From contig QIDH01000057.1 of the NCBI GenBank assembly GCA_003229305.1, positions 1,702-65,701 of the forward strand: a stretch of 64,000 bases of DNA, written 5' to 3'. Source of the DNA: Acidimicrobiia bacterium. Its GTDB lineage: Bacteria; Actinomycetota; Acidimicrobiia; Spongiisociales; Spongiisociaceae. The notes under the pieces are model-generated. The model searched no databases and was not told where the DNA came from. It saw only the letters and a list, made by a program, of their open reading frames with translations. The position numbers were made by a program, and so were the translations under genes. Shown piece after piece: positions 1 to 64,000 of this stretch; within the stretch, counting starts at the first letter, position 1; the number at the start of each line of letters is the position of its first letter.

Positions 1-11
1 GCTTCGTAGGG

Positions 12-24
12 CTTACGTTGTACG
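12..24. promoter_or_regulatory. Putative TetR operator (autoregulation), CTTAC-N3-GTAMR
   Basis: CTTACgttGTACG overlaps a TACGAT -10-like hexamer upstream of the TetR gene; the same motif recurs at 793, 824, 2780 and 2793. Confidence 0.65.
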
Positions 25-46
25 ATGTGCTCAAGAGCCCGGAGGA

Positions 47-736
47 ATGATGGGTACCCAAGTCGAGACAACCGCAGCGCCGCGGATCCCTTTGACCAGG
101 CAACGGGTGCTGAGTGGCGCGATCGTGCTTGCCGACCAAGAGGGGCTCGAGGCCCTCAGCATGCGTCGGCTTGGCCAGGAGCTCGGCGTCGAGGCGATGT
201 CGCTCTATAACCATGTCGCCAACAAGGAAGACATCCTCGACGGTATGGTCGATGCCATCGTAGGCGAGATCGACTTGTCGAACGGCGGGACCGATTGGAA
301 GTCCTCGATGCGTCGACGGGCGTTGGCGGCCCGTGAAGTCATGGTTCGCCATGATTGGGCGTCAGGCGTGATCGAGTCGAGAACCAACATTTCCCCGGCG
401 ATGATGACCTATATGGAGTCGACGCTCGGCATATTCGTGGACGGGGGGTTCTCGATGGATCTCGCCCACCATGCGATGCACGCCATCGGCAGTCGGCTCT
501 TGGGATTCACTCAGTCGTTGTTCGATGAGCAAGCGGACTCTCCGGCCAGCCCTGAGGAAGCAGCGATCCTCGCCCAGCAGATGACGGCGGAGTTCCCGAA
601 TATCAGTGCGTTGGTCATGGAGATCACCCACGACGAAGACTCAACCGTCGGTGAGGGTTGCGACGACGACGTCGAATTTGTTTTTGCGCTTGATCTGATC
701 CTGGATGGCCTGGATCGCCTGAAGGAATCAGCCTGA
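47..736 (+). CDS. TetR/AcrR family regulator with TetR_C-type C-terminal domain
   Basis: HTH LSMRRLGQELGVEAMSLYNHVANKEDILDGM; C-terminal EFVFALDLILDGL; GGAGG RBS. Confidence 0.93.
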   Translation: MMGTQVETTAAPRIPLTRQRVLSGAIVLADQEGLEALSMRRLGQELGVEAMSLYNHVANKEDILDGMVDAIVGEIDLSNGGTDWKSSMRRRALAAREVMVRHDWASGVIESRTNISPAMMTYMESTLGIFVDGGFSMDLAHHAMHAIGSRLLGFTQSLFDEQADSPASPEEAAILAQQMTAEFPNISALVMEITHDEDSTVGEGCDDDVEFVFALDLILDGLDRLKESA

Positions 737-784
737 TCCGATCTACCAAGGTGCTAACCAGCAATGGGGCGCGTGTCTTTCACC

Positions 785-836
785 TTGACAAACTTACGCT
801 GTACATGTAATTTGTCCAAAATCCTTACGTAGTAAG
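785..836 (+). promoter_or_regulatory. Sigma-A promoter with two TetR operators
   Basis: TTGACA (785-790), 17 nt, TAATTT (808-813); operators CTTACgctGTACA (793-805) and perfect palindrome CTTACgtaGTAAG (824-836). Confidence 0.8.
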
Positions 837-944
837 TTCTACGAGGCGGCATATTGCTCGCCTTGCCGTGCCAAACAGACAAGTGAGCAAGCCATGGAGG
901 CACCCAGGATTGGTCTGCTCCGGCTCCAGAAATGGAAGACCCCA

Positions 945-1937
945 ATGAAACCCATGATCGAAGCACGCAGCCTCTCGAAGCGATACGGAGAAGTGATCGC
1001 CTTGGACGGCCTGGACCTGAGCGTTCCCGAGGGGACGATTCTCGGGCTGCTCGGCCCAAATGGTGCCGGCAAGACCACGGCTGTGTCAATCCTGACAACC
1101 CTCCTCGTGCCGGACTCCGGGACAGCCACAGTGGCAGGCGCAGATATACTGGCGTCGCCCCGTGAAGTGAGGAAGAACATCGGGTTGTCCGGCCAATATG
1201 CGGCTGTGGACGAGCATCTCACCGGTTTCGAAAATCTCGACATGATCGCGAGGCTGTACCATCTCGGGAGACAGCGGTCGAAGTCCAGGGCCCGCGAGTT
1301 GCTCGAGAGGTTCGACCTCGCCGATGCGGCCGATCGGCCCGTCAAGACGTATTCAGGGGGCATGCGTCGGCGCCTCGACCTGGCCGGCGCCCTCGTGGCT
1401 GAAGCACCAGTCCTCTTCCTGGACGAGCCGACCACCGGACTGGACCCGCGCAGCCGCACAGAACTGTGGTCCATTGTCCGCGAGCTGGTCAACCAAGGCA
1501 GGACATGCTTGCTGACCACTCAATATATGGAAGAAGCGGACCAATTAGCAGACGACATCCTGGTGATCGACCATGGTCATGAGATCGCCCATGGCACGGC
1601 CGACGAACTCAAGATGATGGTTGGAGGAGAGCGGATTGCGCTTTCCCTGCAATCGGACGCAAGCATGGATGATGCCAGGGCAGTGTTGATCCGATACTCG
1701 GTCGGCGAACTCCACGTGCAGGGACGATCGGTCACGGCGCCCATCTCGGGCGGCGCAGCGACACTCACTGAAGTGCTCAGGGCTCTCGACTCTGAGGGAG
1801 TCAAGCTGCGAGATGTCGGCCTTCGCAGGCCAACCCTGGACGACGTTTTCCTTTCGCTCACGGGTCGGGTGGCTCGAACCGACGACGAGGAGACAGACAT
1901 TTCCGAACAAGGCGTCGCTCTCGAGGAGGCCTCCTGA
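945..1937 (+). CDS. DrrA-like drug-export ABC transporter ATP-binding protein
   Basis: Walker A GPNGAGKT, signature YSGGMRRRLDLA, LDEPTTGLDP, C-terminal PTLDDVFL; start moved to MKPMIE. Confidence 0.93.
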   Translation: MKPMIEARSLSKRYGEVIALDGLDLSVPEGTILGLLGPNGAGKTTAVSILTTLLVPDSGTATVAGADILASPREVRKNIGLSGQYAAVDEHLTGFENLDMIARLYHLGRQRSKSRARELLERFDLADAADRPVKTYSGGMRRRLDLAGALVAEAPVLFLDEPTTGLDPRSRTELWSIVRELVNQGRTCLLTTQYMEEADQLADDILVIDHGHEIAHGTADELKMMVGGERIALSLQSDASMDDARAVLIRYSVGELHVQGRSVTAPISGGAATLTEVLRALDSEGVKLRDVGLRRPTLDDVFLSLTGRVARTDDEETDISEQGVALEEAS

Positions 1938-2743
1938 TGGACAACATCAAGTTCGCGCTCGCTGATGGGGTCGTGATCGCCAAGCGGAACGTCATCAAGA
2001 TCAAGCGGGTACCAGAGCTGTTGGTGTCCGTGCTTATCTCGCCGATCATCTTTGTATTGCTTTTTGCCTACGTCTTTGGGAGTTCAATCGAGATTCAGGG
2101 TGGCTCCTATCGAGAATTCTTGATCAGCGGCATTTTCGCAATGAACCTGACATTTTCGGCGACGTTGACGGGAGCCGGGCTCGCCGAAGACATGCAGAAA
2201 GGCATCATCGACAGGTTCCGCTCACTTCCCATGTCGCGCTCAGCGGTGGTTTTCGGTAGGACGGGAAGCGATGTGATCTACAACGTGCTCTCGCTGATCA
2301 TCATGTCGATCACCGGTTTCGTCGTTGGTTGGCGGATCCACAATGGGTTGGGCAAGGCCATCCTCGGGTTCGGTCTTCTGTTGCTGTTTGCCTATGCAAT
2401 GTCCTGGATCATGGCATACGTAGGGCTTCTGGTACCAAGCCCAGAAGTTGTCAGCAATGCGTCGTTCATGGTCATTTTTCCCTTGAGCTTCATCGCCAAC
2501 ACATTTGTACCTGCCGAAAACCTGCCGACCCCGCTGCGAGTGTTCGCAGAGTGGAATCCCGTCTCGTCCGTAACCCAGGCATCGCGGGAGTTCTTTGGCA
2601 ACATCCCTATTGGTACCCCGGATCCGACCGCCTGGCCGCTTCAAAATCCTGCCGTGTACACAGTGATCTGGGTTGCGATCATCATCGCCATATTCGCCCC
2701 GCTCGCGGTACGCCGATACAAACTTGCGCCGACAAAATCGTGA
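1937..2743 (+). CDS. DrrB-like ABC-2 permease
   Basis: Six hydrophobic segments, GIIDRFRSLPMSR, WNPVS; TGATG coupling to the ATPase. Confidence 0.92.
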   Translation: MDNIKFALADGVVIAKRNVIKIKRVPELLVSVLISPIIFVLLFAYVFGSSIEIQGGSYREFLISGIFAMNLTFSATLTGAGLAEDMQKGIIDRFRSLPMSRSAVVFGRTGSDVIYNVLSLIIMSITGFVVGWRIHNGLGKAILGFGLLLLFAYAMSWIMAYVGLLVPSPEVVSNASFMVIFPLSFIANTFVPAENLPTPLRVFAEWNPVSSVTQASREFFGNIPIGTPDPTAWPLQNPAVYTVIWVAIIIAIFAPLAVRRYKLAPTKS

Positions 2744-2753
2744 TGACCCTGGG

Positions 2754-2805
2754 TTGACAATTCCAAATCGCCCACCTAACTTACGCCGTACACTTACATA
2801 GTAAA
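2754..2805 (+). promoter_or_regulatory. Sigma-A promoter with tandem TetR operators
   Basis: TTGACA (2754-2759), 17 nt, TAACTT (2777-2782); abutting operators CTTACgccGTACA (2780-2792) and CTTACataGTAAA (2793-2805). Confidence 0.8.
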
Positions 2806-2847
2806 CCATTGTTTCAAGAAATCTCGAACAGAATCTGAGGAGAACAA

Positions 2848-5088
2848 ATGTCACATGCGCTCTATCGACTGGGTCGATTCGCTGCCCGTCGTCCGTGGAC
2901 CGTGATCGGTACTTGGGTTCTCGTCGCTGTAGTGGTGCTCGGTTCTTCTGCACTCTTCGGCCGTGAGTTAGAGGACTCCTTCGAAGTCCCTGGATTGGAC
3001 TCCCAGGACGCCGTCGATCTGCTGACCGCCGCACAGTCCGATCGAGCGGGTTTGACAGCCCAGGTTGTGGTTACGCCACTCGATGAGGGAGCGACGTTCT
3101 TCGACTCCGCTCAGGCGCAGTCCGCATTGCGAGACGTCCAGGAGCTGGCCGCCTCACTTCCCAACGTTCTGGGCACCACCGACCCGGCAGGCGCGTTGGC
3201 GCAAGGGCCAGAGGCTGCGGTGATGAGCGGGTCTGTTTCGCCAGACGGTCGTGTTGCGTTGATCGGTCTCCAGTATCCCGTGATCCAAGACTTGGACCCT
3301 ATCGACCTGGACAACTTCAAGGAGTTCGGCGATGAAGCCAGGGTGGGATCACCGCTCCAAGTCGAACTGCGCGGAGACTTGTTCTTCTCTTTCGAAGAAC
3401 CCCAGACGGGAACTGGTGAGATGCTCGGCCTGATCACCGCCGTAATCATCTTACTTCTGGCCTTCGGATCGCTGATTGCGATGGGCCTGCCGGTCGGGAT
3501 GGCGATCTTCGGCCTGACCCTGGGCATCAGCGCCATGTCGCTGATCACATACCTGGTCGACATTCCAAGCTTTGCTCCTCAGATGGGCAGCATGATCGGC
3601 TTGGGTGTCGGCATCGACTACGCGCTTTTTCTGGTCACAAGACATCGTGAGTTCTTGGCGAGAGGCATGACCGTCGAGGAGTCGGTGGGCCGAGCAGTGG
3701 CAACCGGTGGTCAAGCAGTGATCTTTGCCGGAGGCACAGTCGTAATCGCGATTCTCGGGCTGGCGGTCGCCGGGGTTCCGTTCTTGACTGCTGCCGGAAT
3801 TTCAACTTCCGTCATCGTTCTGATCATGGTGGTCGCTTCCGTGACCCTGCTTCCCGCCTTCCTTGGTCTCGCAGGGCATTGGATCAACCGGCTGGGAATC
3901 AGACGACACAAAGGTGCAGATGGACGAACCATCGGCGCCGGCTGGGAGCGATGGGTCGAACACGTGGCCGCAAACGCGTGGGCGTACGCCATCGGTGTGA
4001 CAGTGTTCCTGTTGGTCCTGACTGCTCCGGTCCTGGCGCTTCGTCTTGGTTTCCCGGATGACGGCACCCTGCCGGACACGCGGACAGAACGTAGGGCGTA
4101 TGACCTCGTGGCTGATGGTTTCGGTCCTGGCATCAACGGCCCATTGGTCATCGCAATCGACATCTCCGAAGACGCGAGCGTGATCGAACCTTTGGTAAGG
4201 GCGATTGCGGGCGATTCCGGAATTGCGGCTGTCGCGCCCCCTGAGATCAACGTTGAAGCCGGCGTCGCAACTGTGATCGCCTTTCCGACCACTTCTCCTC
4301 AGGACGAAGCGACTCTCGAGACCATCAAGAGGCTGCGGGCCGACGTGTTCCCCCCACTGCTCGACCAGAGTCCAGCCAAGGCCCATGTTGGAGGAGCGAC
4401 GGCGAGCTTCGCCGACATCGGCGACAAGGTCAACGGTCGGCTGCTCGTGTTCATCGCCGCGGTGATTGCCCTGTCGTTCGTATTGCTGGTTGTGGTGTTC
4501 AGGTCGATTCTGGTGCCTCTGAAAGCTGCGGTTCTCAACCTGCTCAGCATCGGCGCCGCCTACGGAGTGTTGGTCATGGTTTTCCAATGGGGTTGGGGCA
4601 AGAGCCTCATCGGGTTGGAAGCCACCGTCCCGATCGTGTCCTTTATTCCGATGTTCATGTTCGCGATCCTGTTCGGTTTGTCCATGGACTACGAAGTGTT
4701 TCTGCTGTCGAGAGTTCGCGAGGAGTACCTCCTAACCGGTGACAACGACCGTTCCGTGGTGCATGGCATAGCCAGCACCGCGAGGGTCATCACGTCTGCC
4801 GCTCTGATCATGATTTCGGTCTTCCTCGGATTTGTGCTTGGAGACGATCCGATAATCAAGATGATGGGCCTCGGTCTAGCAGTTGCGATCTTTGTAGACG
4901 CCACGATCGTACGAGTGGTCCTTGTGCCGGCCACGATGAAACTGATGGGCGATGCCAACTGGTGGATCCCCGGTTGGCTCGACCGGCTGTTGCCAACCAT
5001 CGACATCGAGGGTGAGGCAGGCTTGCCTGAACCCGATATGGAAAAAGATCTCGACCCGGACGCCGACAAACAAGGAGCTCTGGTCTAG
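2848..5088 (+). CDS. MMPL family RND transporter
   Basis: GVGIDYALFLVTRHRE, FGLSMDYEVFLLSRVRE, RVITSAALIM, DATIVRVVLVPATM, NWWIP. Confidence 0.95.
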   Translation: MSHALYRLGRFAARRPWTVIGTWVLVAVVVLGSSALFGRELEDSFEVPGLDSQDAVDLLTAAQSDRAGLTAQVVVTPLDEGATFFDSAQAQSALRDVQELAASLPNVLGTTDPAGALAQGPEAAVMSGSVSPDGRVALIGLQYPVIQDLDPIDLDNFKEFGDEARVGSPLQVELRGDLFFSFEEPQTGTGEMLGLITAVIILLLAFGSLIAMGLPVGMAIFGLTLGISAMSLITYLVDIPSFAPQMGSMIGLGVGIDYALFLVTRHREFLARGMTVEESVGRAVATGGQAVIFAGGTVVIAILGLAVAGVPFLTAAGISTSVIVLIMVVASVTLLPAFLGLAGHWINRLGIRRHKGADGRTIGAGWERWVEHVAANAWAYAIGVTVFLLVLTAPVLALRLGFPDDGTLPDTRTERRAYDLVADGFGPGINGPLVIAIDISEDASVIEPLVRAIAGDSGIAAVAPPEINVEAGVATVIAFPTTSPQDEATLETIKRLRADVFPPLLDQSPAKAHVGGATASFADIGDKVNGRLLVFIAAVIALSFVLLVVVFRSILVPLKAAVLNLLSIGAAYGVLVMVFQWGWGKSLIGLEATVPIVSFIPMFMFAILFGLSMDYEVFLLSRVREEYLLTGDNDRSVVHGIASTARVITSAALIMISVFLGFVLGDDPIIKMMGLGLAVAIFVDATIVRVVLVPATMKLMGDANWWIPGWLDRLLPTIDIEGEAGLPEPDMEKDLDPDADKQGALV

Positions 5089-5146
5089 CTCGCCTTCATG
5101 CGAGGGCTGATTAGCCTTGGAAGGCCAGACAGGTCGGAGGGCGGAA

Positions 5147-6751
5147 TTGGCTGATGCGCCTTGGTGGAAGAGCGCCGTCATCTACCAGATCTACCCACGT
5201 TCGTTCATGGATTCGAACGGTGACGGTGTTGGAGATCTTGCGGGCATCACGAGCAAGATCGACTACCTGGTGGACACGCTTGGCATAGACGCGATTTGGA
5301 TCTCGCCGTTCTTCAATTCACCAATGGCGGATTTCGGATACGACGTTTCCGACTACACGGGTGTTGATCCGCTCTTTGGTGACCTCGACGCCTTCGATTC
5401 CCTCGTGGCCCGCTGTCGGGAGCGGGGGCTGCGCCTGATCATCGACTGGGTGCCGAACCATTCTTCGTCCGAACATCCATGGTTCGTCGAGTCGAAGTCC
5501 TCACGCGACAATCCAAAGCGAGACTGGTACACCTGGGCGGATCCGGCTCCGGACGGTGGCCCGCCAAACAACTGGATCGCAGTGTTCGGAGGTCCGGCCT
5601 GGGAGTACGACGATTCCACCGGTCAGTACTATTTGCACAGTTTCTTGGCGAGCCAACCTGACCTGAACTGGCGAAACCAGGGCCTCAAATCCGCCATGCT
5701 CGATACGCTCGCGTTCTGGCTAGACCGGGGCGTGGACGGGTTCCGGATGGACGTGGTGCACTTCGCGATGAAGGACCCCGAACTGGCGGACAATCCGGTG
5801 CTCGACCAACCTGAGACCGGCTACAAGTCGCTCGGCAACGAGTACGACAGGTTGGTGCACGCCAACGACCGAGGCCACCCAGACATCCATCCGATGCTCC
5901 GTGAGGTGCGTTCCATCCTCGACCGGGCAGAGGCCGAATCTGGATCGGCCAAGTATTCGCTTGGGGAAATCCATTTGCTCGACTGGAACGAGTGGGCCTC
6001 GTACTACGGGGCAGACAACGACGAACTGCACATGCCATACAACTTTGCATTCGTCAATGGTCCGTGGACGGCGCAATGGGCCAGGAACAACGTTGAAGAG
6101 CTTGAGGCCGCCCTGCCGGAAGGCGCATGGCCGAACTACGTGCTCTCCAACCATGACGAACACCGGCTGGTGGCGCGCCTGGGGTGGGATCGTTCGGCGC
6201 TTGCGATCTTGATGCTGCTCACCCTGCGGGGCACTCCGACCATCTATTACGGCGACGAGGTCGGAATGCTTCAGGCCGATATTCCACCCGAACGCCAGCA
6301 GGATCCGTGGGGTCAACGAGTTGCCGAGTTGGGCCGAGATGGTGAACGAACCCCAATGCAATGGGATGCGACGCCAGAGGCCGGTTTTACCAAACCGGGA
6401 GTCGAACCCTGGCTGCCGATCGTCGATCCGGATGGGTTGCACAATGTGGCTGCGCAACTCGACGATCCAAACAGTCGCCTCGAGTTCTACAGACGCCTCC
6501 TGGCGATCCGCAAGACATCGTCTGCGTTGCAACTAGGCGACTACCAAACGATCCACGTCGTTCCAGACGAGGTGTTTGCCTACCGACGCAGCTATGGCCA
6601 CGAGGTCGTGGAGATCTATCTGAATATGGGGCAGTCTCCTGTCGACGTCGTCGCCGAGGGATCCCTTCTGGTCAGTACCGATCGGGCTCGATCAGGCGCC
6701 GTTCGAAACCCGACTCTCGCTGGCCTCGAGGCCATCGCGATCATCCCGTGA
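5147..6751 (+). CDS. GH13 alpha-glucosidase / oligo-1,6-glucosidase
   Basis: WWKSAVIYQIYPRSF, DWVPNHSS, QPDLNW, GVDGFRMDVV, SNHD, YYGDEVGM; TTG start after GGAGG. Confidence 0.93.
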   Translation: MADAPWWKSAVIYQIYPRSFMDSNGDGVGDLAGITSKIDYLVDTLGIDAIWISPFFNSPMADFGYDVSDYTGVDPLFGDLDAFDSLVARCRERGLRLIIDWVPNHSSSEHPWFVESKSSRDNPKRDWYTWADPAPDGGPPNNWIAVFGGPAWEYDDSTGQYYLHSFLASQPDLNWRNQGLKSAMLDTLAFWLDRGVDGFRMDVVHFAMKDPELADNPVLDQPETGYKSLGNEYDRLVHANDRGHPDIHPMLREVRSILDRAEAESGSAKYSLGEIHLLDWNEWASYYGADNDELHMPYNFAFVNGPWTAQWARNNVEELEAALPEGAWPNYVLSNHDEHRLVARLGWDRSALAILMLLTLRGTPTIYYGDEVGMLQADIPPERQQDPWGQRVAELGRDGERTPMQWDATPEAGFTKPGVEPWLPIVDPDGLHNVAAQLDDPNSRLEFYRRLLAIRKTSSALQLGDYQTIHVVPDEVFAYRRSYGHEVVEIYLNMGQSPVDVVAEGSLLVSTDRARSGAVRNPTLAGLEAIAIIP

Positions 6752-8314
6752 ATCCGCTCCGCCGCCGGGCACAGAGGGCAGCGTGAGCCGGAACACGCTG
6801 GTTCCATTGTCGAAATGATACGTGAGTTCGCCGTTCATGAGCCGGGCGAGTTCACGCGAGACACTCAGGCCGAGGCCGACGGAAGGCGCCAGCCCCGATG
6901 CGCGGGAGGAGCGGTAGTACGGGGCGAACATCTCCTCACGGGCCGTTCCTGCGATTTCTGGCCCATCGTCGCATACCTCGATGCAGACGACCTCGTGACC
7001 CATGGTGGTCTTGATCTGGATTCGGTCACCGCCGTGGCGCAACGCGTTGGTGAGCAGGTTGCGGACTATCTGGCGCACTCGAAGTGGATCAGCGAGCGCC
7101 GAGGCCCCTCCACGCCGATACTCGATCTTGTCTATGATGCCGAGCCCTTCGATGACTCGTCGGATTTCGAGGGCCGCCTCCATTTCTTCGGCGATCACTG
7201 TGATCATGCCGCTCTCGGTGCGGGCGGCCACGAGTAGGTCCTCGACGAGCATCGACATCTCATGGCTCTGTTGGGCAACGATGGCCCCCAGCTCGCGCGC
7301 TTCGTCCGTCGCATAGCTCGAGTCGTCTTCGATGAGGCCTGTCGCCAATCCGTAGACGGCTGTCAAGGGAGTGCGGAGCTCGTGGGAGATCGCGGTGATG
7401 AAACGATCCTTGTCCCGGTTGACCTGGTCGGCTATTTCGAGTCGGTGCGCTTGCTCCATCGCCCTTCTGCGGGATGTGACCCCAAGCCAGTAGACCAGAC
7501 TGGCAATCGCGACTGCCATTCCGAACAACACCTCCCCGGTAACGGTGCCGTTCTGCCACTCAAAGTTCGGGCCGGGAGTCAGAGTGACGGACCAATCCCT
7601 TCCCATGAACGGGAGGGTGCGTTCGCTCAGGAGACGCGGCCCGGGATCTTGTGAGATCAAGGGCGTCGATCCGTCGACCAGGGTAATAGCGAGGTCGACC
7701 CCAGCGCCGTCCTCGAGGGGTGCAGATGCAAACGCCTCAGCGTCGACAAAGAGGGCGATTGTGGAGTCGTTGGCCCCGCCGAGCGGGGTGAGCTGGGCGT
7801 AGTAAGGATCACGATTGTGAGTGAAGGGATCGGATGTCACCACGCGGTTCTGCGTGCGAGCCATCTCGGCGGCCTCTGCCAATGCGCCGCTTTCGTCACC
7901 AAATCTGCCAATACCTGCCAGATCGAAGAGCATTGTCATCGTGTAGTCCCCGTCCGGTGAAGGATCCACTCGGCCAAGGGCAGTGATCCCGTCAAGGGGG
8001 AACGAAGAGACGAGCAGGCTCGGATCGAGGCCGAAAGAGCCTTGTTCCATGGCGCTTGTCATCTCTCCTGGCTCGCCGTTCTCGAGGAGCGCGTCGACGA
8101 GAACAGGCATGGCCAAACCGAGCAGCCTGAACCCGTTGATGCGGTCTTCGAGTGAGGAGTAGTACGACTCGACTCCAGCATCGAACTGTTTCTCGTCAAC
8201 AGAGTTGATCGTGCGCGCGACAAGCAGAGCCATCATCGCCGAGATGACGAGCAAACCGATCGTCGACACGATCCAGGGTGTCGTCGGCGTGGGGATTCTT
8301 GGACTGAGGGCCAC
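6692..8314 (-). CDS. Membrane sensor histidine kinase (two TM helices, extracytoplasmic sensor), no adjacent response regulator
   Basis: H-box ISHELRTPLT, N-box NLLTNALRHG, DDGP, VGLGLSV. Confidence 0.9.
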   Translation of the reverse strand: MALSPRIPTPTTPWIVSTIGLLVISAMMALLVARTINSVDEKQFDAGVESYYSSLEDRINGFRLLGLAMPVLVDALLENGEPGEMTSAMEQGSFGLDPSLLVSSFPLDGITALGRVDPSPDGDYTMTMLFDLAGIGRFGDESGALAEAAEMARTQNRVVTSDPFTHNRDPYYAQLTPLGGANDSTIALFVDAEAFASAPLEDGAGVDLAITLVDGSTPLISQDPGPRLLSERTLPFMGRDWSVTLTPGPNFEWQNGTVTGEVLFGMAVAIASLVYWLGVTSRRRAMEQAHRLEIADQVNRDKDRFITAISHELRTPLTAVYGLATGLIEDDSSYATDEARELGAIVAQQSHEMSMLVEDLLVAARTESGMITVIAEEMEAALEIRRVIEGLGIIDKIEYRRGGASALADPLRVRQIVRNLLTNALRHGGDRIQIKTTMGHEVVCIEVCDDGPEIAGTAREEMFAPYYRSSRASGLAPSVGLGLSVSRELARLMNGELTYHFDNGTSVFRLTLPSVPGGGADSRDDRDGLEASESRVSNGA

Positions 8315-8399
8315 GCTATGCCTGTCGGCTCTGGCCGTCCATTTCTAAACCTCTGGGCTCCGCCGTGGTGAACGGGCAGCCGCCGCTCCAATCCTGCGA

Positions 8400-8419
8400 T
8401 ACTTTTGGAACGTATTCCC
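8400..8419 (+). promoter_or_regulatory. Possible -10 plus KstR-like TetR operator upstream of the beta-oxidation operon
   Basis: TACTTT (8400-8405) followed by TGGAACGTATTCCC, two mismatches to TnnAACnnGTTnnA. Confidence 0.3.
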
Positions 8420-8440
8420 AAACAGCGGAGGGCGGACACG

Positions 8441-9346
8441 ATGACCGACATCGTCTTCGACAACCAGGTAGCGATCGTCACCGGAGCGGGTGGGGGACTC
8501 GGCAAGACCTATGCGCTCGAACTCGCCAGGAGGGGAGCCAAGGTCGTAGTCAACGACCTTGGGGGCTCGGTTGATGGGGTCGGCGGTGCCTCGTCTGCGG
8601 CCGACCAGACGGTCGCAGAAATCATCGAGGCGGGTGGCGAGGCGGTCGCCAACTACGACTCGGTCGCCACGGTCGAAGGCGGGGCCGCCATCGTCCAGAC
8701 CGCCGTGGACACGTTCGGTACGGTCGATGTCCTGATCAATAACGCCGGAATCTTGCGTGACAAGAGTTTCGCCAAAATGGATATGGACGCCGTCCACTCC
8801 GTTATCGACGTTCACCTCAACGGTGCATTCCACGTGACCCAACCGGCGTTCGCATTGATGAAAGAAAAATCCTACGGGAGGGTGATCTTCACATCATCAG
8901 GGTCAGGCGTGTTCGGGAACTTCGGACAGGCCAACTATGCGGCGGCGAAGATGGGTTTGGTCGGCCTGATGAATGTGGTGGCAGTCGAAGGCGCCATGCA
9001 CAACATCAAGGCGAACGCCATCGCCCCCATAGCCAGAACCAGAATGACCGAAGATCTGCTCGGGCCGCTTGTCGAGTTGGTGGATCCGAGTCAGGTCACA
9101 CCGCTGGTCGTCTTCCTGGCCTCGCAGGAGTGCGAAAGCTCGCACGAGATCTGGACGGTCGGCGGAGGCCGGTACGGGCGCATCTTCGTTGGCGTCAATC
9201 AGGGATGGTTCGCCGGCAAAGGCGAACCTCCTTCAGTTGAGGAGGTTCGCGACCATCTCGACGAAATTCGCGACATCGAGTCCTATACGATCCCAACCAA
9301 TAGCACCGAGGAAATGATGCTGCTCGGTGCCGCACTGGCGGATTGA
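8441..9346 (+). CDS. SDR, (3R)-hydroxyacyl-CoA dehydrogenase-like (MFE-2 dehydrogenase type)
   Basis: TGAGGGLG, VVVNDLG, NNAGILRD, GNFGQANYAAAK. Confidence 0.92.
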   Translation: MTDIVFDNQVAIVTGAGGGLGKTYALELARRGAKVVVNDLGGSVDGVGGASSAADQTVAEIIEAGGEAVANYDSVATVEGGAAIVQTAVDTFGTVDVLINNAGILRDKSFAKMDMDAVHSVIDVHLNGAFHVTQPAFALMKEKSYGRVIFTSSGSGVFGNFGQANYAAAKMGLVGLMNVVAVEGAMHNIKANAIAPIARTRMTEDLLGPLVELVDPSQVTPLVVFLASQECESSHEIWTVGGGRYGRIFVGVNQGWFAGKGEPPSVEEVRDHLDEIRDIESYTIPTNSTEEMMLLGAALAD

Positions 9347-9349
9347 TCC

Positions 9350-10210
9350 GTGCCCATCGACCTCGAGAAGGTGATTGGTGCCCAGATCGAAACGACTGAG
9401 GCCTCGTGGAACCAAGACGATGTCATTCTCTATCACCTTGGCGTTGGGGCGGGAGCCGATCCGGTTGACGTGAACGAGCTCGAATATGTCTATGAAGCCA
9501 ACCTCAAGGTCCTGCCGAGTTACGCGTCCATCCCGCCATTTGGGGTGATGATCAATCTGCTTGGCGTGGACGGGTTGGACATCAACCCCGCGATGCTGCT
9601 GCACGGTGAGCAGGAGATCGAAGTCAAGGGGCCCATACCGACATCTGCGTCCGTCACCAATCGGGCAAGGATCACCGACGTTTTCGACAAGGGCAAAGGC
9701 GCCACGGTCCACATCGAGGTCGACTCGGTCGACGAATCCGGTGTCACTCTCTTCACCAACCGCAGCACAATCTTTCTGCGGGGCGAGGGCGGATTCGGTG
9801 GGCCGAGCGGGCCATCACCTGGCAACCGACCGCCGGATCGGGAGCCGGACAGGGTCATCGAGTCTCCGACACTGCCTCAGCAGGCGCTCCTCTACCGACT
9901 CAGCGGCGACAAGAACCCGCTGCACGCTGATCCCGTCTTTGCGGCTTTCGGCGGCTTCGATCGTCCGATTCTGCATGGACTCTGCAGCTACGGGATCGTA
10001 TGCAAGGCCGTAGTCGATGCGATGTTTGATGGTGAAGTAGGTGCTGTCGATCGCTACGTTGCACGGTTTTCGGGAGCGGTCATCCCAGGTGAGACGGTCG
10101 TCACGTCGATGTGGGAGTTGCGAGATCGGGTTGTGATCGAAGCAAGCACCATGGAGCGTGCGACGTCTGTCATTTCCAATGCTGCGGTGATGAAGAGGTC
10201 AGAGGGATGA
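9350..10210 (+). CDS. MaoC double hot-dog (R)-enoyl-CoA hydratase 2
   Basis: LLHGEQ and hydratase-2 motif YRLSGDKNPLHADP...PILHGLC. Confidence 0.92.
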   Translation: MPIDLEKVIGAQIETTEASWNQDDVILYHLGVGAGADPVDVNELEYVYEANLKVLPSYASIPPFGVMINLLGVDGLDINPAMLLHGEQEIEVKGPIPTSASVTNRARITDVFDKGKGATVHIEVDSVDESGVTLFTNRSTIFLRGEGGFGGPSGPSPGNRPPDREPDRVIESPTLPQQALLYRLSGDKNPLHADPVFAAFGGFDRPILHGLCSYGIVCKAVVDAMFDGEVGAVDRYVARFSGAVIPGETVVTSMWELRDRVVIEASTMERATSVISNAAVMKRSEG

Positions 10211-11388
10211 TCGAAGAGCAGCGGGTTGCGGAGGCGATAACCAAGCTCATCGATGAGAACCCGCCAAGAGTCACCGACGAGGTCGAGTTTTGGGGTGCCC
10301 AGTTCGATGCCGGCCTTGCCTGGGTCCACTTTCCGGTCGGACTCGGCGGACTTGGGGCTTCCAGAGGTCTGTTCCGCATGATCCTCGATGAGCTCCGAAA
10401 GGCAGGGGCGTCGTTCGCGAACGTCAACCGCAACATCATCGGATACGGCATGGGAGCGCCGACCGTATTGACCCACGGTACCGATGCCCAGCGAGGCCGG
10501 TATCTCCGGCCTTTGTTTACAGCCGAAGAGGTCTGGTGTCAGCTCTTTTCGGAACCGGGGTCCGGATCTGATGTGGCCGGTCTGTCGACCAGGGCGATCA
10601 AGGACGGAGACGAATGGATCGTCAACGGACAGAAGTCGTGGACGACCCTGGCCCACACGGCGAAATGGGGAATGCTCGTCGCCAGGACGGATCCTGACGT
10701 CCCCAAACACCAAGGCTTGACGTATTTCATCGTCGACATGCGTCAGGCGGGAGTCGAGGTGCGGCCGCTCCGGCAGATGACGGGCGAGGCCGAATTCAAC
10801 GAGGTGTACTTCACAGATGCCCGGATACCTGACGAGAACAGGCTCGGAGCCATCGGCGAAGGGTGGAAGGTGTCCGTCACGACACTGATGAACGAGAGAG
10901 TCGCCATCGGGTCGGCACCGACCCCGAGGGGCGCTGGTGCCATTGCGGAAGCCGTGAGTGTGTGGCTCAAGACGCCGAGAACCGACCTGGTAAAGCGAGA
11001 TCAGTTGGTGAGCCTTTGGATCGAGGCCGAAGCCCTGCGGCTGACGAATATGCGTGCAGCACAATTGGCCAGCAAGGGTGTACCTGGTCCTGAGGGTTCA
11101 ACCGGCAAGCTCCAATGGGCCGAGCTGCAAAAGAAGATCTACGAGTTTGCGATCGGAGCGCTAGGTGCTGAGGGCCTTTTGTACGGCTCGGCTTACGAGA
11201 TGACCAGGCCGGATGAGGCAAGCTTCGGTAAGCGAGACACCCAGCAGAATTTTCTCAGGTCACGGGCCAACTCAATCGAGGGTGGAACCAGTGAGATCAT
11301 GCGCAACATTCTGGGCGAGAGGGTGCTCGGATTGCCGGGCGAGCCGCGAGTAGACAAGGAACTTTCCTGGAAAGATGTTCCGCGCTGA
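10207..11388 (+). CDS. Acyl-CoA dehydrogenase (FadE)
   Basis: WCQLFSEPGSGSD, NGQKSWT, FNEVYF, SIEGGTSEIMRNILGERVLGLP; ATGA overlap. Confidence 0.93.
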   Translation: MIEEQRVAEAITKLIDENPPRVTDEVEFWGAQFDAGLAWVHFPVGLGGLGASRGLFRMILDELRKAGASFANVNRNIIGYGMGAPTVLTHGTDAQRGRYLRPLFTAEEVWCQLFSEPGSGSDVAGLSTRAIKDGDEWIVNGQKSWTTLAHTAKWGMLVARTDPDVPKHQGLTYFIVDMRQAGVEVRPLRQMTGEAEFNEVYFTDARIPDENRLGAIGEGWKVSVTTLMNERVAIGSAPTPRGAGAIAEAVSVWLKTPRTDLVKRDQLVSLWIEAEALRLTNMRAAQLASKGVPGPEGSTGKLQWAELQKKIYEFAIGALGAEGLLYGSAYEMTRPDEASFGKRDTQQNFLRSRANSIEGGTSEIMRNILGERVLGLPGEPRVDKELSWKDVPR

Positions 11389-11490
11389 CCGACCTCGTCG
11401 CCTCAGGCTTGGGTAGGCTCCTGGCGACCGACGAACGTCGGACCGGCCGCTTCGCTGGGCATGGCGACGGCTGCTAGTGGGAGGCGCTCG

Positions 11491-12474
11491 ATGGTGGTGG
11501 ATCATCGCATCGTGGTTACTCGTCGGCCTCCGGGCGGCACATTGGACTGGCTTACCTCGGTCGGTGCAGTTTGGACTTGGGATGAGAACCGTCCGATTCC
11601 TGATTCGTTGTTCTCCAGCGAAATTGTCGGGGCAACCGGCCTCTACTGCATGTTGACCGACCGCATCGATGCAGACCTCCTGGATCTTGCGCCAGACCTG
11701 TTGGCAGTCAGCCAGATGGCGGTCGGCGTCGACAACATCGACCTAAGGGCCGCCACAGAACGCGGAATTCCCGTTGGGCATACGCCGGACGTGCTGACCG
11801 AGACCACGGCCGATCACGCCTTTGGGTTGATGTTGGCCACGGCGAGGCGGCTCAGCGAGGCAAGTGACTTTGTCAGAGCAGGGGGTTGGAAGCAATGGGA
11901 GCCGGAACTTCTGCTTGGAGCGGAGGTGCACGGCACGACCCTCGGGATCATTGGACTAGGACGGATCGGCAAGGCTGTCGCGAGGCGAGCCTCTGGTTTC
12001 GGGATGAAAGCCCTCTACAGCCAGAGGACCCCAGACCCGGTTGCCGAGGCCGGCCTTGGTGTGCAATACCGTTCCCTGGATGCCCTGCTCGGCGAGTCGG
12101 ATCATGTCATCGTGCTCGCCGCACTGACAGATGAGACGAAGGGCATGATCGACAGCAAGGCCTTGGCTCTGATGAAACCGACTGCGACTTTGGTCAACGC
12201 GGCGAGGGGCCCGTTGGTTGACTCCGATGCGCTTGCCGAAGCCCTCTCCAGGGGGATAATCTTCGGTGCAGGCCTTGACGTCACTGACCCTGAGCCAATC
12301 CCGGTCGACCATCCCCTCCTGGCGTTGCCCAACTGCCTCGTGGTTCCGCATATCGGCAGCGCTACCTTCCGAACCAGAGTCCACATGGCAGAGATGGCGG
12401 CGGCCAATCTCGTGGCCGCCCTCAGTGGCGAGCGGATGCCTCACTGTGCCAATCCTGAGGTTTATGAGAAATGA
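11491..12474 (+). CDS. D-2-hydroxyacid dehydrogenase (glyoxylate/hydroxypyruvate reductase)
   Basis: AVGVDNID, TPDVLTETTAD, GLGRIG, NAARG, LDVTDPEP, PHIGSAT. Confidence 0.93.
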   Translation: MVVDHRIVVTRRPPGGTLDWLTSVGAVWTWDENRPIPDSLFSSEIVGATGLYCMLTDRIDADLLDLAPDLLAVSQMAVGVDNIDLRAATERGIPVGHTPDVLTETTADHAFGLMLATARRLSEASDFVRAGGWKQWEPELLLGAEVHGTTLGIIGLGRIGKAVARRASGFGMKALYSQRTPDPVAEAGLGVQYRSLDALLGESDHVIVLAALTDETKGMIDSKALALMKPTATLVNAARGPLVDSDALAEALSRGIIFGAGLDVTDPEPIPVDHPLLALPNCLVVPHIGSATFRTRVHMAEMAAANLVAALSGERMPHCANPEVYEK

Positions 12475-12578
12475 CGCAGGTTGTGTCTTCGGTTGTCGCC
12501 GCCCGTCGAAATGGCGGATAGAGTCGAGCTCTCTGGAGGTTTGGGATCCGCTACCGCTTTCTGGCGCTGACATTCTTT

Positions 12579-12968
12579 ATGGTGATCGGCCTGGTCGGCC
12601 TCGCCGATTTCGCATGGCAGGTAGTAACCGTGGCAGATGCGGACCGCACTGCACAAGCCGCGAGGTCCCTGGGTATCGGCATCGATTCGTTGCGCACTCG
12701 GATCAACCTGCTGGTGCCGCTCGCCGCCGTGATCGCGGCCGTCGCATTGAGTGTCGCCTACGGCGCCGTTGTGGGTGATGCGCGCAGGGATGGGCGCATA
12801 ATATGTGCGACGTTGTTGTCGATATACACGATCGTCCAGGTCGCCTCCGGTTTGCTTCTCGATCCCCGTCAGTTCGTGCTGGCAGCCGTGTTCGCAGCGT
12901 TGGCCGCGGGCGCCCTGTTCTTCGTGAGGAACGCGAACCCGGTTGGTCAGACCCGGCGCAAGGCTTGA
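12579..12968 (+). CDS. Hypothetical membrane protein (about 4 TM); start uncertain
   Basis: Hydrophobic ORF co-oriented with the upstream operon. Confidence 0.55.
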   Translation: MVIGLVGLADFAWQVVTVADADRTAQAARSLGIGIDSLRTRINLLVPLAAVIAAVALSVAYGAVVGDARRDGRIICATLLSIYTIVQVASGLLLDPRQFVLAAVFAALAAGALFFVRNANPVGQTRRKA

Positions 12969-13007
12969 GCGGCCGGTCCGTTGGGCAGGATCAAGCGATA
13001 CGTCCTG

Positions 13008-13640
13008 TCACTCGGCTCCTACGACCACCAGCAGTGTGCCGTCCGAAACCGTGATCGCCGCTTCGGCGCCCTTTGCCTCGTTGCTCAGGCCACGAGTCGT
13101 TCCTGCCCTCATCTTTGCCCCAGCGAGAGGCCATCGCAGCCCTCTCAAATGAACCCCTCTTGCGGTGCCCCCTGTCGGAATGATACTTACGATCTGGCCA
13201 GGGACCGTCGGAACATGGCGAGTCCCCCTCACGATATATGCCCTGACCGGGCCGGTCGCCCAAGTGACATTGGCGGCGGCATATTTGCGAGAAGCCAACA
13301 GGCCGACGTTCGCGAGATGGTGGTCGAGGCGTCCACCTGATCCGCCGATCACCAGGATTTCTGTCGCTCTCGCTTCGATGGCGGCGTCCATGGCGAGTTC
13401 GAGGTCCGTGGCGTCCTTGGCACGTGGGTAGGCGCGGATCTCCGTTCCCATCGTGTTCGCCCTTTCATGGCCGGCCTCGCTGATGGAATCGAGATCTCCG
13501 ATCAAGATGTCGACCGTCAGCCCAAGCCTTTCTGCAAGATCGGCCCCAGAATCCGCCGCGATGGTGAGATCGGCGGGCGCGAAATCCGCCAGAGCCTCAG
13601 ATTCGACGTTGGCTCCGCCTGCGACTACGTAAACGATCAT
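13008..13640 (-). CDS. thiN: Thiamine pyrophosphokinase
   Basis: IAADSGA, GDLDSI, KDATDLELA, GGRLDHHLAN, GLRWPL, GLSNE. Confidence 0.93.
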   Translation of the reverse strand: MIVYVVAGGANVESEALADFAPADLTIAADSGADLAERLGLTVDILIGDLDSISEAGHERANTMGTEIRAYPRAKDATDLELAMDAAIEARATEILVIGGSGGRLDHHLANVGLLASRKYAAANVTWATGPVRAYIVRGTRHVPTVPGQIVSIIPTGGTARGVHLRGLRWPLAGAKMRAGTTRGLSNEAKGAEAAITVSDGTLLVVVGAE

Positions 13641-13699
13641 TGGGGCTGCCCTTTCTCGGAATCTTGTCGCCTGATTCTTAGGGCGCTGGAGGTAAATGA

Positions 13700-13734
13700 C
13701 AAAATTGTCTTACGCGCGAACCCGCGCGTAAGAC
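13700..13734 (-). terminator. Probable intrinsic terminator-like hairpin
   Basis: Perfect 12-bp stem GTCTTACGCGCG/CGCGCGTAAGAC (13707-13734) with 4-nt loop, followed on the minus strand by AATTTTG. Confidence 0.6.
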
Positions 13735-13858
13735 TCCAACGGGCGATCGTTATCGCCTGTTTGCGTTGGCCATGGCCCACATCGTGGCACCTCTGTGCCA
13801 AACAATCTGTCACACAAGTGCAAGGCCAACGGAACCCGAAAGCTGAAGCAGACAGGTC

Positions 13859-15211
13859 TCAGCGGGTTGCGAAGGTGGCGATCGACCCGTTTGCGATGAA
13901 GCCAGGGTCGCTTCCGTCGGCCGGTTGCCACCAGATTTCGTCGGCGGTTTGGCCGACCGCCGAATAGACGATTCCACTCGAATCCGGTGCCCACCTGGTC
14001 ATGCTCCTGGCGAATTGATCGAAAAACGGCAGATACGAGACCGTGTAGGTCGCCGAGGGCACGATTGGTTCGAAGAGCACGACCTCGTCCTGGTCGCCTA
14101 TTCCCCACTGGATCGCCGTTCTGTCAACTGTGCTTGTCAGAAACGCCAGGCGGGTCGAATCCGGGGCCCATTCAAAGGCGATCACGCCGGTTTGGATCGT
14201 CTCTTGGGCTCCACTCTCGAGGTTCATCGTGACCAAGGAGCCAAAGTTGATGGACTCGGGGCCCCCAGTGATCGAGAAAGCCAGCGTGGCGCCGTCTGGC
14301 GACACCTCGAAAGAGATTCGACCCTGGAATTCGAGCAGAGTCGAGAGCTCTTCAGACACGACGTCGTAACTCACCAGCTCAAGGAGGGGTTCGTCGGTTT
14401 GGAGGATCGGTTGGCCATCGGCCGATGCGACGATCCCGGTGTCCGGCTCCACCACGTACAGGACAAATGAGCCGTCCGGGGTCCACTCAGGGGCCAAGAA
14501 GGATCGGGTCGCCGGAGCGATGCGCGGCCCTGCCTCGTCCGGAGCGCCGATCGTTATGCCTCTCTCGCCCACGTGGGTGACGAGTCTGACCGAATCTGGT
14601 GCCCAGTCGAAGTAGTAAGGGGTTCCGGCCCCCGCCACGTCGACGCTTTGGTCGGTCCTGTCGACTATGGCAAGCGTGACGGGGTTTCCACCTAAGAACG
14701 CCAACTTTGTGCCGTCAGGACTCCAGTGCATGTAGAAGGGGATGAACGGGACATCGAATCGCTCCAGCCGCGAACCGTCTGGCGCGCCGATCACGATCTG
14801 GCCGTTGCCTGACGAATCGATCTCGCCCCAGGCCACGACCGATCCGCCAGGTGCCCAGGTCGGTTGAACCGCGAATGTATCGTCAGCGCCGCCTATCTCG
14901 ATCAGAGCACCGCCGGACGATGCCCTCAACACCCCATCGACACCGAGGACTGCGAGCCCGTCTGGAGCTGCGATCGTGGTCGGAGGCGTGGTGACGGTCG
15001 TCTGATCTGGAGACGGTCTCTGGGTGGTGGTGGGCGATGGATCAGGCGCTGAGCTGGTAGTCGTCGATGTGGGCTGGACCGTCGAAGGAACAGTCGATGA
15101 CGTCGGATCGATATCCGACTGGGTCGAACCACAGGCCGCGGCCAAAAGGGCGAATGACAGCAGCGTGGGTGCCGCGACCAGACGAAGACGCCGTGGGGAG
15201 TTCTGGAGCAT
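13859..15211 (-). CDS. Lipoprotein with Ser/Thr/Pro-rich linker and TolB-like (PD40) beta-propeller
   Basis: Lipobox LAAAC, repeated W(S/A)PD(G/S) motifs; TAGCCT-7nt-ATG leaderless start. Confidence 0.85.
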   Translation of the reverse strand: MLQNSPRRLRLVAAPTLLSFALLAAACGSTQSDIDPTSSTVPSTVQPTSTTTSSAPDPSPTTTQRPSPDQTTVTTPPTTIAAPDGLAVLGVDGVLRASSGGALIEIGGADDTFAVQPTWAPGGSVVAWGEIDSSGNGQIVIGAPDGSRLERFDVPFIPFYMHWSPDGTKLAFLGGNPVTLAIVDRTDQSVDVAGAGTPYYFDWAPDSVRLVTHVGERGITIGAPDEAGPRIAPATRSFLAPEWTPDGSFVLYVVEPDTGIVASADGQPILQTDEPLLELVSYDVVSEELSTLLEFQGRISFEVSPDGATLAFSITGGPESINFGSLVTMNLESGAQETIQTGVIAFEWAPDSTRLAFLTSTVDRTAIQWGIGDQDEVVLFEPIVPSATYTVSYLPFFDQFARSMTRWAPDSSGIVYSAVGQTADEIWWQPADGSDPGFIANGSIATFATR

Positions 15212-15294
15212 GGAATTGAGGCTACAGGCGGCGCCCGGTTAGCAGGCGCTTCGTGGCGCAGAGAACGCTCGGGTCGGGGTGGCGGCAGTGAAAT

Positions 15295-15320
15295 CTGACT
15301 CCCTGAGTCAGGCGTACAAT
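15295..15320 (+). promoter_or_regulatory. Palindromic operator candidate and -10 for pfkA
   Basis: CTGACTC-cct-GAGTCAG (15295-15311) just before TACAAT (15315-15320). Confidence 0.45.
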
Positions 15321-15343
15321 CCGCGCCGAAGAACGGGAGGCTG

Positions 15344-16106
15344 TTGAAGACGATCGCTGTGTTGACATCTGGTGGGGACGCTCCAGGAATGAATGCCGCC
15401 ATCTGGGCGGTCGTCAAAGTTGCAGCCTCTCGCGAAATCAGCGTTATCGGGGTGGAACGTGGCTACGACGGTCTTGTCGATGGCGCCTTTCGGCATTTGA
15501 CCCGGGCTGTCGTGAGCTCTGGAAATCTCGTTCCTGCTCCCGGGATTGATGGCATGGCCGGGTCGGGCTGGCACATTGCTCGGCACCACCCGCTGTCAGC
15601 GTTTCTACGAGGCGTCTGGCCGACAGGAGGCGTGTCGCCAGTTGACCGAAGCGGGTATTGATGGCCTCATCGTGATCGGCGGCAACGGAACTCTGACCGG
15701 CGCCCATCTCTTCTCCCAAGAATGCGGCGCCGTCCCGGTCGTCGGAGTCCCGGCCTCGATCGCCGAGCGGGTCCACGAACGGCTGAGCGACCAGCCGGAC
15801 GTCGACATTAGGGCCACTGTGCTCGGCCATGTTGTGAGAGGCGGCCGCCCGAGCTACCACGACCGCATGGTTGCGGGCCGGCTAGCACTCGGCGCAGTGA
15901 ACGCGCTCGTCGAGGGCTGTCACGGCGAGATGGTCGCCTGGAGTACGACAACCGAGGGCGGCACGCCGACCGGCGACCCGCGAGTCTCCATCTTTCCGCT
16001 CGAGGTGGTCCTCGACGAAACCGAGGCATTGCTGGATGGATCGAGCGACATGACCAAGCGCAGAGTGTTACGGATGCAGTCCGTCCAGGGAGTGCTGGCT
16101 CTCTAG
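15344..16106 (+). pseudogene. pfkA: 6-phosphofructokinase pseudogene (frameshift plus internal deletion)
   Basis: [12 protein letters not shown] in one frame; [22 protein letters not shown] in another (extra G near 15565); PASI runs straight into AERVH with the DND and MGR motifs missing. Confidence 0.85.
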
Positions 16107-16152
16107 CGGGCGGTGGAAAGTTCAGGGCGGCATGAGGAAACTTGGCGAGAAC

Positions 16153-17649
16153 TCATCTGGAGCGGCCGGTCGCTTGATTGAGATCAAAGATGCGGGCCGC
16201 CAATTCTTGATGCAGCTGGCCCTCTTGGAGCCTCCATTGCCAATTTCCATCCGTCGTGCCAGGTGTGTTCATCCTTGCCTCCGTGTCGAGCTCTAGGAGG
16301 TCCTGGATGGGAGCGATCGCCAGATGGGCGGCAGTTTCCCACGTCTTGGTGACCATTCCCCAAGCGATCGGCCCTTCGTCCGTTCTTAGGGTCCTACGCA
16401 CATCTGATCTTGTCGCCTCGTCGAGTTTCGAGAACCATCCCATGGCTGTGTCATTGTCGTGGGTTCCCGCGTACGCCACGACCACCTCAGGGATCTGATC
16501 GATGCTGAACCGATCGGCATTGGGCCGGTCGTCGAAAGCAAATTGGAGGATTTTCATCCCTGGGAATGGGAGCCGAGCCAACAGAGACCGAGCTCTGGCG
16601 CTGAGGTCACCCAGGTCTTCGGCGATAAGAGCAAGACTGCCCAACTGGTCCGCCAAAGCGTCGAAGAGGGCCATGCCCGGTCCCTCCTTCCACTCGCCGA
16701 TGGCGGCTGTGTCTGAGTGTGCAGGTATGGCCCAGTAGTCGGCGATTCCGCGGAAGTGATCAAGCCGCACCACATCGACCATGTCGAGAGTGGCCGCCAA
16801 TCGCCTCGCCCACCACCGGAACCCATCGTCGGCGTTGGCTTCCCAGTCATACGTCGGGTTTCCCCACAGTTGCCCCGTCTCTGAGAAATAGTCAGGAGGC
16901 ACGCCGGCGACTGTGACAGGGGCTCCGGTGAGATCGAGATCGAAGAGGTGACGGTTGACCCAGGCATCACTGGAATCGTGGGCCGCGTATAGGGGAATGT
17001 CCCCGATCAGTCGGATTTGCCGATCTGCGGCCAATTGACGGACGTGGTCCCATTGGCGGGAAAAAAGCCACTGCTCGAATTTTCGCCTTCCGACACGCCC
17101 CTCGAGAGTAGCGCCAGCCTTGTCCAGCGCGGCCGGGTCGCGGTCTCGCAATGGTTGTGGCCATTCCGGCCAGGGGCGAAGCTGATTGGCATCTTTCAGT
17201 GCCATGAACAGCGAGTCATCATCAAGCCAGTCGGTGTTCGATTTGGTGAATTCATCAAAGGCCGGCCAAAGAGGATGGTTGGATCCGAAACCGAGCCAGG
17301 CATTGTCGATCAAGGCAGATTTGGCGGCCTTGACCTGCCCGAAATCGACCCGATCTTGCCTGGCTGTGTTTCTGGCGAAGCCGACCTCAACCTGGTCGGC
17401 CGTGACGAGCCCATCCTCTACCAAGGCGTCGGGAGCGATCAATAGGGGATTGCCTGAGAACGACGAAAGGCTCTGATAGGGCGAGTCGGCGTATCCGGTG
17501 GGACCGAGTGGCAATATTTGCCAAGAGCTACATCCGGCGGCGACGAGCCAATCCAACCATTGCTCGGCGCTCGCGCCTAGATCGCCGATCCCGTATGGAC
17601 CTGGCAGCGATGTGGGGTGGAGCAGGACGCCTGATGTTCTGGATGTCAT
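16153..17649 (-). CDS. malQ: 4-alpha-glucanotransferase (GH77)
   Basis: GVLLHPTSLP, WQILPLGP, GVPPDYFSETGQLWGNP, RLDHFRG, AEDLG, GTHDNDT, RMNTPG. Confidence 0.96.
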   Translation of the reverse strand: MTSRTSGVLLHPTSLPGPYGIGDLGASAEQWLDWLVAAGCSSWQILPLGPTGYADSPYQSLSSFSGNPLLIAPDALVEDGLVTADQVEVGFARNTARQDRVDFGQVKAAKSALIDNAWLGFGSNHPLWPAFDEFTKSNTDWLDDDSLFMALKDANQLRPWPEWPQPLRDRDPAALDKAGATLEGRVGRRKFEQWLFSRQWDHVRQLAADRQIRLIGDIPLYAAHDSSDAWVNRHLFDLDLTGAPVTVAGVPPDYFSETGQLWGNPTYDWEANADDGFRWWARRLAATLDMVDVVRLDHFRGIADYWAIPAHSDTAAIGEWKEGPGMALFDALADQLGSLALIAEDLGDLSARARSLLARLPFPGMKILQFAFDDRPNADRFSIDQIPEVVVAYAGTHDNDTAMGWFSKLDEATRSDVRRTLRTDEGPIAWGMVTKTWETAAHLAIAPIQDLLELDTEARMNTPGTTDGNWQWRLQEGQLHQELAARIFDLNQATGRSR

Positions 17650-17679
17650 GTGTTGCCCATGATGACCGGAGCCGACGCG

Positions 17680-18903
17680 TCAGTCGATCTCAATCGAAAG
17701 CGTCTGGATGGCAGATCGAAGCGCCGCCTCGACGCCGTCGGGTTTGGGCGCGCGTGCGAAAACGAAACCCAGGTATGTGCCGTCGTATGGAAGCGGTCTG
17801 ACCACATCTCCTGGCCTGGCTGTGATGTCGACGGCGCTGATTCCGGCAACCAGCCGCGCCTCCTCGACCCCACCAATCTTGCGAAGCGTCCCTTTCGCAG
17901 GGACGGGGAGCATGGCCACTCCAGATGACGTCGACTCTCTTCGGATGTTGCGGATGTCTTCGCCGAGCGCATTGCGAATGATCAGCTGTTCCACCGAGGT
18001 GGACGTGAGTCCGAACCGCAGTGCTCGGCCGCACAGGCCTCCGATCGTCCGCGCTGCCAACTCGATCAGCACGACCTTGGTCCCGTCGATGCGCATTTCG
18101 GCATGCACAGCGCCGGTGCGCAGGCCGACCGCCCCGACCGCGGCCGCGGCCACTGCCTCGATTTCTGAGACCACATCCTGGTGATGACGGGACGGCGTTA
18201 CAAAAAGTGTCTCTTCGAAATGGGGTCCATCCATGGGGTCCGGTTTGTCGAATATCGCCAGCGTTGTCCACTCGCCCTCATGGATCAACCCGTCGATCGA
18301 TACCTCGGGGCCAGGTACGTATCGCTCCACGAGGATCGATTCGTTCGGATTCGCTCCTGCGGTGGTGAGGATATGCCTGATCGTGTCGACTGCTCGCTCC
18401 AGTGAATCCTCGTCGTCTGCCCTGATCACGCCGATTGAGGCCGACATCGACAACGGCTTTGCCACGACTGGATATCCGAGCGTCCTTCCTATCTGCGAGA
18501 GGTCAGCCCGCAATCCTGCAACGGTGAATGCCGGCTGGCGAACCGCAGACCCAACCTTGGCCCTGAGGGTGGACTTGTCGCGGGTCGCGCCGACCGCAGC
18601 GGCGGGATTGTGTATCAATCCGAGCTCTGCCGCGGCGATCGCTGCCGCAACCACACCGTGATCGTCGACGGGCACGATCGCATCGATGCTTCGAAGCCCG
18701 GCCGCCTCAACGATCCGGTTGGCTGCAGCTTGATCGTCGCAAAGGTCGATCGGGATCAGCCGATCTCCCATGTTGGCTGCCAGAGTCTGGTGGCCCTCGG
18801 TGGCCACCAGCATCTCCACGCCGAGTTCTCCGGCCGCTGCAACGAAGTCGGTAATCCGGTAGGAGGCAGACGGGAGTATGAACAGGACCGAAGGCGTTTT
18901 CAC
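17680..18903 (-). CDS. ATP-grasp domain protein (amino acid ligase-like)
   Basis: RDKSTLR, YPVVAKPLSMSASIGV, LVERYVPGPEVSIDG, HAEMR, IELAAR. Confidence 0.88.
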   Translation of the reverse strand: MKTPSVLFILPSASYRITDFVAAAGELGVEMLVATEGHQTLAANMGDRLIPIDLCDDQAAANRIVEAAGLRSIDAIVPVDDHGVVAAAIAAAELGLIHNPAAAVGATRDKSTLRAKVGSAVRQPAFTVAGLRADLSQIGRTLGYPVVAKPLSMSASIGVIRADDEDSLERAVDTIRHILTTAGANPNESILVERYVPGPEVSIDGLIHEGEWTTLAIFDKPDPMDGPHFEETLFVTPSRHHQDVVSEIEAVAAAAVGAVGLRTGAVHAEMRIDGTKVVLIELAARTIGGLCGRALRFGLTSTSVEQLIIRNALGEDIRNIRRESTSSGVAMLPVPAKGTLRKIGGVEEARLVAGISAVDITARPGDVVRPLPYDGTYLGFVFARAPKPDGVEAALRSAIQTLSIEID

Positions 18904-18983
18904 AGCGTCATCATGGTCGATTGCCGACCCTTCCAGGCCGCTGGCGTGTTTCTTCGGGCCCGAGACCGCGGTAGGATTGCCGC

Positions 18984-19622
18984 ATGAATGAATCCGGCAC
19001 CATCGTCACAATTTCAGAAGAGGCCCTTGCAGCCATAATCGAGATGAGGGACGCCGAACCCGGCGAAGACGAATTTGCTCTTTTCATCTCGATCACCGGT
19101 TTGAACGGGCCGCAATTCGCCTACGACCTGAGCTTCATGCCTGTCTCAGACAAGGAAGATACCGATGTCCTCGAACGGCATGGCGACATGGCTGTGATCA
19201 TCCCAGCCAAGGATGTGGAGAACCTCCGTGACTCCACCCTGGCCATGTCCACCAACCCTGACGCTCCAGGGCTGGCGATGAACAACCCCAATTCACCCTC
19301 GCCTGCCGTTGGGGCCATAACCGCCCCTCCACCAGGAGAACTCACCGGCCCGATCGCGGAGCAGGTGGAGCAGGTGCTCGTATCGCAGGTCAACCCGGCG
19401 ATCGCCGGACATGGAGGGGGAGCAAAACTCGTCTCGATCGACGACGGTACGGTCTACCTCGAGCTGCTCGGCGGCTGCCAGGGCTGCGGCATGGCCTCGG
19501 TCACTCTCCGCCAGGGAATCGAGAAGATACTGCGTGACGCCATTCCCGAGATCACCGAGGTCGTCGATGCCACCAACCACGCGGCCGGTTCCGACCCGTA
19601 CTACGCGGCAGCGAAAAAGTAG
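18984..19622 (+). CDS. nfuA: Fe-S biogenesis protein NfuA
   Basis: Degenerate A-type domain plus NifU domain VNPAIAGHGG...GGCQGC...DATNH; TAGGAT-6nt-ATG leaderless start. Confidence 0.9.
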   Translation: MNESGTIVTISEEALAAIIEMRDAEPGEDEFALFISITGLNGPQFAYDLSFMPVSDKEDTDVLERHGDMAVIIPAKDVENLRDSTLAMSTNPDAPGLAMNNPNSPSPAVGAITAPPPGELTGPIAEQVEQVLVSQVNPAIAGHGGGAKLVSIDDGTVYLELLGGCQGCGMASVTLRQGIEKILRDAIPEITEVVDATNHAAGSDPYYAAAKK

Positions 19623-19812
19623 AGCGAAAGCTTCACTCTTCCATATCTGGTCACATGGCCGGAAGCGCTTTCGTTTGTAGCGCCGACCGTCGATATCCCA
19701 TTCGGGTAAGGACGAGTTTGGTTGGCTGGGGAATGTCGCGCGAGGCGCAGGCGTTGTCGCTCAACACAGATCGCACTTTGTTTATTGGACTGGGAGCGCG
19801 GAGGGAAGATCG

Positions 19813-20610
19813 ATGGCGGACCTGCGTTTCGGTACGTTTCTCGCACCGAGACTTCTGTCGCTTTACCAGGCGATCACGGACCGAGTGGGCGAACGGCTGG
19901 GGATGACCACCGAGCTGGTGGTGGAGACCGACTACGAGAACTGCCGGAACGATATCAACGACATCTGTTTCGTGTGCAGTCTGCCGTACGTCATGTTCGA
20001 GCGGGAGGGCGTCTCGCCCGCGACCCCTATCGCCGCCCCGGTTCTCGCTGAACCTCGATACGGGGGCAAGCCCATCTACTTCTCCGACGTGATCGTGCAT
20101 CGGGACAGCGATATCACGACCTTTGAAGATCTGCGCGGGCGGTCCTGGGCCTACAACGAACCTCTTTCCCACTCAGGATACGGAATAACTCGATACCACC
20201 TCGTGCGGCTTGGTGAAACCGATGGGTTCTTCGGAGACGTCATCGAGGCGGGCTTCCATGAGGCCGCCATCGGTTTGGTTCATCGCGGCGAAATTGAAGG
20301 CTCAGCCATCGATTCCCAGGTTCTCGGCATTGAGTTGCGGGATGATCCAGAATTGCGCGAATCGCTCCGCATCGTCGCGACCCTCGGTCCCTCGACCATA
20401 CAACCGATCGCGGTGTCCAACAGATTTCCGTTGGATTTTCACTCCGAGGTCCGAGCCGCACTGCTCGATTTACACCACGATCCGGGATTCGAGACGGTCC
20501 TCTCAGATGGAATGGTGGACAGGTTCGTCGAGGTCGGACCCGAATCGTACGACGACATACGATCAATGCTCAATGCCTGCGAATCGGCAGACTTCATGGA
20601 ACTGAGATGA
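19813..20610 (+). CDS. PhnD-like phosphate/phosphonate-binding-fold protein without signal peptide
   Basis: YFSDVIV, DLRGRSWAYNEPLSHSGY, GFHEAAI, YDDIR; no hydrophobic N-terminus. Confidence 0.8.
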   Translation: MADLRFGTFLAPRLLSLYQAITDRVGERLGMTTELVVETDYENCRNDINDICFVCSLPYVMFEREGVSPATPIAAPVLAEPRYGGKPIYFSDVIVHRDSDITTFEDLRGRSWAYNEPLSHSGYGITRYHLVRLGETDGFFGDVIEAGFHEAAIGLVHRGEIEGSAIDSQVLGIELRDDPELRESLRIVATLGPSTIQPIAVSNRFPLDFHSEVRAALLDLHHDPGFETVLSDGMVDRFVEVGPESYDDIRSMLNACESADFMELR

Positions 20611-20789
20611 GTCGACGCCTCAACATCTGGGGCTCCTCCCACCGTGCGGCCGACGCACGAGCGAGCGCGACCTGGTTCTCAGACCGAGGATCTAGGCGAC
20701 CTCCCCTGTAGAAGCTCTGCGGCGGCTTCGAGGCAGCGTGACGAATGGGGTCGGAGGGCGTTGGCTGATACCCTCCGACCCGGATCCAC

Positions 20790-21929
20790 ATGAATAATCG
20801 GTCTAGCTCGAGCGCCAAAAATTACTTTCCAGCGCCGATCCGAACGTTGGCCGTTATCGGGCTTCTTTACCTCTTTCTCGGTGGGGTCAAACTCCTCGAA
20901 TCCGGAATCAAGGGACTGGGGAGCGACTTCACCGACGCCCTGTTCGGGAACGTCTCGAATCCGCTGGTGGGCCTCTTCGTCGGTTCCCTGGCGACTGTGT
21001 TGGTGCAGTCCTCTTCGGTTACAACCGCAACGATCGTCGGTTTGGTGGCCAGCGGAGTGGTACCAGTGGACTCAGCCGTTCCCATGATCATGGGAGCCAA
21101 TATCGGTACGACGGTCACGAACACCCTCGTCTCGCTGGCCAACCTCCGCAACCGCGAGGATTTCAAGCGAGCTTTCGCAGCAGCGACCATGCACGATTTC
21201 TTCAACGTGATGACGGTGGCGGTGTTATTGCCGGTGGAACTCCTCACTGGCGTATTGGCGAGAACTGCCGCTGGGATCGCTGGTCTGTTCGCCGGACGGT
21301 CTGACCTTGGCGGATCGTTCAACAGTCCCATCAAGTCGGCCGTCGGGTGGTTGGCCACCGGAGTGCGTGATTCTATCGAAGGCCTGTTCGCATCCACCAA
21401 GGCTCTGGGCGTCGCCTTGGTGGTTCTCGGCATTCTGCTCATCCTTGCGACCCTCACCCTCATCACGAAGAACATGCGAGTCCTGGTCGCGGATCGCATC
21501 GAACGAACGATGAACGCGGCTCTCGCCAAGAGCGGGCTCACTGGTCTTGCGGTCGGCCTGCTGGTGACGGTCGCGGTGCAGTCATCGTCGATCACCACTT
21601 CGATCCTGATTCCTCTGGTGGCGTCTGGTGTGCTGCTGGTCCGAAACGCGTACCCGATAACTCTCGGGGCGAACATCGGCACAACGATCACAGCCTTGCT
21701 GGCCGCACTTGGGGCCGGTGCAGTCGATGGCCTTACGATTGCGATCGTCCACACACTCTTCAACGTCGTCGGCATTCTGTTGATTTACCCCTGGCCCGCG
21801 ACCCGCTACCTTCCCGTTCGCCTGGCCGAGGCGTTGGCGGAGGTGGCTACCCGGCATCGAAGCTTGGCCCTGGTATACGTATTCGGAGTTTTTGTGGCGA
21901 TCCCGGCAATCGGGGTCATCGTTCTCTGA
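20790..21929 (+). CDS. Na+/phosphate cotransporter (NptA/SLC34-like)
   Basis: Two VQSSS repeats, GANIGTT twice, HDFFN. Confidence 0.93.
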   Translation: MNNRSSSSAKNYFPAPIRTLAVIGLLYLFLGGVKLLESGIKGLGSDFTDALFGNVSNPLVGLFVGSLATVLVQSSSVTTATIVGLVASGVVPVDSAVPMIMGANIGTTVTNTLVSLANLRNREDFKRAFAAATMHDFFNVMTVAVLLPVELLTGVLARTAAGIAGLFAGRSDLGGSFNSPIKSAVGWLATGVRDSIEGLFASTKALGVALVVLGILLILATLTLITKNMRVLVADRIERTMNAALAKSGLTGLAVGLLVTVAVQSSSITTSILIPLVASGVLLVRNAYPITLGANIGTTITALLAALGAGAVDGLTIAIVHTLFNVVGILLIYPWPATRYLPVRLAEALAEVATRHRSLALVYVFGVFVAIPAIGVIVL

Positions 21930-21946
21930 GAAAGGGGGAACAAGAA

Positions 21947-22612
21947 ATGGTCTTCAGTTTCTTCCGCAGCGGTGACAAAGCGATGGACGAGGTGGAGGAT
22001 CGCATCCACCAGATGTTGATCGATGGACGGAACGTATACGACACGGCGATGGAGGCCGTCTTCGGAGGCGGCAAGTCGAAGAAAGCCAAGGCAGCGGTCA
22101 AGGGAGCCGACAATGAGATCAACGTCGCCCAGCGTGACGTTCGACGTGCCTTGTTGGTTCACGCCTCTGTAGCCCCGGCGACCGACGTGGCCGAGGTTCT
22201 GTCGTACATGAGCGTCATCAAAGATGTGGAAAGGATCGGCGACTACTCAAAGAACCTCTACGACCTGGCCAGATACGGGGTCAATTTCGAGACAGCCGAC
22301 GACAGGGACGAGCTCGCCAAGTATCGGGATCTGGTCGGCCAGCTCATCTCCGACGCCGCTGCGACGTTCCAGACCAGGGACACGCAGGGAGCCGAGGCGC
22401 TGGTCGCCAAGGCCGGCGGGTTTCTCGACGACTACGACAGCCATGTCAAAGCCGCCTACCGATCGGACGGATCGCCAGATGTCGCAGTAGCGAGAGCCCT
22501 CTATTACCGCTTTTTGAAGCGGATAACCGCCCACGTGATGAACTTTCTCACTGCGCTGGCGTTACCGCTTGATCAACTCGACTACTACGACGAGCCGAAT
22601 CTCGATAGCTGA
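21947..22612 (+). CDS. PhoU-family protein
   Basis: ADNEIN, KDVERIGDYSKN, LKRITAH helical repeats; follows the Na/Pi symporter. Confidence 0.82.
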   Translation: MVFSFFRSGDKAMDEVEDRIHQMLIDGRNVYDTAMEAVFGGGKSKKAKAAVKGADNEINVAQRDVRRALLVHASVAPATDVAEVLSYMSVIKDVERIGDYSKNLYDLARYGVNFETADDRDELAKYRDLVGQLISDAAATFQTRDTQGAEALVAKAGGFLDDYDSHVKAAYRSDGSPDVAVARALYYRFLKRITAHVMNFLTALALPLDQLDYYDEPNLDS

Positions 22613-22642
22613 TCGCCGGAGGGCGGGCACACAGGGGCGAGA

Positions 22643-24025
22643 TCAGCCGGACGCGGCTCTGACGGCCTTGGCGACCTCGTCGGCAACGACCGCGTTGAAC
22701 ACAGAGGGAATGATGTATGCCCGGTTGACCTGCTCATCTGTCACCACCGAGGCGATGGCGCGAGCTGCCGCGGTTTTCATTGCTTCCGAGATCTCGGGCG
22801 CCCTCGAATCCAGCGCCCCTCTGAACACCCCGGGGAAAGCGAGCACGTTATTGATCTGATTAGGGAAGTCGGATCGACCGGTCGCGACCACTGCGGCGTA
22901 CTCGAGCGCCCCGGTTGGATCGACCTCTGGATCAGGGTTCGCGAGAGCGAAGACGATGGGGTTGTCCGCCATGAGTTCGATGTCCTTCGGCGCGAACAGG
23001 TTGGGGGCTGAAACTCCGATGAACACATCCGCCCCCTTCAACGCATCGAGCACATCGCCTGCGCGGCCCTCGCTGTTCGTGTTCTGAGCCAACCATTGTT
23101 TCGACTCGGCGTTCAGTTCTCGACCCGCGTGGATTATCCCCTTCGAGTCCAGGGCCACGATGTCTCCGACGTTTTCGTCTTTCAACATCTTTGCAACGGC
23201 GACGCCTGCGGCCCCGGCTCCTGACATGGCCACGGTGATGTCGGCGAACGATTTGCCGACCACTCTCAGTGCGTTGGTCAATGCTGCGACAACGACGATC
23301 GCGGTCCCGTGCTGATCGTCGTGGAAAACCGGGATGTCGAGTGACTCACGCAATCTGGCCTCGATCTCGAAGCACCGAGGGGCGGCGATATCCTCAAGGT
23401 TGATGCCGCCGAATCCGGGAGCGATCACCTCGCAGGTGCGGATGATCTCTTCGGTGTCCTGTGTGTCCAAGCACAATGGCCATGCGTCGACATTGGCGAA
23501 TCGTTTGAACAGGGCTGCCTTGCCTTCCATGACCGGCATCGCCGCGGCCGGCCCTATATTGCCGAGTCCGAGCACTGCGCTGCCATCCGTGACGATCGCC
23601 ACGGTGTTGCCCTTGATGGTCAGGTTGTGGGCATCTTCTGGCCGCTCGGCGATCGCCTCACACACTCTGGCCACTCCTGGCGTGTAGGCCATCGATAGCT
23701 GGTCTCGGGTGCGCAGTTGCACTCGGGACCGAACCTCCAGCTTGCCGCCAAGATGCATCAGGAAGGTGCGATCGCTGACCTTGTGGACGCTGATTCCGTC
23801 CACGGCCCCGACGGCATCAGCGATCTCGGCGGCGTGATCGACGTCGCGGGCGTTGGCGGTGAGGTCGATGACCAGTCTGTCGCTCTCCGAATCGACGAAA
23901 TCCATCGCAGCTACGACGCCGCCTGCCTCGCCAACGGCAGTAGTGGCGAGTCCCACCCCTCTTGGGTCGTCAGGGTGGAGATGGAGACGCATCGTGATGG
24001 AATATCCGGCGCTGGCTATCGACAT
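22643..24025 (-). CDS. NAD(P)-dependent malic enzyme with N-terminal ACT domain
   Basis: [49 protein letters not shown]. Confidence 0.95.
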
Positions 24026-24151
24026 GATTGAGATCCCTGTGGTCGGGTGGAAGCTTTGATTTACGGACTGGCGCTTTAGGTTACAGGTCGAGACCAAGGT
24101 CGCCAGACCCGATTGGACCTACCGGCCGACAACGGGCCCTATCGTTGCGCC

Positions 24152-25894
24152 ATGGTCTCCAACCGTGAACTGGCAGCGCTCTTCGACGAGCTTGCCTCTT
24201 TGCTCAAAGTCGCTGACGGCAACGCTCAATCGTTCAAGGCCAGGGCTTACGAGACTGCGGCAAGGACGCTGGACACGCTCGAGCCACCTGCGTCCGAGAT
24301 GCCGGTCACCGAACTCATCAAACTCAAAGGGATCGGCAAATCGTCCGCGTCGAAGATCAAAGAGATCGTCGAGACCGGCACGATGGACAGGTTGATCAAG
24401 CTAAGGGAAGAATTTCCGCCGACGTTCTTGGATCTGGTCAGGGTGCCTGGGCTTGGACCAAAAACCGCTCTCATGATCAGAGAACGGCTGGACATCGAAG
24501 ACATTGACGGGCTGAGGGACGCCATCGTCAACGAGAAGCTGAGAGAACTGCCAGGCCTAGGAGCGAAGACCGAGGAGAAGCTGGCCAAGGCTCTCGATCG
24601 GCTTGGCACCTCTGGCAAAGACCGCAGAACACCGATCCTCGACGCGATGGCCATGGCGAGCCGCATCATCGACGAGCTGAAGCCGATGGCCGAGGTAGAA
24701 CGAATTCAATACTGCGGCAGTCTTCGCCGGTTCCGGGACACAGTGGCAGATGTCGACATCCTCGTAGCCGCCGCTGACCCGGCCCCCGTCACTGAACGCT
24801 TTTCAACCCTCGCCTTCGTGACAGAAGTGATCGGCTCTGGTTCTACTAAGACCTCGGTCATAACTCAGGGCGGTCTTCAGGTCGATCTCAGGGTGGTCGA
24901 GCCAGCTCAGTGGGGGGCGGCGATCCTGTATTTCACGGGTTCGAAAGCGCACAACATCAGGCTGCGCCGACTGGCCATCCAACGTGGCTGGCTACTCAAC
25001 GAATACGCGCTGGCGGAGTCCGAAGGCGGTGCGGTGGTCGCTTCCGAAACCGAAGAGGAGATATACGACGCTCTCGATCTTCCGTGGATCCCCCCGGCGG
25101 TCAGAGAAGACACTGGCGAAATAGAGTTCGGCCTCGATCGCAGTCTTCCGGCGTTCGTGCGTTGGGAGGATCTTCGCGGGGACCTGCATGTGCACACCTC
25201 GATGTCGGGGGACGGAGACCATTCGCTCACTGAGATGCTCGACGCCGCAGTCCGGAGAGGGCTCGAGTACCTCGCCTTGACTGACCATGCCGAAGACCTG
25301 GCCATGAACGGAGTGGACCAGGACGCGATGCTCGAACAGAGGGGCATCATCGGATCGATGGCTGCCAACTATCCAACCCTGACGATTCTCCACGGCGCAG
25401 AGCTCAACATCGGCAAGGACGGTGGCGTCGACTACGACCCCGAATTTCTCAGCACGTTCGATTGGGGCGTCGCCAGCGTGCATAGCCTCTTCGACCTGGA
25501 TATCGAAGCCCAGACCACCAGAGTGATCACTGCGATGCAGAACCCGGCGGTCAACGTCATAGGCCACCTGTTCGGTCGCCGGATCGGCAAACGCCCAGGG
25601 ATAGAGCTGATCGATGAAGCCGTTATCGAGGCAGCGGCGTTGACCGGCACCGCGATCGAGATCAACTCCCACCTCGATCGCCTCGATGCACCAAGCGAGT
25701 TTCTCCGAAAGGCAATGTCCAACCCAGATGTGATGTTCGTCATCTCCACCGACAGCCACCGCACGGGCGAACTCTGGCAGTCACGCTTCGGGGTCACCCA
25801 TGCGCAAAGAGGTTGGGTGACGGCCGACCGGGTGGCCAACACGTGGCCAGTGGATCGTTTCGTCGAATGGGCAGCGAATCAACGAGTGGGCTGA
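24152..25894 (+). CDS. polX: DNA polymerase X / PHP 3'-5' exonuclease
   Basis: HhH GIGKS and GLGPKT, GSLRRF..DVD, YFTGSKAHN, PHP DLHVHT, TDH, STDSH; TATCGT-6nt-ATG. Confidence 0.95.
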   Translation: MVSNRELAALFDELASLLKVADGNAQSFKARAYETAARTLDTLEPPASEMPVTELIKLKGIGKSSASKIKEIVETGTMDRLIKLREEFPPTFLDLVRVPGLGPKTALMIRERLDIEDIDGLRDAIVNEKLRELPGLGAKTEEKLAKALDRLGTSGKDRRTPILDAMAMASRIIDELKPMAEVERIQYCGSLRRFRDTVADVDILVAAADPAPVTERFSTLAFVTEVIGSGSTKTSVITQGGLQVDLRVVEPAQWGAAILYFTGSKAHNIRLRRLAIQRGWLLNEYALAESEGGAVVASETEEEIYDALDLPWIPPAVREDTGEIEFGLDRSLPAFVRWEDLRGDLHVHTSMSGDGDHSLTEMLDAAVRRGLEYLALTDHAEDLAMNGVDQDAMLEQRGIIGSMAANYPTLTILHGAELNIGKDGGVDYDPEFLSTFDWGVASVHSLFDLDIEAQTTRVITAMQNPAVNVIGHLFGRRIGKRPGIELIDEAVIEAAALTGTAIEINSHLDRLDAPSEFLRKAMSNPDVMFVISTDSHRTGELWQSRFGVTHAQRGWVTADRVANTWPVDRFVEWAANQRVG

Positions 25895-25895
25895 T

Positions 25896-26786
25896 CTATG
25901 CTTCTCGGCTTTCAGCGATGATGGAGTTCTCCAAGAATTCGGAGATCAGTTTGGTGACCTCGTCAGGGCGCTCGAGCATCGGTATATGGCCTACACCTTC
26001 GAGCGTCTGGAAATCCCAATCAGGCTTTCGACCGGCCAGCCGGGCCGATGCGACATATGGAACAACCCGGTCGGCTGTCCCATGGACGAGCAGTGTTGGC
26101 ACGGTGATCGCATCCACGACTTCGTGATACCTACTCGGTAGCAGCCGCACCAGGATCGAACGGTACGCGGTCAGAAAGGAAGTGTGGGCCCAGGGCTGGG
26201 TGCGTCGTTCGGCCGCGACGGCTACGTGGGCCGCGGTCGTCTCCGCTCCAATACCGCCAGGGTCAGCGGCGACCATCCCGAAACTGTCTGCTACCCGCTG
26301 AGCAGGAGTCATTGAGCGATCGACTGCGTTGAGGACGGCCCTGCCGAAGGGTGGAGCGAATGAGCCGAACGCCATTACGAACATGTTGCGGTCGATCGAG
26401 CGCCACTCCATCGGAGCAGGGCCGGCCGGATCGAGCAACACCAATCGGCTGACCAGCTCTGGCCGCCGCGCGGCTTCGAGCATCGCAATCAGTCCGCCCA
26501 TCGAATTGCCGACGAGCGTCACAGGCTCAGCGAATTCCGAACCGATGAATCTAGCCAAAAAGGCCTGTTGGGCATCGATGTGGGCAGACCGTCCGGCCGG
26601 TGGAGTTCGGCCGAAGCCGGGCAAATCGACGGCGACGACCCGGCCAAACGACGTGAGCCTTGGGCCAAGTTCGATCCAGTTGACCACAGAGCCGCCGAGG
26701 CCGTGAACCAAGAGGAACGGATCACCCTGCCCCCCGTAGTCGATTGCGTGAACGGGGCCGTCGATGTCGACTGTGAATGATTCCAT
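25896..26786 (-). CDS. Alpha/beta hydrolase
   Basis: HGLGG, DLPGFG, GNSMGG, HGTADRVV, GHIPMLE. Confidence 0.92.
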   Translation of the reverse strand: MESFTVDIDGPVHAIDYGGQGDPFLLVHGLGGSVVNWIELGPRLTSFGRVVAVDLPGFGRTPPAGRSAHIDAQQAFLARFIGSEFAEPVTLVGNSMGGLIAMLEAARRPELVSRLVLLDPAGPAPMEWRSIDRNMFVMAFGSFAPPFGRAVLNAVDRSMTPAQRVADSFGMVAADPGGIGAETTAAHVAVAAERRTQPWAHTSFLTAYRSILVRLLPSRYHEVVDAITVPTLLVHGTADRVVPYVASARLAGRKPDWDFQTLEGVGHIPMLERPDEVTKLISEFLENSIIAESREA

Positions 26787-26827
26787 GGCGGCACGTTACC
26801 GTCGGCGACGGCTCTAGTCGCCGAAAC

Positions 26828-27850
26828 TCAGTACGAGCAGATCCGTCGAACGGCCTCGGCGATTCCGTGCTGGTCTGGTCTGTAAACGTCTTCGAGGGGA
26901 GGGCTGAACGGCACAGGCGTGTCCAACCCTCCGATCCGCATGACCGGCGCGTCCAACGACTCGAAGGCTTCCTCGGCGATCACGGCGGCGATCTCGGCTC
27001 CGATTCCTGCCAGTCGGTTGGCCGCATGCACGACCAAGGACCGGCCTGTTTTGGCCACAGACTCCAGCACGGTGGCTGTGTCGAGCGGCTTGAGAGTGCG
27101 GAGATCCACGACCTCGACATCGATGCCCTCCCCGGCCAAGGTCCCGGCGGCCGCCAACGCCTGGTGGACCATCGCGCCGTAGGAGATCACAGTCGCATCC
27201 GTGCCTTGCCTGGTAACGGCCGCCATGCCCAAGGGGACGGAATGCTCGCCTTCTGGAACCGGGCCCTTCAACGACCGATACAGAGGCTTCGACTCGAAGT
27301 AGATCACCGGATTGTTGTCGCGGATCGCCGAGATCAGGAGCCCCTTGGCGTCGGCCGGCGTAGAAGGTGCGACGACTTTGAGGCCTGGCGTGTGCACAAA
27401 CCAGGCCTCCGGGTTCTGGCTGTGAAACGGCCCTGACCGGATGCCGCCGTCAGAAGGGGCCCTGATCACCCACGGCACGGAACCTCCCCAGCGGTAATGG
27501 GTCGTAGCTGCGAATTGAACTATCGAGTCGAATCCGGTGCTGATGAAGTCGGCGAACTGCACCTCGATGACCGGCCGCAGTCCCATCAGTGCCATGCCGT
27601 TGGCCGCGCCGATGAATGAGAGCTCGGTCATCGGCATGTTGAGCACTCTGCGGTCACCGAACCGTTCTGCGAGACCTTTGGTGACGTTGAACGCGCCGCC
27701 GAAGCTTCCGCCGACGTCCTCGCCAAGCACGAGGACGTTCGGGTCGTTGGCCATCTCGGTTGCCAAGCCATCTGAGATCGCCTCGATGTAGGTCTTTTGG
27801 TGACCTGTTGACGCTGGTTGATCGGCGAACCCGAAATTTCCATCGGTCAT
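26828..27850 (-). CDS. 2-oxoacid dehydrogenase E1 beta subunit
   Basis: LGEDVG, EVQFADF, FHSQNPEAWF, DAKGLL, VDLRTLKPLD. Confidence 0.94.
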   Translation of the reverse strand: MTDGNFGFADQPASTGHQKTYIEAISDGLATEMANDPNVLVLGEDVGGSFGGAFNVTKGLAERFGDRRVLNMPMTELSFIGAANGMALMGLRPVIEVQFADFISTGFDSIVQFAATTHYRWGGSVPWVIRAPSDGGIRSGPFHSQNPEAWFVHTPGLKVVAPSTPADAKGLLISAIRDNNPVIYFESKPLYRSLKGPVPEGEHSVPLGMAAVTRQGTDATVISYGAMVHQALAAAGTLAGEGIDVEVVDLRTLKPLDTATVLESVAKTGRSLVVHAANRLAGIGAEIAAVIAEEAFESLDAPVMRIGGLDTPVPFSPPLEDVYRPDQHGIAEAVRRICSY

Positions 27851-28839
27851 GGCGCGTACACGCCCTCGGCCACGGTCTGGGGATCAGGCCATTCGCTTTC
27901 CTCAGCGAAGCGGACAGCACTCGCTACCTCCGCTTTGCACCTGGCGGCTACCGCCCCGAACGCCCGATCGTCGCTGACGCCGTCGTCTCGCAGCGTTTGC
28001 TCGTAGCGCTCGAGCGGATCGAGTTTGCGCCACTTGTCGATCAGGTCGGCCGGCACATACTCCGCGCCGTCGTGAATGGCATGGCCGAGCATTCGCATCG
28101 TCTTGGCTTCGATCAGCGTCGGTCCACCCCCTGAGCGGGCCCTTTCGACGGCGACTGTCGCGGCCCCGTGGACTGCCCCGACATCGTTGCCGTCGATGAT
28201 CTCGGACGTCACACCCTGGGCGGTTCCCCTCTGTGAAATGTCCTCGATGGCCATCTGCTGGCTGATCGGCGTCGAATACGCGTACTGGTTGTTCTCGACG
28301 ATCACGACGAGGGGAGCCTCGTGCACAGCCGCCAGGTTGAGGGTCTCGTGGAATAGGCCGGTATTCGATGAGCCGTCGCCCACAAACGTCATTGCGACCC
28401 GCGGCTCCTCTCGGTATTGAAAGGCCATGGCGGCTCCGAGGGCGACCGGCATGGACTGAGGGAGGTGGCTGACGAAGCCGATGATGTTGAGATCGAGGTC
28501 TCCACAGCCGTGCAAGTTGGCGTCCCTGCCTCTGTTCACGCCGGTCGCCCTGCCTAGTTGGGAGGCGAGCAGCCGAGCTGGGGTCATGCCCCTGAGCAAA
28601 TAGCAACCGAGGTCCCGGTGCATCGGCGCAACGACGTCGTCAGGACCGAGCGCGAACCCCGCTCCGACGCTGATCGCCTCGTGCCCTCGCTGGCTGAACG
28701 TCCCGCCGAGGCCTCTTCCCTGTTTCCACAAGGAGATGATCCGGTCGTCGAGAGTCCTGGTCAGTCGCATCCAGTAGTGGATCTGGCGTCGCTCTGCTTC
28801 GCTCAGAGGGTCCTCCCCGGCCGGGTCACGCAAGTTCAA
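27847..28839 (-). CDS. 2-oxoacid dehydrogenase E1 alpha subunit (TPP-dependent)
   Basis: GHEA, HRD, GDG...ENNQYAYS, R..GHAIHD, DPL. Confidence 0.93.
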   Translation of the reverse strand: MNLRDPAGEDPLSEAERRQIHYWMRLTRTLDDRIISLWKQGRGLGGTFSQRGHEAISVGAGFALGPDDVVAPMHRDLGCYLLRGMTPARLLASQLGRATGVNRGRDANLHGCGDLDLNIIGFVSHLPQSMPVALGAAMAFQYREEPRVAMTFVGDGSSNTGLFHETLNLAAVHEAPLVVIVENNQYAYSTPISQQMAIEDISQRGTAQGVTSEIIDGNDVGAVHGAATVAVERARSGGGPTLIEAKTMRMLGHAIHDGAEYVPADLIDKWRKLDPLERYEQTLRDDGVSDDRAFGAVAARCKAEVASAVRFAEESEWPDPQTVAEGVYAP

Positions 28840-31187
28840 TCGTGATTTCGTCGTTCACGATCGATCGTCTCGAGGTAGGTGAGCCGGCGCACCGCCATTC
28901 GAAGTTCGGCGGCGAAGGCCTTGCGGCGCTCGGCCAGGTCTGGGGACTGACTGTCGAGTAGATCGCGATTGGCTGCGAGTTTGAGAGCGTTCGTGAACAG
29001 GCTCTTGGACACCGACTCGCTGGCCCTGAGCCGACGCTGCCTTCTGTACTGCTCTCCTCGGCCGAGGGCGCATTCGAGGCACGCCTCTTCATCCCATACT
29101 TCGTCGGCGGGCCGCTCCTCCAACTCTTCCGCGACCACCAGGTATGCCTCGACGAAACTTCGCAGCGCCCACGGTGCGCTCAAGGGGGTGATTGAGCGCA
29201 GCAATTTGTTGATCGAATCTGCGCCCTGGCTGATGGCATCCGCCCACTCAGGGTCGAACAGGGCGAGTTCCTGGTGGATCTCTTCTTGGAACTCGGCGCG
29301 CTCTGCGAAGAAGAACTCGAATTTGAGCATGTCGCGCATTGCCGCGACCTCCGACCAGAATGCTTCCACATCGCCCCCTCCGCTCTCGGCGGCCGCGGCC
29401 AGCGCAACCTCGGCGATTGCGGAGTTCAGGAAGAAGTGGATGATGGTGTTTCGATAGAACGCCGCGGCGAGATGCTGATCGGCAACTATTTGGAAGACCT
29501 GCTCAGGTCCGGTCGAGTGGATGGTGACGATCCCGTGCTCGGCGAGAGCACCCATGACATCGTCGATGCCCTGGTCGGACTTGAGGACTGCCAGCGGTTC
29601 GGTCGATGGCAGGTCTCGCTCTGCGACTCTGTCAACCAACTCGCCGAGATGCGCAGCTAGCTCTTCGCGAGTCAAGGCATGGTCGCCGGCGGCCAGCAGG
29701 GCGACGGTTGCCAACGAGGTTGGAGTGATCGGCGTCACCCGGTTGATCCGCAGCATCACCTCGAACGCAATCTTGGCGACGTCGACCTGGCGCTCCTCCC
29801 CGCTCAGTCCGATATCGAGTTCCTTGGCCATCGACACAGGTTCGCCGAATCGCAGGTGGATGTTGCCGTACCGGTTTCGCAGGGATCGGATCGTTTTGAC
29901 CAGCCAGGTCGCAGACTCCTTTTCCTTTCCTTCTCCTCGCTGCTCCGCCGCGTACGACCCGACCTCCTGGATGTGGTCATAGGTGATCGCAGTTGGGATC
30001 AGGTATACGTCGTCGCTTTTTCCATTGCTGATCGCGTCTGCCACATAGGCCAGCATGCCGTAGCGGGGCGGAAGCATCTTTCCTGTTCGACTCCGACCGC
30101 CCTCGAGGTACCACTCGAGCGGGAAGCGCTTTTCGATCAGGTATTCGATGTAGGAACGGAGTACGAACTTGTAGGTCGGATTGTCCTTGAAGCTGCGCCT
30201 GATGAAAAACACGCCAGTTCGACGGATCAGCGGCCCAACCGGGAAGAAGTTCATGTTGATCCCGCCTGCGGTGTGATTGGGCGGTAGATCGTTTTCCCAC
30301 AGTGAATATTGAAGGACCAGGTGGTCGAGATTCGACTTGTGCGAAGGCAAAAAGACAAGCGGGTGCTGGTTGCCGAGGTGGTAAAGGTCCTGGAACTGGG
30401 TGGTGTCGTAGTTGATCGACCCGTAACCCTGGCGATAGATGAACCTGATCCCGGAGGCCACCAGATCGATCACAAATGGCGAGTGGCTGGCCGCGATCTC
30501 CTTGAGGTAGCGGCCGGACTTTCGCAACATCTGATCGACAGGCCTGCCGAGCTGGGGAGCGATCTCTGCCAGCCCGTCCTTGAACTCGCCTCTCCTGAGA
30601 ATTTCCTCGTGGACGAACTTGGGGATCTTGTAGCGGGTACCTCTCAGGTGTCGCTCTGAACGTTCGAGAGCCAGCCAAGCGCGCCTGGAGACGAATTCGT
30701 CAATCGGCATGACTTCGACCGACTCCTGCCATTGAGACCGGAGTTCGGCCGCGGTCGCTGCCGCGCCGGAGATCAGCCTGGCCCGATCGGGGTTGGTGCG
30801 AAGCGTGACCTGTTGGGTGATCACGTCCGGGTCGCGGGGGTCCCTAAGTGATAGGAAGTCCCTCGCCCTCAGGCTTCTGCGCCCTCGGTGCTCTGCGGCC
30901 AGCCAGACCACCCGCATCGGCAGAATGATCGGGTTGTCTCCCCGGTTCAGCCGAGCCGCCAGCCGCGGGTCGATTTCGTGTCGTTTCTTGCGACGACGAG
31001 AGGGCGGAATCTCAATGACCTCGACGTTGGTGGCGGGGGGCTGATGGCGCGCCATCCAACCCGCCACGAGCTGGCGTTCCAGCCTGGAGGCAGGATCAGA
31101 GATTACGACAACCGCTTGCACGGCCTCGTCTGGCCAGTCTGGCTCGTCCGTAAGGATCACGTCGGATACGTCTGCGCTCAGCACCAT
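28836..31187 (-). CDS. plsB: Glycerol-3-phosphate O-acyltransferase
   Basis: SHKSNLD (HxxxxD), [16 protein letters not shown]; TACAAT-8nt-ATG. Confidence 0.92.
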
Positions 31188-31256
31188 GGCGCCCGATTGT
31201 ATGGCGCAAGACGCCGATGTGTAGCAACGGATCAATCTGCTGATACATTTGCGCGC

Positions 31257-31712
31257 ATGCGGGTGGTGGTTCAGCGGGTCAGTTCGGCGGAGGTGTTAGT
31301 CGCAGGCGATGTTGTCGGCAGCATCGCTGCTGGCCTGTTGCTGCTCGTCGGAATCGCCGAATCTGACACCGCGGCAGATCTCGATGCCATCGCCACCAAA
31401 ATCGCCGGGCTGCGAATCTTCAGTGATGAAGAGGGCAAGATGAATCACTCTCTGGCCGATGTCGGAGGTCAGATTCTGGCGGTGAGTCAATTCACGCTGC
31501 TTGCAGACATCCGAAAGGGACGGCGTCCCAGTTTCACGAGTGCGGCCAGACCGGAGTCGGCGTTGTCGAGCTTCGATGCCTTTTGTGATCTGCTGACGGT
31601 CGAGGGCTTCGAGGTGGAGACGGGTCGTTTCGGCGCCAACATGGAGGTCCGCCTGGTCAACGACGGCCCTGTGACCATCGTCGTCGAGACGGCTGATGGT
31701 CGGGTGATCTGA
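31257..31712 (+). CDS. dtd: D-aminoacyl-tRNA deacylase
   Basis: [26 protein letters not shown]; TACATT-7nt-ATG. Confidence 0.96.
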
Positions 31713-31716
31713 TTCC

Positions 31717-31767
31717 TGTGCTCGTGAGGTGGCTCCGGCCCGGCGTTGAGCACACGACCGGAGCCAC
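31717..31767. terminator. Stem-loop / possible pseudoknot between convergent genes
   Basis: GTGGCTCCGG (31729-38)/CCGGAGCCAC (31758-67); TGTGCTC (31717-23) is complementary to loop GAGCACA (31748-54). Confidence 0.5.
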
Positions 31768-31787
31768 GATTGAAACGGGCTGCTGGA

Positions 31788-32108
31788 CTACATCCCTAGA
31801 TCGATGGTCTCGTACACGTTTACCGTGCCGCCATTCTTGAGCACCGGACAACCCTGGGCCATGGTCACCGCCGCGTCGAGCGTGTCCGCGGAGAGGATCG
31901 AATAGCCGGACAGATGCATTGCGCCTGCCCCATCGGAAACCGAGCTGTTGGTGATTGTCTTGGCCTGAGCGGTCGGCGCGCCACCGTCGACTAGTCCTTC
32001 GCCGAGCCCCCCGAACCAAGCTCCCCAGGCTTGCATCTCTGCCGCTTGATCCTCTTCGGATTCCGGCATGCCGGAGCCGCCGTGATATGCCAAAAGATAG
32101 TTCGCCAT
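31788..32108 (-). CDS. YciI/YCII-related protein
   Basis: MANYLLAY..WGAWF..LVDGGAP..SGYSIL..GCP..VNVYE; GGAG RBS. Confidence 0.82.
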   Translation of the reverse strand: MANYLLAYHGGSGMPESEEDQAAEMQAWGAWFGGLGEGLVDGGAPTAQAKTITNSSVSDGAGAMHLSGYSILSADTLDAAVTMAQGCPVLKNGGTVNVYETIDLGM

Positions 32109-32163
32109 GATCTTCTCCTATGGATCGCACGCGACTGCGTCCTGCTGTCGCTGTTGAAGCCAC

Positions 32164-32200
32164 GACGGACTTCAATACCGGATTTCGACATCGAAATCCG
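32164..32200 (-). promoter_or_regulatory. ECF42-like promoter inside a perfect palindrome
   Basis: Minus strand TGTCGA (32190-32185), 17 nt, CGTC (32167-32164); CGGATTTCGA-ca-TCGAAATCCG at 32179-32200. Confidence 0.55.
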
Positions 32201-32234
32201 TCGGGTCCGCCTCTCAACGATCTCGGCGATCCGA

Positions 32235-35200
32235 CTAATCGCTGTTGGCGGCGACCCACTCCTTGCCTGGTTCGCAGAAGCGTTGAAAGTCGCAGTGGTG
32301 GCAGGCGGGGGAGGGAGTTGGGGTCCAATCCTGGGCTTCGATGCCGCCGAATAGTTCGCCGAGCCGGTCTTGTGCATTCTCCAACCATTCGCCATCGACG
32401 TCTTGGCTGACTTCGTCCAATCCGTCGCCGAAGTAGGCGAAGGTCACCTTGAGAGGGTCTGGCGGTGCAGCCGAAAAGCCCGGTGCCGTCACGGCCATCG
32501 CGTAGGCCTGGAGCTGCACGGTCGCCGCAGGGTCGTTTCGGTTGCGTCCGCTCTTGAAATCGACCACCTCCCATCCGTTCTCTGAGTGCGGGTAGATGGC
32601 GTCGATGCGGCCCCTCACCCAGACGCCCTCACTGACCCGCAGGTCGAATGGCATCTCGACATGCACAGGCAACACGGTCCCGAATCGAGAGGTCTTGAAC
32701 ACTTTGAACGCGTTCGGTCGGCCGGCGGTGGAGGCCTCTGCGTCATCCCGGCCGTCGGGCGTTGTGTCGTAAACGATCTCATCGATGTCATCGAGCGGGA
32801 TGTTGCCGCGATTGTGGATCTCGATCTTGCGGTGCAGTTCGACCCCACGTCGAGCGGCAGTTGACGGCCGCCTCGGAAGTCGGTCGACCTCCGACCAGAA
32901 ATACCGTTTCGGACAGGTCGCATATGTGACGAGACCGGTGACCGAGGCCCGCGTGATCGGGTCTGGTCGGTCGGCCGAACCCTCGGATTCGGGGAGGGAA
33001 AAAAGCATTGTCTGGAACTCGTCCACCGCATCATCGTACGGACCGGTGACTCCAAGAGATTCCGCTCGGGTTCTGGTCCAGGAGGGGTTGGTGATAGTGG
33101 CCCGCATCGCCGCGTCCCAGGACATGCCGAAGTGCGGGTCGGGGCCTGGCCCAGGGACCGATGCCCTGACGACCGGAGGCCGATCCTGTGGGTCGTCGAT
33201 CCAGGCGGCCGTCGTTACGTGCTCCAACCCGCGGACGAGCTCGAGGAGGGCGCTCGGTTTGACCGGCCTCATGTTTGGCTCAGGGTTGCCGTACCACGAA
33301 GCACCACTGAGGATCAGGTGCTGCTGGGCCCTGGTGACGGCCACGTACGCGAGGCGCCACTCCTGGTCCTCGTGGGCGGCCCGAAGAATCGCTCGGCGTT
33401 CCTTGACGTCCATGTCCGGCCCGATCCTTGGACGCTCGTCGCGGTCGAGACGCAGATCGTCGGGGAGAACGGCCGGCCTCGCATACGGATCGTCGAATGA
33501 GCGCACTCTGGACGGGAAGTTGTTGTGATAGACCGCCGGGATGAAAACGACCGGCCATTCCAAACCCTTGGCCCTGTGCACGGTCAGCAGAGTGATCGCG
33601 TCGTCAGTGCCGACCCGAGCCGTGTCAAGCTCCTCGATCTCTTCTTCCATCATCAAAGAGAGATAGGCGAGAAACGCTTCGAGGGACGGCCTGCCCTCGA
33701 GCGGACTCCAGTCTTCGGCCAAATCGAGGAAGCGATACACGTTGAGGCGGGCGGACAACCTGGCGGCCTCCGGCATCGCGTCGATCTCGTTCCAGGCATC
33801 GGTGACGGTCAGGATCTGGCGGACCAGTTCGATCAACGCGACTCCCTGGGCGAGGGTGACCAGCTCCAGGTAGGTGTCTGCGAACTCGCGAAGGCGAGAG
33901 CGGATGTCCTCGTCCAGATTCAGCTCGTCGACATTATCGAGGGCTTCGACGAGCGTGTGGGCAGGGACCGCCTCGTGATCGACCGCGTACGGGTCGGTTT
34001 TGGAGCGAGCCTGCGCCCAGTCGGTGAGTGCCTTCAGGCCCACCATGCCAAGTCGATAGCGGGTGCCGGAGAGGAGCCTGGCAAGGGCAGGTCCGTCTTC
34101 GGGTGAGGCGATCAGCCTCAGCCATGCGTGGATCTCCACAATCTCGGGGATGCCGAGCAGCCCGCCGAGGTTGGCCACCTGGACGGGGATTTCATGGTCG
34201 TCCATGGCGTCGCGCACCAGCGCAATATCCTTGTTCTTGCGAAATAGGACCGCCATGTCCTTCCAGGCGAACCCGTCGTCATGAAGCCGGCGGGCTTCGT
34301 CAGCGATCAGGTTGGCCTCATCGCCTGCGGTCCGTAGCCAGGCAGCGGCGACGGCTGCCGATGGGTTGTCCTTGTGCGGCACAAGGGGAGTGCCTCCTCC
34401 ATCACTGATGTTGAGTCTGACCGCGTTGGCGACGTCGAGGATCAACCGACCAGACCGCCGGTTGACCGACAAGGGCAGGGTCGCGGCCTGGCTGCCGTCT
34501 TCGTTCGGAAAATGTTTCGGAAAATCGCGGAAGTTGCCAAGAGAGGCTCCCCGCCACTCGTAGATCGTCTGGTCGAGGTCGCCTACGGCGGTGATGATGG
34601 CGCCATCGGTGAATAGCGACTGGAGGAGGAGGCGCTGGGCGGGGTTGGTGTCCTGATACTCGTCGAGTACGACCGACTGGTAGCGACCGGCCACGCTGTT
34701 GGCCACCTCAGAAAACTCGCTGACCAGCCGGTATGCGAGACGCACCAGGTCGCCGTAGTCCAGAACGTCCAGTGCTTTCTTGTATGCCTGATAGTTGCGA
34801 AGCGCTCCGGCCATCTCCCGCCTCTGGACCATGATCTCGTCTGGTTGGTCCGGTGTGGCGGAAATCAGATCTTGAGCCGTCTTCAGGTTATCCGAGAGGT
34901 CGGATTCGAGCTTGAGAAGGGCGGGAATGATGTGTCGGCGGGCCGTTATGTCGACCGTCGAGAATTCGGCCCGTCTGATCGCCTCGAACAACAACTGGCG
35001 ACCGAAAGTTGGAGTGATGATCTGAGCAGAGCGCTCCACGCCGACGAGGGCACCGTGATCGGCGAGCAACTGGGAGGCAAAACCGTGGTAGGTGTGAATC
35101 TCGACCGACTCGCTGGGATCGGCTGCCCCCAGAACGGTGCGGATCTTGTCGGTGAGCTCGAATGCAGCCTTGTTGGTGAAGGTGATTCCCAAGATTCGCC

Positions 35201-35348
35201 CTGGGGCGATGTTGTGCTCGGTCACCAGGGCAGCCACCCGGTGAGCGACGGTGGTCGTCTTGCCGGTCCCGGCGCCGGCGGCCACTCTGAGAGGGGCGAG
35301 CGGGGCGTTGATGATGGCGGCCTGCTCTGACGAAGGCGTGAAGGTCAT
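32235..35348 (-). CDS. adnB: AdnB-like UvrD helicase with C-terminal PD-(D/E)XK nuclease
   Basis: AGAGTGKT, TFTNKAA, DEYQD, GDLDQTIYEWRGA, TVHRAKGLE, YVAVTRA, GRIDA..VDFKSG. Confidence 0.88.
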   Translation of the reverse strand: MTFTPSSEQAAIINAPLAPLRVAAGAGTGKTTTVAHRVAALVTEHNIAPGRILGITFTNKAAFELTDKIRTVLGAADPSESVEIHTYHGFASQLLADHGALVGVERSAQIITPTFGRQLLFEAIRRAEFSTVDITARRHIIPALLKLESDLSDNLKTAQDLISATPDQPDEIMVQRREMAGALRNYQAYKKALDVLDYGDLVRLAYRLVSEFSEVANSVAGRYQSVVLDEYQDTNPAQRLLLQSLFTDGAIITAVGDLDQTIYEWRGASLGNFRDFPKHFPNEDGSQAATLPLSVNRRSGRLILDVANAVRLNISDGGGTPLVPHKDNPSAAVAAAWLRTAGDEANLIADEARRLHDDGFAWKDMAVLFRKNKDIALVRDAMDDHEIPVQVANLGGLLGIPEIVEIHAWLRLIASPEDGPALARLLSGTRYRLGMVGLKALTDWAQARSKTDPYAVDHEAVPAHTLVEALDNVDELNLDEDIRSRLREFADTYLELVTLAQGVALIELVRQILTVTDAWNEIDAMPEAARLSARLNVYRFLDLAEDWSPLEGRPSLEAFLAYLSLMMEEEIEELDTARVGTDDAITLLTVHRAKGLEWPVVFIPAVYHNNFPSRVRSFDDPYARPAVLPDDLRLDRDERPRIGPDMDVKERRAILRAAHEDQEWRLAYVAVTRAQQHLILSGASWYGNPEPNMRPVKPSALLELVRGLEHVTTAAWIDDPQDRPPVVRASVPGPGPDPHFGMSWDAAMRATITNPSWTRTRAESLGVTGPYDDAVDEFQTMLFSLPESEGSADRPDPITRASVTGLVTYATCPKRYFWSEVDRLPRRPSTAARRGVELHRKIEIHNRGNIPLDDIDEIVYDTTPDGRDDAEASTAGRPNAFKVFKTSRFGTVLPVHVEMPFDLRVSEGVWVRGRIDAIYPHSENGWEVVDFKSGRNRNDPAATVQLQAYAMAVTAPGFSAAPPDPLKVTFAYFGDGLDEVSQDVDGEWLENAQDRLGELFGGIEAQDWTPTPSPACHHCDFQRFCEPGKEWVAANSD

Positions 35349-38300
35349 CGGACGAACGCCTCTCGTCCTTCTGGCCATTCCGGGCAAATGAGTTTCACAG
35401 TGCAGCGATTGCAGTGGCGGTTGGGTGTTGCAGGCCATTCTTCAGCCGAGATCCCGTTGGCGATCTCGACCAGACGTTCACGAACCATTTCGACGTTGGC
35501 CGGGTCGAATCTGATCGGTTTCGGAGTTTTGAGCGGATACCAGAATTCGGCCTCGCTCACATCGCCGTGCACGGTGATCTCTGGGTCTTGCGCCGCGGCG
35601 AGCATGTAGAACCCCAGTTGGAGTGACTCGGCTGCATCCTTCTGGGTGGGGGTGGTCTTCGAGGTCTTGTAGTCGACAATTCTCAGCCCGCCTGGGCCTT
35701 TTTCGATTCGATCGGCGATTCCTCTCCAAAGCGTGCCATCGATATCCAACTCCAAGTGGCGCTCGAGCAATACAGGCTTCGCGTCCGGCTGAGGCCAAGC
35801 TTCGTACAGCAGATCGAGGAGCAGATCGGCCCGTCGCCGCCAGGCCGCCTGCCAAGCCCCCTCACCGAAATCATGTTCGGCGAATATCTGCTCAAGGGCT
35901 GACGCGGCCTCGAGCCGGTTGGACCTGCGATCGTGATCGTCCAGCGCTCGGGTTTCGGCCAATTCGAGGACTTCGTGGATCATCGAGCCGAAGGTGGCGT
36001 ATGGCGACCCTGAATCAGCAATGTGGAGGCGGCGCTCCATTGCGTATCGGCGCGGGCAGGTGGCGTAGGAATCTGCCTGAGATGGCGACAAGGCGAGACT
36101 TTCGGGCAGAATCCCTCGATCGATACCCCTGTCTCGCACCATGGTGAACTGATCGGCCGGACGCATGATGGGCAGCGGCGCATCGACCAATACCTGCACG
36201 GCAGCGAGCCGCTGGTGCGGCGGTCGGTGAGGATCGGTGAGGATCGAACGCAGTATTGCCTCAGCCTCGCCCACTGTGACGGGTTCGCCATCCTGGGCCT
36301 GCGGTGGACCCAGCGCGGCCGCGTCATCGGCGCCGGCCACCATCGCCAGGAAGCGACTCGGTCGTTTCTGCCCCTCGTCGATGCCTGCGCTGGTGGCGGT
36401 CCACACGACCCTGGTCTTGGCTCTGGTCATCGCCGTGTATGCGAGGCGCATTTCCTCCTGGAGGCGGAGGCGGAGGGACTCGGCTGGGTCGGCGCCCGCA
36501 TCACCGAGATGCTCGGTCGCGAGCAGGGAAGCCCGCTGCCGAAGATCCGGAAACACGCCTTCGACCGCATCTGCGATGAACACGACGTCGAACTCCAGGC
36601 CCTTCGATTGGTGCAAGGTCGTGAGCGTGATCTGGTCGCGACTCGTCGACGATCGGCCAAGTAGCGGCTCGGCTTCTATGTCGTCTGCGTCTGCCCTGCG
36701 GACGAACTCGATGAGAGTGGCCTTGGGGTCACGTTCGTTCAAGCGACCCAGTACTTGACTCAGCGACGTCCAGGCCGCCCGGTATCCGGCGCGCTCTGGG
36801 TCGAGCACCAGGTTGCCGATCTGGGGAACCGAGGTCCAAATGTGCCAGAACGCCTCGGTTGCTGGTTGGTCCAGCCAGTCGGCGTCGGCGATGAGGGAGG
36901 CGATTGGCTGAGCTTGGGGGAGCTCGGCAGCCAAAAGATCCGGCCATGCTTGGCCGCGCCGAATCCTGGATCTCGCCAGTGAGCGCTCCTCGGTTATTCC
37001 CACGGCCAGCAACGGGCCGAGGAGTAGGCGCCGTACCGAACGCTCGAACTGGGACTCGATCGGGGTGATGGAGGGGTGGTCAGGTTCGAGTGCCGACAGA
37101 TCGCGGAGGCCAACGGCGGCTCTCACCAAGTCGAACAGAACCTGGACGGCCGGGTGATCCGTCAGCCGAGCGTCTGGCGGTTCGTGGGGTACGCCGCGCC
37201 GGTCGAGCGCCCTCGACAATTCGGGGAGCAACCGGCGTTTGGTGCGAACCAGTACTGCCATCCGGCGGTACGCGACGCCCTGCTCCAAATGCACGCGCCT
37301 GGCCTCGGTGGCGATCCAGTCGGCCTCTTGAGAATGCTGATCGAACACGAATACGTCCACTCTTCCGCTGTGTGGGGCGGGTTCGACTTGGCCGGCCGCG
37401 CCTGGCAGAGCGCCGGAGGAGGTAACTCGTTCCGCTGCCCTGAGAATCTCCGCAGGCACTCGGAAGGAGGTGGCCAGCACTATCCGTCTGGCTGGGTGAC
37501 CGTCCAGGTCCACGAACCGCTCAGGGAAATCCGCGACGTTGTGTAGCTCGGTACCGCGGAAGCTGTATACAGATTGGTAGGGGTCGGCGGCCGCCAGCAG
37601 GTTGCGATGACTCAGAGTCAGGTTGGCGAGTAGTTCTGCCTGGGCAAGGCTGGTGTCCTGGTATTCGTCGACGATTATGTATTCGAACTGGGCGGCTACT
37701 GATCTGGCTACCTCGGGATCGGCCAGGGCACTGACGGCCCGGTACTGAAGCGTCCCGTAGTCGATCCTGTCTGTAGCCGACAGCTCGGCGTCGTAACGAG
37801 CGATGAAGGCCGGAAGGGCGCGCCAGTCGTCACGCCCTGCGGCGAGTTCTGCGATGGCGTGCACGTCGAGTAGCCGTTCGCGGGAACGAAGGATGTAGTC
37901 GGTGACCTCTCCTGCGAACGTTCGACTTCCAAGCAGAGGTTGGAACATCAGCGGCCACTTCTTGGGCTGCTCCGCCTTCAAGAGTTGACCGACGAGGTCG
38001 ATCTGTTCCGGACCGGTGAGGATGGCAGGGTGCTTGCTCCATCCGAAGGCACTCTCGCCGTGCACTTCGAGTATTCGGGAACAGAAGGAATGGAATGTGG
38101 AAGCGGGCACCCCCGAGACCGTCCTGTCTACTTGCGCCAATATCCGCTCTCGGAGGTCGGCCGCGGCTCGGCGCGAGAATGTGAGGGTCAGTACTGATTC
38201 CGGCAGGACCGCCAGCTCGTTTATCAGGTGCGTCGCGCGCCTAACCAGAAACTCCGACTTACCGGCGCCTGGGCCCGCCACGACCAGCTGGGGGCCGCCG

Positions 38301-38386
38301 ACCATGGCGACGGCTTCTAGCCAGTCGGAAGGCATGATCCGCCAATCGGCCGTACGCCTCGCTCGTTCTTCGGGCTGACCGGTCAC
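35345..38386 (-). CDS. adnA: AdnA-like UvrD helicase with C-terminal PD-(D/E)XK nuclease
   Basis: AGPGAGKS, DEYQD, TLHQSKGLE, YTAMTRA, GIADRI..VDYKT; ATGA coupling to adnB; TAGCCT-7nt-GTG. Confidence 0.88.
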   Translation of the reverse strand: MTGQPEERARRTADWRIMPSDWLEAVAMVGGPQLVVAGPGAGKSEFLVRRATHLINELAVLPESVLTLTFSRRAAADLRERILAQVDRTVSGVPASTFHSFCSRILEVHGESAFGWSKHPAILTGPEQIDLVGQLLKAEQPKKWPLMFQPLLGSRTFAGEVTDYILRSRERLLDVHAIAELAAGRDDWRALPAFIARYDAELSATDRIDYGTLQYRAVSALADPEVARSVAAQFEYIIVDEYQDTSLAQAELLANLTLSHRNLLAAADPYQSVYSFRGTELHNVADFPERFVDLDGHPARRIVLATSFRVPAEILRAAERVTSSGALPGAAGQVEPAPHSGRVDVFVFDQHSQEADWIATEARRVHLEQGVAYRRMAVLVRTKRRLLPELSRALDRRGVPHEPPDARLTDHPAVQVLFDLVRAAVGLRDLSALEPDHPSITPIESQFERSVRRLLLGPLLAVGITEERSLARSRIRRGQAWPDLLAAELPQAQPIASLIADADWLDQPATEAFWHIWTSVPQIGNLVLDPERAGYRAAWTSLSQVLGRLNERDPKATLIEFVRRADADDIEAEPLLGRSSTSRDQITLTTLHQSKGLEFDVVFIADAVEGVFPDLRQRASLLATEHLGDAGADPAESLRLRLQEEMRLAYTAMTRAKTRVVWTATSAGIDEGQKRPSRFLAMVAGADDAAALGPPQAQDGEPVTVGEAEAILRSILTDPHRPPHQRLAAVQVLVDAPLPIMRPADQFTMVRDRGIDRGILPESLALSPSQADSYATCPRRYAMERRLHIADSGSPYATFGSMIHEVLELAETRALDDHDRRSNRLEAASALEQIFAEHDFGEGAWQAAWRRRADLLLDLLYEAWPQPDAKPVLLERHLELDIDGTLWRGIADRIEKGPGGLRIVDYKTSKTTPTQKDAAESLQLGFYMLAAAQDPEITVHGDVSEAEFWYPLKTPKPIRFDPANVEMVRERLVEIANGISAEEWPATPNRHCNRCTVKLICPEWPEGREAFVR

Positions 38387-38417
38387 TTGGGCAAGGCTAG
38401 GCGAATGCCTGGTCGGC

Positions 38418-38621
38418 TCAGGCGGCGACCTCGGCCATCGATGGCGTGCTCGATGAACCAAAGGTTGGGTTGGACGGTTCGAAGCTCAGTCCGGCGGCGA
38501 GGAGGTTCGCCTCCGCGGCCGCAAACTGCATAGAGGCGCGCCGGTCGCGTCTCGACGCTCGCAATCGCTGCGTCATGATCGAGATGGGTCCGAGCTGGGT
38601 CTGTCTGCTGGTGAGTTCCAT
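38418..38621 (-). CDS. Small hypothetical protein (67 aa)
   Basis: Fills the gap between bmt and adnA; TATGTT-6nt-ATG leaderless signature. Confidence 0.5.
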   Translation of the reverse strand: MELTSRQTQLGPISIMTQRLRASRRDRRASMQFAAAEANLLAAGLSFEPSNPTFGSSSTPSMAEVAA

Positions 38622-38701
38622 AGTGTCAACATACGGGGCGGGTGTGACATTCTTGCGAGGCCTTGTTTCTGATCACCTCCGCAAGAGGTCGCCTGACCCG
38701 G

Positions 38702-39724
38702 CTACGACACGCCGACTGAGCGAGAGCGGCGTCGATTGCGTCTTGCCTGGCCTCTTTCGATCTCATCTGAGACGCGGCCGAGCCGGTCCGAGATCTCTTC
38801 CGTGGTCGGTCGCGGCCCAGAGAGGTCGGCGTCCACCGTGGACCGGATGACGCTGATGTGGTCGAAGCTTGAACCGCAGCATGCTCCGACGATGCGAGCT
38901 CCCGCCCGCACCGCGAGTTCTGTGTAGGCGGCCATGTCCTCTGGGCCTGACGGATAGCTGAGAGCTTCGTCCTTGTAGAGCGGGATGCCACAGTTTCCCT
39001 TCGCAATCACGATCGCGTCCGGGGCGGCGGCGGTGATGGCGGCTGCCGCCTGCACCACGTCTGAGGGTCCGACTCCGCAGTTAGCCCCGATGGCCGTTGG
39101 CCGGGTTTCATGTCCGAGCCACCATTCGCCGATAGATGTCGGGGCGATCCCCATCATCGTGTGCCCGTTGGTGTCGAAACTCAGTGTGGTGACCACTGGG
39201 ATGTCTCGTCCGGACGCTGCCTCGACCGCCGCCGCGAGTTCTTCCCACGACGAGATGGTCTCGATCCACAACACGTCGACGCCCGCCTCGATCAGGGCAT
39301 CAGCCTGTTCGGAGAAGATTCGCACGCCCTGGTCGTGGGTGAGCGGCCCTAGCGGTTCGAACAGCTCACCTGTAGGACCCATCGAGCCGGCGACAGCGAC
39401 CATTCGGTCGGCATCGTCGGCAACCTGCCTTGCGACGCCGACAGCTGCCCGGTTAAGTTCTGCGACCCGGTCCTCGAGCCCGTGGAGCGCCAACCTGGCG
39501 CGGGTGCCGCCGAAAGTATTGGTGAGGACGATGTCCGCTCCAGCTTTGACGTACCCTGAGTGAACTTTGGCGATCAGATCAGGCTGGTCGACGTTGAGGA
39601 GCTCTGGACAACCCCCGCTTTCGAGGCCTAGCTCGAACAGCGCGGTGCCCATCGCTCCATCTGCCACCAGGACCCGCTGCTCAGTCAACAGTTCGGTGAA
39701 TATCGACGGTCCGGCGGTGCTCAT
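38702..39724 (-). CDS. bmt: Stand-alone homocysteine S-methyltransferase domain (Bmt / split MetH type)
   Basis: DGAMGT, TNTFG, AGSMGPTGE, WIETIS, SFDT.G.TMMG, Zn ligands GANCG and GACCG; AAGGAG RBS. Confidence 0.88.
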   Translation of the reverse strand: MSTAGPSIFTELLTEQRVLVADGAMGTALFELGLESGGCPELLNVDQPDLIAKVHSGYVKAGADIVLTNTFGGTRARLALHGLEDRVAELNRAAVGVARQVADDADRMVAVAGSMGPTGELFEPLGPLTHDQGVRIFSEQADALIEAGVDVLWIETISSWEELAAAVEAASGRDIPVVTTLSFDTNGHTMMGIAPTSIGEWWLGHETRPTAIGANCGVGPSDVVQAAAAITAAAPDAIVIAKGNCGIPLYKDEALSYPSGPEDMAAYTELAVRAGARIVGACCGSSFDHISVIRSTVDADLSGPRPTTEEISDRLGRVSDEIERGQARRNRRRSRSVGVS

Positions 39725-39812
39725 ACTGTGACTCCTTGATGGGTCAGCAGCGGTGACGAAAGGAGGCCTTGACGATGCCAGTGCGGCGGATTGCGGATCG
39801 TCGCCTCTAGGC

Positions 39813-39866
39813 GTCGCTTTAGCGGCATTTCGTGAGCGCCCGCAAGCTGACTTCAAATCGGCGCTT
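39813..39866 (-). ncRNA. SAM-II (SAM_alpha) riboswitch
   Basis: AGCGCC-GAUUUG-AAGUCAGCUUGC-G-GGCGCU-CACGAAAUGCC-GCUAAA-GCGAC: P1 AGCGCC/GGCGCU, conserved GAUUU, UUGC and GCUAAA, pseudoknot GUC..GC/GC-GAC; upstream of a methionine-synthesis gene. Confidence 0.85.
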
Positions 39867-39883
39867 ATTCTTATTGTCGACAC

Positions 39884-39889
39884 AGTATA
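39884..39889 (-). promoter_or_regulatory. -10 element for the riboswitch-bmt transcript
   Basis: TATACT about 18 nt upstream of the aptamer. Confidence 0.55.
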
Positions 39890-39970
39890 CCCGCTTCGAA
39901 GCAGTTTTGAGATCCGGGACCCGAGAACGGTGCTGGTGAGCACCAAAGATGGTTCCTACAATCTCGACGC

Positions 39971-41632
39971 ATGTGGGTCGGGGGCCGTTGGTGGAACAGG
40001 GCGTTGTTGGTTTTGGCAGTGCCTCTTTTGGTCGCCCTCTTGGCGTTCGTGGCCTGGTGGGCTGACAGCCTTGGGGCCGACGGCAACGTTGTGCGCAATA
40101 CGGAAATCGATGGAGTCGCAGTCGGGGGTATGAGCGACACCGACTTGGTCTCCGCCGTCGAGGACCTCTCGTCCGATTTGTCCGTGGTCACCGTTCGGGT
40201 TGACCTTGGCGACGACGTCCTGGAGGCTTCGGCGGATAAGCTCGGAATCAGCGTCGATATCGAATCAACCGTCTTGGCTGCGATGGCCGCGGGGCGAGAC
40301 GGTTCGGTCGTCACCCGAGCGGTCGGTTGGATCGGTGCGTTTCGAAACCCGAACGAAGTGTCTGCCCGGTTCTCAATCGATCAGTCGATCGCACGCCGGA
40401 CCATCGAGGCCGACGGGCGTATGGCTGATCGGATGCCGGTCGAGCCGACGATCGAGTTCGATGGCGAACGGCTGGCTGTCGTCGCCGCCGTCCCCGGCCG
40501 CACCCTCGACGTCGACGACATCGTGGAACGTCTGGCTGTCGCAGTGGCGGACGGATTGCCAGACCAGATAAGTTCGCAGTGGGCTCCGGTGCAGACGATT
40601 CAGTCAACCGATCTGGCTACCCGCATGCTCGCCGAGGTGGACCGTCGCACCGACGCCGGAGTGGTCGTCGAGGTACGTGGCACCCAGCGGTGGATCCCAC
40701 CCAAGGTTCTATTTGGATGGATTGGATCCGAGGTCTCCTCAGGTGAACTCACACTCACATTCGAAGACGCCGCGTTGCTCGAGTACGTCGAGGGCCTATT
40801 CGACGACTTCTCGGTCGGGACGATCTCGACGGCGTTCAACGTGGTTGACGGCGTCCCAGTGCTCGGGGACATTGGCGACGACCGAGCAGTCTGTTGCTCG
40901 ACCCTGGCCGTTGACGCGGTCCAACGAGTCGTGAGAGGCGAGTCGTTCGGCGTGGCAACATTGCCGCTTCGTTCGCCCACCATCGACGAGTCGATCTTCG
41001 CCGCATCCCAGTTGGGTATCGTCGAACTAGTCGGGTCATTCACGACGAATTACGTCTGTTGTCAGAGCCGGGTGACCAACATCCAGCGCATCGCCGACAT
41101 CATCAGGGGAGTGGTGCTCGAACCGGGGGAACAGCTTTCGATCAACGGGTTTGTTGGACGTCGTACTACGGAGAACGGCTTTGTCGGGGGAGGGGTCATA
41201 GACAGAGGGCGATTCAACAACGCAGTTGGAGGAGGCATCTCGCAGTTTGCGACCACCATGTTCAATGCTGCTTTTTTTGCCGGCCTCGACATACCCGAGT
41301 ATCAGAGCCATTCGATATACATCAGTCGGTATCCGTATGGTCGCGAGGCAACTCTCTCTTTCCCCGCCCCAGACCTGGTGATCGACAACACCAGCGAGTA
41401 CGCGGTGCTGATTTGGCCCACCTACACCGACACGTCCCTGACGGTCGACATCTACTCGACGAAGTACATCGAAGTCGAGGCCCTCGACTACCGGGTAGGC
41501 AGCGCCCGCAGATGCACAAGAGTGACCTCACCACGCCAGCGCACCTATCCGGACGGAACGGTAGTCATAGACGAGTTCTTCGCCACCTATCGCCCAGGCA
41601 CCGGCCTCGACTGCAACGGAAACCCGACGTAG
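39971..41632 (+). CDS. VanW family protein with peptidoglycan-binding region
   Basis: N-terminal TM; RVTNI, PGEQLSIN, GGGISQFATTMFNAAF, HS.YISRYPYGREAT. Confidence 0.9.
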   Translation: MWVGGRWWNRALLVLAVPLLVALLAFVAWWADSLGADGNVVRNTEIDGVAVGGMSDTDLVSAVEDLSSDLSVVTVRVDLGDDVLEASADKLGISVDIESTVLAAMAAGRDGSVVTRAVGWIGAFRNPNEVSARFSIDQSIARRTIEADGRMADRMPVEPTIEFDGERLAVVAAVPGRTLDVDDIVERLAVAVADGLPDQISSQWAPVQTIQSTDLATRMLAEVDRRTDAGVVVEVRGTQRWIPPKVLFGWIGSEVSSGELTLTFEDAALLEYVEGLFDDFSVGTISTAFNVVDGVPVLGDIGDDRAVCCSTLAVDAVQRVVRGESFGVATLPLRSPTIDESIFAASQLGIVELVGSFTTNYVCCQSRVTNIQRIADIIRGVVLEPGEQLSINGFVGRRTTENGFVGGGVIDRGRFNNAVGGGISQFATTMFNAAFFAGLDIPEYQSHSIYISRYPYGREATLSFPAPDLVIDNTSEYAVLIWPTYTDTSLTVDIYSTKYIEVEALDYRVGSARRCTRVTSPRQRTYPDGTVVIDEFFATYRPGTGLDCNGNPT

Positions 41633-41688
41633 CGGTGGTCAAGTCACGCACCTCTTGAATGCCCGACGCCGGTGTGTACAATATGCGC

Positions 41689-41916
41689 ATGGCCCGTGTG
41701 AATGTGTACCTGCCTGATGATCTCGCTGAAGAAGTGAAGTCTGTCGGTTTGAACGTCTCCAAACTCACGCAGGAGGCATTGAGAAGCGCTCTCGCCGCCA
41801 GTCGTGTAGGCGATTGGCTGGACGATGTTGGAGCGCTACGGTCGGTGGGTGTCGACCAGCAGGCCATTGTGGCGGCCGTGTCTGGAGCGAAGGACGAGGT
41901 GGAGGGTCTTGACTGA
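41689..41916 (+). CDS. vapB: Type II antitoxin (RHH, CcdA/VapB3-like)
   Basis: MARVNVYLPDDL..GLNVSKLTQEAL; TTGAAT-16-TACAAT-6nt-ATG. Confidence 0.88.
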   Translation: MARVNVYLPDDLAEEVKSVGLNVSKLTQEALRSALAASRVGDWLDDVGALRSVGVDQQAIVAAVSGAKDEVEGLD

Positions 41917-42307
41917 TCGGTTGATAGTCGACGCATCGGCCATGGTCGATTTGCTCGTTGGGTCGCCTCAAAGTGCCTTGATCCAGGGACGGCTGCGTGG
42001 ATCCGAGATCCACGTCCCTGCTCACTTCGATGCTGAGGTGTTCTCAGCCCTTGGGAGGCTCCAGAGGAGTGGTCACCTCACCACGCGCCAGGTTTCATCA
42101 AGGGTCAAGCGGCTATCTGCAGCTCCGTTTCGCCGTCATTTCCTCATGTCGTTGCTCGACGGTGCGTGGAGGCGTCGCCACAATCTCCGTCTTGTGGACG
42201 CGCTGTACGTGGAGCTCGCCACCCAGATGGATGCACCGGTCATCACCACTGATGCGGGCCTGGCCGCAGCCTCATCATCGGCGGAACTGGTCACGGCGAC
42301 CGGTTGA
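41909..42307 (+). CDS. vapC: VapC PIN-domain toxin (VapC3-like)
   Basis: IVDASAMVDLL, PAHFDAEV, DALYVELA, TTDAGL; overlaps the antitoxin stop (alternative start 41921). Confidence 0.92.
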   Translation: MTDRLIVDASAMVDLLVGSPQSALIQGRLRGSEIHVPAHFDAEVFSALGRLQRSGHLTTRQVSSRVKRLSAAPFRRHFLMSLLDGAWRRRHNLRLVDALYVELATQMDAPVITTDAGLAAASSSAELVTATG

Positions 42308-42380
42308 GCAACGCTTCTCGCCCATATTTCTGAATGCTGTGCGACCATCCTTTCAGTTCGGGAGATCAAACGGAGGCTTG

Positions 42381-42770
42381 ATGGCAGTCAGCAAGACAAT
42401 TCAGCGACGCTTGGCATGGATCGATACAGATGCGTCTGGAATCTGGCATTACTCCACGGTGATCCGCTTTGCCGAGGCCGTCGAGGGTGAGTTGCATCGC
42501 GAATTGGGAATCTCGGAATTCACGTTCGGAGCGCTGCCAAGGGTCCACATCGAATTCGACTTCAAACGTCCCGTGGCCTTCGACGAGCTGGTTTCCATTT
42601 CTCTCACCGTTGCCTCGGTTGGTTCCAGTTCGTTGACCTACGACCTCGAGCTGTCCGTGGACGGCGACCTTGTGGCGAACGGCAAGATCGTCACGGTTCT
42701 ACTGGATCGGCAGACGCAGGCGGCAGCGCCCTGGCCGGACGAGATCCGGGCCAAGCTCGAAGGGGCCTGA
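42381..42770 (+). CDS. Acyl-CoA thioesterase (4HBT hot-dog)
   Basis: WIDTDASGIWHY..RFAE, FKRPVAFDE, VGSSSLTY. Confidence 0.88.
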   Translation: MAVSKTIQRRLAWIDTDASGIWHYSTVIRFAEAVEGELHRELGISEFTFGALPRVHIEFDFKRPVAFDELVSISLTVASVGSSSLTYDLELSVDGDLVANGKIVTVLLDRQTQAAAPWPDEIRAKLEGA

Positions 42771-42803
42771 TCCGACTCTGCCCGGACGCGTATCCTTCTG
42801 GCT

Positions 42804-43940
42804 ATGGATGGTCTGGAAGAATTCCGTTCCGAGGTCCGTTCGATCCTCGCCTCAGAGTGGGATGCGGATCGGTATGCCGCCGAGGTGGAGTCGGTCACGG
42901 TGGCCGGCGGCACGCCTGCCGGCGAATGGCACAGGTCGCTCCAGTCGCATCGTCTGGTTGCCCCCCACTTCCCGGAGGAGTTCGGCGGGCGGGGTCTGAG
43001 CCAGCTTCATCGAGCGGTTGTCACCGAAGAACTCGACCTGTTGGGCGCTCTCCCGCCCTCCAACATCATCGGGGTCGGCTGGGCGGCGCCGACGATCCTG
43101 GCCCACGGCACCGAGGAGCAGAAACGCCGCTACATCCCACCCCTGCTCGAAGGCGCCGAGATCTGGTGTCAGCTCTTCTCCGAACCCGGGGCAGGCTCGG
43201 ACCTGGCGGGGCTGACAACCAGGGCGGAGCGTGACGGCGACGAGTTCGTTGTCACCGGACAGAAGACCTGGACGTCCGGAGCGCATTACTCGACTTTTGG
43301 GATACTGCTTGCCCGCACCGACCCGGACGCCCCCAAACACCGGGGCATCAGCTACTTCATCTTCCCGATGCGCCAGCCAGGGGTAGAAATTCGTCCCATA
43401 AGGCAGATGACCGGTGAGTCGGAATTCTGTGAGGTTTTTCTGGATGGCGCTCGGGTCCCGGCCGCCAACCTCGTCGGCGAATTGAATGATGGTTGGCGGG
43501 TGGCGATCACGACTCTCATGAACGAGCGGATCTCGCTGTCGACGGGGGTGGGCATGCTGTGGGGCCTCGGTATGTCGTTCAATCGATTCTGGGAACAGGC
43601 TGCCGTTGGGCCGCTGAGTGCGCTCGATCGGGATCGTCTGACCCGCCTCTACGTACGTCATCGTATCCTCGGCAACCTCAAGTCGGCCGCGTTGGCCAAG
43701 ACGGTGGCCGGGGGCACTCCAGGTATCGAGGCAGCGATCCAAAAGCTGCTCGCCGACACCCTCGGACGTGACGCAACCAACCTTCTCGTGGATTTCCGCG
43801 GATTGGGTGGGCTGCAGATGGACGATCAGCCGGCGGTCCAGGCACTGTTCGCTCGAGCCCTGACCATCGGAGGCGGCACTGAAGAGGTCCAGAAGAACAT
43901 TCTCGCCGAAAGGGCGCTCGGCCTGCCGGGAGACGGGTAG
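42804..43940 (+). CDS. Acyl-CoA dehydrogenase (FadE)
   Basis: WCQLFSEPGAGSDLA, GQKTWTS, TIGGGTEEVQKNILAERALGLP. Confidence 0.93.
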   Translation: MDGLEEFRSEVRSILASEWDADRYAAEVESVTVAGGTPAGEWHRSLQSHRLVAPHFPEEFGGRGLSQLHRAVVTEELDLLGALPPSNIIGVGWAAPTILAHGTEEQKRRYIPPLLEGAEIWCQLFSEPGAGSDLAGLTTRAERDGDEFVVTGQKTWTSGAHYSTFGILLARTDPDAPKHRGISYFIFPMRQPGVEIRPIRQMTGESEFCEVFLDGARVPAANLVGELNDGWRVAITTLMNERISLSTGVGMLWGLGMSFNRFWEQAAVGPLSALDRDRLTRLYVRHRILGNLKSAALAKTVAGGTPGIEAAIQKLLADTLGRDATNLLVDFRGLGGLQMDDQPAVQALFARALTIGGGTEEVQKNILAERALGLPGDG

Positions 43941-43963
43941 GTGGGCCCGATCGATCGGAGCTG

Positions 43964-44012
43964 TCCGGCCTCCGCTGTCCGCCTTCCGCTATCCGCCTTC
44001 CGCCTTCCGCCG
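43964..44012 (+). repeat. Tandem heptamer repeat, 7 x TCCGCNN
   Basis: TCCGGCC TCCGCTG TCCGCCT TCCGCTA TCCGCCT TCCGCCT TCCGCCG. Confidence 0.85.
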
Positions 44013-44158
44013 CGGCGAGGGTTGCATGAGATCAGGGGGCGTTGGCTGGGCGAGTTGAATTGGCGGTCCGGGTTGGGCCGTTCAGGATATTTGTTGAACT
44101 GGATGAGGTCGGTGGATTGGATGCGCTGGTTTGGTGTGGCCACTAGGGCAGGGCCTGG

Positions 44159-45304
44159 TCAGGGTGGTGGGCGGCTTCGGGGTTTTCTGAGGAATTGTCT
44201 CCGTAGTTGTGGTGAGTCGGGTTCGATTTGGAATCCTTGGCGGTGGATGGCGACGTGGTGGTGGAACCAGCAGAGGGTGGCGAGGTTTTGTTCCTCGGTT
44301 GCACCGCCGTCTTGCCAGTGGATGATGTGGTGGGGTTCGAGCCGGTAGGTGGAGTCGCATCCGGCGATGGTGCAAACGCCGAGGTCACGGTGGATGACCC
44401 ATCGTTTGAGTCTTGGTGGGACAGCCCGGCTGGTTCTGCCGATTCCTAATGCTTCAGAATCGGCGTCCAACTCCATCATCGCGCCACCGCAGATGAGTTG
44501 TTGGAGGGCTTGGGGTCCGGTCCGGATACCGTTGTCGATTCGCACTACCGGCCGCTGGTCCACGGTGCTAGCCGGTTCGTCGGACGGCGCGGGGTCGACG
44601 AATACTGTGATGACCGCCCCCGGACTATCGGTGCCTTGGCTGGTGTGGTTGAGGTCGTCTGTGGCCATGTCGACCAGGGAGTCATGCAAGAGTTGACCGC
44701 GGGTGAGGGTTGTGCCGTCTGGTAGTTCGCGACGTAGCCGTTCGGCGCGGAGCATCAGGGCGGTTTCGACCACTTTGGCGTCTGTGCCTGCCATGGTGAG
44801 CCAGCCGGTGTAGTGCGACTCGTCGAGGCGGGGTTGCAGGGCCAGGCAGCGGTGTTCGAATATGTCCGTTTCTTCGCCCTCGCCCAACGGTTCTCTTGAC
44901 ACTCTGAGCCGGGCGAGTGCCCCGATGTCGTATCCGGCGGTCCGGGAGAGGGCGTCTTGGTAGCCGGTGTTGGCAAGGCGGATGGTTTGGGTGGCTCGGT
45001 CGAAGCTGATGTCACCGTTGTCGAGGGCGGCGTTGATGTCTTCGTGTTGGCAGCGGGCCACGAGGACCAGATCGCGGGCAGTGGTCCGGGAGATATCGAA
45101 TCGGGCGGCGCACCATTCGACCAGAGTTCTGGCACCATCGGCTGTCGTGACCTGTTGGCGGTCCAGAGCGACAAGTTCTTGAGCCTGGAGGGCGCGTAGT
45201 TGGGCGATTATCCGCTCGGCGTCCAAGATGCGTTGTTCGTGCACATCCGGCGGCAAATCGGCCGAGCCGACTTGCGATGCTCCTGCTACCAGTGTGTCGA
45301 ACAT
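44159..45304 (-). CDS. DUF222 (13E12-like) HNH endonuclease, probable selfish element
   Basis: DGARTLVEW, LDNGDISFD, IGRTSR, RDLGVCTIAGC..HHIIHWQDGGAT..NLATLCWFHH, ends RPPP. Confidence 0.9.
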   Translation of the reverse strand: MFDTLVAGASQVGSADLPPDVHEQRILDAERIIAQLRALQAQELVALDRQQVTTADGARTLVEWCAARFDISRTTARDLVLVARCQHEDINAALDNGDISFDRATQTIRLANTGYQDALSRTAGYDIGALARLRVSREPLGEGEETDIFEHRCLALQPRLDESHYTGWLTMAGTDAKVVETALMLRAERLRRELPDGTTLTRGQLLHDSLVDMATDDLNHTSQGTDSPGAVITVFVDPAPSDEPASTVDQRPVVRIDNGIRTGPQALQQLICGGAMMELDADSEALGIGRTSRAVPPRLKRWVIHRDLGVCTIAGCDSTYRLEPHHIIHWQDGGATEEQNLATLCWFHHHVAIHRQGFQIEPDSPQLRRQFLRKPRSRPPP

Positions 45305-45312
45305 GTGTTCGA
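45297..45312. promoter_or_regulatory. Actinobacterial LexA (SOS) box
   Basis: Perfect TCGAAC-ATGT-GTTCGA covering the HNH start codon. Confidence 0.9.
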
Positions 45313-45333
45313 TAATATCAGACCACTACGACA
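45312..45333 (-). promoter_or_regulatory. PafBC-type (RecA-NDp) DNA-damage promoter
   Basis: TGTCGT-N10-TATTAT versus consensus TGTCGG-N10-TANNNT; ATG 7 nt downstream. Confidence 0.65.
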
Positions 45334-45459
45334 GAAAACAGGGGTCTACCAGGACTTTTCTACAGAAATACATGTTGGGCAGGGCGCAGAATGGAATCGC
45401 CGAATTTGAGAAGGTAACCAACCATTCGTGCCGGTCGGGCGTCGCATAGGTAAGTGGTT

Positions 45460-45750
45460 ATGGACGATCCTGACTTGTGGTCGAAGCTCAGCGGTGACCT
45501 CATTCGTTTCGCCACCGCGCTCGTTGGGCCTGACGAGGCCGAGGACGTGGTTTCTCGGGGTGATGGCGGGCTGCTTGCCCACAGATCGCTGGCGTCGCTG
45601 GACAACCCCGAGGCCTGCATGTTCAGGCGGTGTTGAACGGAGGGCAGGTCGGCTTGGCTAAGGACCAGCCACCTGCTCCTGGTTTGGTTGGACTCCTGTG
45701 ACGTGGGCTAGGGCGTTTCCCAGGAGTTCCTTGACGACGTGGTGCGTGTT
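45460..45750 (+). pseudogene. Frameshifted ECF sigma factor remnant (end approximate)
   Basis: GDLIRFATALVGPDEAEDVVS and, in another frame, AVLN; parallels GDLVRYATALVGPNDAADVVS..RAVLNE at 51730. Confidence 0.75.
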
Positions 45751-45879
45751 GCTGGCAGGGGGGAGGCTCCGCTCACTCGATCATGTTTCGAGATGAAGTG
45801 GGTGCGTAGCCATCCATCCACGCTTGCCGAAGACCGCGAGGTAGTTGTTTCGGCTAGTGCGATTGGACCATTGCTCGAG

Positions 45880-46404
45880 TCAGCGAAGGTTGTCGGATTC
45901 GACCACAAAGAACCCCGTCGGCAGGCTGTCATTTCTGGGAATGATAGAGCTGCTGATCAACTCAAGTTCAAGCCTGAGGGCCTCATCAAACTCGAGACCG
46001 GGTCGCCACACATCGTAGCCTTCCTCACCGCTGCCCGCTATGAGGAACCCGGAGAAACCGCTGGTCTGGATACTCTCCAGGGTCATCTCGGCGGTGAGGA
46101 TGTCGACGTTCGCAAGGGGTTGGACTGAGTACACTGGGCCCTCATCCGCGGACTCATTCAATGCCGGGAGCGCAGCAGCCTCGGAGTCCGCGAGATTGCT
46201 GGCGCTCTCTAAGAGGCGCAGGCGCGTCTGCTGGCGGTCTTCGGGCTCACCCGCCGGGTCAGGGGAGAAAACTAAGACGCCAGCACCGAGTCCGAACGCG
46301 CCGAAGAATACGAGGAAAACGGCCAGCCTGATTGCGCACCCACGACGGATGAGGCGGCTAACCCGATTCCCCGGGGTTGGGTCGGCGGGCTCAGAACCAG
46401 TCAC
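45880..46404 (-). CDS. Hypothetical single-TM protein, possibly truncated
   Basis: TM LAVFLVFFGAFGLGAGVLVF; TACGAT-6nt-GTG. Confidence 0.55.
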   Translation of the reverse strand: MTGSEPADPTPGNRVSRLIRRGCAIRLAVFLVFFGAFGLGAGVLVFSPDPAGEPEDRQQTRLRLLESASNLADSEAAALPALNESADEGPVYSVQPLANVDILTAEMTLESIQTSGFSGFLIAGSGEEGYDVWRPGLEFDEALRLELELISSSIIPRNDSLPTGFFVVESDNLR

Positions 46405-46589
46405 GACGGAATCGTACTTCGCACAAACAAGCGTTTGCGAACCGAATCACCCCAGAGGTTGTTGGAAGCTCTGACCTTGAGAGGATTGATTATGCCCCTC
46501 TGGACCGCCCTGTATTTGGCGGACCTGTCCTATGTCAGGACTCATGTAGATCACAGGTCGAGTACGTGACCGGTTCAAGGCGGTCCCTC

Positions 46590-46611
46590 CCTAACGAACG
46601 TTAGGTATGCT
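46590..46611 (+). promoter_or_regulatory. TetR operator palindrome plus -10
   Basis: CCTAACG-aa-CGTTAGG (46590-46605) abutting TATGCT (46606-46611). Confidence 0.75.
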
Positions 46612-46616
46612 GGGTG

Positions 46617-47210
46617 GTGATGACCAGTACTTTGATTGATACTCGGACCCGCCTGCTTGGCATCGCTGCTGAGCAGTTTCTTGCTCGGGGATACGTGGAG
46701 ACGACCTTGCGGGGGATTGCGGCCGAGGCGGGGGTGAAGGCCGGCAGCATCTACTACCACTTCGATTCGAAGGATTCGATGCTGGAGGCCATTCTCGGCG
46801 AGGGCATCGAGCGGATCGCGGCGTCGCTCGAGTCCGGTCTTGCCGATGCGGGTCAAAATCCGCTCGATCAGGTCGTCGCCGCCATCCATGCCCATCTCGG
46901 CGCACTGTTCGAACACGGGGCGTTTACGGCCTGCCACGTCAAGGTTTTCCACCAAGCCCCTTCCGAGGTCAAGGCGAAGGCGACGGTTCGACGGGATGCC
47001 TACGAGGCCACCTGGACCCGACTCCTGACCGAAGCCGAGACGTCGGGTCGACTGCGACCGATGATCGAACCTGGGATAGCCCGGCTCTATCTGCTCGGGG
47101 CGCTCAATGCCACGATTGAGTGGTTCACACCTGGTGACATCGCCGCACTGGCAGACGCCTTCGCAGAAATGTTTGTCAACGGAGCCTTCATCCCAAGGTG
47201 GAAAGAATGA
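46617..47210 (+). CDS. TetR/AcrR family regulator
   Basis: GYVETTLRGIAAEAGVKAGSIYYHFDSKD; GALNATIEWF. Confidence 0.92.
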   Translation: MMTSTLIDTRTRLLGIAAEQFLARGYVETTLRGIAAEAGVKAGSIYYHFDSKDSMLEAILGEGIERIAASLESGLADAGQNPLDQVVAAIHAHLGALFEHGAFTACHVKVFHQAPSEVKAKATVRRDAYEATWTRLLTEAETSGRLRPMIEPGIARLYLLGALNATIEWFTPGDIAALADAFAEMFVNGAFIPRWKE

Positions 47211-48355
47211 AACCCAACATCTATCTCGACGAGGATCTCGTCGCATTCCAGAAGCAGACCCTGGAGTTCATCGACAGGGAGGTGAAGCCTTACGGTGACG
47301 CCTGGGAAACGGAACATCGCATCCCCCGCGATGTGCTCAGGAAGATGGGCGAGATCGGTTTCTTCGGCATCAGAGTCCCTGAGCGGTTCGGGGGTCTCGA
47401 TCTTGGTCCGATCGCTTCGTGCGCATTCGCTGAGGCTCTCGGCACATCTACCTACGGGGGGTTCGGGTCGACGGTGCTGGTTCACACCGACATGGCTTCA
47501 CCCCACTTGCTCAACGCGGGTAACGAAGCTCAGCTCGAGCGGCACATGCCTGGGATCATCAGCGGCGAGATCCTCACCGCGATCGCGGTCACTGAGCCTG
47601 ACGCCGGGTCCGACGTGGCCGGGATGCGGACTTCGGCCAAGAAAGACGGCAACGGCTACCGGCTCAATGGCACGAAGATGTTCATCACGAACGGCATCAC
47701 CGCAGACGTCCTGATCGTCGCAGCCAAAACCGAACCGGAGTCTGGATCAAGCGGAATCACTATGTTCCTTGTCGAGCGTGACACGGAGGGATTCTCGGTG
47801 GGGAGGGCCCTCGACAAGCACGGCTGGCATTGCTCGGACACCGCAGAGCTGGTGTTCGACGACGCCTGGATCTCTGAGGACAACGTGCTCGGCGAGTTGA
47901 ACCGCGGGTTCTACTCGATCATGAACAACTTCCAGAACGAGCGACTGGTGCTCGGCAGCCAAGCGGTAGGGGAGGCTCAGACGGCCATCGACATCACCCT
48001 CGAGTACACCCAGAATCGCAGGGCGTTCGGGGCCACCCTCTACGACAAACAGGCCATCCGTCACCGTTTGGCAACTGTCCAGGCAGAGGTCGACGCCGCT
48101 CGCCAATTCGCCTACCACTGCGCATGGCTCATGGAGAGTGGACAAGACGCAGTGAAAGAGGTTTCCGAGCTCAAGGCCCTCGTCGGAGAGCTCGTCAACC
48201 GGGTCATGTATGAGTGCGTCCAGTTCCACGGCGGCATGGGCTATATGACAGAATCGACGATCGAACGGATGTCGCGCGACGCCCGCATCCAGTCGATCGG
48301 CGGTGGCGCCACAGAGGTCATGCTCGAAGAAGTGGCGAAGCGCTCCTACGTCTGA
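47207..48355 (+). CDS. Acyl-CoA dehydrogenase (long-chain / AtuD-like)
   Basis: AVTEPDAGSDVA, NGTKMFITNG, SDTAELVF, QFHGGMGY, IGGGATEVM. Confidence 0.93.
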   Translation: MKPNIYLDEDLVAFQKQTLEFIDREVKPYGDAWETEHRIPRDVLRKMGEIGFFGIRVPERFGGLDLGPIASCAFAEALGTSTYGGFGSTVLVHTDMASPHLLNAGNEAQLERHMPGIISGEILTAIAVTEPDAGSDVAGMRTSAKKDGNGYRLNGTKMFITNGITADVLIVAAKTEPESGSSGITMFLVERDTEGFSVGRALDKHGWHCSDTAELVFDDAWISEDNVLGELNRGFYSIMNNFQNERLVLGSQAVGEAQTAIDITLEYTQNRRAFGATLYDKQAIRHRLATVQAEVDAARQFAYHCAWLMESGQDAVKEVSELKALVGELVNRVMYECVQFHGGMGYMTESTIERMSRDARIQSIGGGATEVMLEEVAKRSYV

Positions 48356-48462
48356 ACGTTCAGACCCAAAACCCAGGGAAAGTTGGCGGTTGAGCGGGTC
48401 GGCGCCCTCGTGACGTGGTATCACTGAGGCCGGGCGGATTTGCGACCGAGGAGTGGTGGCCC

Positions 48463-48747
48463 GTGGCGGCGGGTTCAGTGAGGATCGATCAGCGTGGACG
48501 GCCACGGCTTTGGTTGGCCGCGTCCCTGGATGCTCCCAATCATCGGGTGATCCTTGAATCGACCGAGCCGACGGTGCGTGGTTTCTGCGAGACATGCTTC
48601 GAGGAGTGGGATGACCTGGCGGCGGCAGGTCGCAAGGCGAGGAGTTGCGATGTGATGGTTCGCTACCTGTCCGATCTCAACCGCGACCGTAAACGCCGTT
48701 CGGTGCTTCACCTCGAGGTCGAACAAGCCCGTCAAACGAACCGCTGA
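48463..48747 (+). CDS. Small hypothetical protein with CxxC
   Basis: GAGGAG RBS before GTG; H..CETC..C. Confidence 0.4.
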   Translation: MAAGSVRIDQRGRPRLWLAASLDAPNHRVILESTEPTVRGFCETCFEEWDDLAAAGRKARSCDVMVRYLSDLNRDRKRRSVLHLEVEQARQTNR

Positions 48748-49619
48748 ATCACCAAGCCGGTCGTTATCAGGACCGCGACCACGAGTTGCAGCCTGGCGGT
48801 CCCCTTCAACAGCGCCACCAGCGGCGGGCCCTCCACCTCGCGCCTGACAATCCGGTCGAGTGGGATTGCCAGCGGTATTGCTGCCAGCCCGGCCAGACCG
48901 CCGACCGGCACTGTACCAAAGACGACGCCTGAGACCAGGGCCAAGAAGGCTCCGCCCACCAGGCCCTGATACAGCAGCACGGTCCTCGGCCGTCCGAGGA
49001 TCACTGCCAAGGTGCGCTTGCCGACCCTGGCGTCCGTCTCGATGTCACGCACGTTGTTGGCGACCAGGATCGCGGTCACCAGGCCACCCATCGGGATGGC
49101 CAGCTGCCAGACAGAGGCCGGCGCCGAGGAGTCGTGTACGTAGCGGCTCGCGACCGTCGCCACCAGCCCGAAGAACAAGAAGACGAACACCTCGCCTAGT
49201 CCCCGGTATCCATAGGGAATTGGGCCGCCTACGTAGCCAAGGGTCGCGATGATGCTCAGCACGCCTATGGCGATGATCACCCAGCCGGCGATGATGGTCA
49301 TCCAGATCCCAGCCAGCGCCGCCACGCCAAAGGCGACCCAAACGCCGGTCCACACGTCCTTGGCCGTAAGGAGGCCGGTTGCCACGGCCCGAGGAGGCCC
49401 GATCCGGTCCTTGGGATCTGCACCCCGCTTGGCGTCTGAGGCGTCGTTGGCAAAATTGGCCGCGACCTGGATGGCCAAAGCACCGATGAGAGCTGCGACT
49501 AGGGCGTCTACTCGAAACACGTCGTCGAACACGGCCAGGCCGGCGCCGACCACGACAGGGGCGACTGCGGCGGGAAGGGTGTGCGGACGGGCCGCCAGGA
49601 TCCAGGGATTGCGAGGCAC
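48732..49619 (-). CDS. menA: 1,4-dihydroxy-2-naphthoate prenyltransferase
   Basis: WILAARPHTL, NFANDASD, YGYRGLGE, NNVRDIETD..GKRTLA. Confidence 0.95.
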   Translation of the reverse strand: MPRNPWILAARPHTLPAAVAPVVVGAGLAVFDDVFRVDALVAALIGALAIQVAANFANDASDAKRGADPKDRIGPPRAVATGLLTAKDVWTGVWVAFGVAALAGIWMTIIAGWVIIAIGVLSIIATLGYVGGPIPYGYRGLGEVFVFLFFGLVATVASRYVHDSSAPASVWQLAIPMGGLVTAILVANNVRDIETDARVGKRTLAVILGRPRTVLLYQGLVGGAFLALVSGVVFGTVPVGGLAGLAAIPLAIPLDRIVRREVEGPPLVALLKGTARLQLVVAVLITTGLVIQRFV

Positions 49620-49641
49620 CGAGGTAGTTTTACCTGTCGAG

Positions 49642-50079
49642 ATGTCTGATGCGAACGCAGATCTGCCGGTGCGCCAAGGGCTGACCATCGCCGGAGGAGA
49701 ACTCGAGTGGTCCTTCGGACCGAGCGGGGGCCCAGGCGGTCAGCATGCCAACCGCGCCCACACCAGGGTGGAGCTGCGTTTTGATGTCGGCGCGAGCCCG
49801 TCGATCGATGAACGATCGCGTCCCAGGATCATCAAGAACCTTGGCAATCGGGTAAGGGGCGGTGCGATGGTGGTGGTGGTCGACGAGTCCCGATCTCAGT
49901 TTCGCAATCGGCAGATCGCCCGCCGCCGGCTGGCCGACCTGTTGGCTGAGGCGGCCAAACCTCCCGCTCAGCCGAGAAGAGCGACCAAACCGAGCCGGTC
50001 GGCCCGTCGCCGACGAATGGAAGAAAAGAAGCGCAGAGGCGACGTCAAGCGCCTCCGCGGCCGACCGGACGACGACTGA
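49642..50079 (+). CDS. arfB: Alternative ribosome rescue factor B (peptidyl-tRNA hydrolase)
   Basis: SGGPGGQHAN, RSQFRNR, basic tail RRATKPS..RR..KK..K.LR. Confidence 0.93.
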   Translation: MSDANADLPVRQGLTIAGGELEWSFGPSGGPGGQHANRAHTRVELRFDVGASPSIDERSRPRIIKNLGNRVRGGAMVVVVDESRSQFRNRQIARRRLADLLAEAAKPPAQPRRATKPSRSARRRRMEEKKRRGDVKRLRGRPDDD

Positions 50080-50640
50080 TCAAACGCCCTGCGGTTTGGG
50101 CGAGATCGGGGAGGTGTCCTTGTTGGTGGCGATAGTTTCGACATCCCAAAGGTCCGAGATCTGGAGGGCCCGCGGACACTGGCCATACGCCTCATCGACG
50201 GTGATCAGCAGTCCCTGTTGGAGAGCCGCCCGATCGTCTGGGTTGTTCACTTCGACTGCGATCCCGTGTTCCTCGAGCGCGGTCAGATCGACCACCTCGC
50301 CGCGACCGTTGACTCTGGCCGAATGGCCAAGTCCAGGGATCAGGAAACAGAGTGCGACATGAGGGTTGGTGTCGAGGTTTTCGTACGACTGGAAAAGGCG
50401 ATTGCCTTTGACGTCAAGCAAGATCAGGTGGCGATCATCTATGACCTTGACGAAACCGGGCTTGCCGCCCTTGGGGGACGCGTCGCAGTTGCCTTCGGAG
50501 TCAGCGGTCGACAGAACCGCGAACGGGGAGGCGCGGATGAACTCTTGGACCCACGGATGCATGTGATCACGGACTTTGGCGATGACCCGATCGTTCGGAC
50601 TGCCGTGGGCATCGTGGAAACGGTTCTTCGTGAACGTCAT
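50080..50640 (-). CDS. Pyridoxamine 5'-phosphate oxidase-like FMN-binding protein
   Basis: SPFAVLST, DASPKGG.PGFV, GNRL, FLIPG, CPRA. Confidence 0.9.
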   Translation of the reverse strand: MTFTKNRFHDAHGSPNDRVIAKVRDHMHPWVQEFIRASPFAVLSTADSEGNCDASPKGGKPGFVKVIDDRHLILLDVKGNRLFQSYENLDTNPHVALCFLIPGLGHSARVNGRGEVVDLTALEEHGIAVEVNNPDDRAALQQGLLITVDEAYGQCPRALQISDLWDVETIATNKDTSPISPKPQGV

Positions 50641-50649
50641 CGCCAGAAT

Positions 50650-51579
50650 CTACTCCGGATTCCGACGTCCGGAATCACCGATCGGCAGGTCTTGGGTGAA
50701 CAGGTGCTCTGGGATCGGGGCGCCGACTCGCATGAGGGCCAGCTTCCACGAAGGCGAGGCTCCCATCGCCCAACGGAGAATCTTGATGAGCAGCCGGCCG
50801 GCCACTATCGCCCCTGGGTAGGCCTTGATTCCCAGCACGACCCGGATCCGTTCGGGAGTTGTTGCAGACGCCGCCCAGAACATGATCTTGTAGCCGGCCT
50901 TGAGCGTTGGGCGGAGCGGCGGGCTCTTCAGGAACTCAATGGCGCCGACCAGGCCAGGCGACCCACCGAGGTCAGGATGATCTCTCACCCACGAAGCCAA
51001 TGCGGCCGCGCTGCTCGGCAGCGGGCTCGCATCCAACAAGGCGCCGACCGTCGTCTGTTCCGCGACGAATCTGTCGGCGTCTTCTTCGCTGAGTGGCTCC
51101 CTGCCGAATGTGCGATACGAGGTGAGGAACGAATCCGTGAGGGCGTTGTGGACCCACGCGGCAAGATCGGCCTGGTCGGCCGAATATGGGCGGCCTCGCT
51201 CCGACGTTCCGCTGACAGGCCGATGGGCACCACGAACCCTGCCAACGGCCACCTTGACTTCCGGCATCGATCCGTAGGCCACCGACGTGACATATGAACT
51301 GGTCCTCGACAGACGTCCGAGCGGATCTTCGCGGTACTCGGAATGCTGAAACACGCCGGCGGCAACCTCGGGGTGGGCTGCTTGAACGAGCAGTGCCCGG
51401 ATCCCACCGATGAAACTCGCCACGTCGGACATGACCACCCACGTCGCTGAATCCGGCCCAAACAATCCGGGATCACCGCGATGTTTGAGCGTGTCGGCGA
51501 GTGGATAGTCGGCGTGGCGGAACGGGCTGGCGGCGGCCCTCGTCAGCCGGGAACGAACGGAAGTGAGAAGCCCAGACAC
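50650..51579 (-). CDS. MpaB/DUF2236 family oxygenase-like protein
   Basis: DPGLFGPDS, GGIRALLVQAAHP, DPLGRLSRT, H..V.G, AWVH. Confidence 0.88.
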   Translation of the reverse strand: MSGLLTSVRSRLTRAAASPFRHADYPLADTLKHRGDPGLFGPDSATWVVMSDVASFIGGIRALLVQAAHPEVAAGVFQHSEYREDPLGRLSRTSSYVTSVAYGSMPEVKVAVGRVRGAHRPVSGTSERGRPYSADQADLAAWVHNALTDSFLTSYRTFGREPLSEEDADRFVAEQTTVGALLDASPLPSSAAALASWVRDHPDLGGSPGLVGAIEFLKSPPLRPTLKAGYKIMFWAASATTPERIRVVLGIKAYPGAIVAGRLLIKILRWAMGASPSWKLALMRVGAPIPEHLFTQDLPIGDSGRRNPE

Positions 51580-51630
51580 GATGCACCCGAGTCTTCCACG
51601 AGCCGGCTGTTGTGCAAGTCGACAGATGGA

Positions 51631-51720
51631 TGCAACGTTTCGGTGCTGATTGCGTTCACCGTCCATTCCGCGGCTGGTAGCTCCGAAGATGGCGTGCAAC
51701 GCTTCGGGTATGCGGAGCGT
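51631..51720 (+). promoter_or_regulatory. Two tandem ECF-type promoters
   Basis: TGCAAC-16-CGTT (51631-51656) and TGCAAC-17-CGT (51695-51720) upstream of the sigma gene. Confidence 0.55.
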
Positions 51721-51729
51721 GGATGTGGT

Positions 51730-52179
51730 GTGAGTGACGAGATGATCTACCGGTCGGTGGCAGGCGACCTGGTTCGTTACGCGACTGCCCTCGTTGGGCC
51801 AAATGACGCCGCCGATGTGGTTTCGAGCGTCATCACTAGAGCGGTTGCGAGACGGGGTGGGCTCACGGGGATTCGTGAGGCGCGGCCCTACTTGATGCGA
51901 GCGGTGCTGAACGAAGTTCGAACCCGCCACCGCACACGGGTCCGACGACCGTTGGTTCCGTTGCCCGATGGCCGAGATCTTGGGGTCAGGGACGATCTCG
52001 ATCTGACCCTTGAGCTGATTGACATATTGCCGCCCAGGCAGCGGGCGGCCGCGTTTCTCGTCTATTGGCAAGGGTGTTCGGCGCCCGAAGCCGCCGAACT
52101 GATGGGATGCCGGCCGGCCACAGTTCGGCGCTACCTGCATCTCGCCCGCAACAAACTGGAGGGTGCCTTCGATGACTGA
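51730..52179 (+). CDS. ECF sigma-70 factor
   Basis: Region 2 DAADVV..YLMRAVLN; region 4 LPPRQRAA..EAAELMG..TVRRYLHLARNKL. Confidence 0.9.
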   Translation: MSDEMIYRSVAGDLVRYATALVGPNDAADVVSSVITRAVARRGGLTGIREARPYLMRAVLNEVRTRHRTRVRRPLVPLPDGRDLGVRDDLDLTLELIDILPPRQRAAAFLVYWQGCSAPEAAELMGCRPATVRRYLHLARNKLEGAFDD

Positions 52180-53416
52180 GCGATACCGCATTGCATTCGA
52201 CACACTGGTTGATCGGACGCCGGAGCCCCCCGCCTGGGAGGAGATCCCTCGATCGAGTGCGGTTCGTGACAGGCGGGTGATCATCGGACCGCGGCGGGCT
52301 GTGCTTGCCGCATTGATCCTAGTTGTGAGCTTTGGGGTAGTCGCCTGGTTGGTGCGCGGCATCGGCGGAGCGGAAGCGGCGGCTGCGTCGGTCGATCTCG
52401 TGGAGCTCACCTGGTCTCAAGACGTGACCCTCATTTGCGAAGGGGGTGACATAGTCGACAACAACGGATTCGATGACGCGACGATCAAGATTTACGGCCC
52501 TAGCCCCGACGACTTCTGGCGGGTGGAGGCCACCGCCCCAGATGGATCGAACGTTTTCTTTGTATACGAAGGCGGCCAGATCCCGGCTCTGCGTTCCTGG
52601 CAGGATCCTGCCCCTATCACGACCAATAGCCAGTGGCCATTCAGAGACGCGGAATGCCGCTATCCGACAGTTGGATTTTCCATGTCCAAATCACCCGTTC
52701 AGCCCATTGGCAACCTCCTCACGAGCTTCGCCACGACTCGAATCACCGAGCCGTCAGGGCGAGAGACCGACTTGGTGGCTTCTTTGAACGAGCATCCCTC
52801 CGTGACGACATCGGAGGCGATCTGGCGGGGTCTTCCGGTTATCGTTTTCACGGAGGAGCGGCAGTCGCTTGATGACCTCGGACGATCGCGTTTCTTTTCA
52901 TTCGAGCGGTGGATAGACGTTGAAGCCGGGCGGGTCGAGCGGCAGCTGAGAGTGGAAGACCAAGAGGGGCTCGGTTTGGTTAGGTCCGAGTTCCGCGTGA
53001 CTGCTCGCAGCAGCGTCGCTTTCGACCCGGCTCTGTTCGACGCTGAAGGCATGCAGATCGTGATGGACACCACCGGGGGCGATGTCGAGGACGCTGGACC
53101 TGTGGCCGTGACAAGCTCGATCCCGCCACTCGCTACGCCTCTGATGGCTGGCGCCGAATCCGCTGAACTCGCTGACCTTCCTGGTGCGGATCTTGGCGAA
53201 GCCCGCATCGGAGACAGGTTCTACCGGGTCCCTGACACCGAAGCCGTCTTCGTTCGGTTGCGCATCGGCGAGCCGCCTCTCCTGTTCGCGACATCCTGTT
53301 CGGATCTCACCGCGGTGGATCTCCCGGAAGGGTGGACAGGACTGTGCGGCGAACGTGAGATCGACGGCGAGACTCAGACCGGAAAATTCTCATACCAAGA
53401 TGTCGTCGCAGGCTGA
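52172..53416 (+). CDS. Putative membrane anti-sigma factor with large extracellular domain
   Basis: Overlaps the sigma gene 3' end; short cytoplasmic N-terminus, one TM helix. Confidence 0.65.
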   Translation: MTERYRIAFDTLVDRTPEPPAWEEIPRSSAVRDRRVIIGPRRAVLAALILVVSFGVVAWLVRGIGGAEAAAASVDLVELTWSQDVTLICEGGDIVDNNGFDDATIKIYGPSPDDFWRVEATAPDGSNVFFVYEGGQIPALRSWQDPAPITTNSQWPFRDAECRYPTVGFSMSKSPVQPIGNLLTSFATTRITEPSGRETDLVASLNEHPSVTTSEAIWRGLPVIVFTEERQSLDDLGRSRFFSFERWIDVEAGRVERQLRVEDQEGLGLVRSEFRVTARSSVAFDPALFDAEGMQIVMDTTGGDVEDAGPVAVTSSIPPLATPLMAGAESAELADLPGADLGEARIGDRFYRVPDTEAVFVRLRIGEPPLLFATSCSDLTAVDLPEGWTGLCGEREIDGETQTGKFSYQDVVAG

Positions 53417-53511
53417 ACCGGGGCCCTGGATGTCGATGAGACCCACGCCGAAGGAAACCGACGCCTCGTCCTCCTCGCATCTCGGACCTCGTCGGCGGGG
53501 CAGATCGTGGG

Positions 53512-54054
53512 CTATTCGTCGTGGCCGTCGCCTTCGTCAGCTGGGGCCTCGTCGTGGTCGGCGTCTTCTTCGGCCGCGTCTTCGTCGTGGTCTCCGGCTG
53601 GGGCACCGATCATGTCGCGCCAGTCCGGGCGGTCGGGGGCGTCTGGTTCGAATGCCCGCAGGTAGGTGACCACCGCTCTGATCTGCTCGGAGGTGAGTGG
53701 GCCGCCGAAGTCGAGGGCGTAGGCGCTCATTTCGCTGCCGGGGATTCCGACCGAGACGAGCAGTTGGATCTGGTCGTTGGTTGCCGAGGTCAGGAACTGT
53801 TTGGAATTGAGGGCAGGGGCATCGACGCCCTGGCCGTCGGCTCCGTGACATGAGGCACAGCTAAGCGCGAATATCTGGCTGCCCTGGCTCACCAGCGACT
53901 CTGTGTTGGCGACGCGGGCTTCTTCGCGAGCTGTCGGCTCGATCAGCCGGTAGAGGGGGAAGGCCAGTACTAGGGCGAACATGAGGATCCCGCCCACCAT
54001 CATCAGGCGGTTGGTCGATTCCTCGAGTTCTGGATCATGGGTGTAGCCGGGCAT
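53512..54054 (-). CDS. Membrane-anchored monoheme cytochrome c
   Basis: N-terminal TM, CASCH, distal Met in GSEMSAY, acidic/His-rich tail. Confidence 0.92.
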   Translation of the reverse strand: MPGYTHDPELEESTNRLMMVGGILMFALVLAFPLYRLIEPTAREEARVANTESLVSQGSQIFALSCASCHGADGQGVDAPALNSKQFLTSATNDQIQLLVSVGIPGSEMSAYALDFGGPLTSEQIRAVVTYLRAFEPDAPDRPDWRDMIGAPAGDHDEDAAEEDADHDEAPADEGDGHDE

Positions 54055-54557
54055 CAGGCCTCCTCAACGCAAGGTGGTCCTTTGGGCGGTTCGTCAATTA
54101 CTTCGCCGCCAGGAGGTGGGCCTTCGATGATGGTTGAAGTGTCGATGAGGACTATCCCGTCCTGGATCTCGATCGGAAACCGGTCGAGACCGCGTGGAGC
54201 CGGACCGGCCCGATAGTCGCCGGCCCTGTTGAACACCGAGCCGTGGCACGGGCACTCAAACTGCCCAGACGTATCACACCACGGCACTCGGCATCCGAGG
54301 TGGGTGCACTTCCAATACAACGCGGTGATCTCACCATTGATTGTCGTCAGGTAGGCCCTCGCCCCTGGGATCGTGAGAACTTCGGCGTCCGTTGGGACTG
54401 CGTCGACGGGCGCTCCTCGGATTTGCCCGCCGAAGCCGCCAGTATCGATCGGCTGCAACAGGTCCCAAGAGGTCCAGGCGCCCGCCGCACCCATCAATCC
54501 TGCCCCCCATACCCACATGTTCGAGAGGAACGCCCTTCTTGTGATGATCTCGCTCAT
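54054..54557 (-). CDS. Rieske [2Fe-2S] protein
   Basis: Tat signal TRRAFL, CTHLGC, CPCHGS. Confidence 0.95.
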   Translation of the reverse strand: MSEIITRRAFLSNMWVWGAGLMGAAGAWTSWDLLQPIDTGGFGGQIRGAPVDAVPTDAEVLTIPGARAYLTTINGEITALYWKCTHLGCRVPWCDTSGQFECPCHGSVFNRAGDYRAGPAPRGLDRFPIEIQDGIVLIDTSTIIEGPPPGGEVIDEPPKGPPCVEEA

Positions 54558-55126
54558 AGTTCTCCGTACCATTCGTTCCAGGGCCAAACCCAACCCCAGT
54601 TCGGGCCCCTAAAGGCGAAACCGACGAGGGTGAGGATGATCCAGATTCCCAAGAATGCGGTGAACGCAGTAATCGCAACCTTTCGATGTCGTGGTTTCAG
54701 ATAGGCATTGCGGTCGAGGTATGGCAGGGCCGCAAGACCAAAGAGGATGCCGGTCGGAACGAGGATGCCCGCCACCAGTGGATGAAAATGGGCCAGCAGC
54801 TCCTGAAGGGCCGCAAAATACCAGGGAGCCTTTTCCGGGTTGGGGGTCAGGTTCGGATTGGCGATCTCCCTGAGCGGGGCGTCGAATAACAGCGCCAGTA
54901 GCAGCACCAGCAGCATGACGGCCAGAGCGGCGACCGCGTGGCGCACCAACAGGTGCGGCCACACCATGACGGCGTCTTCATCGATGAGGTCCTTGCTCTC
55001 GCCCGTAGACGGCTTGCCTGGGACCACGCCGAGCACCCTGCGGCCGTCGATCAGCTTGGGCTCGCTGGTGAGCGTGTACGCCTCGCCGGCCAGGGGCGAT
55101 TCTTCGTTCTCCGTCTGGTCACTCAC
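54554..55126 (-). CDS. Cytochrome b6-type subunit IV (C-terminal half of cytochrome b)
   Basis: WPHLL, ANPNLTPNPEKAPWYF..QELL, PYLDRN. Confidence 0.9.
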   Translation of the reverse strand: MSDQTENEESPLAGEAYTLTSEPKLIDGRRVLGVVPGKPSTGESKDLIDEDAVMVWPHLLVRHAVAALAVMLLVLLLALLFDAPLREIANPNLTPNPEKAPWYFAALQELLAHFHPLVAGILVPTGILFGLAALPYLDRNAYLKPRHRKVAITAFTAFLGIWIILTLVGFAFRGPNWGWVWPWNEWYGEL

Positions 55127-55848
55127 GGTTCGCTCCTCTCCATATCGAGCATCGAATCCTTCCGCCAGCGCCACAGGTGCACCGCGAGCACGACGACGAG
55201 GACGGCCGGCAGCAGGGCGACATGGAGCACGTAGAAGCGGATCAGGGTGGAGGCGCCAACGGCCGGTCCGCCCAGCAGGATCTCCGAAACCCGGTCTCCG
55301 ATGAACGGGACATATGTGGCCATCCCGGTTCCCACGGTCACCGCCCAGTAGGCCAGCTGATCCCATGGGAGCAGGTACCCGGTGAACGACAACAGCAGGG
55401 TCAACAAGAGCAACACCACCCCGATAACCCAGTTGAATTCACGGGGAGACTTGTAGGCCCCTCTGTAGAAGACCCTGGCCATGTGGAAGGAGACCGCCAA
55501 GACCATCAGGTGGGCAGACCATCGATGCACGTTGCGGATGTATTGGCCGAAGGCCACCTGGGTTTCGAGGTTGATGATGTCGCCGTAGGCATTGGCAGGC
55601 GAAGGCACATAGAAGAACATCAGGTAGACCCCTGACGCCACCAGAGATCCAAAGAGAACAGTCGAGATCGCCCCCAGGTACCAGGAGTACCGAAAGCTGA
55701 TCTCCTTGCGTCGCATCTTGACCGGGTAGATATGAAGGAAGAAGTTCGCCCAATGCCCAGCTGCCACATCGCGGGTGGTCACCCGGTCTGGCGCTCGGAA
55801 GAACGAACGTCCCATCATGCTGTGTCTGACTCGGTCCATCACCTTCAT
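55123..55848 (-). CDS. Cytochrome b6-like protein (N-terminal half of cytochrome b)
   Basis: VHRWSAHLM..FHMARVF, PREFNW, FTGYLLPWDQLAYWA, RFYVLH..H. Confidence 0.95.
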   Translation of the reverse strand: MKVMDRVRHSMMGRSFFRAPDRVTTRDVAAGHWANFFLHIYPVKMRRKEISFRYSWYLGAISTVLFGSLVASGVYLMFFYVPSPANAYGDIINLETQVAFGQYIRNVHRWSAHLMVLAVSFHMARVFYRGAYKSPREFNWVIGVVLLLLTLLLSFTGYLLPWDQLAYWAVTVGTGMATYVPFIGDRVSEILLGGPAVGASTLIRFYVLHVALLPAVLVVVLAVHLWRWRKDSMLDMERSEP

Positions 55849-57647
55849 GCCGGTACTCCCACTCCAGTCCAGACTCCCATGGACAGAGCGTCCACCGGGC
55901 AACGTTCGATGCAAAGGGCACATCTGATGCATTTGTTTTCATCGAGCAATAGGGCGGTCCCGCCGGTGCGATCCGGTTCGACTTGCTCAGAGGGCACGAG
56001 CGTGATGAGGTCGAACGGGCACACCTCGGCACATAGTGCGCACAGGACGCAACGCTCCGTGTCGAGCAGAATGTTGGCGAAACAGCGCAGGCATCGCTGC
56101 GCTTCGCAGCGGGCCATCTCCTCGGTGAAACCGGTCTCGACCACGGTGAGTCCGATGCGGCGTTTGGTGGGGATGGTCGGGACGTCGACCCGGCCGATCC
56201 GGTCGTAGATGTCGTCGAGACGGTGGAACTGCTCCAATTTCACGATCTTGCCTGGCTGCTCCTGTTCCGGCGCGCCACCAAAATGGGCGTTGATCGAAGC
56301 GGCCGCCTTGCGTCCATCCGCGATCGCGTCGATGAGCGTTCGTGGTCCTTTGGCCGCGTCCCCTCCCGACCAGATTCCGTCTATCGAGGTTCGGCCAGTT
56401 TCGGGGTCGACCTGGATCGTGCGGCGTGGACTTATCTCCGGGCCGGCTGATCCGAGCGAGTCGAGGTCGATTGCTTGGCCGATGGCGAGGATCACGGTGT
56501 CGGTGTCGAAGACCTCCCGATCGGATTCGTCGAACTTCGGTGCGAACCGGCGGTCCTCGTCGAACACAGACAGCACCCCGATCGTTTCGACGCCTTTCAC
56601 GCTCCCGTCTGCTGTGATGATGCGGGCCGGACCGCGCCGGTGTACAAAAGTTATGCCTTCCTTCTTGGCCTCCTCGACCTCGAAATGGTGGGCGGGCAGT
56701 TCCTCAGCCGACTCCAGAGAAATGACGGTGACGTCACGGGCTCCTGCCCTAGCCGCGCTGCGGGCAGCATCGATGGTGAGGGTCATGGTGTCCGAATCGG
56801 CCTCTTGGTCCTTCGAATCGGGCTCGGTCGGCCGTGTTCCAACCCCCGTCCTGGCGTATTCGGCGGCCCGCAAAGCGGTTCGGGCCGCGTCCATCGCCAC
56901 ATCTCCGCCCCCGATTACGACGACGCGTTCACCGATGTTCACGTCGAACCCACGGTTCATGTTGATCAGGAACTCGATTGCCTTGAACACACCATCGGCG
57001 TCGTGCCCCTCGATGTCGAGGCCGCGACCAAGAGTGGCACCGATGCCCAGGAACACGGCGTCGTGGCGTTCGCGCAGGTCATCCAGAGTCACCTCGGAAC
57101 CGAGTCGGGTGTCGTAGTGCACCTCGATTCCCAGGTCGAGGATGGAATTGATCTCCTTGCGGATCAGATCCCGGTCGAGCCGATACTCTGGGATGCCAAG
57201 CCACATCGCCCCGCCCAGCTTGTCCGTGGCCTCGTAGACCGTCACCTGGTACCCGCAGCGGCGAAGGTCATGAGCGGCGGACATGCCGGCCGGCCCGCCT
57301 CCTACTATGCCAACACTTTGCGGCTTGTCCTCAGCAGGCGGGGCCGCCACCTCCAGCCACTTCTTGCCGTTTTCCGACTCGGGTCCGTACTTTTCGGTGA
57401 CGAATCGTTTGAGGGCTCGGATAGCGATCGGTTGATCGATCTGACCTCGGCGGCAGGCATCTTCGCACGGGGCCGCGCAAACCCGTCCGCAGACCGAGGC
57501 GAATGGGTTGGGCAGGCGAGCACTCAGATAGGCGGTCTCGTCGTCGCCGTCTGCGATGGCGGCGACGTACATGCCGGCATTGGTGTGCACCGGGCAGGCC
57601 GCCAGGCATGGGATGTTCTCATCGAAGAACGAGAGCCCCTCGATCAT
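55845..57647 (-). CDS. GltD/DsrL-like FAD/NAD(P)H oxidoreductase with N-terminal Fe-S clusters and C-terminal 2x[4Fe-4S] ferredoxin
   Basis: CLAACP, CGRVCAAPCEDAC, GGGPAG, GIPEYRL, GGGDVAMD, CLRC, CVLCALCAEVCP, CIRCALCIERCP. Confidence 0.93.
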   Translation of the reverse strand: MIEGLSFFDENIPCLAACPVHTNAGMYVAAIADGDDETAYLSARLPNPFASVCGRVCAAPCEDACRRGQIDQPIAIRALKRFVTEKYGPESENGKKWLEVAAPPAEDKPQSVGIVGGGPAGMSAAHDLRRCGYQVTVYEATDKLGGAMWLGIPEYRLDRDLIRKEINSILDLGIEVHYDTRLGSEVTLDDLRERHDAVFLGIGATLGRGLDIEGHDADGVFKAIEFLINMNRGFDVNIGERVVVIGGGDVAMDAARTALRAAEYARTGVGTRPTEPDSKDQEADSDTMTLTIDAARSAARAGARDVTVISLESAEELPAHHFEVEEAKKEGITFVHRRGPARIITADGSVKGVETIGVLSVFDEDRRFAPKFDESDREVFDTDTVILAIGQAIDLDSLGSAGPEISPRRTIQVDPETGRTSIDGIWSGGDAAKGPRTLIDAIADGRKAAASINAHFGGAPEQEQPGKIVKLEQFHRLDDIYDRIGRVDVPTIPTKRRIGLTVVETGFTEEMARCEAQRCLRCFANILLDTERCVLCALCAEVCPFDLITLVPSEQVEPDRTGGTALLLDENKCIRCALCIERCPVDALSMGVWTGVGVPA

Positions 57648-57931
57648 CAGATGCGCCGATTCCGCTCAGCCCACCAGAGGGCGTAGATGCCAAGCGCCAT
57701 GGGTATCAGCCACGCACCAGAACCGATGAGGTCCCTGGCGAAACGTGGGAGCCGAGCGACGAACCCGGCCTGCACGATCCTGGAAGGAAGCCAAACGGTG
57801 GCGACCACGAAGTAGATGACGATCACCGCGGTTTTCAGCCAAGCCTTCGTCCAAGAAAGCTGAACCCGGTCGATCTCGCGAAACAAGCCACGGGAGGGCT
57901 GATCGGCGCCTTGTTTGGGACCTGGCTGCAT
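57647..57931 (-). CDS. Small two-TM membrane protein, first gene of the Rieske/cytb operon
   Basis: Two hydrophobic segments; GAGGA RBS; TGATG coupling to the flavoprotein. Confidence 0.75.
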   Translation of the reverse strand: MQPGPKQGADQPSRGLFREIDRVQLSWTKAWLKTAVIVIYFVVATVWLPSRIVQAGFVARLPRFARDLIGSGAWLIPMALGIYALWWAERNRRI

Positions 57932-58070
57932 CGCGTGTTCCTCTCTCGAGTGACCCGAAGATGACCTATGTGCATCTTGGTCGATGATCGGTCGAGAGGC
58001 GAACTGAGGGCAGGGTCGACACTGAAGGCGTCCGGGTGAACGTCTGCAATCGTTGGAAATGTGGAGCTGT

Positions 58071-58553
58071 CTATCCGTTCACGCTGGCTGTAACCAATAC
58101 CTGATCGTCGGCCTTTGCGACCAACACGTTGAAACCCAGGTCCGCATTGAAGAAGCTAGCGTTCGCAGAAGCTCCTGTTGCGGTGAACGTTCCGGTTTCG
58201 CCATCGGTGCCATCCAGCCAGTCCTGGTAAAACTCAACCAGGCCGTCGTACCTATCGATCGGGTAGGTCAAAGTGACCAGCTGAAGAGAAGCCTGAGAGG
58301 CAGATGACAGAATTTCGCCTCCGTCCGGAATAGGAATTGGAAAGCCGTCGGGGATTTCGCCGCCGCCGAAGGTGAGAGAACCTCCGCCTTCGTCGTCGGT
58401 GAATTCGACGGTGGCTTCGCCGGTGTCAGGGTCGATGTCGAAATTTTCGATCCCGGGATTGTTCTCGGCTACCTGCTCTGCGATGGTTTCTGCTGCGCTG
58501 CCACAGGCAGCGGCGATGAGTGCCAACGCGGCTATCAGAACGAATCTTCGCAC
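58071..58553 (-). CDS. Acidic lipoprotein of unknown function
   Basis: MRRFVLIAALALIAAAC lipobox; GGAG RBS. Confidence 0.8.
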   Translation of the reverse strand: MRRFVLIAALALIAAACGSAAETIAEQVAENNPGIENFDIDPDTGEATVEFTDDEGGGSLTFGGGEIPDGFPIPIPDGGEILSSASQASLQLVTLTYPIDRYDGLVEFYQDWLDGTDGETGTFTATGASANASFFNADLGFNVLVAKADDQVLVTASVNG

Positions 58554-58689
58554 GACAGGATCTCCCTTGTGTCGGCCCATTGGTCGGAATCATAGTTTGT
58601 GCGGTGCCCCTGTCGCGGGTTGGATTGGACACTGCATAAAACGGATCAGGGTTTCTAACATCGTTTTGGTCTTGGATGAGAGGCGGTAG

Positions 58690-59634
58690 GTGGCGCTGTT
58701 TACATTGCGGAGGTTGGCGATCTTCGTCGTCAGTTTGTGGGCGGCTTCGGTGATCGTCTTCGCTCTCCTCTCGGTGCTTCCAGGCGATCCGGCCGCGGTC
58801 ATCCTCGGCACCCAGGCGACGCCAGAGTCGCTGGCGAGTCTGCGGTCGGAGCTTGGCCTTGACCGACCGGTGGTTGTGCAATACCTCGACTGGTCGGGAG
58901 ATCTACTGCGCGGCGACTTCGGGACTTCATATATCAACCGCCTCTCGATAGGCAGGCAGATCGTGGATCGCCTCACGGTCACCGTTCCACTGGCCCTGAT
59001 GGGAATCGCTCTGGCGGTTCTGGTGGCCGTCCCCGCCGGTGTACTGGCCGCAGCTCGCCATCGCAAGGCCACCGACACCGTTGTCTCGACTCTCAGCCAG
59101 CTCGGCCTCGCAGTCCCGGCGTTCTGGGCCGGCCTGGTCTTCGTGACCTTCCTGGCGGTGCGCTGGCGGATATTTCCGGCAGGCGGATTCCCCGGCTGGT
59201 CTGACGATTTTCTGGGATCGCTCAAAGCTCTGGTACTCCCGTCCGTGTCCCTGGCGCTCGTTCAGGGTGCGATCCTGGCCCGCTACGTTCGGTCTGCGGT
59301 CCTCGAAGTGATGAACGAAGACTTCATCCGCACCGCCAGGGCCAAAGGCCTGACCCGCACCGGTGCTCTTTGGCGACATGGTCTTCGCAATGCGGCGATC
59401 CCGGTTGTGACAATTCTCGGTCTCCAGCTTGCTGCCCTGCTGGCGGGGACGGTCGTGATCGAGAGCGTCTTTGTTCTGCCAGGCCTCGGCAATCTCCTGT
59501 TGCAGGCGATCAGTCGCCGTGACCTCTTGCTGGTTCAAGGGGCGGCTTTCGTGATCGCCGCGATCATCCTGTTGGTCAACCTGATCGTCGACCTCAGCTA
59601 CCCGCTGATCGACCCAAGAGTGCGCCGCAGATGA
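58690..59634 (+). CDS. Peptide/nickel ABC transporter permease (DppB-like)
   Basis: LPGDPA, LGLDRP, EDFIRTARAKG, HGLRNA, IDPRV. Confidence 0.95.
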   Translation: MALFTLRRLAIFVVSLWAASVIVFALLSVLPGDPAAVILGTQATPESLASLRSELGLDRPVVVQYLDWSGDLLRGDFGTSYINRLSIGRQIVDRLTVTVPLALMGIALAVLVAVPAGVLAAARHRKATDTVVSTLSQLGLAVPAFWAGLVFVTFLAVRWRIFPAGGFPGWSDDFLGSLKALVLPSVSLALVQGAILARYVRSAVLEVMNEDFIRTARAKGLTRTGALWRHGLRNAAIPVVTILGLQLAALLAGTVVIESVFVLPGLGNLLLQAISRRDLLLVQGAAFVIAAIILLVNLIVDLSYPLIDPRVRRR

Positions 59635-60500
59635 GCGATGTTGGCCAGGATATGAGGCGCTCGTCAAGAGGTCGTCTGAGGTGGCGGCGAGTTAACCTCG
59701 TTGTGGGTTTGGTTCTGGTGGGAGTTGTTGTGGTGACCGCATTCGTGTCGTTCTTCTGGACCCCATTCGACCCCGAACAGGTCACGGTGGCCGATCGATT
59801 CTACGGAGTCGGCGAGGCTGGTCACTGGCTGGGTACCGACCAGCTGGGTCGCGATATCGTGAGCAAGCTGATGGTCGGCTCCCGAAACACCCTGTTTGTG
59901 GGAGTGCTGGCAGTAGGAATCGCCATCGTCGTGGGAATCCCGCTCGGCGGCCTGGCCGCGACGCGGCGAGGATGGGTCGAAGAGCTGGTGATGCGCTTGT
60001 CCGACCTGATGTTCGCCTTTCCTGCTGTGCTGTTGGCGATCCTCTTGGTCGGGGCGCTCGGACCGTCAACCAGGTCGGCGATGATCGCCATTGGATTCGC
60101 CTACGTCCCCATCGTCGCAAGGGTCACCAGGGGAGCGGCCCTGCCGGTTTTGGAAAGGGACTTCGTACTCGCGGCCAGAAGCTACGGGCGAGGCCGGGCG
60201 TTCATCTTCGTTCGCCATGTCCTACCCAACATCGCATCGGTGTTGATCGTGCAGGCGACGGTTCTGTTTGCACTCGCCATCCTCGCCGAAGCGGCGCTGT
60301 CGTTCCTCGGAATCGGCACCCAACCCCCTACTCCATCGTGGGGGAGGAGCCTCAACGATGCCCAGACCTTCATATCGGTGGCGCCGACGCTGGCGTTGTG
60401 GCCTGGTCTGGCGATCGCCCTTTCTGTCCTCGGATTCAACCTTCTGGGCGACGGTCTGCGTGACGCCCTCGACCCGCGGCTCGAAGTCGGGCGGACCTGA
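59631..60500 (+). CDS. Peptide/nickel ABC transporter permease (DppC-like)
   Basis: HWLGTDQLGRD, RHVLPN, EAALSFLG, NLLGDGLRDALDP. Confidence 0.95.
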   Translation: MSDVGQDMRRSSRGRLRWRRVNLVVGLVLVGVVVVTAFVSFFWTPFDPEQVTVADRFYGVGEAGHWLGTDQLGRDIVSKLMVGSRNTLFVGVLAVGIAIVVGIPLGGLAATRRGWVEELVMRLSDLMFAFPAVLLAILLVGALGPSTRSAMIAIGFAYVPIVARVTRGAALPVLERDFVLAARSYGRGRAFIFVRHVLPNIASVLIVQATVLFALAILAEAALSFLGIGTQPPTPSWGRSLNDAQTFISVAPTLALWPGLAIALSVLGFNLLGDGLRDALDPRLEVGRT

Positions 60501-62122
60501 TGGGGCCAGTCCTGAGAGTCGACGGCCTCACGGTTGAGGCCGGCCCATCGACCCTGGTCGACGCAATCGGTTTCAGTATCGAGCCTGGGGATCGACTCGG
60601 CCTGATCGGCGAATCGGGTTCGGGCAAAACCATGACCGCTCTGGCCGTGATGGGGCTCCTGCCTGAGGGTGTGCACGCCTCCGGCCAGGTCACGTTTGGC
60701 GGGTCAGATCTCCTCAGGCTTTCCGAAACAGAATTGTGCACCGTGCGAGGCAACGGAATTTCGATGGTCTTCCAGGAGCCGATGACCGCGCTGAACCCGC
60801 TGATGAGGGTCGGGCACCAGATCGCCGAGGCGCTATCGATCCACCAGGGCACGCCGAAGGTCGAAGCCAGGCGCCTGGCCGTGGAGGCACTGGCCAGGGT
60901 GGGCATCCCAGATGTCGCGGCCAAGGCTAGGGCATACCCTCACGAGCTATCCGGCGGCCAGAGACAGAGGGTGATGATCGCGATGGCGATCGCCTGCGGG
61001 CCGGATTTGATCATCGCAGATGAGCCGACCACTGCGCTCGACGTCACCGTCCAAGCCCAGGTGCTCGGACTACTCGACGACCTGATCAGCACCGGCGAAA
61101 CCGCCCTGTTGCTGATCACTCACGACCTGCCGGTGGTTGCCGGCATGTGTCAGCGTGTCCTGGTCATGCACGAAGGAGTGATCGTCGAGGAGGGGGAGAC
61201 GGCCGACGTGTTTGCCGACCCTACGGAGGCCTACACAGCCGAGCTTGTGGCCTCTGTGCCGGAATTGAGTCGGACCGCAGCGATCCCTCCGACTTCTTCG
61301 GTGGCCCTGCTGACAGGGGAGGAAGCCCTGATCAGGGTGGAAGGGGTGACCCGCACATTCGGGCTTCCTCGCGCGTCGCTGGCCGAGCGGGCCCGCAGGC
61401 TGACCGCGGTCGACGATGTCGGGTTCAGCGTTCTGACCGGGGAAACGTTCGGCATCGTCGGTGAGTCAGGTTCCGGCAAGACGACGCTGGCCCGGATGCT
61501 GGTTGGGCTCGACCACCCGGATCGAGGAATCATCGAGGTGGCAGGCATGGCGGTGGCCGGTGCGAAGGATCGCGAGCTCGGTGAGCTGCGACGGATGGCC
61601 CAGATGATCTTTCAGGATCCGATGGGTTCGCTCGATCCCCGGATGAAAGTGGGTGATGTCATCGCAGAGCCGTTGCGGGCACTACGGATCGATGGCGATC
61701 ATCAGGCCAGGGTGGCGGACCTCTTGGAAGCGGTGGCCCTCCCGGTCGACTCGGCCGGCCGCTACGCACATGAGTTTTCCGGCGGTCAGCGTCAGCGCAT
61801 CGCCATCGCCAGGGCTCTCGCCCCCCGGCCCCGCCTGCTGATTGCCGACGAGCCGGTCAGCGCCCTCGACATGACGGTGCAGACGATCACTCTCCAGATC
61901 CTGGCCGACTTGAAGGAGCGATTCGATCTGACCATGGTGTTCATCTCGCACGACCTGTCCGTGGTCTATGAGATATGTGATCGGGTCGCAGTGATGAAGG
62001 ACGGCAAGATCGTTGAGCTCGGGCCGGCCACGGAGCTGTATGCGAACCCATCCCATCCGTATACCGCAGGTTTGATCAACGCCATCCCCCGCCTCGACGG
62101 CACTCTTCCGAGGGCAGGGTGA
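60500..62122 (+). CDS. Peptide ABC transporter fused double ATPase
   Basis: Two GESGSGKT Walker A motifs; LSGGQRQR and FSGGQRQR. Confidence 0.95.
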
Positions 62123-62187
62123 TTTCGCCTTCAAGGAATGTGATTGGTGCGTATGATCGGCGCCCGGTGTCCAGTGATGAGGTGCGT

Positions 62188-63675
62188 ATGAAGCTGCGTC
62201 GATTGATTGCCCTGATTTCTGTCATGGCGTTGTTGGCTGCCGCCTGCGGCGGCGGAACCGCCGCTTCTTCCCAAAAAGAGGTCATCATCGGGCTCCAGCT
62301 TGAGCCGCCGACGCTCGATCTGACCGCCAGCCCGGCGGCCGGGATTCCCCAGGTCCTCCTCTACAACGTGTACGAGGGTTTGGTGAAGCTCGACGAGGCC
62401 GGTGCCATCCAGCCGCTGCTCGCCGAATCATGGGAACTGAACGACGACGGCACCGAGTACACGTTCTCTCTGGTGGAGGCCCAGTTCCACAACGGCGATC
62501 CCTTCACCGCCGACGACGTCGTGTTCTCGATCAACAACGTCATCGGCGAAGGGTCGGAGCACCCATTCAAGGAAACTCTGGCTTCGATCGAGTCTGTCGA
62601 GGCAGTCGACGAGCGCACCGTCAAGATCACGCTTTCGGCGTTCAGCGCCAACTTGCTGTTCTTCTTGACTCAAGGCCAGGGTGTGATTCTCAACCAGAAC
62701 GCCATCGCCGACATCGCAACCAATCCGGACGGCACCGGACCGTTCATGTTTGACAACCAGGTACCTGGCGATTCGATCACTCTCGTGGCGAACACCGACT
62801 ATTGGGGCACGGCGGCTCCGCTGGAGCAGGTGACCTACCGATACATCAACGACCCAAATGCCCTCAACAACGCGATGCTGGCCGGCGACATCGACATCCT
62901 GGCCGGGGTGTCGGCACCGGAGCTGCTCGAGAGCTTCCAGGACAATTCGGATTTTGACGTCTACACAGGACTTACCAATGGCGAGGTGACTCTTGCGATC
63001 AACGGCGCAAACGCGCCACTTGATGATCTACGGGTTCGCCAGGCGATAAACACCGCCATCGACTCGCAGGCGATCATTGACGGCGCCTACTTCGGTTACG
63101 GCACTCAGATCGGCTCGCACACGACGCCACTGGATCCCTACTACATCGACCTGACCGATGTGTATCCGTACGACCCTGATGAAGCCCGCAACCTCCTGGC
63201 TGAAGCCGGAGTGGAAGATTTGACCCTGCGGCTGCTGTTGCCGCCGGTGTCATACGCGACAAGGGGCGGAGAGATCGTCGCGTCCCAGCTCGAAGACGTG
63301 GGCATCAACGTCGAGATCAGCAACGTCGAATGGGGTGTTTGGCTCGAGGACGTGTTCAACGGTGACAACTACGATCTCTCGATCGTCGCCCACGTCGAGC
63401 CCCGCGATATCGGCCAGTACGGCAACCCCGACTATTACTGGGCCTACGACAACCCTGAGGTGGCCGCGATGCTGAAAGAGGCAGACGCCGAGCCGGACGA
63501 GGGCGCTCGCAACGACATCTACGGCAATATCCAGCGGGAGATCACAGCTGACGCGGCGAACGCCTGGCTGTTCTTGCTGCCTTCTCTGAGCGTGACCAAG
63601 GCGGGCATAAGCGGCTACATCGCCAACGCTCCTGGGTTGTCACTCGACATCACCCAGCTCGCTTTCAATCCGTGA
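62188..63675 (+). CDS. Peptide ABC transporter substrate-binding lipoprotein (SBP family 5)
   Basis: Lipobox LAAAC, YEGLV, PLLAESW, FHNGDPFTADDV, GTGPF. Confidence 0.95.
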   Translation: MKLRRLIALISVMALLAAACGGGTAASSQKEVIIGLQLEPPTLDLTASPAAGIPQVLLYNVYEGLVKLDEAGAIQPLLAESWELNDDGTEYTFSLVEAQFHNGDPFTADDVVFSINNVIGEGSEHPFKETLASIESVEAVDERTVKITLSAFSANLLFFLTQGQGVILNQNAIADIATNPDGTGPFMFDNQVPGDSITLVANTDYWGTAAPLEQVTYRYINDPNALNNAMLAGDIDILAGVSAPELLESFQDNSDFDVYTGLTNGEVTLAINGANAPLDDLRVRQAINTAIDSQAIIDGAYFGYGTQIGSHTTPLDPYYIDLTDVYPYDPDEARNLLAEAGVEDLTLRLLLPPVSYATRGGEIVASQLEDVGINVEISNVEWGVWLEDVFNGDNYDLSIVAHVEPRDIGQYGNPDYYWAYDNPEVAAMLKEADAEPDEGARNDIYGNIQREITADAANAWLFLLPSLSVTKAGISGYIANAPGLSLDITQLAFNP

Positions 63676-64000
63676 TCGGAGGGGGCCCCGCAGTAGACCA
63701 CTCGGCCGTCATCGAACTTACCCGCCGCCTGGTCCGGATCCCTTCCGTGAACCGGGACGGGGAGCGTGAAGCAGGGGCGGCCGTGCTGGTGGCCGGAGTC
63801 ATGCGCGGCTTCGGTTGGGATCCGGTGATCGACGAGGTCGCCCCTGGTCGCCCAAACGTGATCGCCAGGGTGGAGGGAGGCCGTCCAGGACCCACCCTCA
63901 TGTTCGAAGGACATACAGATGTCGTGACCGAGGGCGATCGCTCGGCCTGGTCGGTCGATCCCTTCGGCGGCGAGGTAATCGACGGTCGCCTACATGGGAG
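63672..64000 (+). CDS. M20 family metallopeptidase (ArgE/DapE-like), truncated by the window end
   Basis: GTGA overlap; LVRIPSVN, GRPNVIA, FEGHTDVV, WSVDPFGG..DGRLHG. Confidence 0.88.
   Translation, partial: MIGGGPAVDHSAVIELTRRLVRIPSVNRDGEREAGAAVLVAGVMRGFGWDPVIDEVAPGRPNVIARVEGGRPGPTLMFEGHTDVVTEGDRSAWSVDPFGGEVIDGRLHG

Follow-up and report, generated by a model that had tools for sequence, protein, structure and literature searches.

A canonical SAM-II aptamer in the bhmT leader of an Acidimicrobiia genome, with a terminator-like hairpin as its candidate expression platform

How does a riboswitch class described from Proteobacteria and Bacteroidetes come to stand before a methyltransferase gene of an actinobacterium, and by what means might it control that gene? 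The question is raised by the leader of a betaine-homocysteine S-methyltransferase gene (bhmT) on the minus strand of the 64,000-nt stretch of DNA analysed here (hereafter, the window). In the available text of Corbino 2005 (PMC1273637) and of Barrick & Breaker 2007 (PMC2258182), the range of SAM-II is given as alpha-, some beta- and gamma-Proteobacteria and Bacteroidetes. A preliminary description had read the leader as a SAM-II pseudoknot coupled to a relay, in which a separate hairpin sequesters the Shine-Dalgarno (SD) sequence. The explanation that we lean towards, with slightly better than even confidence, keeps the first half of that reading and replaces the second: a canonical SAM-II aptamer in the bhmT leader would repress the gene when SAM is plentiful, and would do so via a terminator-like hairpin.

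Leader positions are numbered as p = 39866 minus the window coordinate, which puts the first base of P1 at p1 and the start of the AUG at p142. All the elements named in the preliminary description (TATACT, the aptamer string, CUCCUU and AAGGAG) are found on the minus strand where it had placed them. The hexamer TATACT (39884-39889), read directly from the sequence, is a candidate -10 element 18 nt before P1, from which we infer the transcription start. Neither strand has a sigma-70-type site by a consensus promoter scan; by eye, a TANNNT hexamer lies shortly upstream of P1, in a similar place, in all the orthologous leaders printed. The aptamer, AGCGCC GAUUUG AAGUCAGCUUGC G GGCGCU CACGAAAUGCC GCUAAA GCGAC, occupies 39865-39813 (p1-p53) and is recognised both by the Rfam model RF00521 and by a lineage-specific model, R1, described below. 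The bhmT ATG (39724-39722) follows on the same strand 89 nt downstream of the aptamer, in good agreement with the earlier estimate of about 90 nt, and the SD sequence AAGGAG (39732-39737) lies 7 nt before the ATG and 76 nt beyond P2a.

A standard Rfam scan of the window at the gathering cut-offs reported nothing. In a permissive scan of 301 nt (39650-39950, matches up to E = 10), SAM_alpha (RF00521) matched at 39874-39796 over model positions 1-79 of 79 with 26.2 bits (E 4e-4 in the 301-nt scan), which is about 10 bits short of its gathering cut-off of 36. The permissive scan yielded four matches, of which the three besides SAM_alpha are weak sRNA families far under their own cut-offs; SAM_V gave no match in the same 301 nt. 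The Rfam models thus bear out the earlier class assignment in the full-length SAM_alpha match, but not in its score. A SAM-V identity is also at odds with an L3 that is a 10-nt strand with no stem visible by eye, and with an SD sequence 76 nt past P2a.

We compared the leader with the architecture scheme in the available part of Huang & Lilley 2018 (PMC6061858), which runs from P1 through the third strand, the P2a linker, the P2 descending strand, the P1 3' strand, L3 and the P2 ascending strand to the P2a 3' strand. All 16 defining pairs form in the window. The P1 5' strand AGCGCC (39860-39865, p1-6) makes six of six standard pairs with the P1 3' strand GGCGCU (39835-39840, p26-31), a pairing present both in the window and in the alignment described below. 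Between them lie GAUUUG (39854-39859, p7-12), the putative triplex third strand, a role assigned by analogy with SAM-V and SAM-II structures (excerpts of PMC6061858); the P2a 5' strand GUC (39849-39851, p15-17), which makes three of three pairs with GAC at 39813-39815; and the descending P2b strand GCUUGCG (39841-39847, p19-25), which pairs as GCUU:AAGC and GCG:CGC with the ascending strand. The A-rich linker L3, CACGAAAUGC (39825-39834, p32-41), leads into the P2 ascending strand CGCUAAAGC and the P2a 3' strand GAC (together 39813-39824, p42-53), which are likewise supported by pairing and alignment.

Comparative evidence comes from an alignment of 102 other aptamers, 31 from loci in Acidimicrobiia genomes and 71 from metagenome loci, which leaves out the window, its same-genus twin and one further parsed sequence (L107). 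In this alignment 85.7% of cells are paired, compared with 81.4 ± 0.5% in shuffles (reached in 0 of 500) and 34-51% with slid partners. The cells of P1 are 93.6% paired, with double-sided changes at the basal P1 pair, and both partners have changed in 7, 28 and 18 of the 102 sequences at the P2a columns 19:61, 20:60 and 21:59, respectively. The covariation score is 0.107, whereas 500 shuffles gave 0.049 ± 0.006 and none got as high; no variation is seen in P2b or most of P1, to some extent because of how the sequences were retrieved, the pattern used having fixed the P2b columns in advance. The conserved core (GAUUUG, GCUUGC, the A-rich L3 and GCUAAAG) is complete in the window, and the corresponding alignment columns are invariant or nearly so: A9, T11, T12 and G13 of the third strand are invariant, and the AAA columns of L3 are conserved. 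R1, the covariance model built from this leave-out alignment, finds the window's aptamer at 39866-39809 with 68.5 bits (E 1.5e-15 over 64 kb), far above what chance would give. Searching the 1.95-Mb, 72%-complete assembly with R1 revealed no second aptamer copy.

The window thus contains the P1 helix, the H-type pseudoknot P2 and the conserved core, in the 5' leader of a methionine/SAM metabolism gene and in its orientation. Because these structural features are all present, we file the aptamer as SAM-II despite the sub-cut-off score; on its sequence it is a canonical member of the class, with the H-type pseudoknot proposed earlier. The low Rfam score does not reflect a damaged core: a by-eye reading of the cmscan alignment places the mismatches mainly in the flanks, in a linker two bases shorter than that of the model and in L3. 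We infer, with considerable confidence, that the aptamer binds SAM and represses bhmT. As a separate observation, in runs X2-X4 the summed contig depth rises 10- to 40-fold over the aptamer core only (39810-39866), because contigs of many other organisms, from marine and vent metagenomes, match the core at 80% identity or more; this pattern fits an abundance of SAM-II aptamers in such samples. None of the public runs listed as holding the sequence was of RNA.

The regulated gene (39724-38702, minus strand, 340 aa plus stop) encodes a homocysteine S-methyltransferase domain (Pfam PF02574, 217.9 bits) and scores 414.1 bits against the NCBIfam equivalog for betaine-homocysteine S-methyltransferase, NF005718 (cut-off 338). 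Its closest BHMT relatives are Acidimicrobiia or Acidimicrobiaceae records at 60-85% identity, and a genome of the same genus (G001) carries the leader at 92% identity. The actinobacterial context claimed for this DNA is supported: the host is an Acidimicrobiia genome, an assignment that rests on genome kinship and not on bhmT alone. Downstream lies the gene for a 1038-aa fusion of a UvrD-type helicase with a PD-(D/E)XK nuclease (35348-38461, minus strand), and upstream, divergently, that for a VanW/peptidoglycan-binding protein (39971-41629, plus strand); as both neighbours are unrelated to methionine metabolism, bhmT looks monocistronic.

In its fold, the aptamer resembles the classical SAM-II of Alpha- and Betaproteobacteria (the metA motif, RF00521) throughout, with the same P1, third strand, P2b, P2a, L3 and core letters, and a pattern that its core fits, the P1 3' strand included, hits at least 119 metagenome stretches, most of them with strong terminators. 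It differs from the classical examples in its Acidimicrobiia host, in its Rfam score under the cut-off and in its target, bhmT; according to excerpts of Leyn 2014 (PMC4239095), the proteobacterial targets are metY, metA, metX, hom, metC and metW. The target as such has a precedent, since the Pelagibacter bhmT gene lies behind a transcription-terminating SAM-II arranged in tandem with SAM-V, as given in the available part of Smith 2016 (PMC5069961). The pairing of SAM-II with bhmT is therefore known, and it is the lineage that is new. Compared by description and not by sequence, the two leaders share a SAM-II before bhmT in a marine bacterium; the window belongs to another phylum and has no second (SAM-V) aptamer. 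SAM-I (the S box), SAM-IV and SAM-VI of Gram-positives sense the same ligand and serve the same kind of regulon with unrelated folds.

Where in the leader, then, would SAM binding be read out? In the available text of Corbino 2005 (PMC1273637) and Barrick & Breaker 2007 (PMC2258182), many SAM-II copies are described as having a promoter immediately ahead of P1 and a terminator that separates P2 from the ORF. Transcriptional control prevails among SAM-II riboswitches, and a direct overlap with the SD sequence is the rare metX/SAM-V case (excerpts of PMC6061858 and PMC2258182), so the preliminary statement that SAM-II often overlaps the SD sequence has to be corrected: a platform separate from the aptamer is the norm. 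[quoted passage not shown] The window follows the classical layout (Corbino 2005, PMC1273637, in part) in having its candidate promoter a short way ahead of P1 and a hairpin in the stretch from P2 to the ORF, although the hairpin is long, interrupted and poor in its U-run when set against classical terminators.

This hairpin, T (39763-39807, p59-103), GAGGC-GACGAU...AUCGUC-(AAG)-GCCUC, is the most stable element of the platform at -17.6 kcal/mol, and its basal five pairs are GAGGC:GCCUC. It is as stable and GC-rich as the stem of an intrinsic terminator should be. Its tail, CUUUCGUC (39755-39762, p104-111), does not reach five U in eight nucleotides and holds three consecutive U at most, a 3-nt bulge sits near the base of T, and a consensus scan lists no terminator on the minus strand. 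We call T terminator-like, and not a terminator, because it fails the U-run rule. The tail resembles those of relatives (e.g. UUUCUCGU), which exceed it only slightly in U content. Counted from the aptamer, T ends at +50, and the GC-rich terminator stems of most same-family relatives end at +48 to +53; from this position and the likeness of the tails, T looks like the positional counterpart of the relatives' terminator. Under one uniform rule, a stable hairpin followed by at least three U in 5 nt is present in 32 of 39 leaders, a few of which (e.g. L006 and L026) are doubtful.

In the mechanism we propose, the riboswitch turns bhmT off at high SAM. SAM would lock the aptamer, T (p59-103, followed by CUUUCGUC) would form, and transcription would stop or stall. 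Without SAM, the freed L3, P2 ascending and P2 descending strands would capture the 3' half of T by base pairing and keep the hairpin from forming. Another local hairpin contains the SD sequence and may lower translation with or without SAM. The L3 bases p33-36 and p39-41 are complementary to the 3' strand of T, and the 3' side of T at p86-94, UGGCAUCGU (39772-39780), is the candidate antiterminator partner of L3 and the P2 ascending strand: the duplex of p33-43 with p86-94 is predicted at -13.5 kcal/mol. Taken by itself, the window's duplex is not significant (z -0.99; 16% of shuffles do as well). Across the Acidimicrobiia, the complementarity between aptamer strand and terminator has a mean z of -1.68, with 12 of 32 leaders below 0.05, and in classical leaders a mean z of -2.06, with 31 of 63 below 0.05. 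Taken over all leaders, such complementarity of the ligand-dependent aptamer strand with the terminator is enriched.

Modelling of the two states points the same way. For transcripts that stop 0-8 nt beyond T, the pairs of T have a mean probability of 0.11-0.24 when folding is unconstrained and of 0.90 once the aptamer is locked; in the leader L024, the same test gives 0.00-0.05 free and 0.45-0.75 locked. This equilibrium state test, which the window passes, is insensitive, because few of the 14 classical controls shift comparably. Besides the poor U-run and the bulge, two results speak against attenuation: the full-length unconstrained fold re-forms T, and in the natural variant X5 the change A65C breaks one pair of T. 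Three natural versions of the window's platform are known, namely the window, L024 and X5, the last found among contigs and differing at 14 positions, 7 of which are listed, none of those 7 near the SD sequence. U86G, found in both L024 and X5 (U86 in the window), breaks one antiterminator pair. The changes in L024 and X5 are otherwise unpaired or preserved as wobbles in all models and so do not discriminate between them. The plain minimum free energy fold of the whole unconstrained leader is no better than that of shuffles (z 0.40) and does not recover P1, and for these reasons we set it aside. Two anti-aptamer helices, p21-27:69-75 and p22-29:78-84, were considered and rejected as weak when taken alone (-6.0 and -5.9). 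A specific metagenome pattern for the window's platform returned no match; a broader aptamer pattern returned mostly classical SAM-II leaders and none with the window's platform, and a BHMT motif regex found nothing in the 80 stretches retrieved by this broader pattern. Taken together, the models leave control by attenuation through T at about even odds.

The relay of the preliminary description starts from the anti-SD sequence CUCCUU (39760-39765, p101-106), whose first three bases are the last three of T. Here, SAM binding would free CUCCUU and GUCA (p109-112) to pair with AAGGAG and UGAC and block translation; without SAM, the anti-SD would be held in T, itself extended by a GACG:CGUC pairing with the P2a strand. 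The SD hairpin with its inner GUCA/UGAC stem can indeed form, with all ten pairs standard and a predicted energy of -8.1 kcal/mol. When the 75-nt spacer is shuffled with its dinucleotides preserved, 155 of 5000 shuffles contain an exact CUCCUU, so its presence is only modestly beyond chance. T can gain a further 5.2 kcal/mol (-22.8 versus -17.6) if the P2a strand GAC(G) lengthens it, a mini hairpin next to P2a (-3.6 kcal/mol) competes with the base of T, and the L024 changes C101U and A122G keep the relay pairing via wobbles. Two orthologues with short leaders, L032 and L034, seem to sequester the SD sequence and may work in the manner of metX SAM-II and SAM-V. However, the relay hairpin is weaker than its two competitors: T and the local SD hairpin (-17.6 and -10.7 kcal/mol) outweigh the mini hairpin and the relay hairpin (-3.6 and -8.1), T takes half of the anti-SD, and the local SD hairpin excludes the relay hairpin, which folding never chooses in either state. 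The same substitutions fit the rival helices equally well, and no covariation distinguishes the relay from them. Moreover, half of the anti-SD is tied up in T once the aptamer is locked, so that the logic would be SAM-ON, contrary to expectation for an enzyme that makes methionine. As the mechanism at this locus we consider the relay unlikely, and by these models the most likely working platform is the terminator-like hairpin and not the anti-SD relay.

Translation could also be controlled by the local SD hairpin, GCUG-C-UGACCC / GG-A-GUCA-CAGU (39725-39751, p115-141), either alone or together with attenuation, in a dual design like that at Pelagibacter bhmT but with no second aptamer. At -10.7 kcal/mol it is the preferred fold around the SD sequence, whose pairing probability is close to 1, and the L024 changes A122G and C124U preserve or improve its pairing. 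It forms in both modelled states of the window, however, so no ligand dependence is visible, and in L024 locking the aptamer opens it in the model, which is the opposite direction. Furthermore, the dual design lacks its second aptamer here, SAM_V being without a match in the permissive scan of 39650-39950. Ligand control through this hairpin seems to us rather improbable, and attenuation through T remains our preferred reading.

We surveyed related genomes for the aptamer in three samples, several of whose genomes are incomplete. Among relatives, the Rfam model finds the aptamer in 21 of 61 genomes, the window's included: 19 of 28 other genomes of the same family and 1 of 3 in a second family (f4), always before bhmT. 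The score exceeds the cut-off in 16 of the 61, at 36.4-46 bits. In the class sample it is present in 8 of 151 genomes (again with the window's), all of one order (5 of 15 in f4 and 2 of 5 in a third family, f12), and it was not found in the other orders of that sample; in all, three families of one Acidimicrobiia order have matches. The phylum sample gave 3 matches in 151 genomes, the window's included. The two outside the order (L215 and L216) were rejected, as both are within coding sequence and the stretches inspected lack a SAM-II core, and for the rest of the phylum the aptamer was not found in the genomes searched. Its description as atypical for the lineage therefore holds against the range given by Corbino 2005 and Barrick & Breaker 2007, but not within this order, where 19 of 28 other same-family genomes and two further families carry it.

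The aptamer goes together with its gene. A BHMT reading frame follows it in all 39 unique Acidimicrobiia leaders, and within the family of 29 genomes a DNA search with the leader and a protein search with BHMT hit the same 21, while the other 8 have neither. That the element is a decayed or retargeted relic, which has lost SAM binding or turned to another ligand such as SAH, or a chance look-alike under the cut-off, is highly improbable: an Rfam score 10 bits below the gathering cut-off and a silent gathering scan speak for it, and against it stand the intact conserved core columns and defining pairs, a same-genus copy identical to the window across p2-p75 and the perfect linkage with bhmT in the family.

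The gene history was followed in a quick IQ-TREE analysis with SH-aLRT support only. The 39 Acidimicrobiia BHMTs form one clade (SH-aLRT 99), whose sister group lacks the aptamer and comprises 13 rows from Pseudomonadota, Myxococcota and others. At E <= 0.1, SAM_alpha was found at none of 18 non-Acidimicrobiia homologue loci (Pseudomonadota, Myxococcota, Chloroflexota and Flavobacteriales), so no donor cassette was found. Co-presence and co-absence together with the single clade indicate one heritable, dispensable unit, and we have shown that the aptamer is inherited as a unit with bhmT across an Acidimicrobiia order. The BHMT of the window's genus falls among other Acidimicrobiia MAGs (SH-aLRT 97), apart from the 19 sequences of the same family: either the cassette has travelled within the class, or taxonomy and gene history differ. 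In pairwise comparison, the window's BHMT shares 53-58% identity with its counterparts in the family and 60-75% with those of other Acidimicrobiia MAGs.

The preliminary expectation that actinobacteria typically use SAM-IV or SAM-I/IV does not describe this family. SAM-I exceeds the Rfam cut-off in all 29 genomes (G000-G028), with one or two copies each, SAM-II is present in 21 of the 29, and SAM-IV was not found in the 5 genomes tested. In five single-contig genomes (G002, G008, G015, G019 and G020), SAM-I and SAM-II lie on one chromosome. According to an excerpt of Barrick & Breaker 2007 (PMC2258182), the two classes had not been met together in any one species; our literature search on SAM-I and SAM-II in the same genome returned nothing that revises this statement, which is thin evidence that their coexistence is unreported. 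The SAM-II-bhmT unit looks like an accessory module added to genomes with a resident SAM-I sensor.

The window's genome has two SAM-I riboswitches, with 74.2 and 64.4 bits, at G000:C29:867-957(-) (L224) and G000:C21:2208-2294(+) (L222). One of the two lies about 270 nt before a gene for a 173-aa OsmC-like protein (PF02566, 63.5 bits), and the other 20 nt before that for a 369-aa protein without a Pfam match, an unexplained member of the SAM regulon. G002 carries SAM-I at G002:C1:1464874-1464956 and 2403512-2403594, one of which precedes an ORF that is OsmC-like by eye. osmC is among the Pelagibacter genes downstream of SAM riboswitches named in the available part of Smith 2016 (PMC5069961).

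A broader scenario can be offered as a speculation that we hold tentatively. Marine Acidimicrobiia with SAM-I may have acquired a mobile SAM-II-bhmT unit once, probably from a proteobacterial donor, and so come to hold two unrelated sensors per cell; in the window's genus, the inherited terminator would have been remodelled as a long hairpin with interruptions, three bases of which also belong to an SD complement, such that one ligand-dependent fold could gate both transcription and translation. If this were true, each sensor would serve a separate branch of sulfur and methyl metabolism, with SAM-I before OsmC-like and unknown genes and SAM-II before bhmT, and the early observation that no species has both classes would be contradicted.

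The locus extends the documented range of SAM-II into Actinomycetota. Our literature search returned no paper that brings SAM-II and Acidimicrobiia together and, judged by title, none on SAM-II or SAM_alpha in Actinobacteria; Figure 5 of McCown 2017, which sorts classes by phylum, may already mark it, and automatic annotation may already flag the relatives that score over the Rfam cut-off. The SAM_alpha cut-off misses diverged copies like the window's, and a lineage-aware model recovers them. Understanding of how SAM-II works is unchanged by this aptamer. What is worth following is, first, its portability with bhmT, the two being present or absent together in 29 of 29 family genomes, and, second, the coexistence of two SAM sensor classes: these chromosomes provide a clean natural case, useful for asking why a cell should keep sensors with different affinities or kinetics for one ligand.

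Several side observations were made on the metagenome and homologue sequences. Ten metagenome loci (L102, L105, L121, L123, L144, L158, L168, L170, L172 and L173) carry a classical SAM-II with terminator followed by a second core that by eye is SAM-II/SAM-V-like (GAUUUGA...CAGCUUG/CAGAUUG...CUAAAG); these are probably tandem SAM-II plus SAM-V arrangements as described for SAR11. Three BHMT matches (G003:C34:41604-42587, G021:C2:4167668-4168660 and G017:C31:38622-39620) contain one TAG each inside the matched stretch, either because the alignment overruns the stop codon or because the frame is really interrupted. Finally, matches to Rfam PYLIS_3, the model of the mttB pyrrolysine insertion element, lie beside five BHMT homologues (L043-L046 and L062) of Myxococcales and Alphaproteobacteria, four of them over the cut-off, which suggests that MttB-family methyltransferase genes adjoin bhmT there, in a betaine demethylation neighbourhood.

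What the first reader, a model, noticed from the sequence alone, without database searches (positions are those of the whole stretch)
53512..57931. Rieske/cytochrome b complex genetically coupled to a soluble multi-Fe-S NAD(P)H flavoprotein
Seen: six genes, each overlapping the next (TGATG, ATGA or GTGA): a 2-TM protein, a 600-aa FAD/NAD(P)H/[4Fe-4S] oxidoreductase with no signal peptide, split cytochrome b (b6-like plus subunit IV), a Tat-exported Rieske protein and a monoheme cytochrome c. Known: actinobacteria normally use qcrCAB (di-heme QcrC, multi-TM Rieske, unsplit QcrB) with an aa3 oxidase. Rieske/cytb clusters with an NAD(P)H oxidoreductase are described mainly from anammox Planctomycetes, where linking quinol oxidation to NAD(P)+ reduction has been proposed. 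Inference: this is a second, non-canonical complex that wires cytoplasmic NAD(P)H or ferredoxin to the b-heme chain, either by bifurcation/reverse electron transport or as an NADH-to-outer-cytochrome conduit. I do not know of it being characterised in this lineage.
Basis: partly seen in the sequence, partly recalled or inferred. Interest (0 to 1): 0.82.

Follow-up and report, generated by a model that had tools for sequence, protein, structure and literature searches.

The report
Flavoprotein-linked Rieske/cytochrome b operon
An uncultured marine-type actinobacterium (class Acidimicrobiia) carries a tightly packed six-gene operon for a respiratory Rieske/cytochrome b complex with a built-in NAD(H)-type iron-sulfur flavoprotein, a simple aerobic relative of the puzzling anammox complexes whose function has never been tested.

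Summary
In detail: six minus-strand genes (53512-57931) joined by 1- or 4-base overlaps encode a small membrane protein, a 600-aa NfnB/GltD-type FAD/Fe-S flavoprotein, a split cytochrome b6-like protein plus subunit IV, a twin-arginine Rieske protein and a monohaem cytochrome c. The linkage is not chance. All 71 of 80 related Acidimicrobiia loci with enough downstream DNA keep the order flavoprotein-cytb-subIV-Rieske-cyt c. So do all 18 carriers in a 400-genome sample of the phylum, as far as their DNA reaches. It is the third Rieske/cytochrome b cluster of this genome, a paralogue (cytb 60% identical) of the class-wide cluster that has a small 2x[4Fe-4S] ferredoxin gene where the flavoprotein sits. 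The kind is known: anammox Kuste4569-74/Kustd1480-85, and Dibrova 2017 notes "many other cases". This is a stripped-down aerobic variant with no haem-cn cysteine, three-helix subunit IV, one haem c, and an NADH-type (SLE, not YRR) nucleotide motif. Physical docking and direction of electron flow remain untested. I favour quinol-driven NAD+ reduction by the Qo bifurcation, with NADH input as the main rival. This scan had already noted the same operon in five other Acidimicrobiia genomes and related ones in other phyla.

The parts
57647..57931 (-). g1: 94-aa small membrane protein with two hydrophobic segments and a basic C-terminus; no known family. Its stop overlaps the flavoprotein start (TGATG).
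   Evidence: ORF and junction; no Pfam or NCBIfam hit, and the Atlas returns only 'hypothetical protein' clusters; a homologue lies directly upstream of the flavoprotein gene in 76 of 80 related loci; 39-row alignment with mean identity 38%, only P49 invariant, and no conserved His.
55845..57647 (-). g2: 600-aa cytoplasmic NfnB/GltD-type flavoprotein. N-terminal Fe-S domain, FAD and NAD(H) Rossmann domains, an RCLRC segment at 518-522, and a C-terminal 2x[4Fe-4S] ferredoxin domain (about 525-595). It has 16 invariant Cys.
   Evidence: Fer4_20, Pyr_redox_2 and Fer4. PRK12771 at 459.6 bits, below the 516 cut-off; best solved relatives are 9bov/9bp5 (1.2e-89), NfnA 9n5u, NfnB 4ylf and GltD; the C-terminus matches FwdF 5t5i (1.4e-22); the 16 Cys are invariant in 53 sequences. 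SLE at 310-312 where all five aligned solved homologues have YRR; [S/A/T]-L-E in 53 of 53.
55123..55848 (-). g3: 241-aa four-helix cytochrome b6-like protein (haem ligands H108, H122, H209, H224). It has Trp where b6-type proteins carry the haem-cn cysteine (SWYLG).
   Evidence: Cytochrome_B, 155 bits. ExtP model 266 bits (cut-off 290), b6 192, actinobacterial QcrB 122. PDB b6 at 1e-43, bc1 at 1e-32, actinobacterial QcrB at 1e-25; the His residues are invariant; 0 of 53 have Cys at the CxGG position; 60% identical to the cytb of the C3 cluster.
54554..55126 (-). g4: 190-aa subunit IV with three hydrophobic helices, Qo motif APWY (KAPWYF), and a conserved N-terminal n-side motif RxLGxV.
   Evidence: Cytochrom_B_C, 35 bits. 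ExtQ 65 bits (cut-off 150); three TM segments. APWY in 53 of 53; R29, L31, G32 and V34 invariant.
54054..54557 (-). g5: 167-aa Rieske [2Fe-2S] protein with twin-arginine signal/anchor (TRRAFL), box I CTHLGC and box II CPCHGSVF.
   Evidence: best solved match is 9rk3_A (Kustd1480 of Kuenenia; 63.8 bits, E 1.6e-16), ahead of 8hn2_A (55.9) and 9rk4_A (Kuste4569; 54.4); box II is CPCHGS.[FY] in most of 71 orthologues, and an RR motif is found in 64 of 68.
53512..54054 (-). g6: 180-aa membrane-anchored monohaem cytochrome c (CASCH) with an acidic His/Asp/Glu-rich C-terminal tail.
   Evidence: TM 17-35; one CxxCH in 69 of 71 orthologues, two in 2; outside the genus, alignments end near residue 150, so the acidic tail is genus-specific.

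Best explanation
The six genes form one translationally coupled operon. It encodes a third, non-canonical Rieske/cytochrome b complex.

Membrane part:
- a two-haem cytochrome b6-like protein that has lost the haem-cn cysteine;
- a three-helix subunit IV with an APWY Qo site;
- a Tat-targeted Rieske protein;
- an anchored monohaem cytochrome c;
- a small accessory membrane protein.

Cytoplasmic part: an NfnB/GltD-type flavoprotein with FAD, an NAD(H)-type site and up to four [4Fe-4S] clusters. Its C-terminal ferredoxin domain is the likely docking module on the cytoplasmic face of cytochrome b. A free-standing homologue of that domain is encoded at the same place in the paralogous, class-wide cluster.

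Most likely mechanism (inferred, not shown): menaquinol is oxidised at Qo. One electron goes Rieske -> cytochrome c -> a terminal oxidase -> O2. The other goes haem bL -> haem bH -> four Fe-S clusters -> FAD -> NAD+. The Qo bifurcation would then drive NAD+ reduction instead of a Q cycle. With menaquinone and a membrane potential this is close to equilibrium, so it is probably reversible and set by the redox poise of the three pools.

Shown here: gene content, motifs, paralogy, conserved synteny. Inferred: docking, the electron path and its direction.

My odds: about 0.8 that the flavoprotein is a real subunit exchanging electrons with haem bH, and about 0.45 that the physiological direction is quinol -> NAD+. 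The confidence given for this explanation (0.45) is that of the full statement, direction included.
For: Operon:
- Five junctions overlap by 1 or 4 bases.

Conserved linkage:
- 7 of 7 order-level genomes with an orthologue keep the order as far as their contigs reach.
- 71 of 80 genome-contig loci have all four downstream genes in order; the other 9 are cut by contig ends.
- All 18 carriers among 400 other Actinomycetota genomes, 13 of them in other classes, have cytb and subIV directly after the flavoprotein gene: 17 of 17 new loci plus G025.

Flavoprotein:
- It is an electron-wire type: 16 invariant Cys.

Ferredoxin module:
- The C3 cluster of the same genome has a 151-aa 2x[4Fe-4S] gene directly upstream of its cytb. 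It is 31% identical to flavoprotein residues 528-595 (E 2e-12).
- Homologues of this gene occur in 57 of 61 class genomes. In 30 of 30 loci examined a cytb follows within 12-106 nt.
- Relatives also carry a 736-aa protein that fuses a cytochrome b domain to a 2x[4Fe-4S] domain.

Loss of the n-side haem:
- 0 of 53 flavoprotein-linked cytb have the CxGG cysteine, against CLGG in 30 of 30 of the paralogue. This fits an n-side site rebuilt for a protein partner.

Rieske:
- The best solved match is Kustd1480, from an anammox complex with an NAD(P) reductase. It shares the Ser/Phe pair of box II, and its potential was measured at +335 mV.

Aerobic exit:
- In 38 of 62 related loci with at least 5.5 kb upstream, a divergent COX2-COX1 oxidase operon lies next to the cluster.
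- The genome's own assembly has an A-type COX1.

Quinone-level electron source:
- A form-I CO dehydrogenase large subunit is present (1200.8 bits, cut-off 991).
Against: - No physical or biochemical evidence exists for this lineage, and no expression data were found.
- GltD/NfnB-type modules mostly feed electrons from NAD(P)H into a partner (established knowledge of GltS, DPD and Nfn; recalled).
- The invariant Leu-Glu in place of Arg-Arg suggests NADH. NADH is the usual catabolic donor, so this suits electron input at least as well as NAD+ reduction.
- The genome has NDH-1 (NuoD on C3 and C101). Both NADH oxidation and pmf-driven reverse flow therefore already have an enzyme.
- No RuBisCO was found (the assembly is 72% complete), so there is no obvious autotrophic need for reverse electron flow.
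- With menaquinone (about -74 mV, value as quoted) and electron transfer against the membrane potential, my own estimate puts NAD+ reduction only marginally downhill.
- The APWY motif, proposed by Kao and Hunte 2014 to mark reverse-running complexes, is also present in the C3 paralogue (read from the translation). That paralogue is the class-wide complex, so the motif is not diagnostic.
- The oxidase operon seen next to the cluster in relatives was not found in this assembly.
Confidence: 0.45

Rival explanations
1. Electron input. The flavoprotein is an NADH dehydrogenase module plugged into the n-side of the complex. NADH -> FAD -> Fe-S -> haem bH then reduces menaquinone at an n-side site (or primes the b haems). 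The whole complex would work as a compact NADH:cytochrome c oxidoreductase feeding a terminal oxidase.
For: - The flavoprotein belongs to the GltD/NfnB family, whose members usually take electrons from NAD(P)H (recalled knowledge).
- The NADH-type SLE motif is invariant in 53 of 53.
- NADH to haem b or menaquinone is strongly downhill.
- In 38 of 62 relatives a neighbouring oxidase operon would complete a self-contained NADH-to-O2 branch.
- The b6-like Arg five residues after the n-side haem ligand (R229) is invariant, so part of a b6-type n-side site is kept.
Against: - The haem-cn cysteine on which b6-type quinone-reduction sites are built is absent in 0 of 53.
- The genome already has NDH-1.
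- The reaction would waste about 250 mV. Hauser 2025 raise this objection for the anammox complexes, though it is weaker for aerobes that tolerate non-pumping NADH dehydrogenases.
Confidence: 0.3
2. Co-transcribed but not attached. The flavoprotein is a soluble NAD(H):ferredoxin-type enzyme that is co-regulated with the complex without binding it, for example as a redox-balancing partner.
For: - No test of binding succeeded here.
- The flavoprotein has no membrane segment.
- Public annotations treat its orthologues as free-standing oxidoreductases, such as 'FAD-dependent oxidoreductase' or 'formate dehydrogenase beta subunit'.
Against: - The position immediately upstream of cytb is invariant, with start/stop overlap, across the phylum.
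- A homologous ferredoxin gene sits at the same position in the paralogous cluster (30 of 30 loci).
- A cyt b-ferredoxin fusion exists in relatives.
- In Kuenenia the corresponding subunits co-migrate with the complex, as cited in Hauser 2025 and Dibrova 2017.
Confidence: 0.1
3. Confurcation in reverse. NADH and reduced cytochrome c together reduce menaquinone at the Qo site. This would lift electrons from a high-potential periplasmic donor into the quinone pool.
For: [quoted passage not shown]
- All 53 subunit IV sequences carry APWY.
Against: - The APWY motif is shared with the class-wide paralogue.
- No periplasmic lithotrophic donor system lies in or next to the operon.
- The neighbouring genes in relatives are an oxidase, which suits forward flow to O2.
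Confidence: 0.05

Closest known systems
Anammox Rieske/cytochrome b complexes with an NAD(P) oxidoreductase subunit (Kuenenia stuttgartiensis Kustd1480-1485 and Kuste4569-4574; Kartal 2013, de Almeida 2016, Hauser 2025 PMC12954380)
   Same: - One operon holds a Rieske protein, a four-helix b6-like cytochrome b, a subunit IV-like protein and a cytoplasmic FAD/multi-[4Fe-4S] NAD(P)-type flavoprotein.
- The flavoprotein's nearest solved relatives are the same two entries, 9bp5 and 5t5i.
- The window's Rieske protein has Kustd1480 (9rk3) as its best solved match and shares its Ser/Phe pair.
- The function is untested in both.
   Different: - No haem-cn cysteine: 0 of 53. The anammox models carry haem cN.
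- Three-helix subunit IV plus a separate small membrane protein, instead of a five-helix subunit IV.
- One monohaem cytochrome c instead of hexa- or octahaem cytochromes and an HAO-like protein.
- 16 invariant Cys, whereas the anammox subunit lacks one ligand.
- An NADH-type motif.
- An aerobic host, with an oxidase operon next door in many relatives.
- I could not compare the anammox cytochrome b or flavoprotein sequences directly.
Short cytochromes b of 'subfamily G' that co-occur with large NAD(P)-binding Fe-S oxidoreductases (Dibrova 2013, 2017, PMC5600118), and the 'APWY clade' of Kao and Hunte 2014 (PMC4122944)
   Same: - Short split cytochrome b next to a large NAD(P)-binding, Cys-rich oxidoreductase gene.
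- APWY Qo motif.
- Kao and Hunte list Actinobacteria, including an Ilumatobacter strain, among split-cytb carriers.
   Different: - I did not place the window's cytochrome b on either published tree.
- Dibrova report that short length correlates with the CxGG motif in subfamily G, whereas this short cytb lacks it.
The ferredoxin-cytb(CLGG)-subunit IV-Rieske-dihaem c cluster of the same genome (contig C3), which is class-wide in Acidimicrobiia
   Same: - Same gene order, with an Fe-S protein first.
- cytb 60%, subunit IV 43% and Rieske 39% identical.
- Both have APWY.
- Both score best on the ExtP model.
   Different: - The paralogue has only a 151-aa ferredoxin, with no FAD/NAD module.
- It keeps the haem-cn motif (30 of 30).
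- It has a 312-aa Rieske protein and a 484-aa dihaem cytochrome c.
- It is nearly universal in the class (57 of 61), whereas the flavoprotein form is patchy (7 of 40 relatives, 18 of 400 in the phylum).
Geobacter ExtOPQ (Rieske, cytochrome b, membrane protein of the extHIJKLMNOPQS cluster; PMC5877670)
   Same: Among curated NCBIfam models, ExtP and ExtQ are the best matches for g3 and g4.
   Different: - The scores are below the cut-offs (266 against 290; 65 against 150).
- The Ext cluster has multihaem cytochromes, a porin and a rhodanese-like protein, and no flavoprotein.
NfnB/NfnAB, Bfu-type NfnABC and the GltD small subunit of glutamate synthase
   Same: Fold family of g2: Fer4_20 plus a two-dinucleotide-binding flavoprotein core.
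   Different: - An extra C-terminal 2x[4Fe-4S] ferredoxin domain.
- SLE instead of YRR at the 2'-phosphate position.
- Below the cut-off of every NCBIfam model (best PRK12771, 459.6 against 516).
- The partner is a membrane cytochrome complex, by gene context.
Canonical actinobacterial QcrCAB (bcc complex)
   Same: A Rieske/cytochrome b quinol oxidase in an actinobacterium. The genome has such a cluster on contig C26 (QcrB 605 bits).
   Different: - The window's cytb scores 122 bits against a cut-off of 500.
- It is split.
- It has APWY rather than PDWY.
- Its Rieske protein has a single anchor.
- Its cytochrome c has one haem.

Membership tests
Rieske/cyt b complexes with NAD(P) oxidoreductase subunit (anammox type) | Rieske protein, four-helix b6-like cytochrome b and subunit IV-like protein in one operon | tested here: met
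Rieske/cyt b complexes with NAD(P) oxidoreductase subunit (anammox type) | Cytoplasmic FAD / NAD(P) / multi-[4Fe-4S] flavoprotein encoded in the same operon and conserved with it | tested here: met
   (16 invariant Cys). Synteny.
Rieske/cyt b complexes with NAD(P) oxidoreductase subunit (anammox type) | Flavoprotein related to the NfnABC (9bp5) core plus an FwdF-like (5t5i) ferredoxin part, as reported for Kuste4570 | tested here: met
Rieske/cyt b complexes with NAD(P) oxidoreductase subunit (anammox type) | Haem cN (CxGG motif in cytochrome b) | tested here: not met
   0 of 53 have Cys at that column. The window has SWYLG.
Rieske/cyt b complexes with NAD(P) oxidoreductase subunit (anammox type) | Multihaem (hexa- or octahaem) cytochrome c subunits | tested here: not met
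   one CxxCH in the window and in 69 of 71 orthologues.
Rieske/cyt b complexes with NAD(P) oxidoreductase subunit (anammox type) | Subunit IV with five transmembrane helices | tested here: not met
   three hydrophobic segments. A separate two-segment protein (g1) is encoded in the operon. Whether it stands in for the two extra helices is untested.
Rieske/cyt b complexes with NAD(P) oxidoreductase subunit (anammox type) | Flavoprotein physically part of the membrane complex (co-migration) | not testable with these tools
   Needs purification or a structure.
APWY clade of cytochrome b (Kao and Hunte 2014) | Qo motif APWY | tested here: met
   KAPWYF in 53 of 53.
APWY clade of cytochrome b (Kao and Hunte 2014) | Placement inside that clade on a cytochrome b tree | not tested
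   No reference sequences of the clade were available to me, and supplementary table S3 was closed.
NCBIfam ExtP / ExtQ (Geobacter ext cluster) | Score at or above the curated cut-off | tested here: not met
   266.1 against 290; 65.2 against 150.
Cytochrome b6f / b6c-type complexes | Haem cn cysteine, and the b6 model cut-off | tested here: not met
   (no Cys). (NF002990: 192 against 325).
Actinobacterial QcrCAB | QcrB, QcrA and QcrC models above cut-off | tested here: not met
   122 against 500, 32 against 275, 41 against 200.
NADPH-dependent GltD/NfnB flavoproteins | Arg-Arg after strand 2 of the NAD(P) domain. The role of this pair in binding the 2'-phosphate is recalled, not tested. | tested here: not met
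   YRR in 9bov, 9n5u, 8oh5, 4ylf and 5jca, aligned with SLE in the window. L-E invariant in 53 of 53.

The most novel reading that the evidence does not exclude
Aerobic Actinomycetota may carry a minimal, reversible menaquinol:(cytochrome c + NAD+) bifurcating 'complex III'. In it the low-potential electron of the Qo reaction would be handed through haem bH and four Fe-S clusters to NAD+, instead of to a quinone. More broadly, a cytoplasmic 2x[4Fe-4S] ferredoxin subunit on the n-side of cytochrome b may be a general, undescribed feature of the Rieske/cytochrome b complexes of Acidimicrobiia (57 of 61 genomes). The flavoprotein form would then be that same socket fitted with an NAD(H) plug. Quinone-level electrons, for example from CO oxidation, could make NADH without reverse complex I.
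Probability: 0.35. Interest if true: 0.85.

Novelty: new variant of a known kind. Interest (0 to 1): 0.55.

Why it matters
Whether a Rieske/cytochrome b complex can use its quinol bifurcation to reduce NAD(P)+ has been an open proposal since 2013. It has been argued only for anammox bacteria, which grow slowly and whose complexes carry many haems. The actinobacterial operon is the same idea stripped to six small genes, in aerobes, with a single haem c and no haem cn. It would be a much simpler object for purification, cryo-EM and enzymology. If the ferredoxin-like n-side subunit is general in Acidimicrobiia, the textbook picture of actinobacterial complex III (QcrCAB) does not hold for this abundant marine and soil class. 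In practice, orthologues are now labelled 'formate dehydrogenase beta subunit' or 'glutamate synthase-like', which misleads metabolic reconstructions.

Tried and rejected
1. Complex prediction. I submitted cytb 1-236, subunit IV 20-179 and the full flavoprotein, each with a 53-row alignment. The verdict was 'no answer': median score 0.58, controls 0.00, 0.00 and 0.44. It is neither support nor evidence against binding.

2. The look-up of sequencing runs, kind rna. No RNA holder was listed. One run of unknown kind holds 0.82 of the words and may be the source sample. No reads were laid.

3. Promoter and terminator scan. It found 0 sigma-70-like sites and 6 terminator-like hairpins (3.3 +/- 1.7 expected), all inside genes and none at the operon ends. 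It is uninformative.

4. Cross-phylum context.
- The search for related loci on genome contigs was saturated by close Acidimicrobiia relatives: 573 confirmed, the best 80 kept, all 67-75% identical.
- The search for homologous proteins was saturated likewise.
- I therefore could not fetch anammox, Acidobacteriota or Chloroflexota versions for a direct comparison or a tree.
- The Atlas gives only leads: look-alike clusters of 560-650 aa in Acidobacteriota and Pseudomonadota.

5. Papers.
- Dibrova 2013 was not held.
Fig. S1 of Dibrova 2017 and Tables S1/S3 of Kao and Hunte 2014 may already list actinobacterial cases.

6. Rejected readings.
- ExtP/ExtQ membership: below the cut-offs, and the Geobacter cluster has no flavoprotein.
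- Canonical QcrCAB.
The flavoprotein form was found in only 7 of 40 relatives, in 0 of 23 other genomes of the same family, and in 18 of 400 in the phylum. The ferredoxin form is in 57 of 61.
- The APWY motif as a marker of reverse operation: the class-wide paralogue has it too.

7. My first regex counts of the CxGG position and the NAD motif were unreliable. I replaced them with column counts on the alignments.

Full report
**What is there.**

The window is contig C5 (1702-65701) of a 1.95-Mb, 112-contig assembly that is 72% complete. On the minus strand between 57931 and 53512 lie six ORFs. Their junctions read TGATG, ATGA, GTGA, ATGA, TGATG, so every stop overlaps the next start by one or four bases.

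With those starts the products are as follows (Pfam, NCBIfam):
- g1, 94 aa: a small membrane protein with no family hit.
- g2, 600 aa: Fer4_20 + Pyr_redox_2 + two Fer4 motifs. The best NCBIfam model is PRK12771 at 459.6 bits, below its cut-off of 516.
- g3, 241 aa: Cytochrome_B, 155 bits.
- g4, 190 aa: Cytochrom_B_C, 35 bits.
- g5, 167 aa: Rieske, with N-terminal TRRAFL.
- g6, 180 aa: cytochrome c with one CASCH, an N-terminal anchor and an acidic tail.

A simple hydropathy scan gives three segments in subunit IV and one in the cytochrome c. It finds no N-terminal hydrophobic segment in the flavoprotein.

**It is one of three Rieske/cytochrome b clusters.**

A family search of the window's own genome finds three cytochrome b genes.

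*Contig C26* carries a QcrC-QcrA-QcrB set. Its QcrB scores 605 bits on the actinobacterial model (cut-off 500). It carries a C-terminal cytochrome c domain, and QcrC is reduced to one haem domain.

*Contig C3* carries these genes in order:
- a 151-aa 2x[4Fe-4S] ferredoxin;
- a cytochrome b with a CLGG (haem cn) motif, ExtP model 303 bits against a cut-off of 290;
- subunit IV;
- a 312-aa Rieske protein;
- a 484-aa dihaem cytochrome c.

This cluster lies divergent to COX1-like and FixO-like genes.

The window's cluster is a paralogue of the C3 cluster. Identities are cytb 60%, subunit IV 43% and Rieske 39%. The C3 ferredoxin is 31% identical to residues 528-595 of the flavoprotein (E 2e-12). 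The gene order is the same: Fe-S protein, cytb, subunit IV, Rieske, cytochrome c.

**The linkage is conserved.**

*Order-level relatives.* Among 40 relatives, 7 have a full-length or fragmentary orthologue at 63% identity or more. One is in the same genus and six are in other families of the order. None of the 23 other genomes of the same family has one. The 33 genomes counted as lacking it include the two unpublished genomes G028 and G039, and nothing else in this report rests on those two. All 7 carriers keep flavoprotein-cytb-subIV-Rieske-cyt c as far as their contigs reach.

*Species-representative genomes.* A scan found 573 confirmed relatives, and the best 80 were kept. All are 67-75% identical, and nearly all are labelled as Acidimicrobiia, Acidimicrobiales, Ilumatobacter or Microthrixaceae MAGs.
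- 71 of the 80 have all four downstream genes in order.
- The other 9 end within 1736 nt and show as many genes as fit.
- 76 of 80 have the g1 homologue upstream.

*Phylum sample.* In an even sample of 400 other Actinomycetota genomes, 18 have an orthologue at 50-74% identity. Thirteen of these are in other classes. All 17 new loci, plus G025 seen earlier, have cytb and subunit IV directly after the flavoprotein gene.

The unit is therefore old, patchy and never broken up.

**Features of the parts.**

*Flavoprotein.*
- It has 16 Cys that are invariant in 53 sequences: six N-terminal, RCLxC at 518-522, and two CxxCxxCxxxCP motifs. That is enough for four [4Fe-4S] clusters.
- Its best solved relatives are the Bfu-type NfnABC subunit 9bov/9bp5 (1.2e-89), NfnA 9n5u, NfnB 4ylf/5jca and GltD.
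- The C-terminal domain matches FwdF 5t5i (1.4e-22). The protein is collinear with residues about 102-624 of 9bov.
- In all five solved homologues shown, the strand after the second GGG motif ends in YRR. The window has SLE, and [S/A/T]-L-E is found in 53 of 53. By the classical rule (Arg for the 2'-phosphate, an acidic residue for NAD), which I recall rather than tested, this points to NADH, not NADPH.

*Cytochrome b.*
- It has the four haem-ligand histidines (H108, H122, H209, H224).
- It is closest to b6 among solved structures: 1e-43, against 1e-32 for bc1 and 1e-25 for actinobacterial QcrB.
- None of 53 sequences has a cysteine at the CxGG position. The paralogous C3-type cytb has CLGG in 30 of 30.

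*Subunit IV.*
- It has APWY in 53 of 53.
- It has a conserved N-terminal RxLGxV motif.
- The C3 paralogue also reads KAPWYF, and the QcrB reads PDWY (translations).

*Rieske protein.*
- Its best solved match is 9rk3_A (63.8 bits). The 2025 paper identifies this entry as Kustd1480, with 9rk4 (54.4 bits) being Kuste4569.
- Box II is CPCHGSVF. This is the Ser/Phe pair of Kustd1480, whose potential was measured at +335 mV.

**What is known (papers).**

- *Dibrova et al. 2017* (PMC5600118; passages). [quoted passage not shown] In some planctomycetes these lie within the operon, and their tree shows such proximity 'in many other cases'.
- *Kao and Hunte 2014* (PMC4122944; passages and section 13). 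They define an uncharacterised APWY clade that includes Actinobacteria, and they suggest reverse operation.
- *The Geobacter ext cluster* (PMC5877670; passages). It has no flavoprotein.
- *Searches for this lineage.* Searches combining Rieske, cytochrome b, anammox, Acidimicrobiia, Actinobacteria and related terms turned up no paper that describes or tests the actinobacterial form.

**Context.**

*The ferredoxin-first cluster is the class standard.* A homologue of the 151-aa ferredoxin is present in 57 of 61 class genomes at E of 1e-20 or better. In 30 of 30 loci examined a cytb follows on the same strand within 12-106 nt.

*An oxidase operon next door in relatives.* In 38 of 62 related loci with at least 5.5 kb upstream of the flavoprotein operon, there is a divergent operon with these genes:
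- COX2;
- COX1 (Pfam 320 bits);
- a 736-aa protein that joins a cytochrome b N-domain, a 2x[4Fe-4S] domain, an FlpD-like domain and a cytochrome c domain;
- a further cytochrome c.

This operon was not found in the window's own incomplete assembly.

*Other features of the window's own genome.*
- NuoD on two contigs.
- An A-type COX1.
- A form-I CO dehydrogenase large subunit above its cut-off.
- No RuBisCO found.

**How it most likely works.**

Three observations argue that a ferredoxin-type domain sits on the cytoplasmic face of cytochrome b in this lineage:
1. The ferredoxin domain of the flavoprotein is encoded immediately before cytb.
2. A free-standing homologue occupies the same position in the paralogue.
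3. A covalent cytochrome b-ferredoxin fusion exists in relatives.

In the window's operon this socket carries an NAD(H)/FAD module. The b6-type quinone-reduction site is built on haem cn, so losing its cysteine suggests that the n-side no longer reduces quinone.

I therefore favour the anammox-type scheme. Menaquinol is oxidised at Qo. One electron goes to Rieske, then cytochrome c, then an oxidase. The other goes through bL, bH and four clusters to FAD and NAD+.

The main rival is the opposite direction, with NADH as donor. It is favoured by the usual role of GltD/NfnB modules and by the NADH-type motif. Nothing computed here decides between the two.

The single complex-prediction job gave no verdict, and no RNA data were found (see Tried and rejected).

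**Earlier notes of this scan.**

Look-ups made after my own reading show that the same operon was already noted in five other Acidimicrobiia genomes: e1-2128537, e1-1233748, e1-4545458, e1-1064959 and e1-1477229. Related flavoprotein-headed Rieske/cytochrome b operons were noted in Chloroflexota and next to nosZ or nitrate reductase in other phyla.
- Their readings (NAD(H)-type, aerobic relative of the anammox complexes, function untested) agree with mine.
- One note calls it the standard complex III of Acidimicrobiia, which my distribution counts contradict.
- A note on this genome (e1-4968161) says that the COX1-like protein beside the C3 cluster has lost its metal ligands. I did not test that, so I call it only 'COX1-like'.

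**Verdict.**

The feature is real and well conserved. It is a new, minimal, aerobic variant of a known but biochemically untested kind of complex.

Noticed in passing
L004 (G000:C3:18000-36000) 5068-10912, minus strand; related loci L129-L158: The genome's other split Rieske/cytochrome b cluster starts with a 151-aa 2x[4Fe-4S] ferredoxin gene directly upstream of a cytb with CLGG. A homologue of the ferredoxin is in 57 of 61 class genomes. In 30 of 30 loci a cytb with CLGG follows within 12-106 nt. A cytoplasmic ferredoxin-like subunit may be a general feature of complex III in Acidimicrobiia. I found no description of it in the searches I made.
   Followed up: partly
L046 986-5835, minus strand (divergent from the flavoprotein operon); also in 38 of 62 related loci: An oxidase operon: COX2, COX1, a 736-aa fusion (cytochrome b N-domain + 2x[4Fe-4S] + FlpD-like + cytochrome c) and a 211-aa cytochrome c. 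It lies next to the flavoprotein operon in many relatives but was not found in this 72%-complete assembly. The fusion protein looks like the 'cyt b fused to a non-Rieske FeS protein' type that Kao and Hunte mention.
   Followed up: partly
L026 2884-6439 (+) and L027 8668-12229 (-): In genomes G029 and G040 a second module lies directly upstream of the flavoprotein gene: a 160-aa Rieske protein, a 230-aa cytb, and a 795-aa subunit IV fused to an octahaem cytochrome c (8 CxxCH). The flavoprotein gene therefore sits between two Rieske/cytochrome b modules.
   Followed up: partly
L005 (G000:C26:4000-22000) 6760-9819, plus strand: The QcrCAB-like cluster has a QcrB with a C-terminal cytochrome c domain (562 aa) and a QcrC of only 176 aa that matches the second half of the dihaem model. 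The two haem domains are thus split between the two proteins.
   Followed up: no
window 53512-53600 (C-terminus of g6): The cytochrome c ends in a roughly 30-residue Asp/Glu/His-rich tail (DHDEDAAEEDADHDEAPADEGDGHDE). Orthologues outside the genus do not align with it. A cytochrome c on contig C26 has an even longer Asp/Gly tail.
   Followed up: no
window 51481-53416, plus strand: An ECF-type sigma factor gene (Sigma70_r4_2, Sigma70_ECF) overlaps the start of a 417-aa gene with one membrane segment and no family, possibly its anti-sigma factor. It lies just downstream of the operon on the other strand.
   Followed up: no
G000:C10:4457-6727 (minus strand): A form-I CO dehydrogenase large subunit is present (TIGR02416, 1200.8 bits, cut-off 991), so the organism probably oxidises CO.
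   Followed up: no
proteins P0005-P0109: Public sources name orthologues of the flavoprotein 'formate dehydrogenase (NADP+) beta subunit', 'NADPH-dependent glutamate synthase beta subunit-like oxidoreductase' or 'FAD-dependent oxidoreductase'. None of these names reflects the cytochrome context.
   Followed up: no
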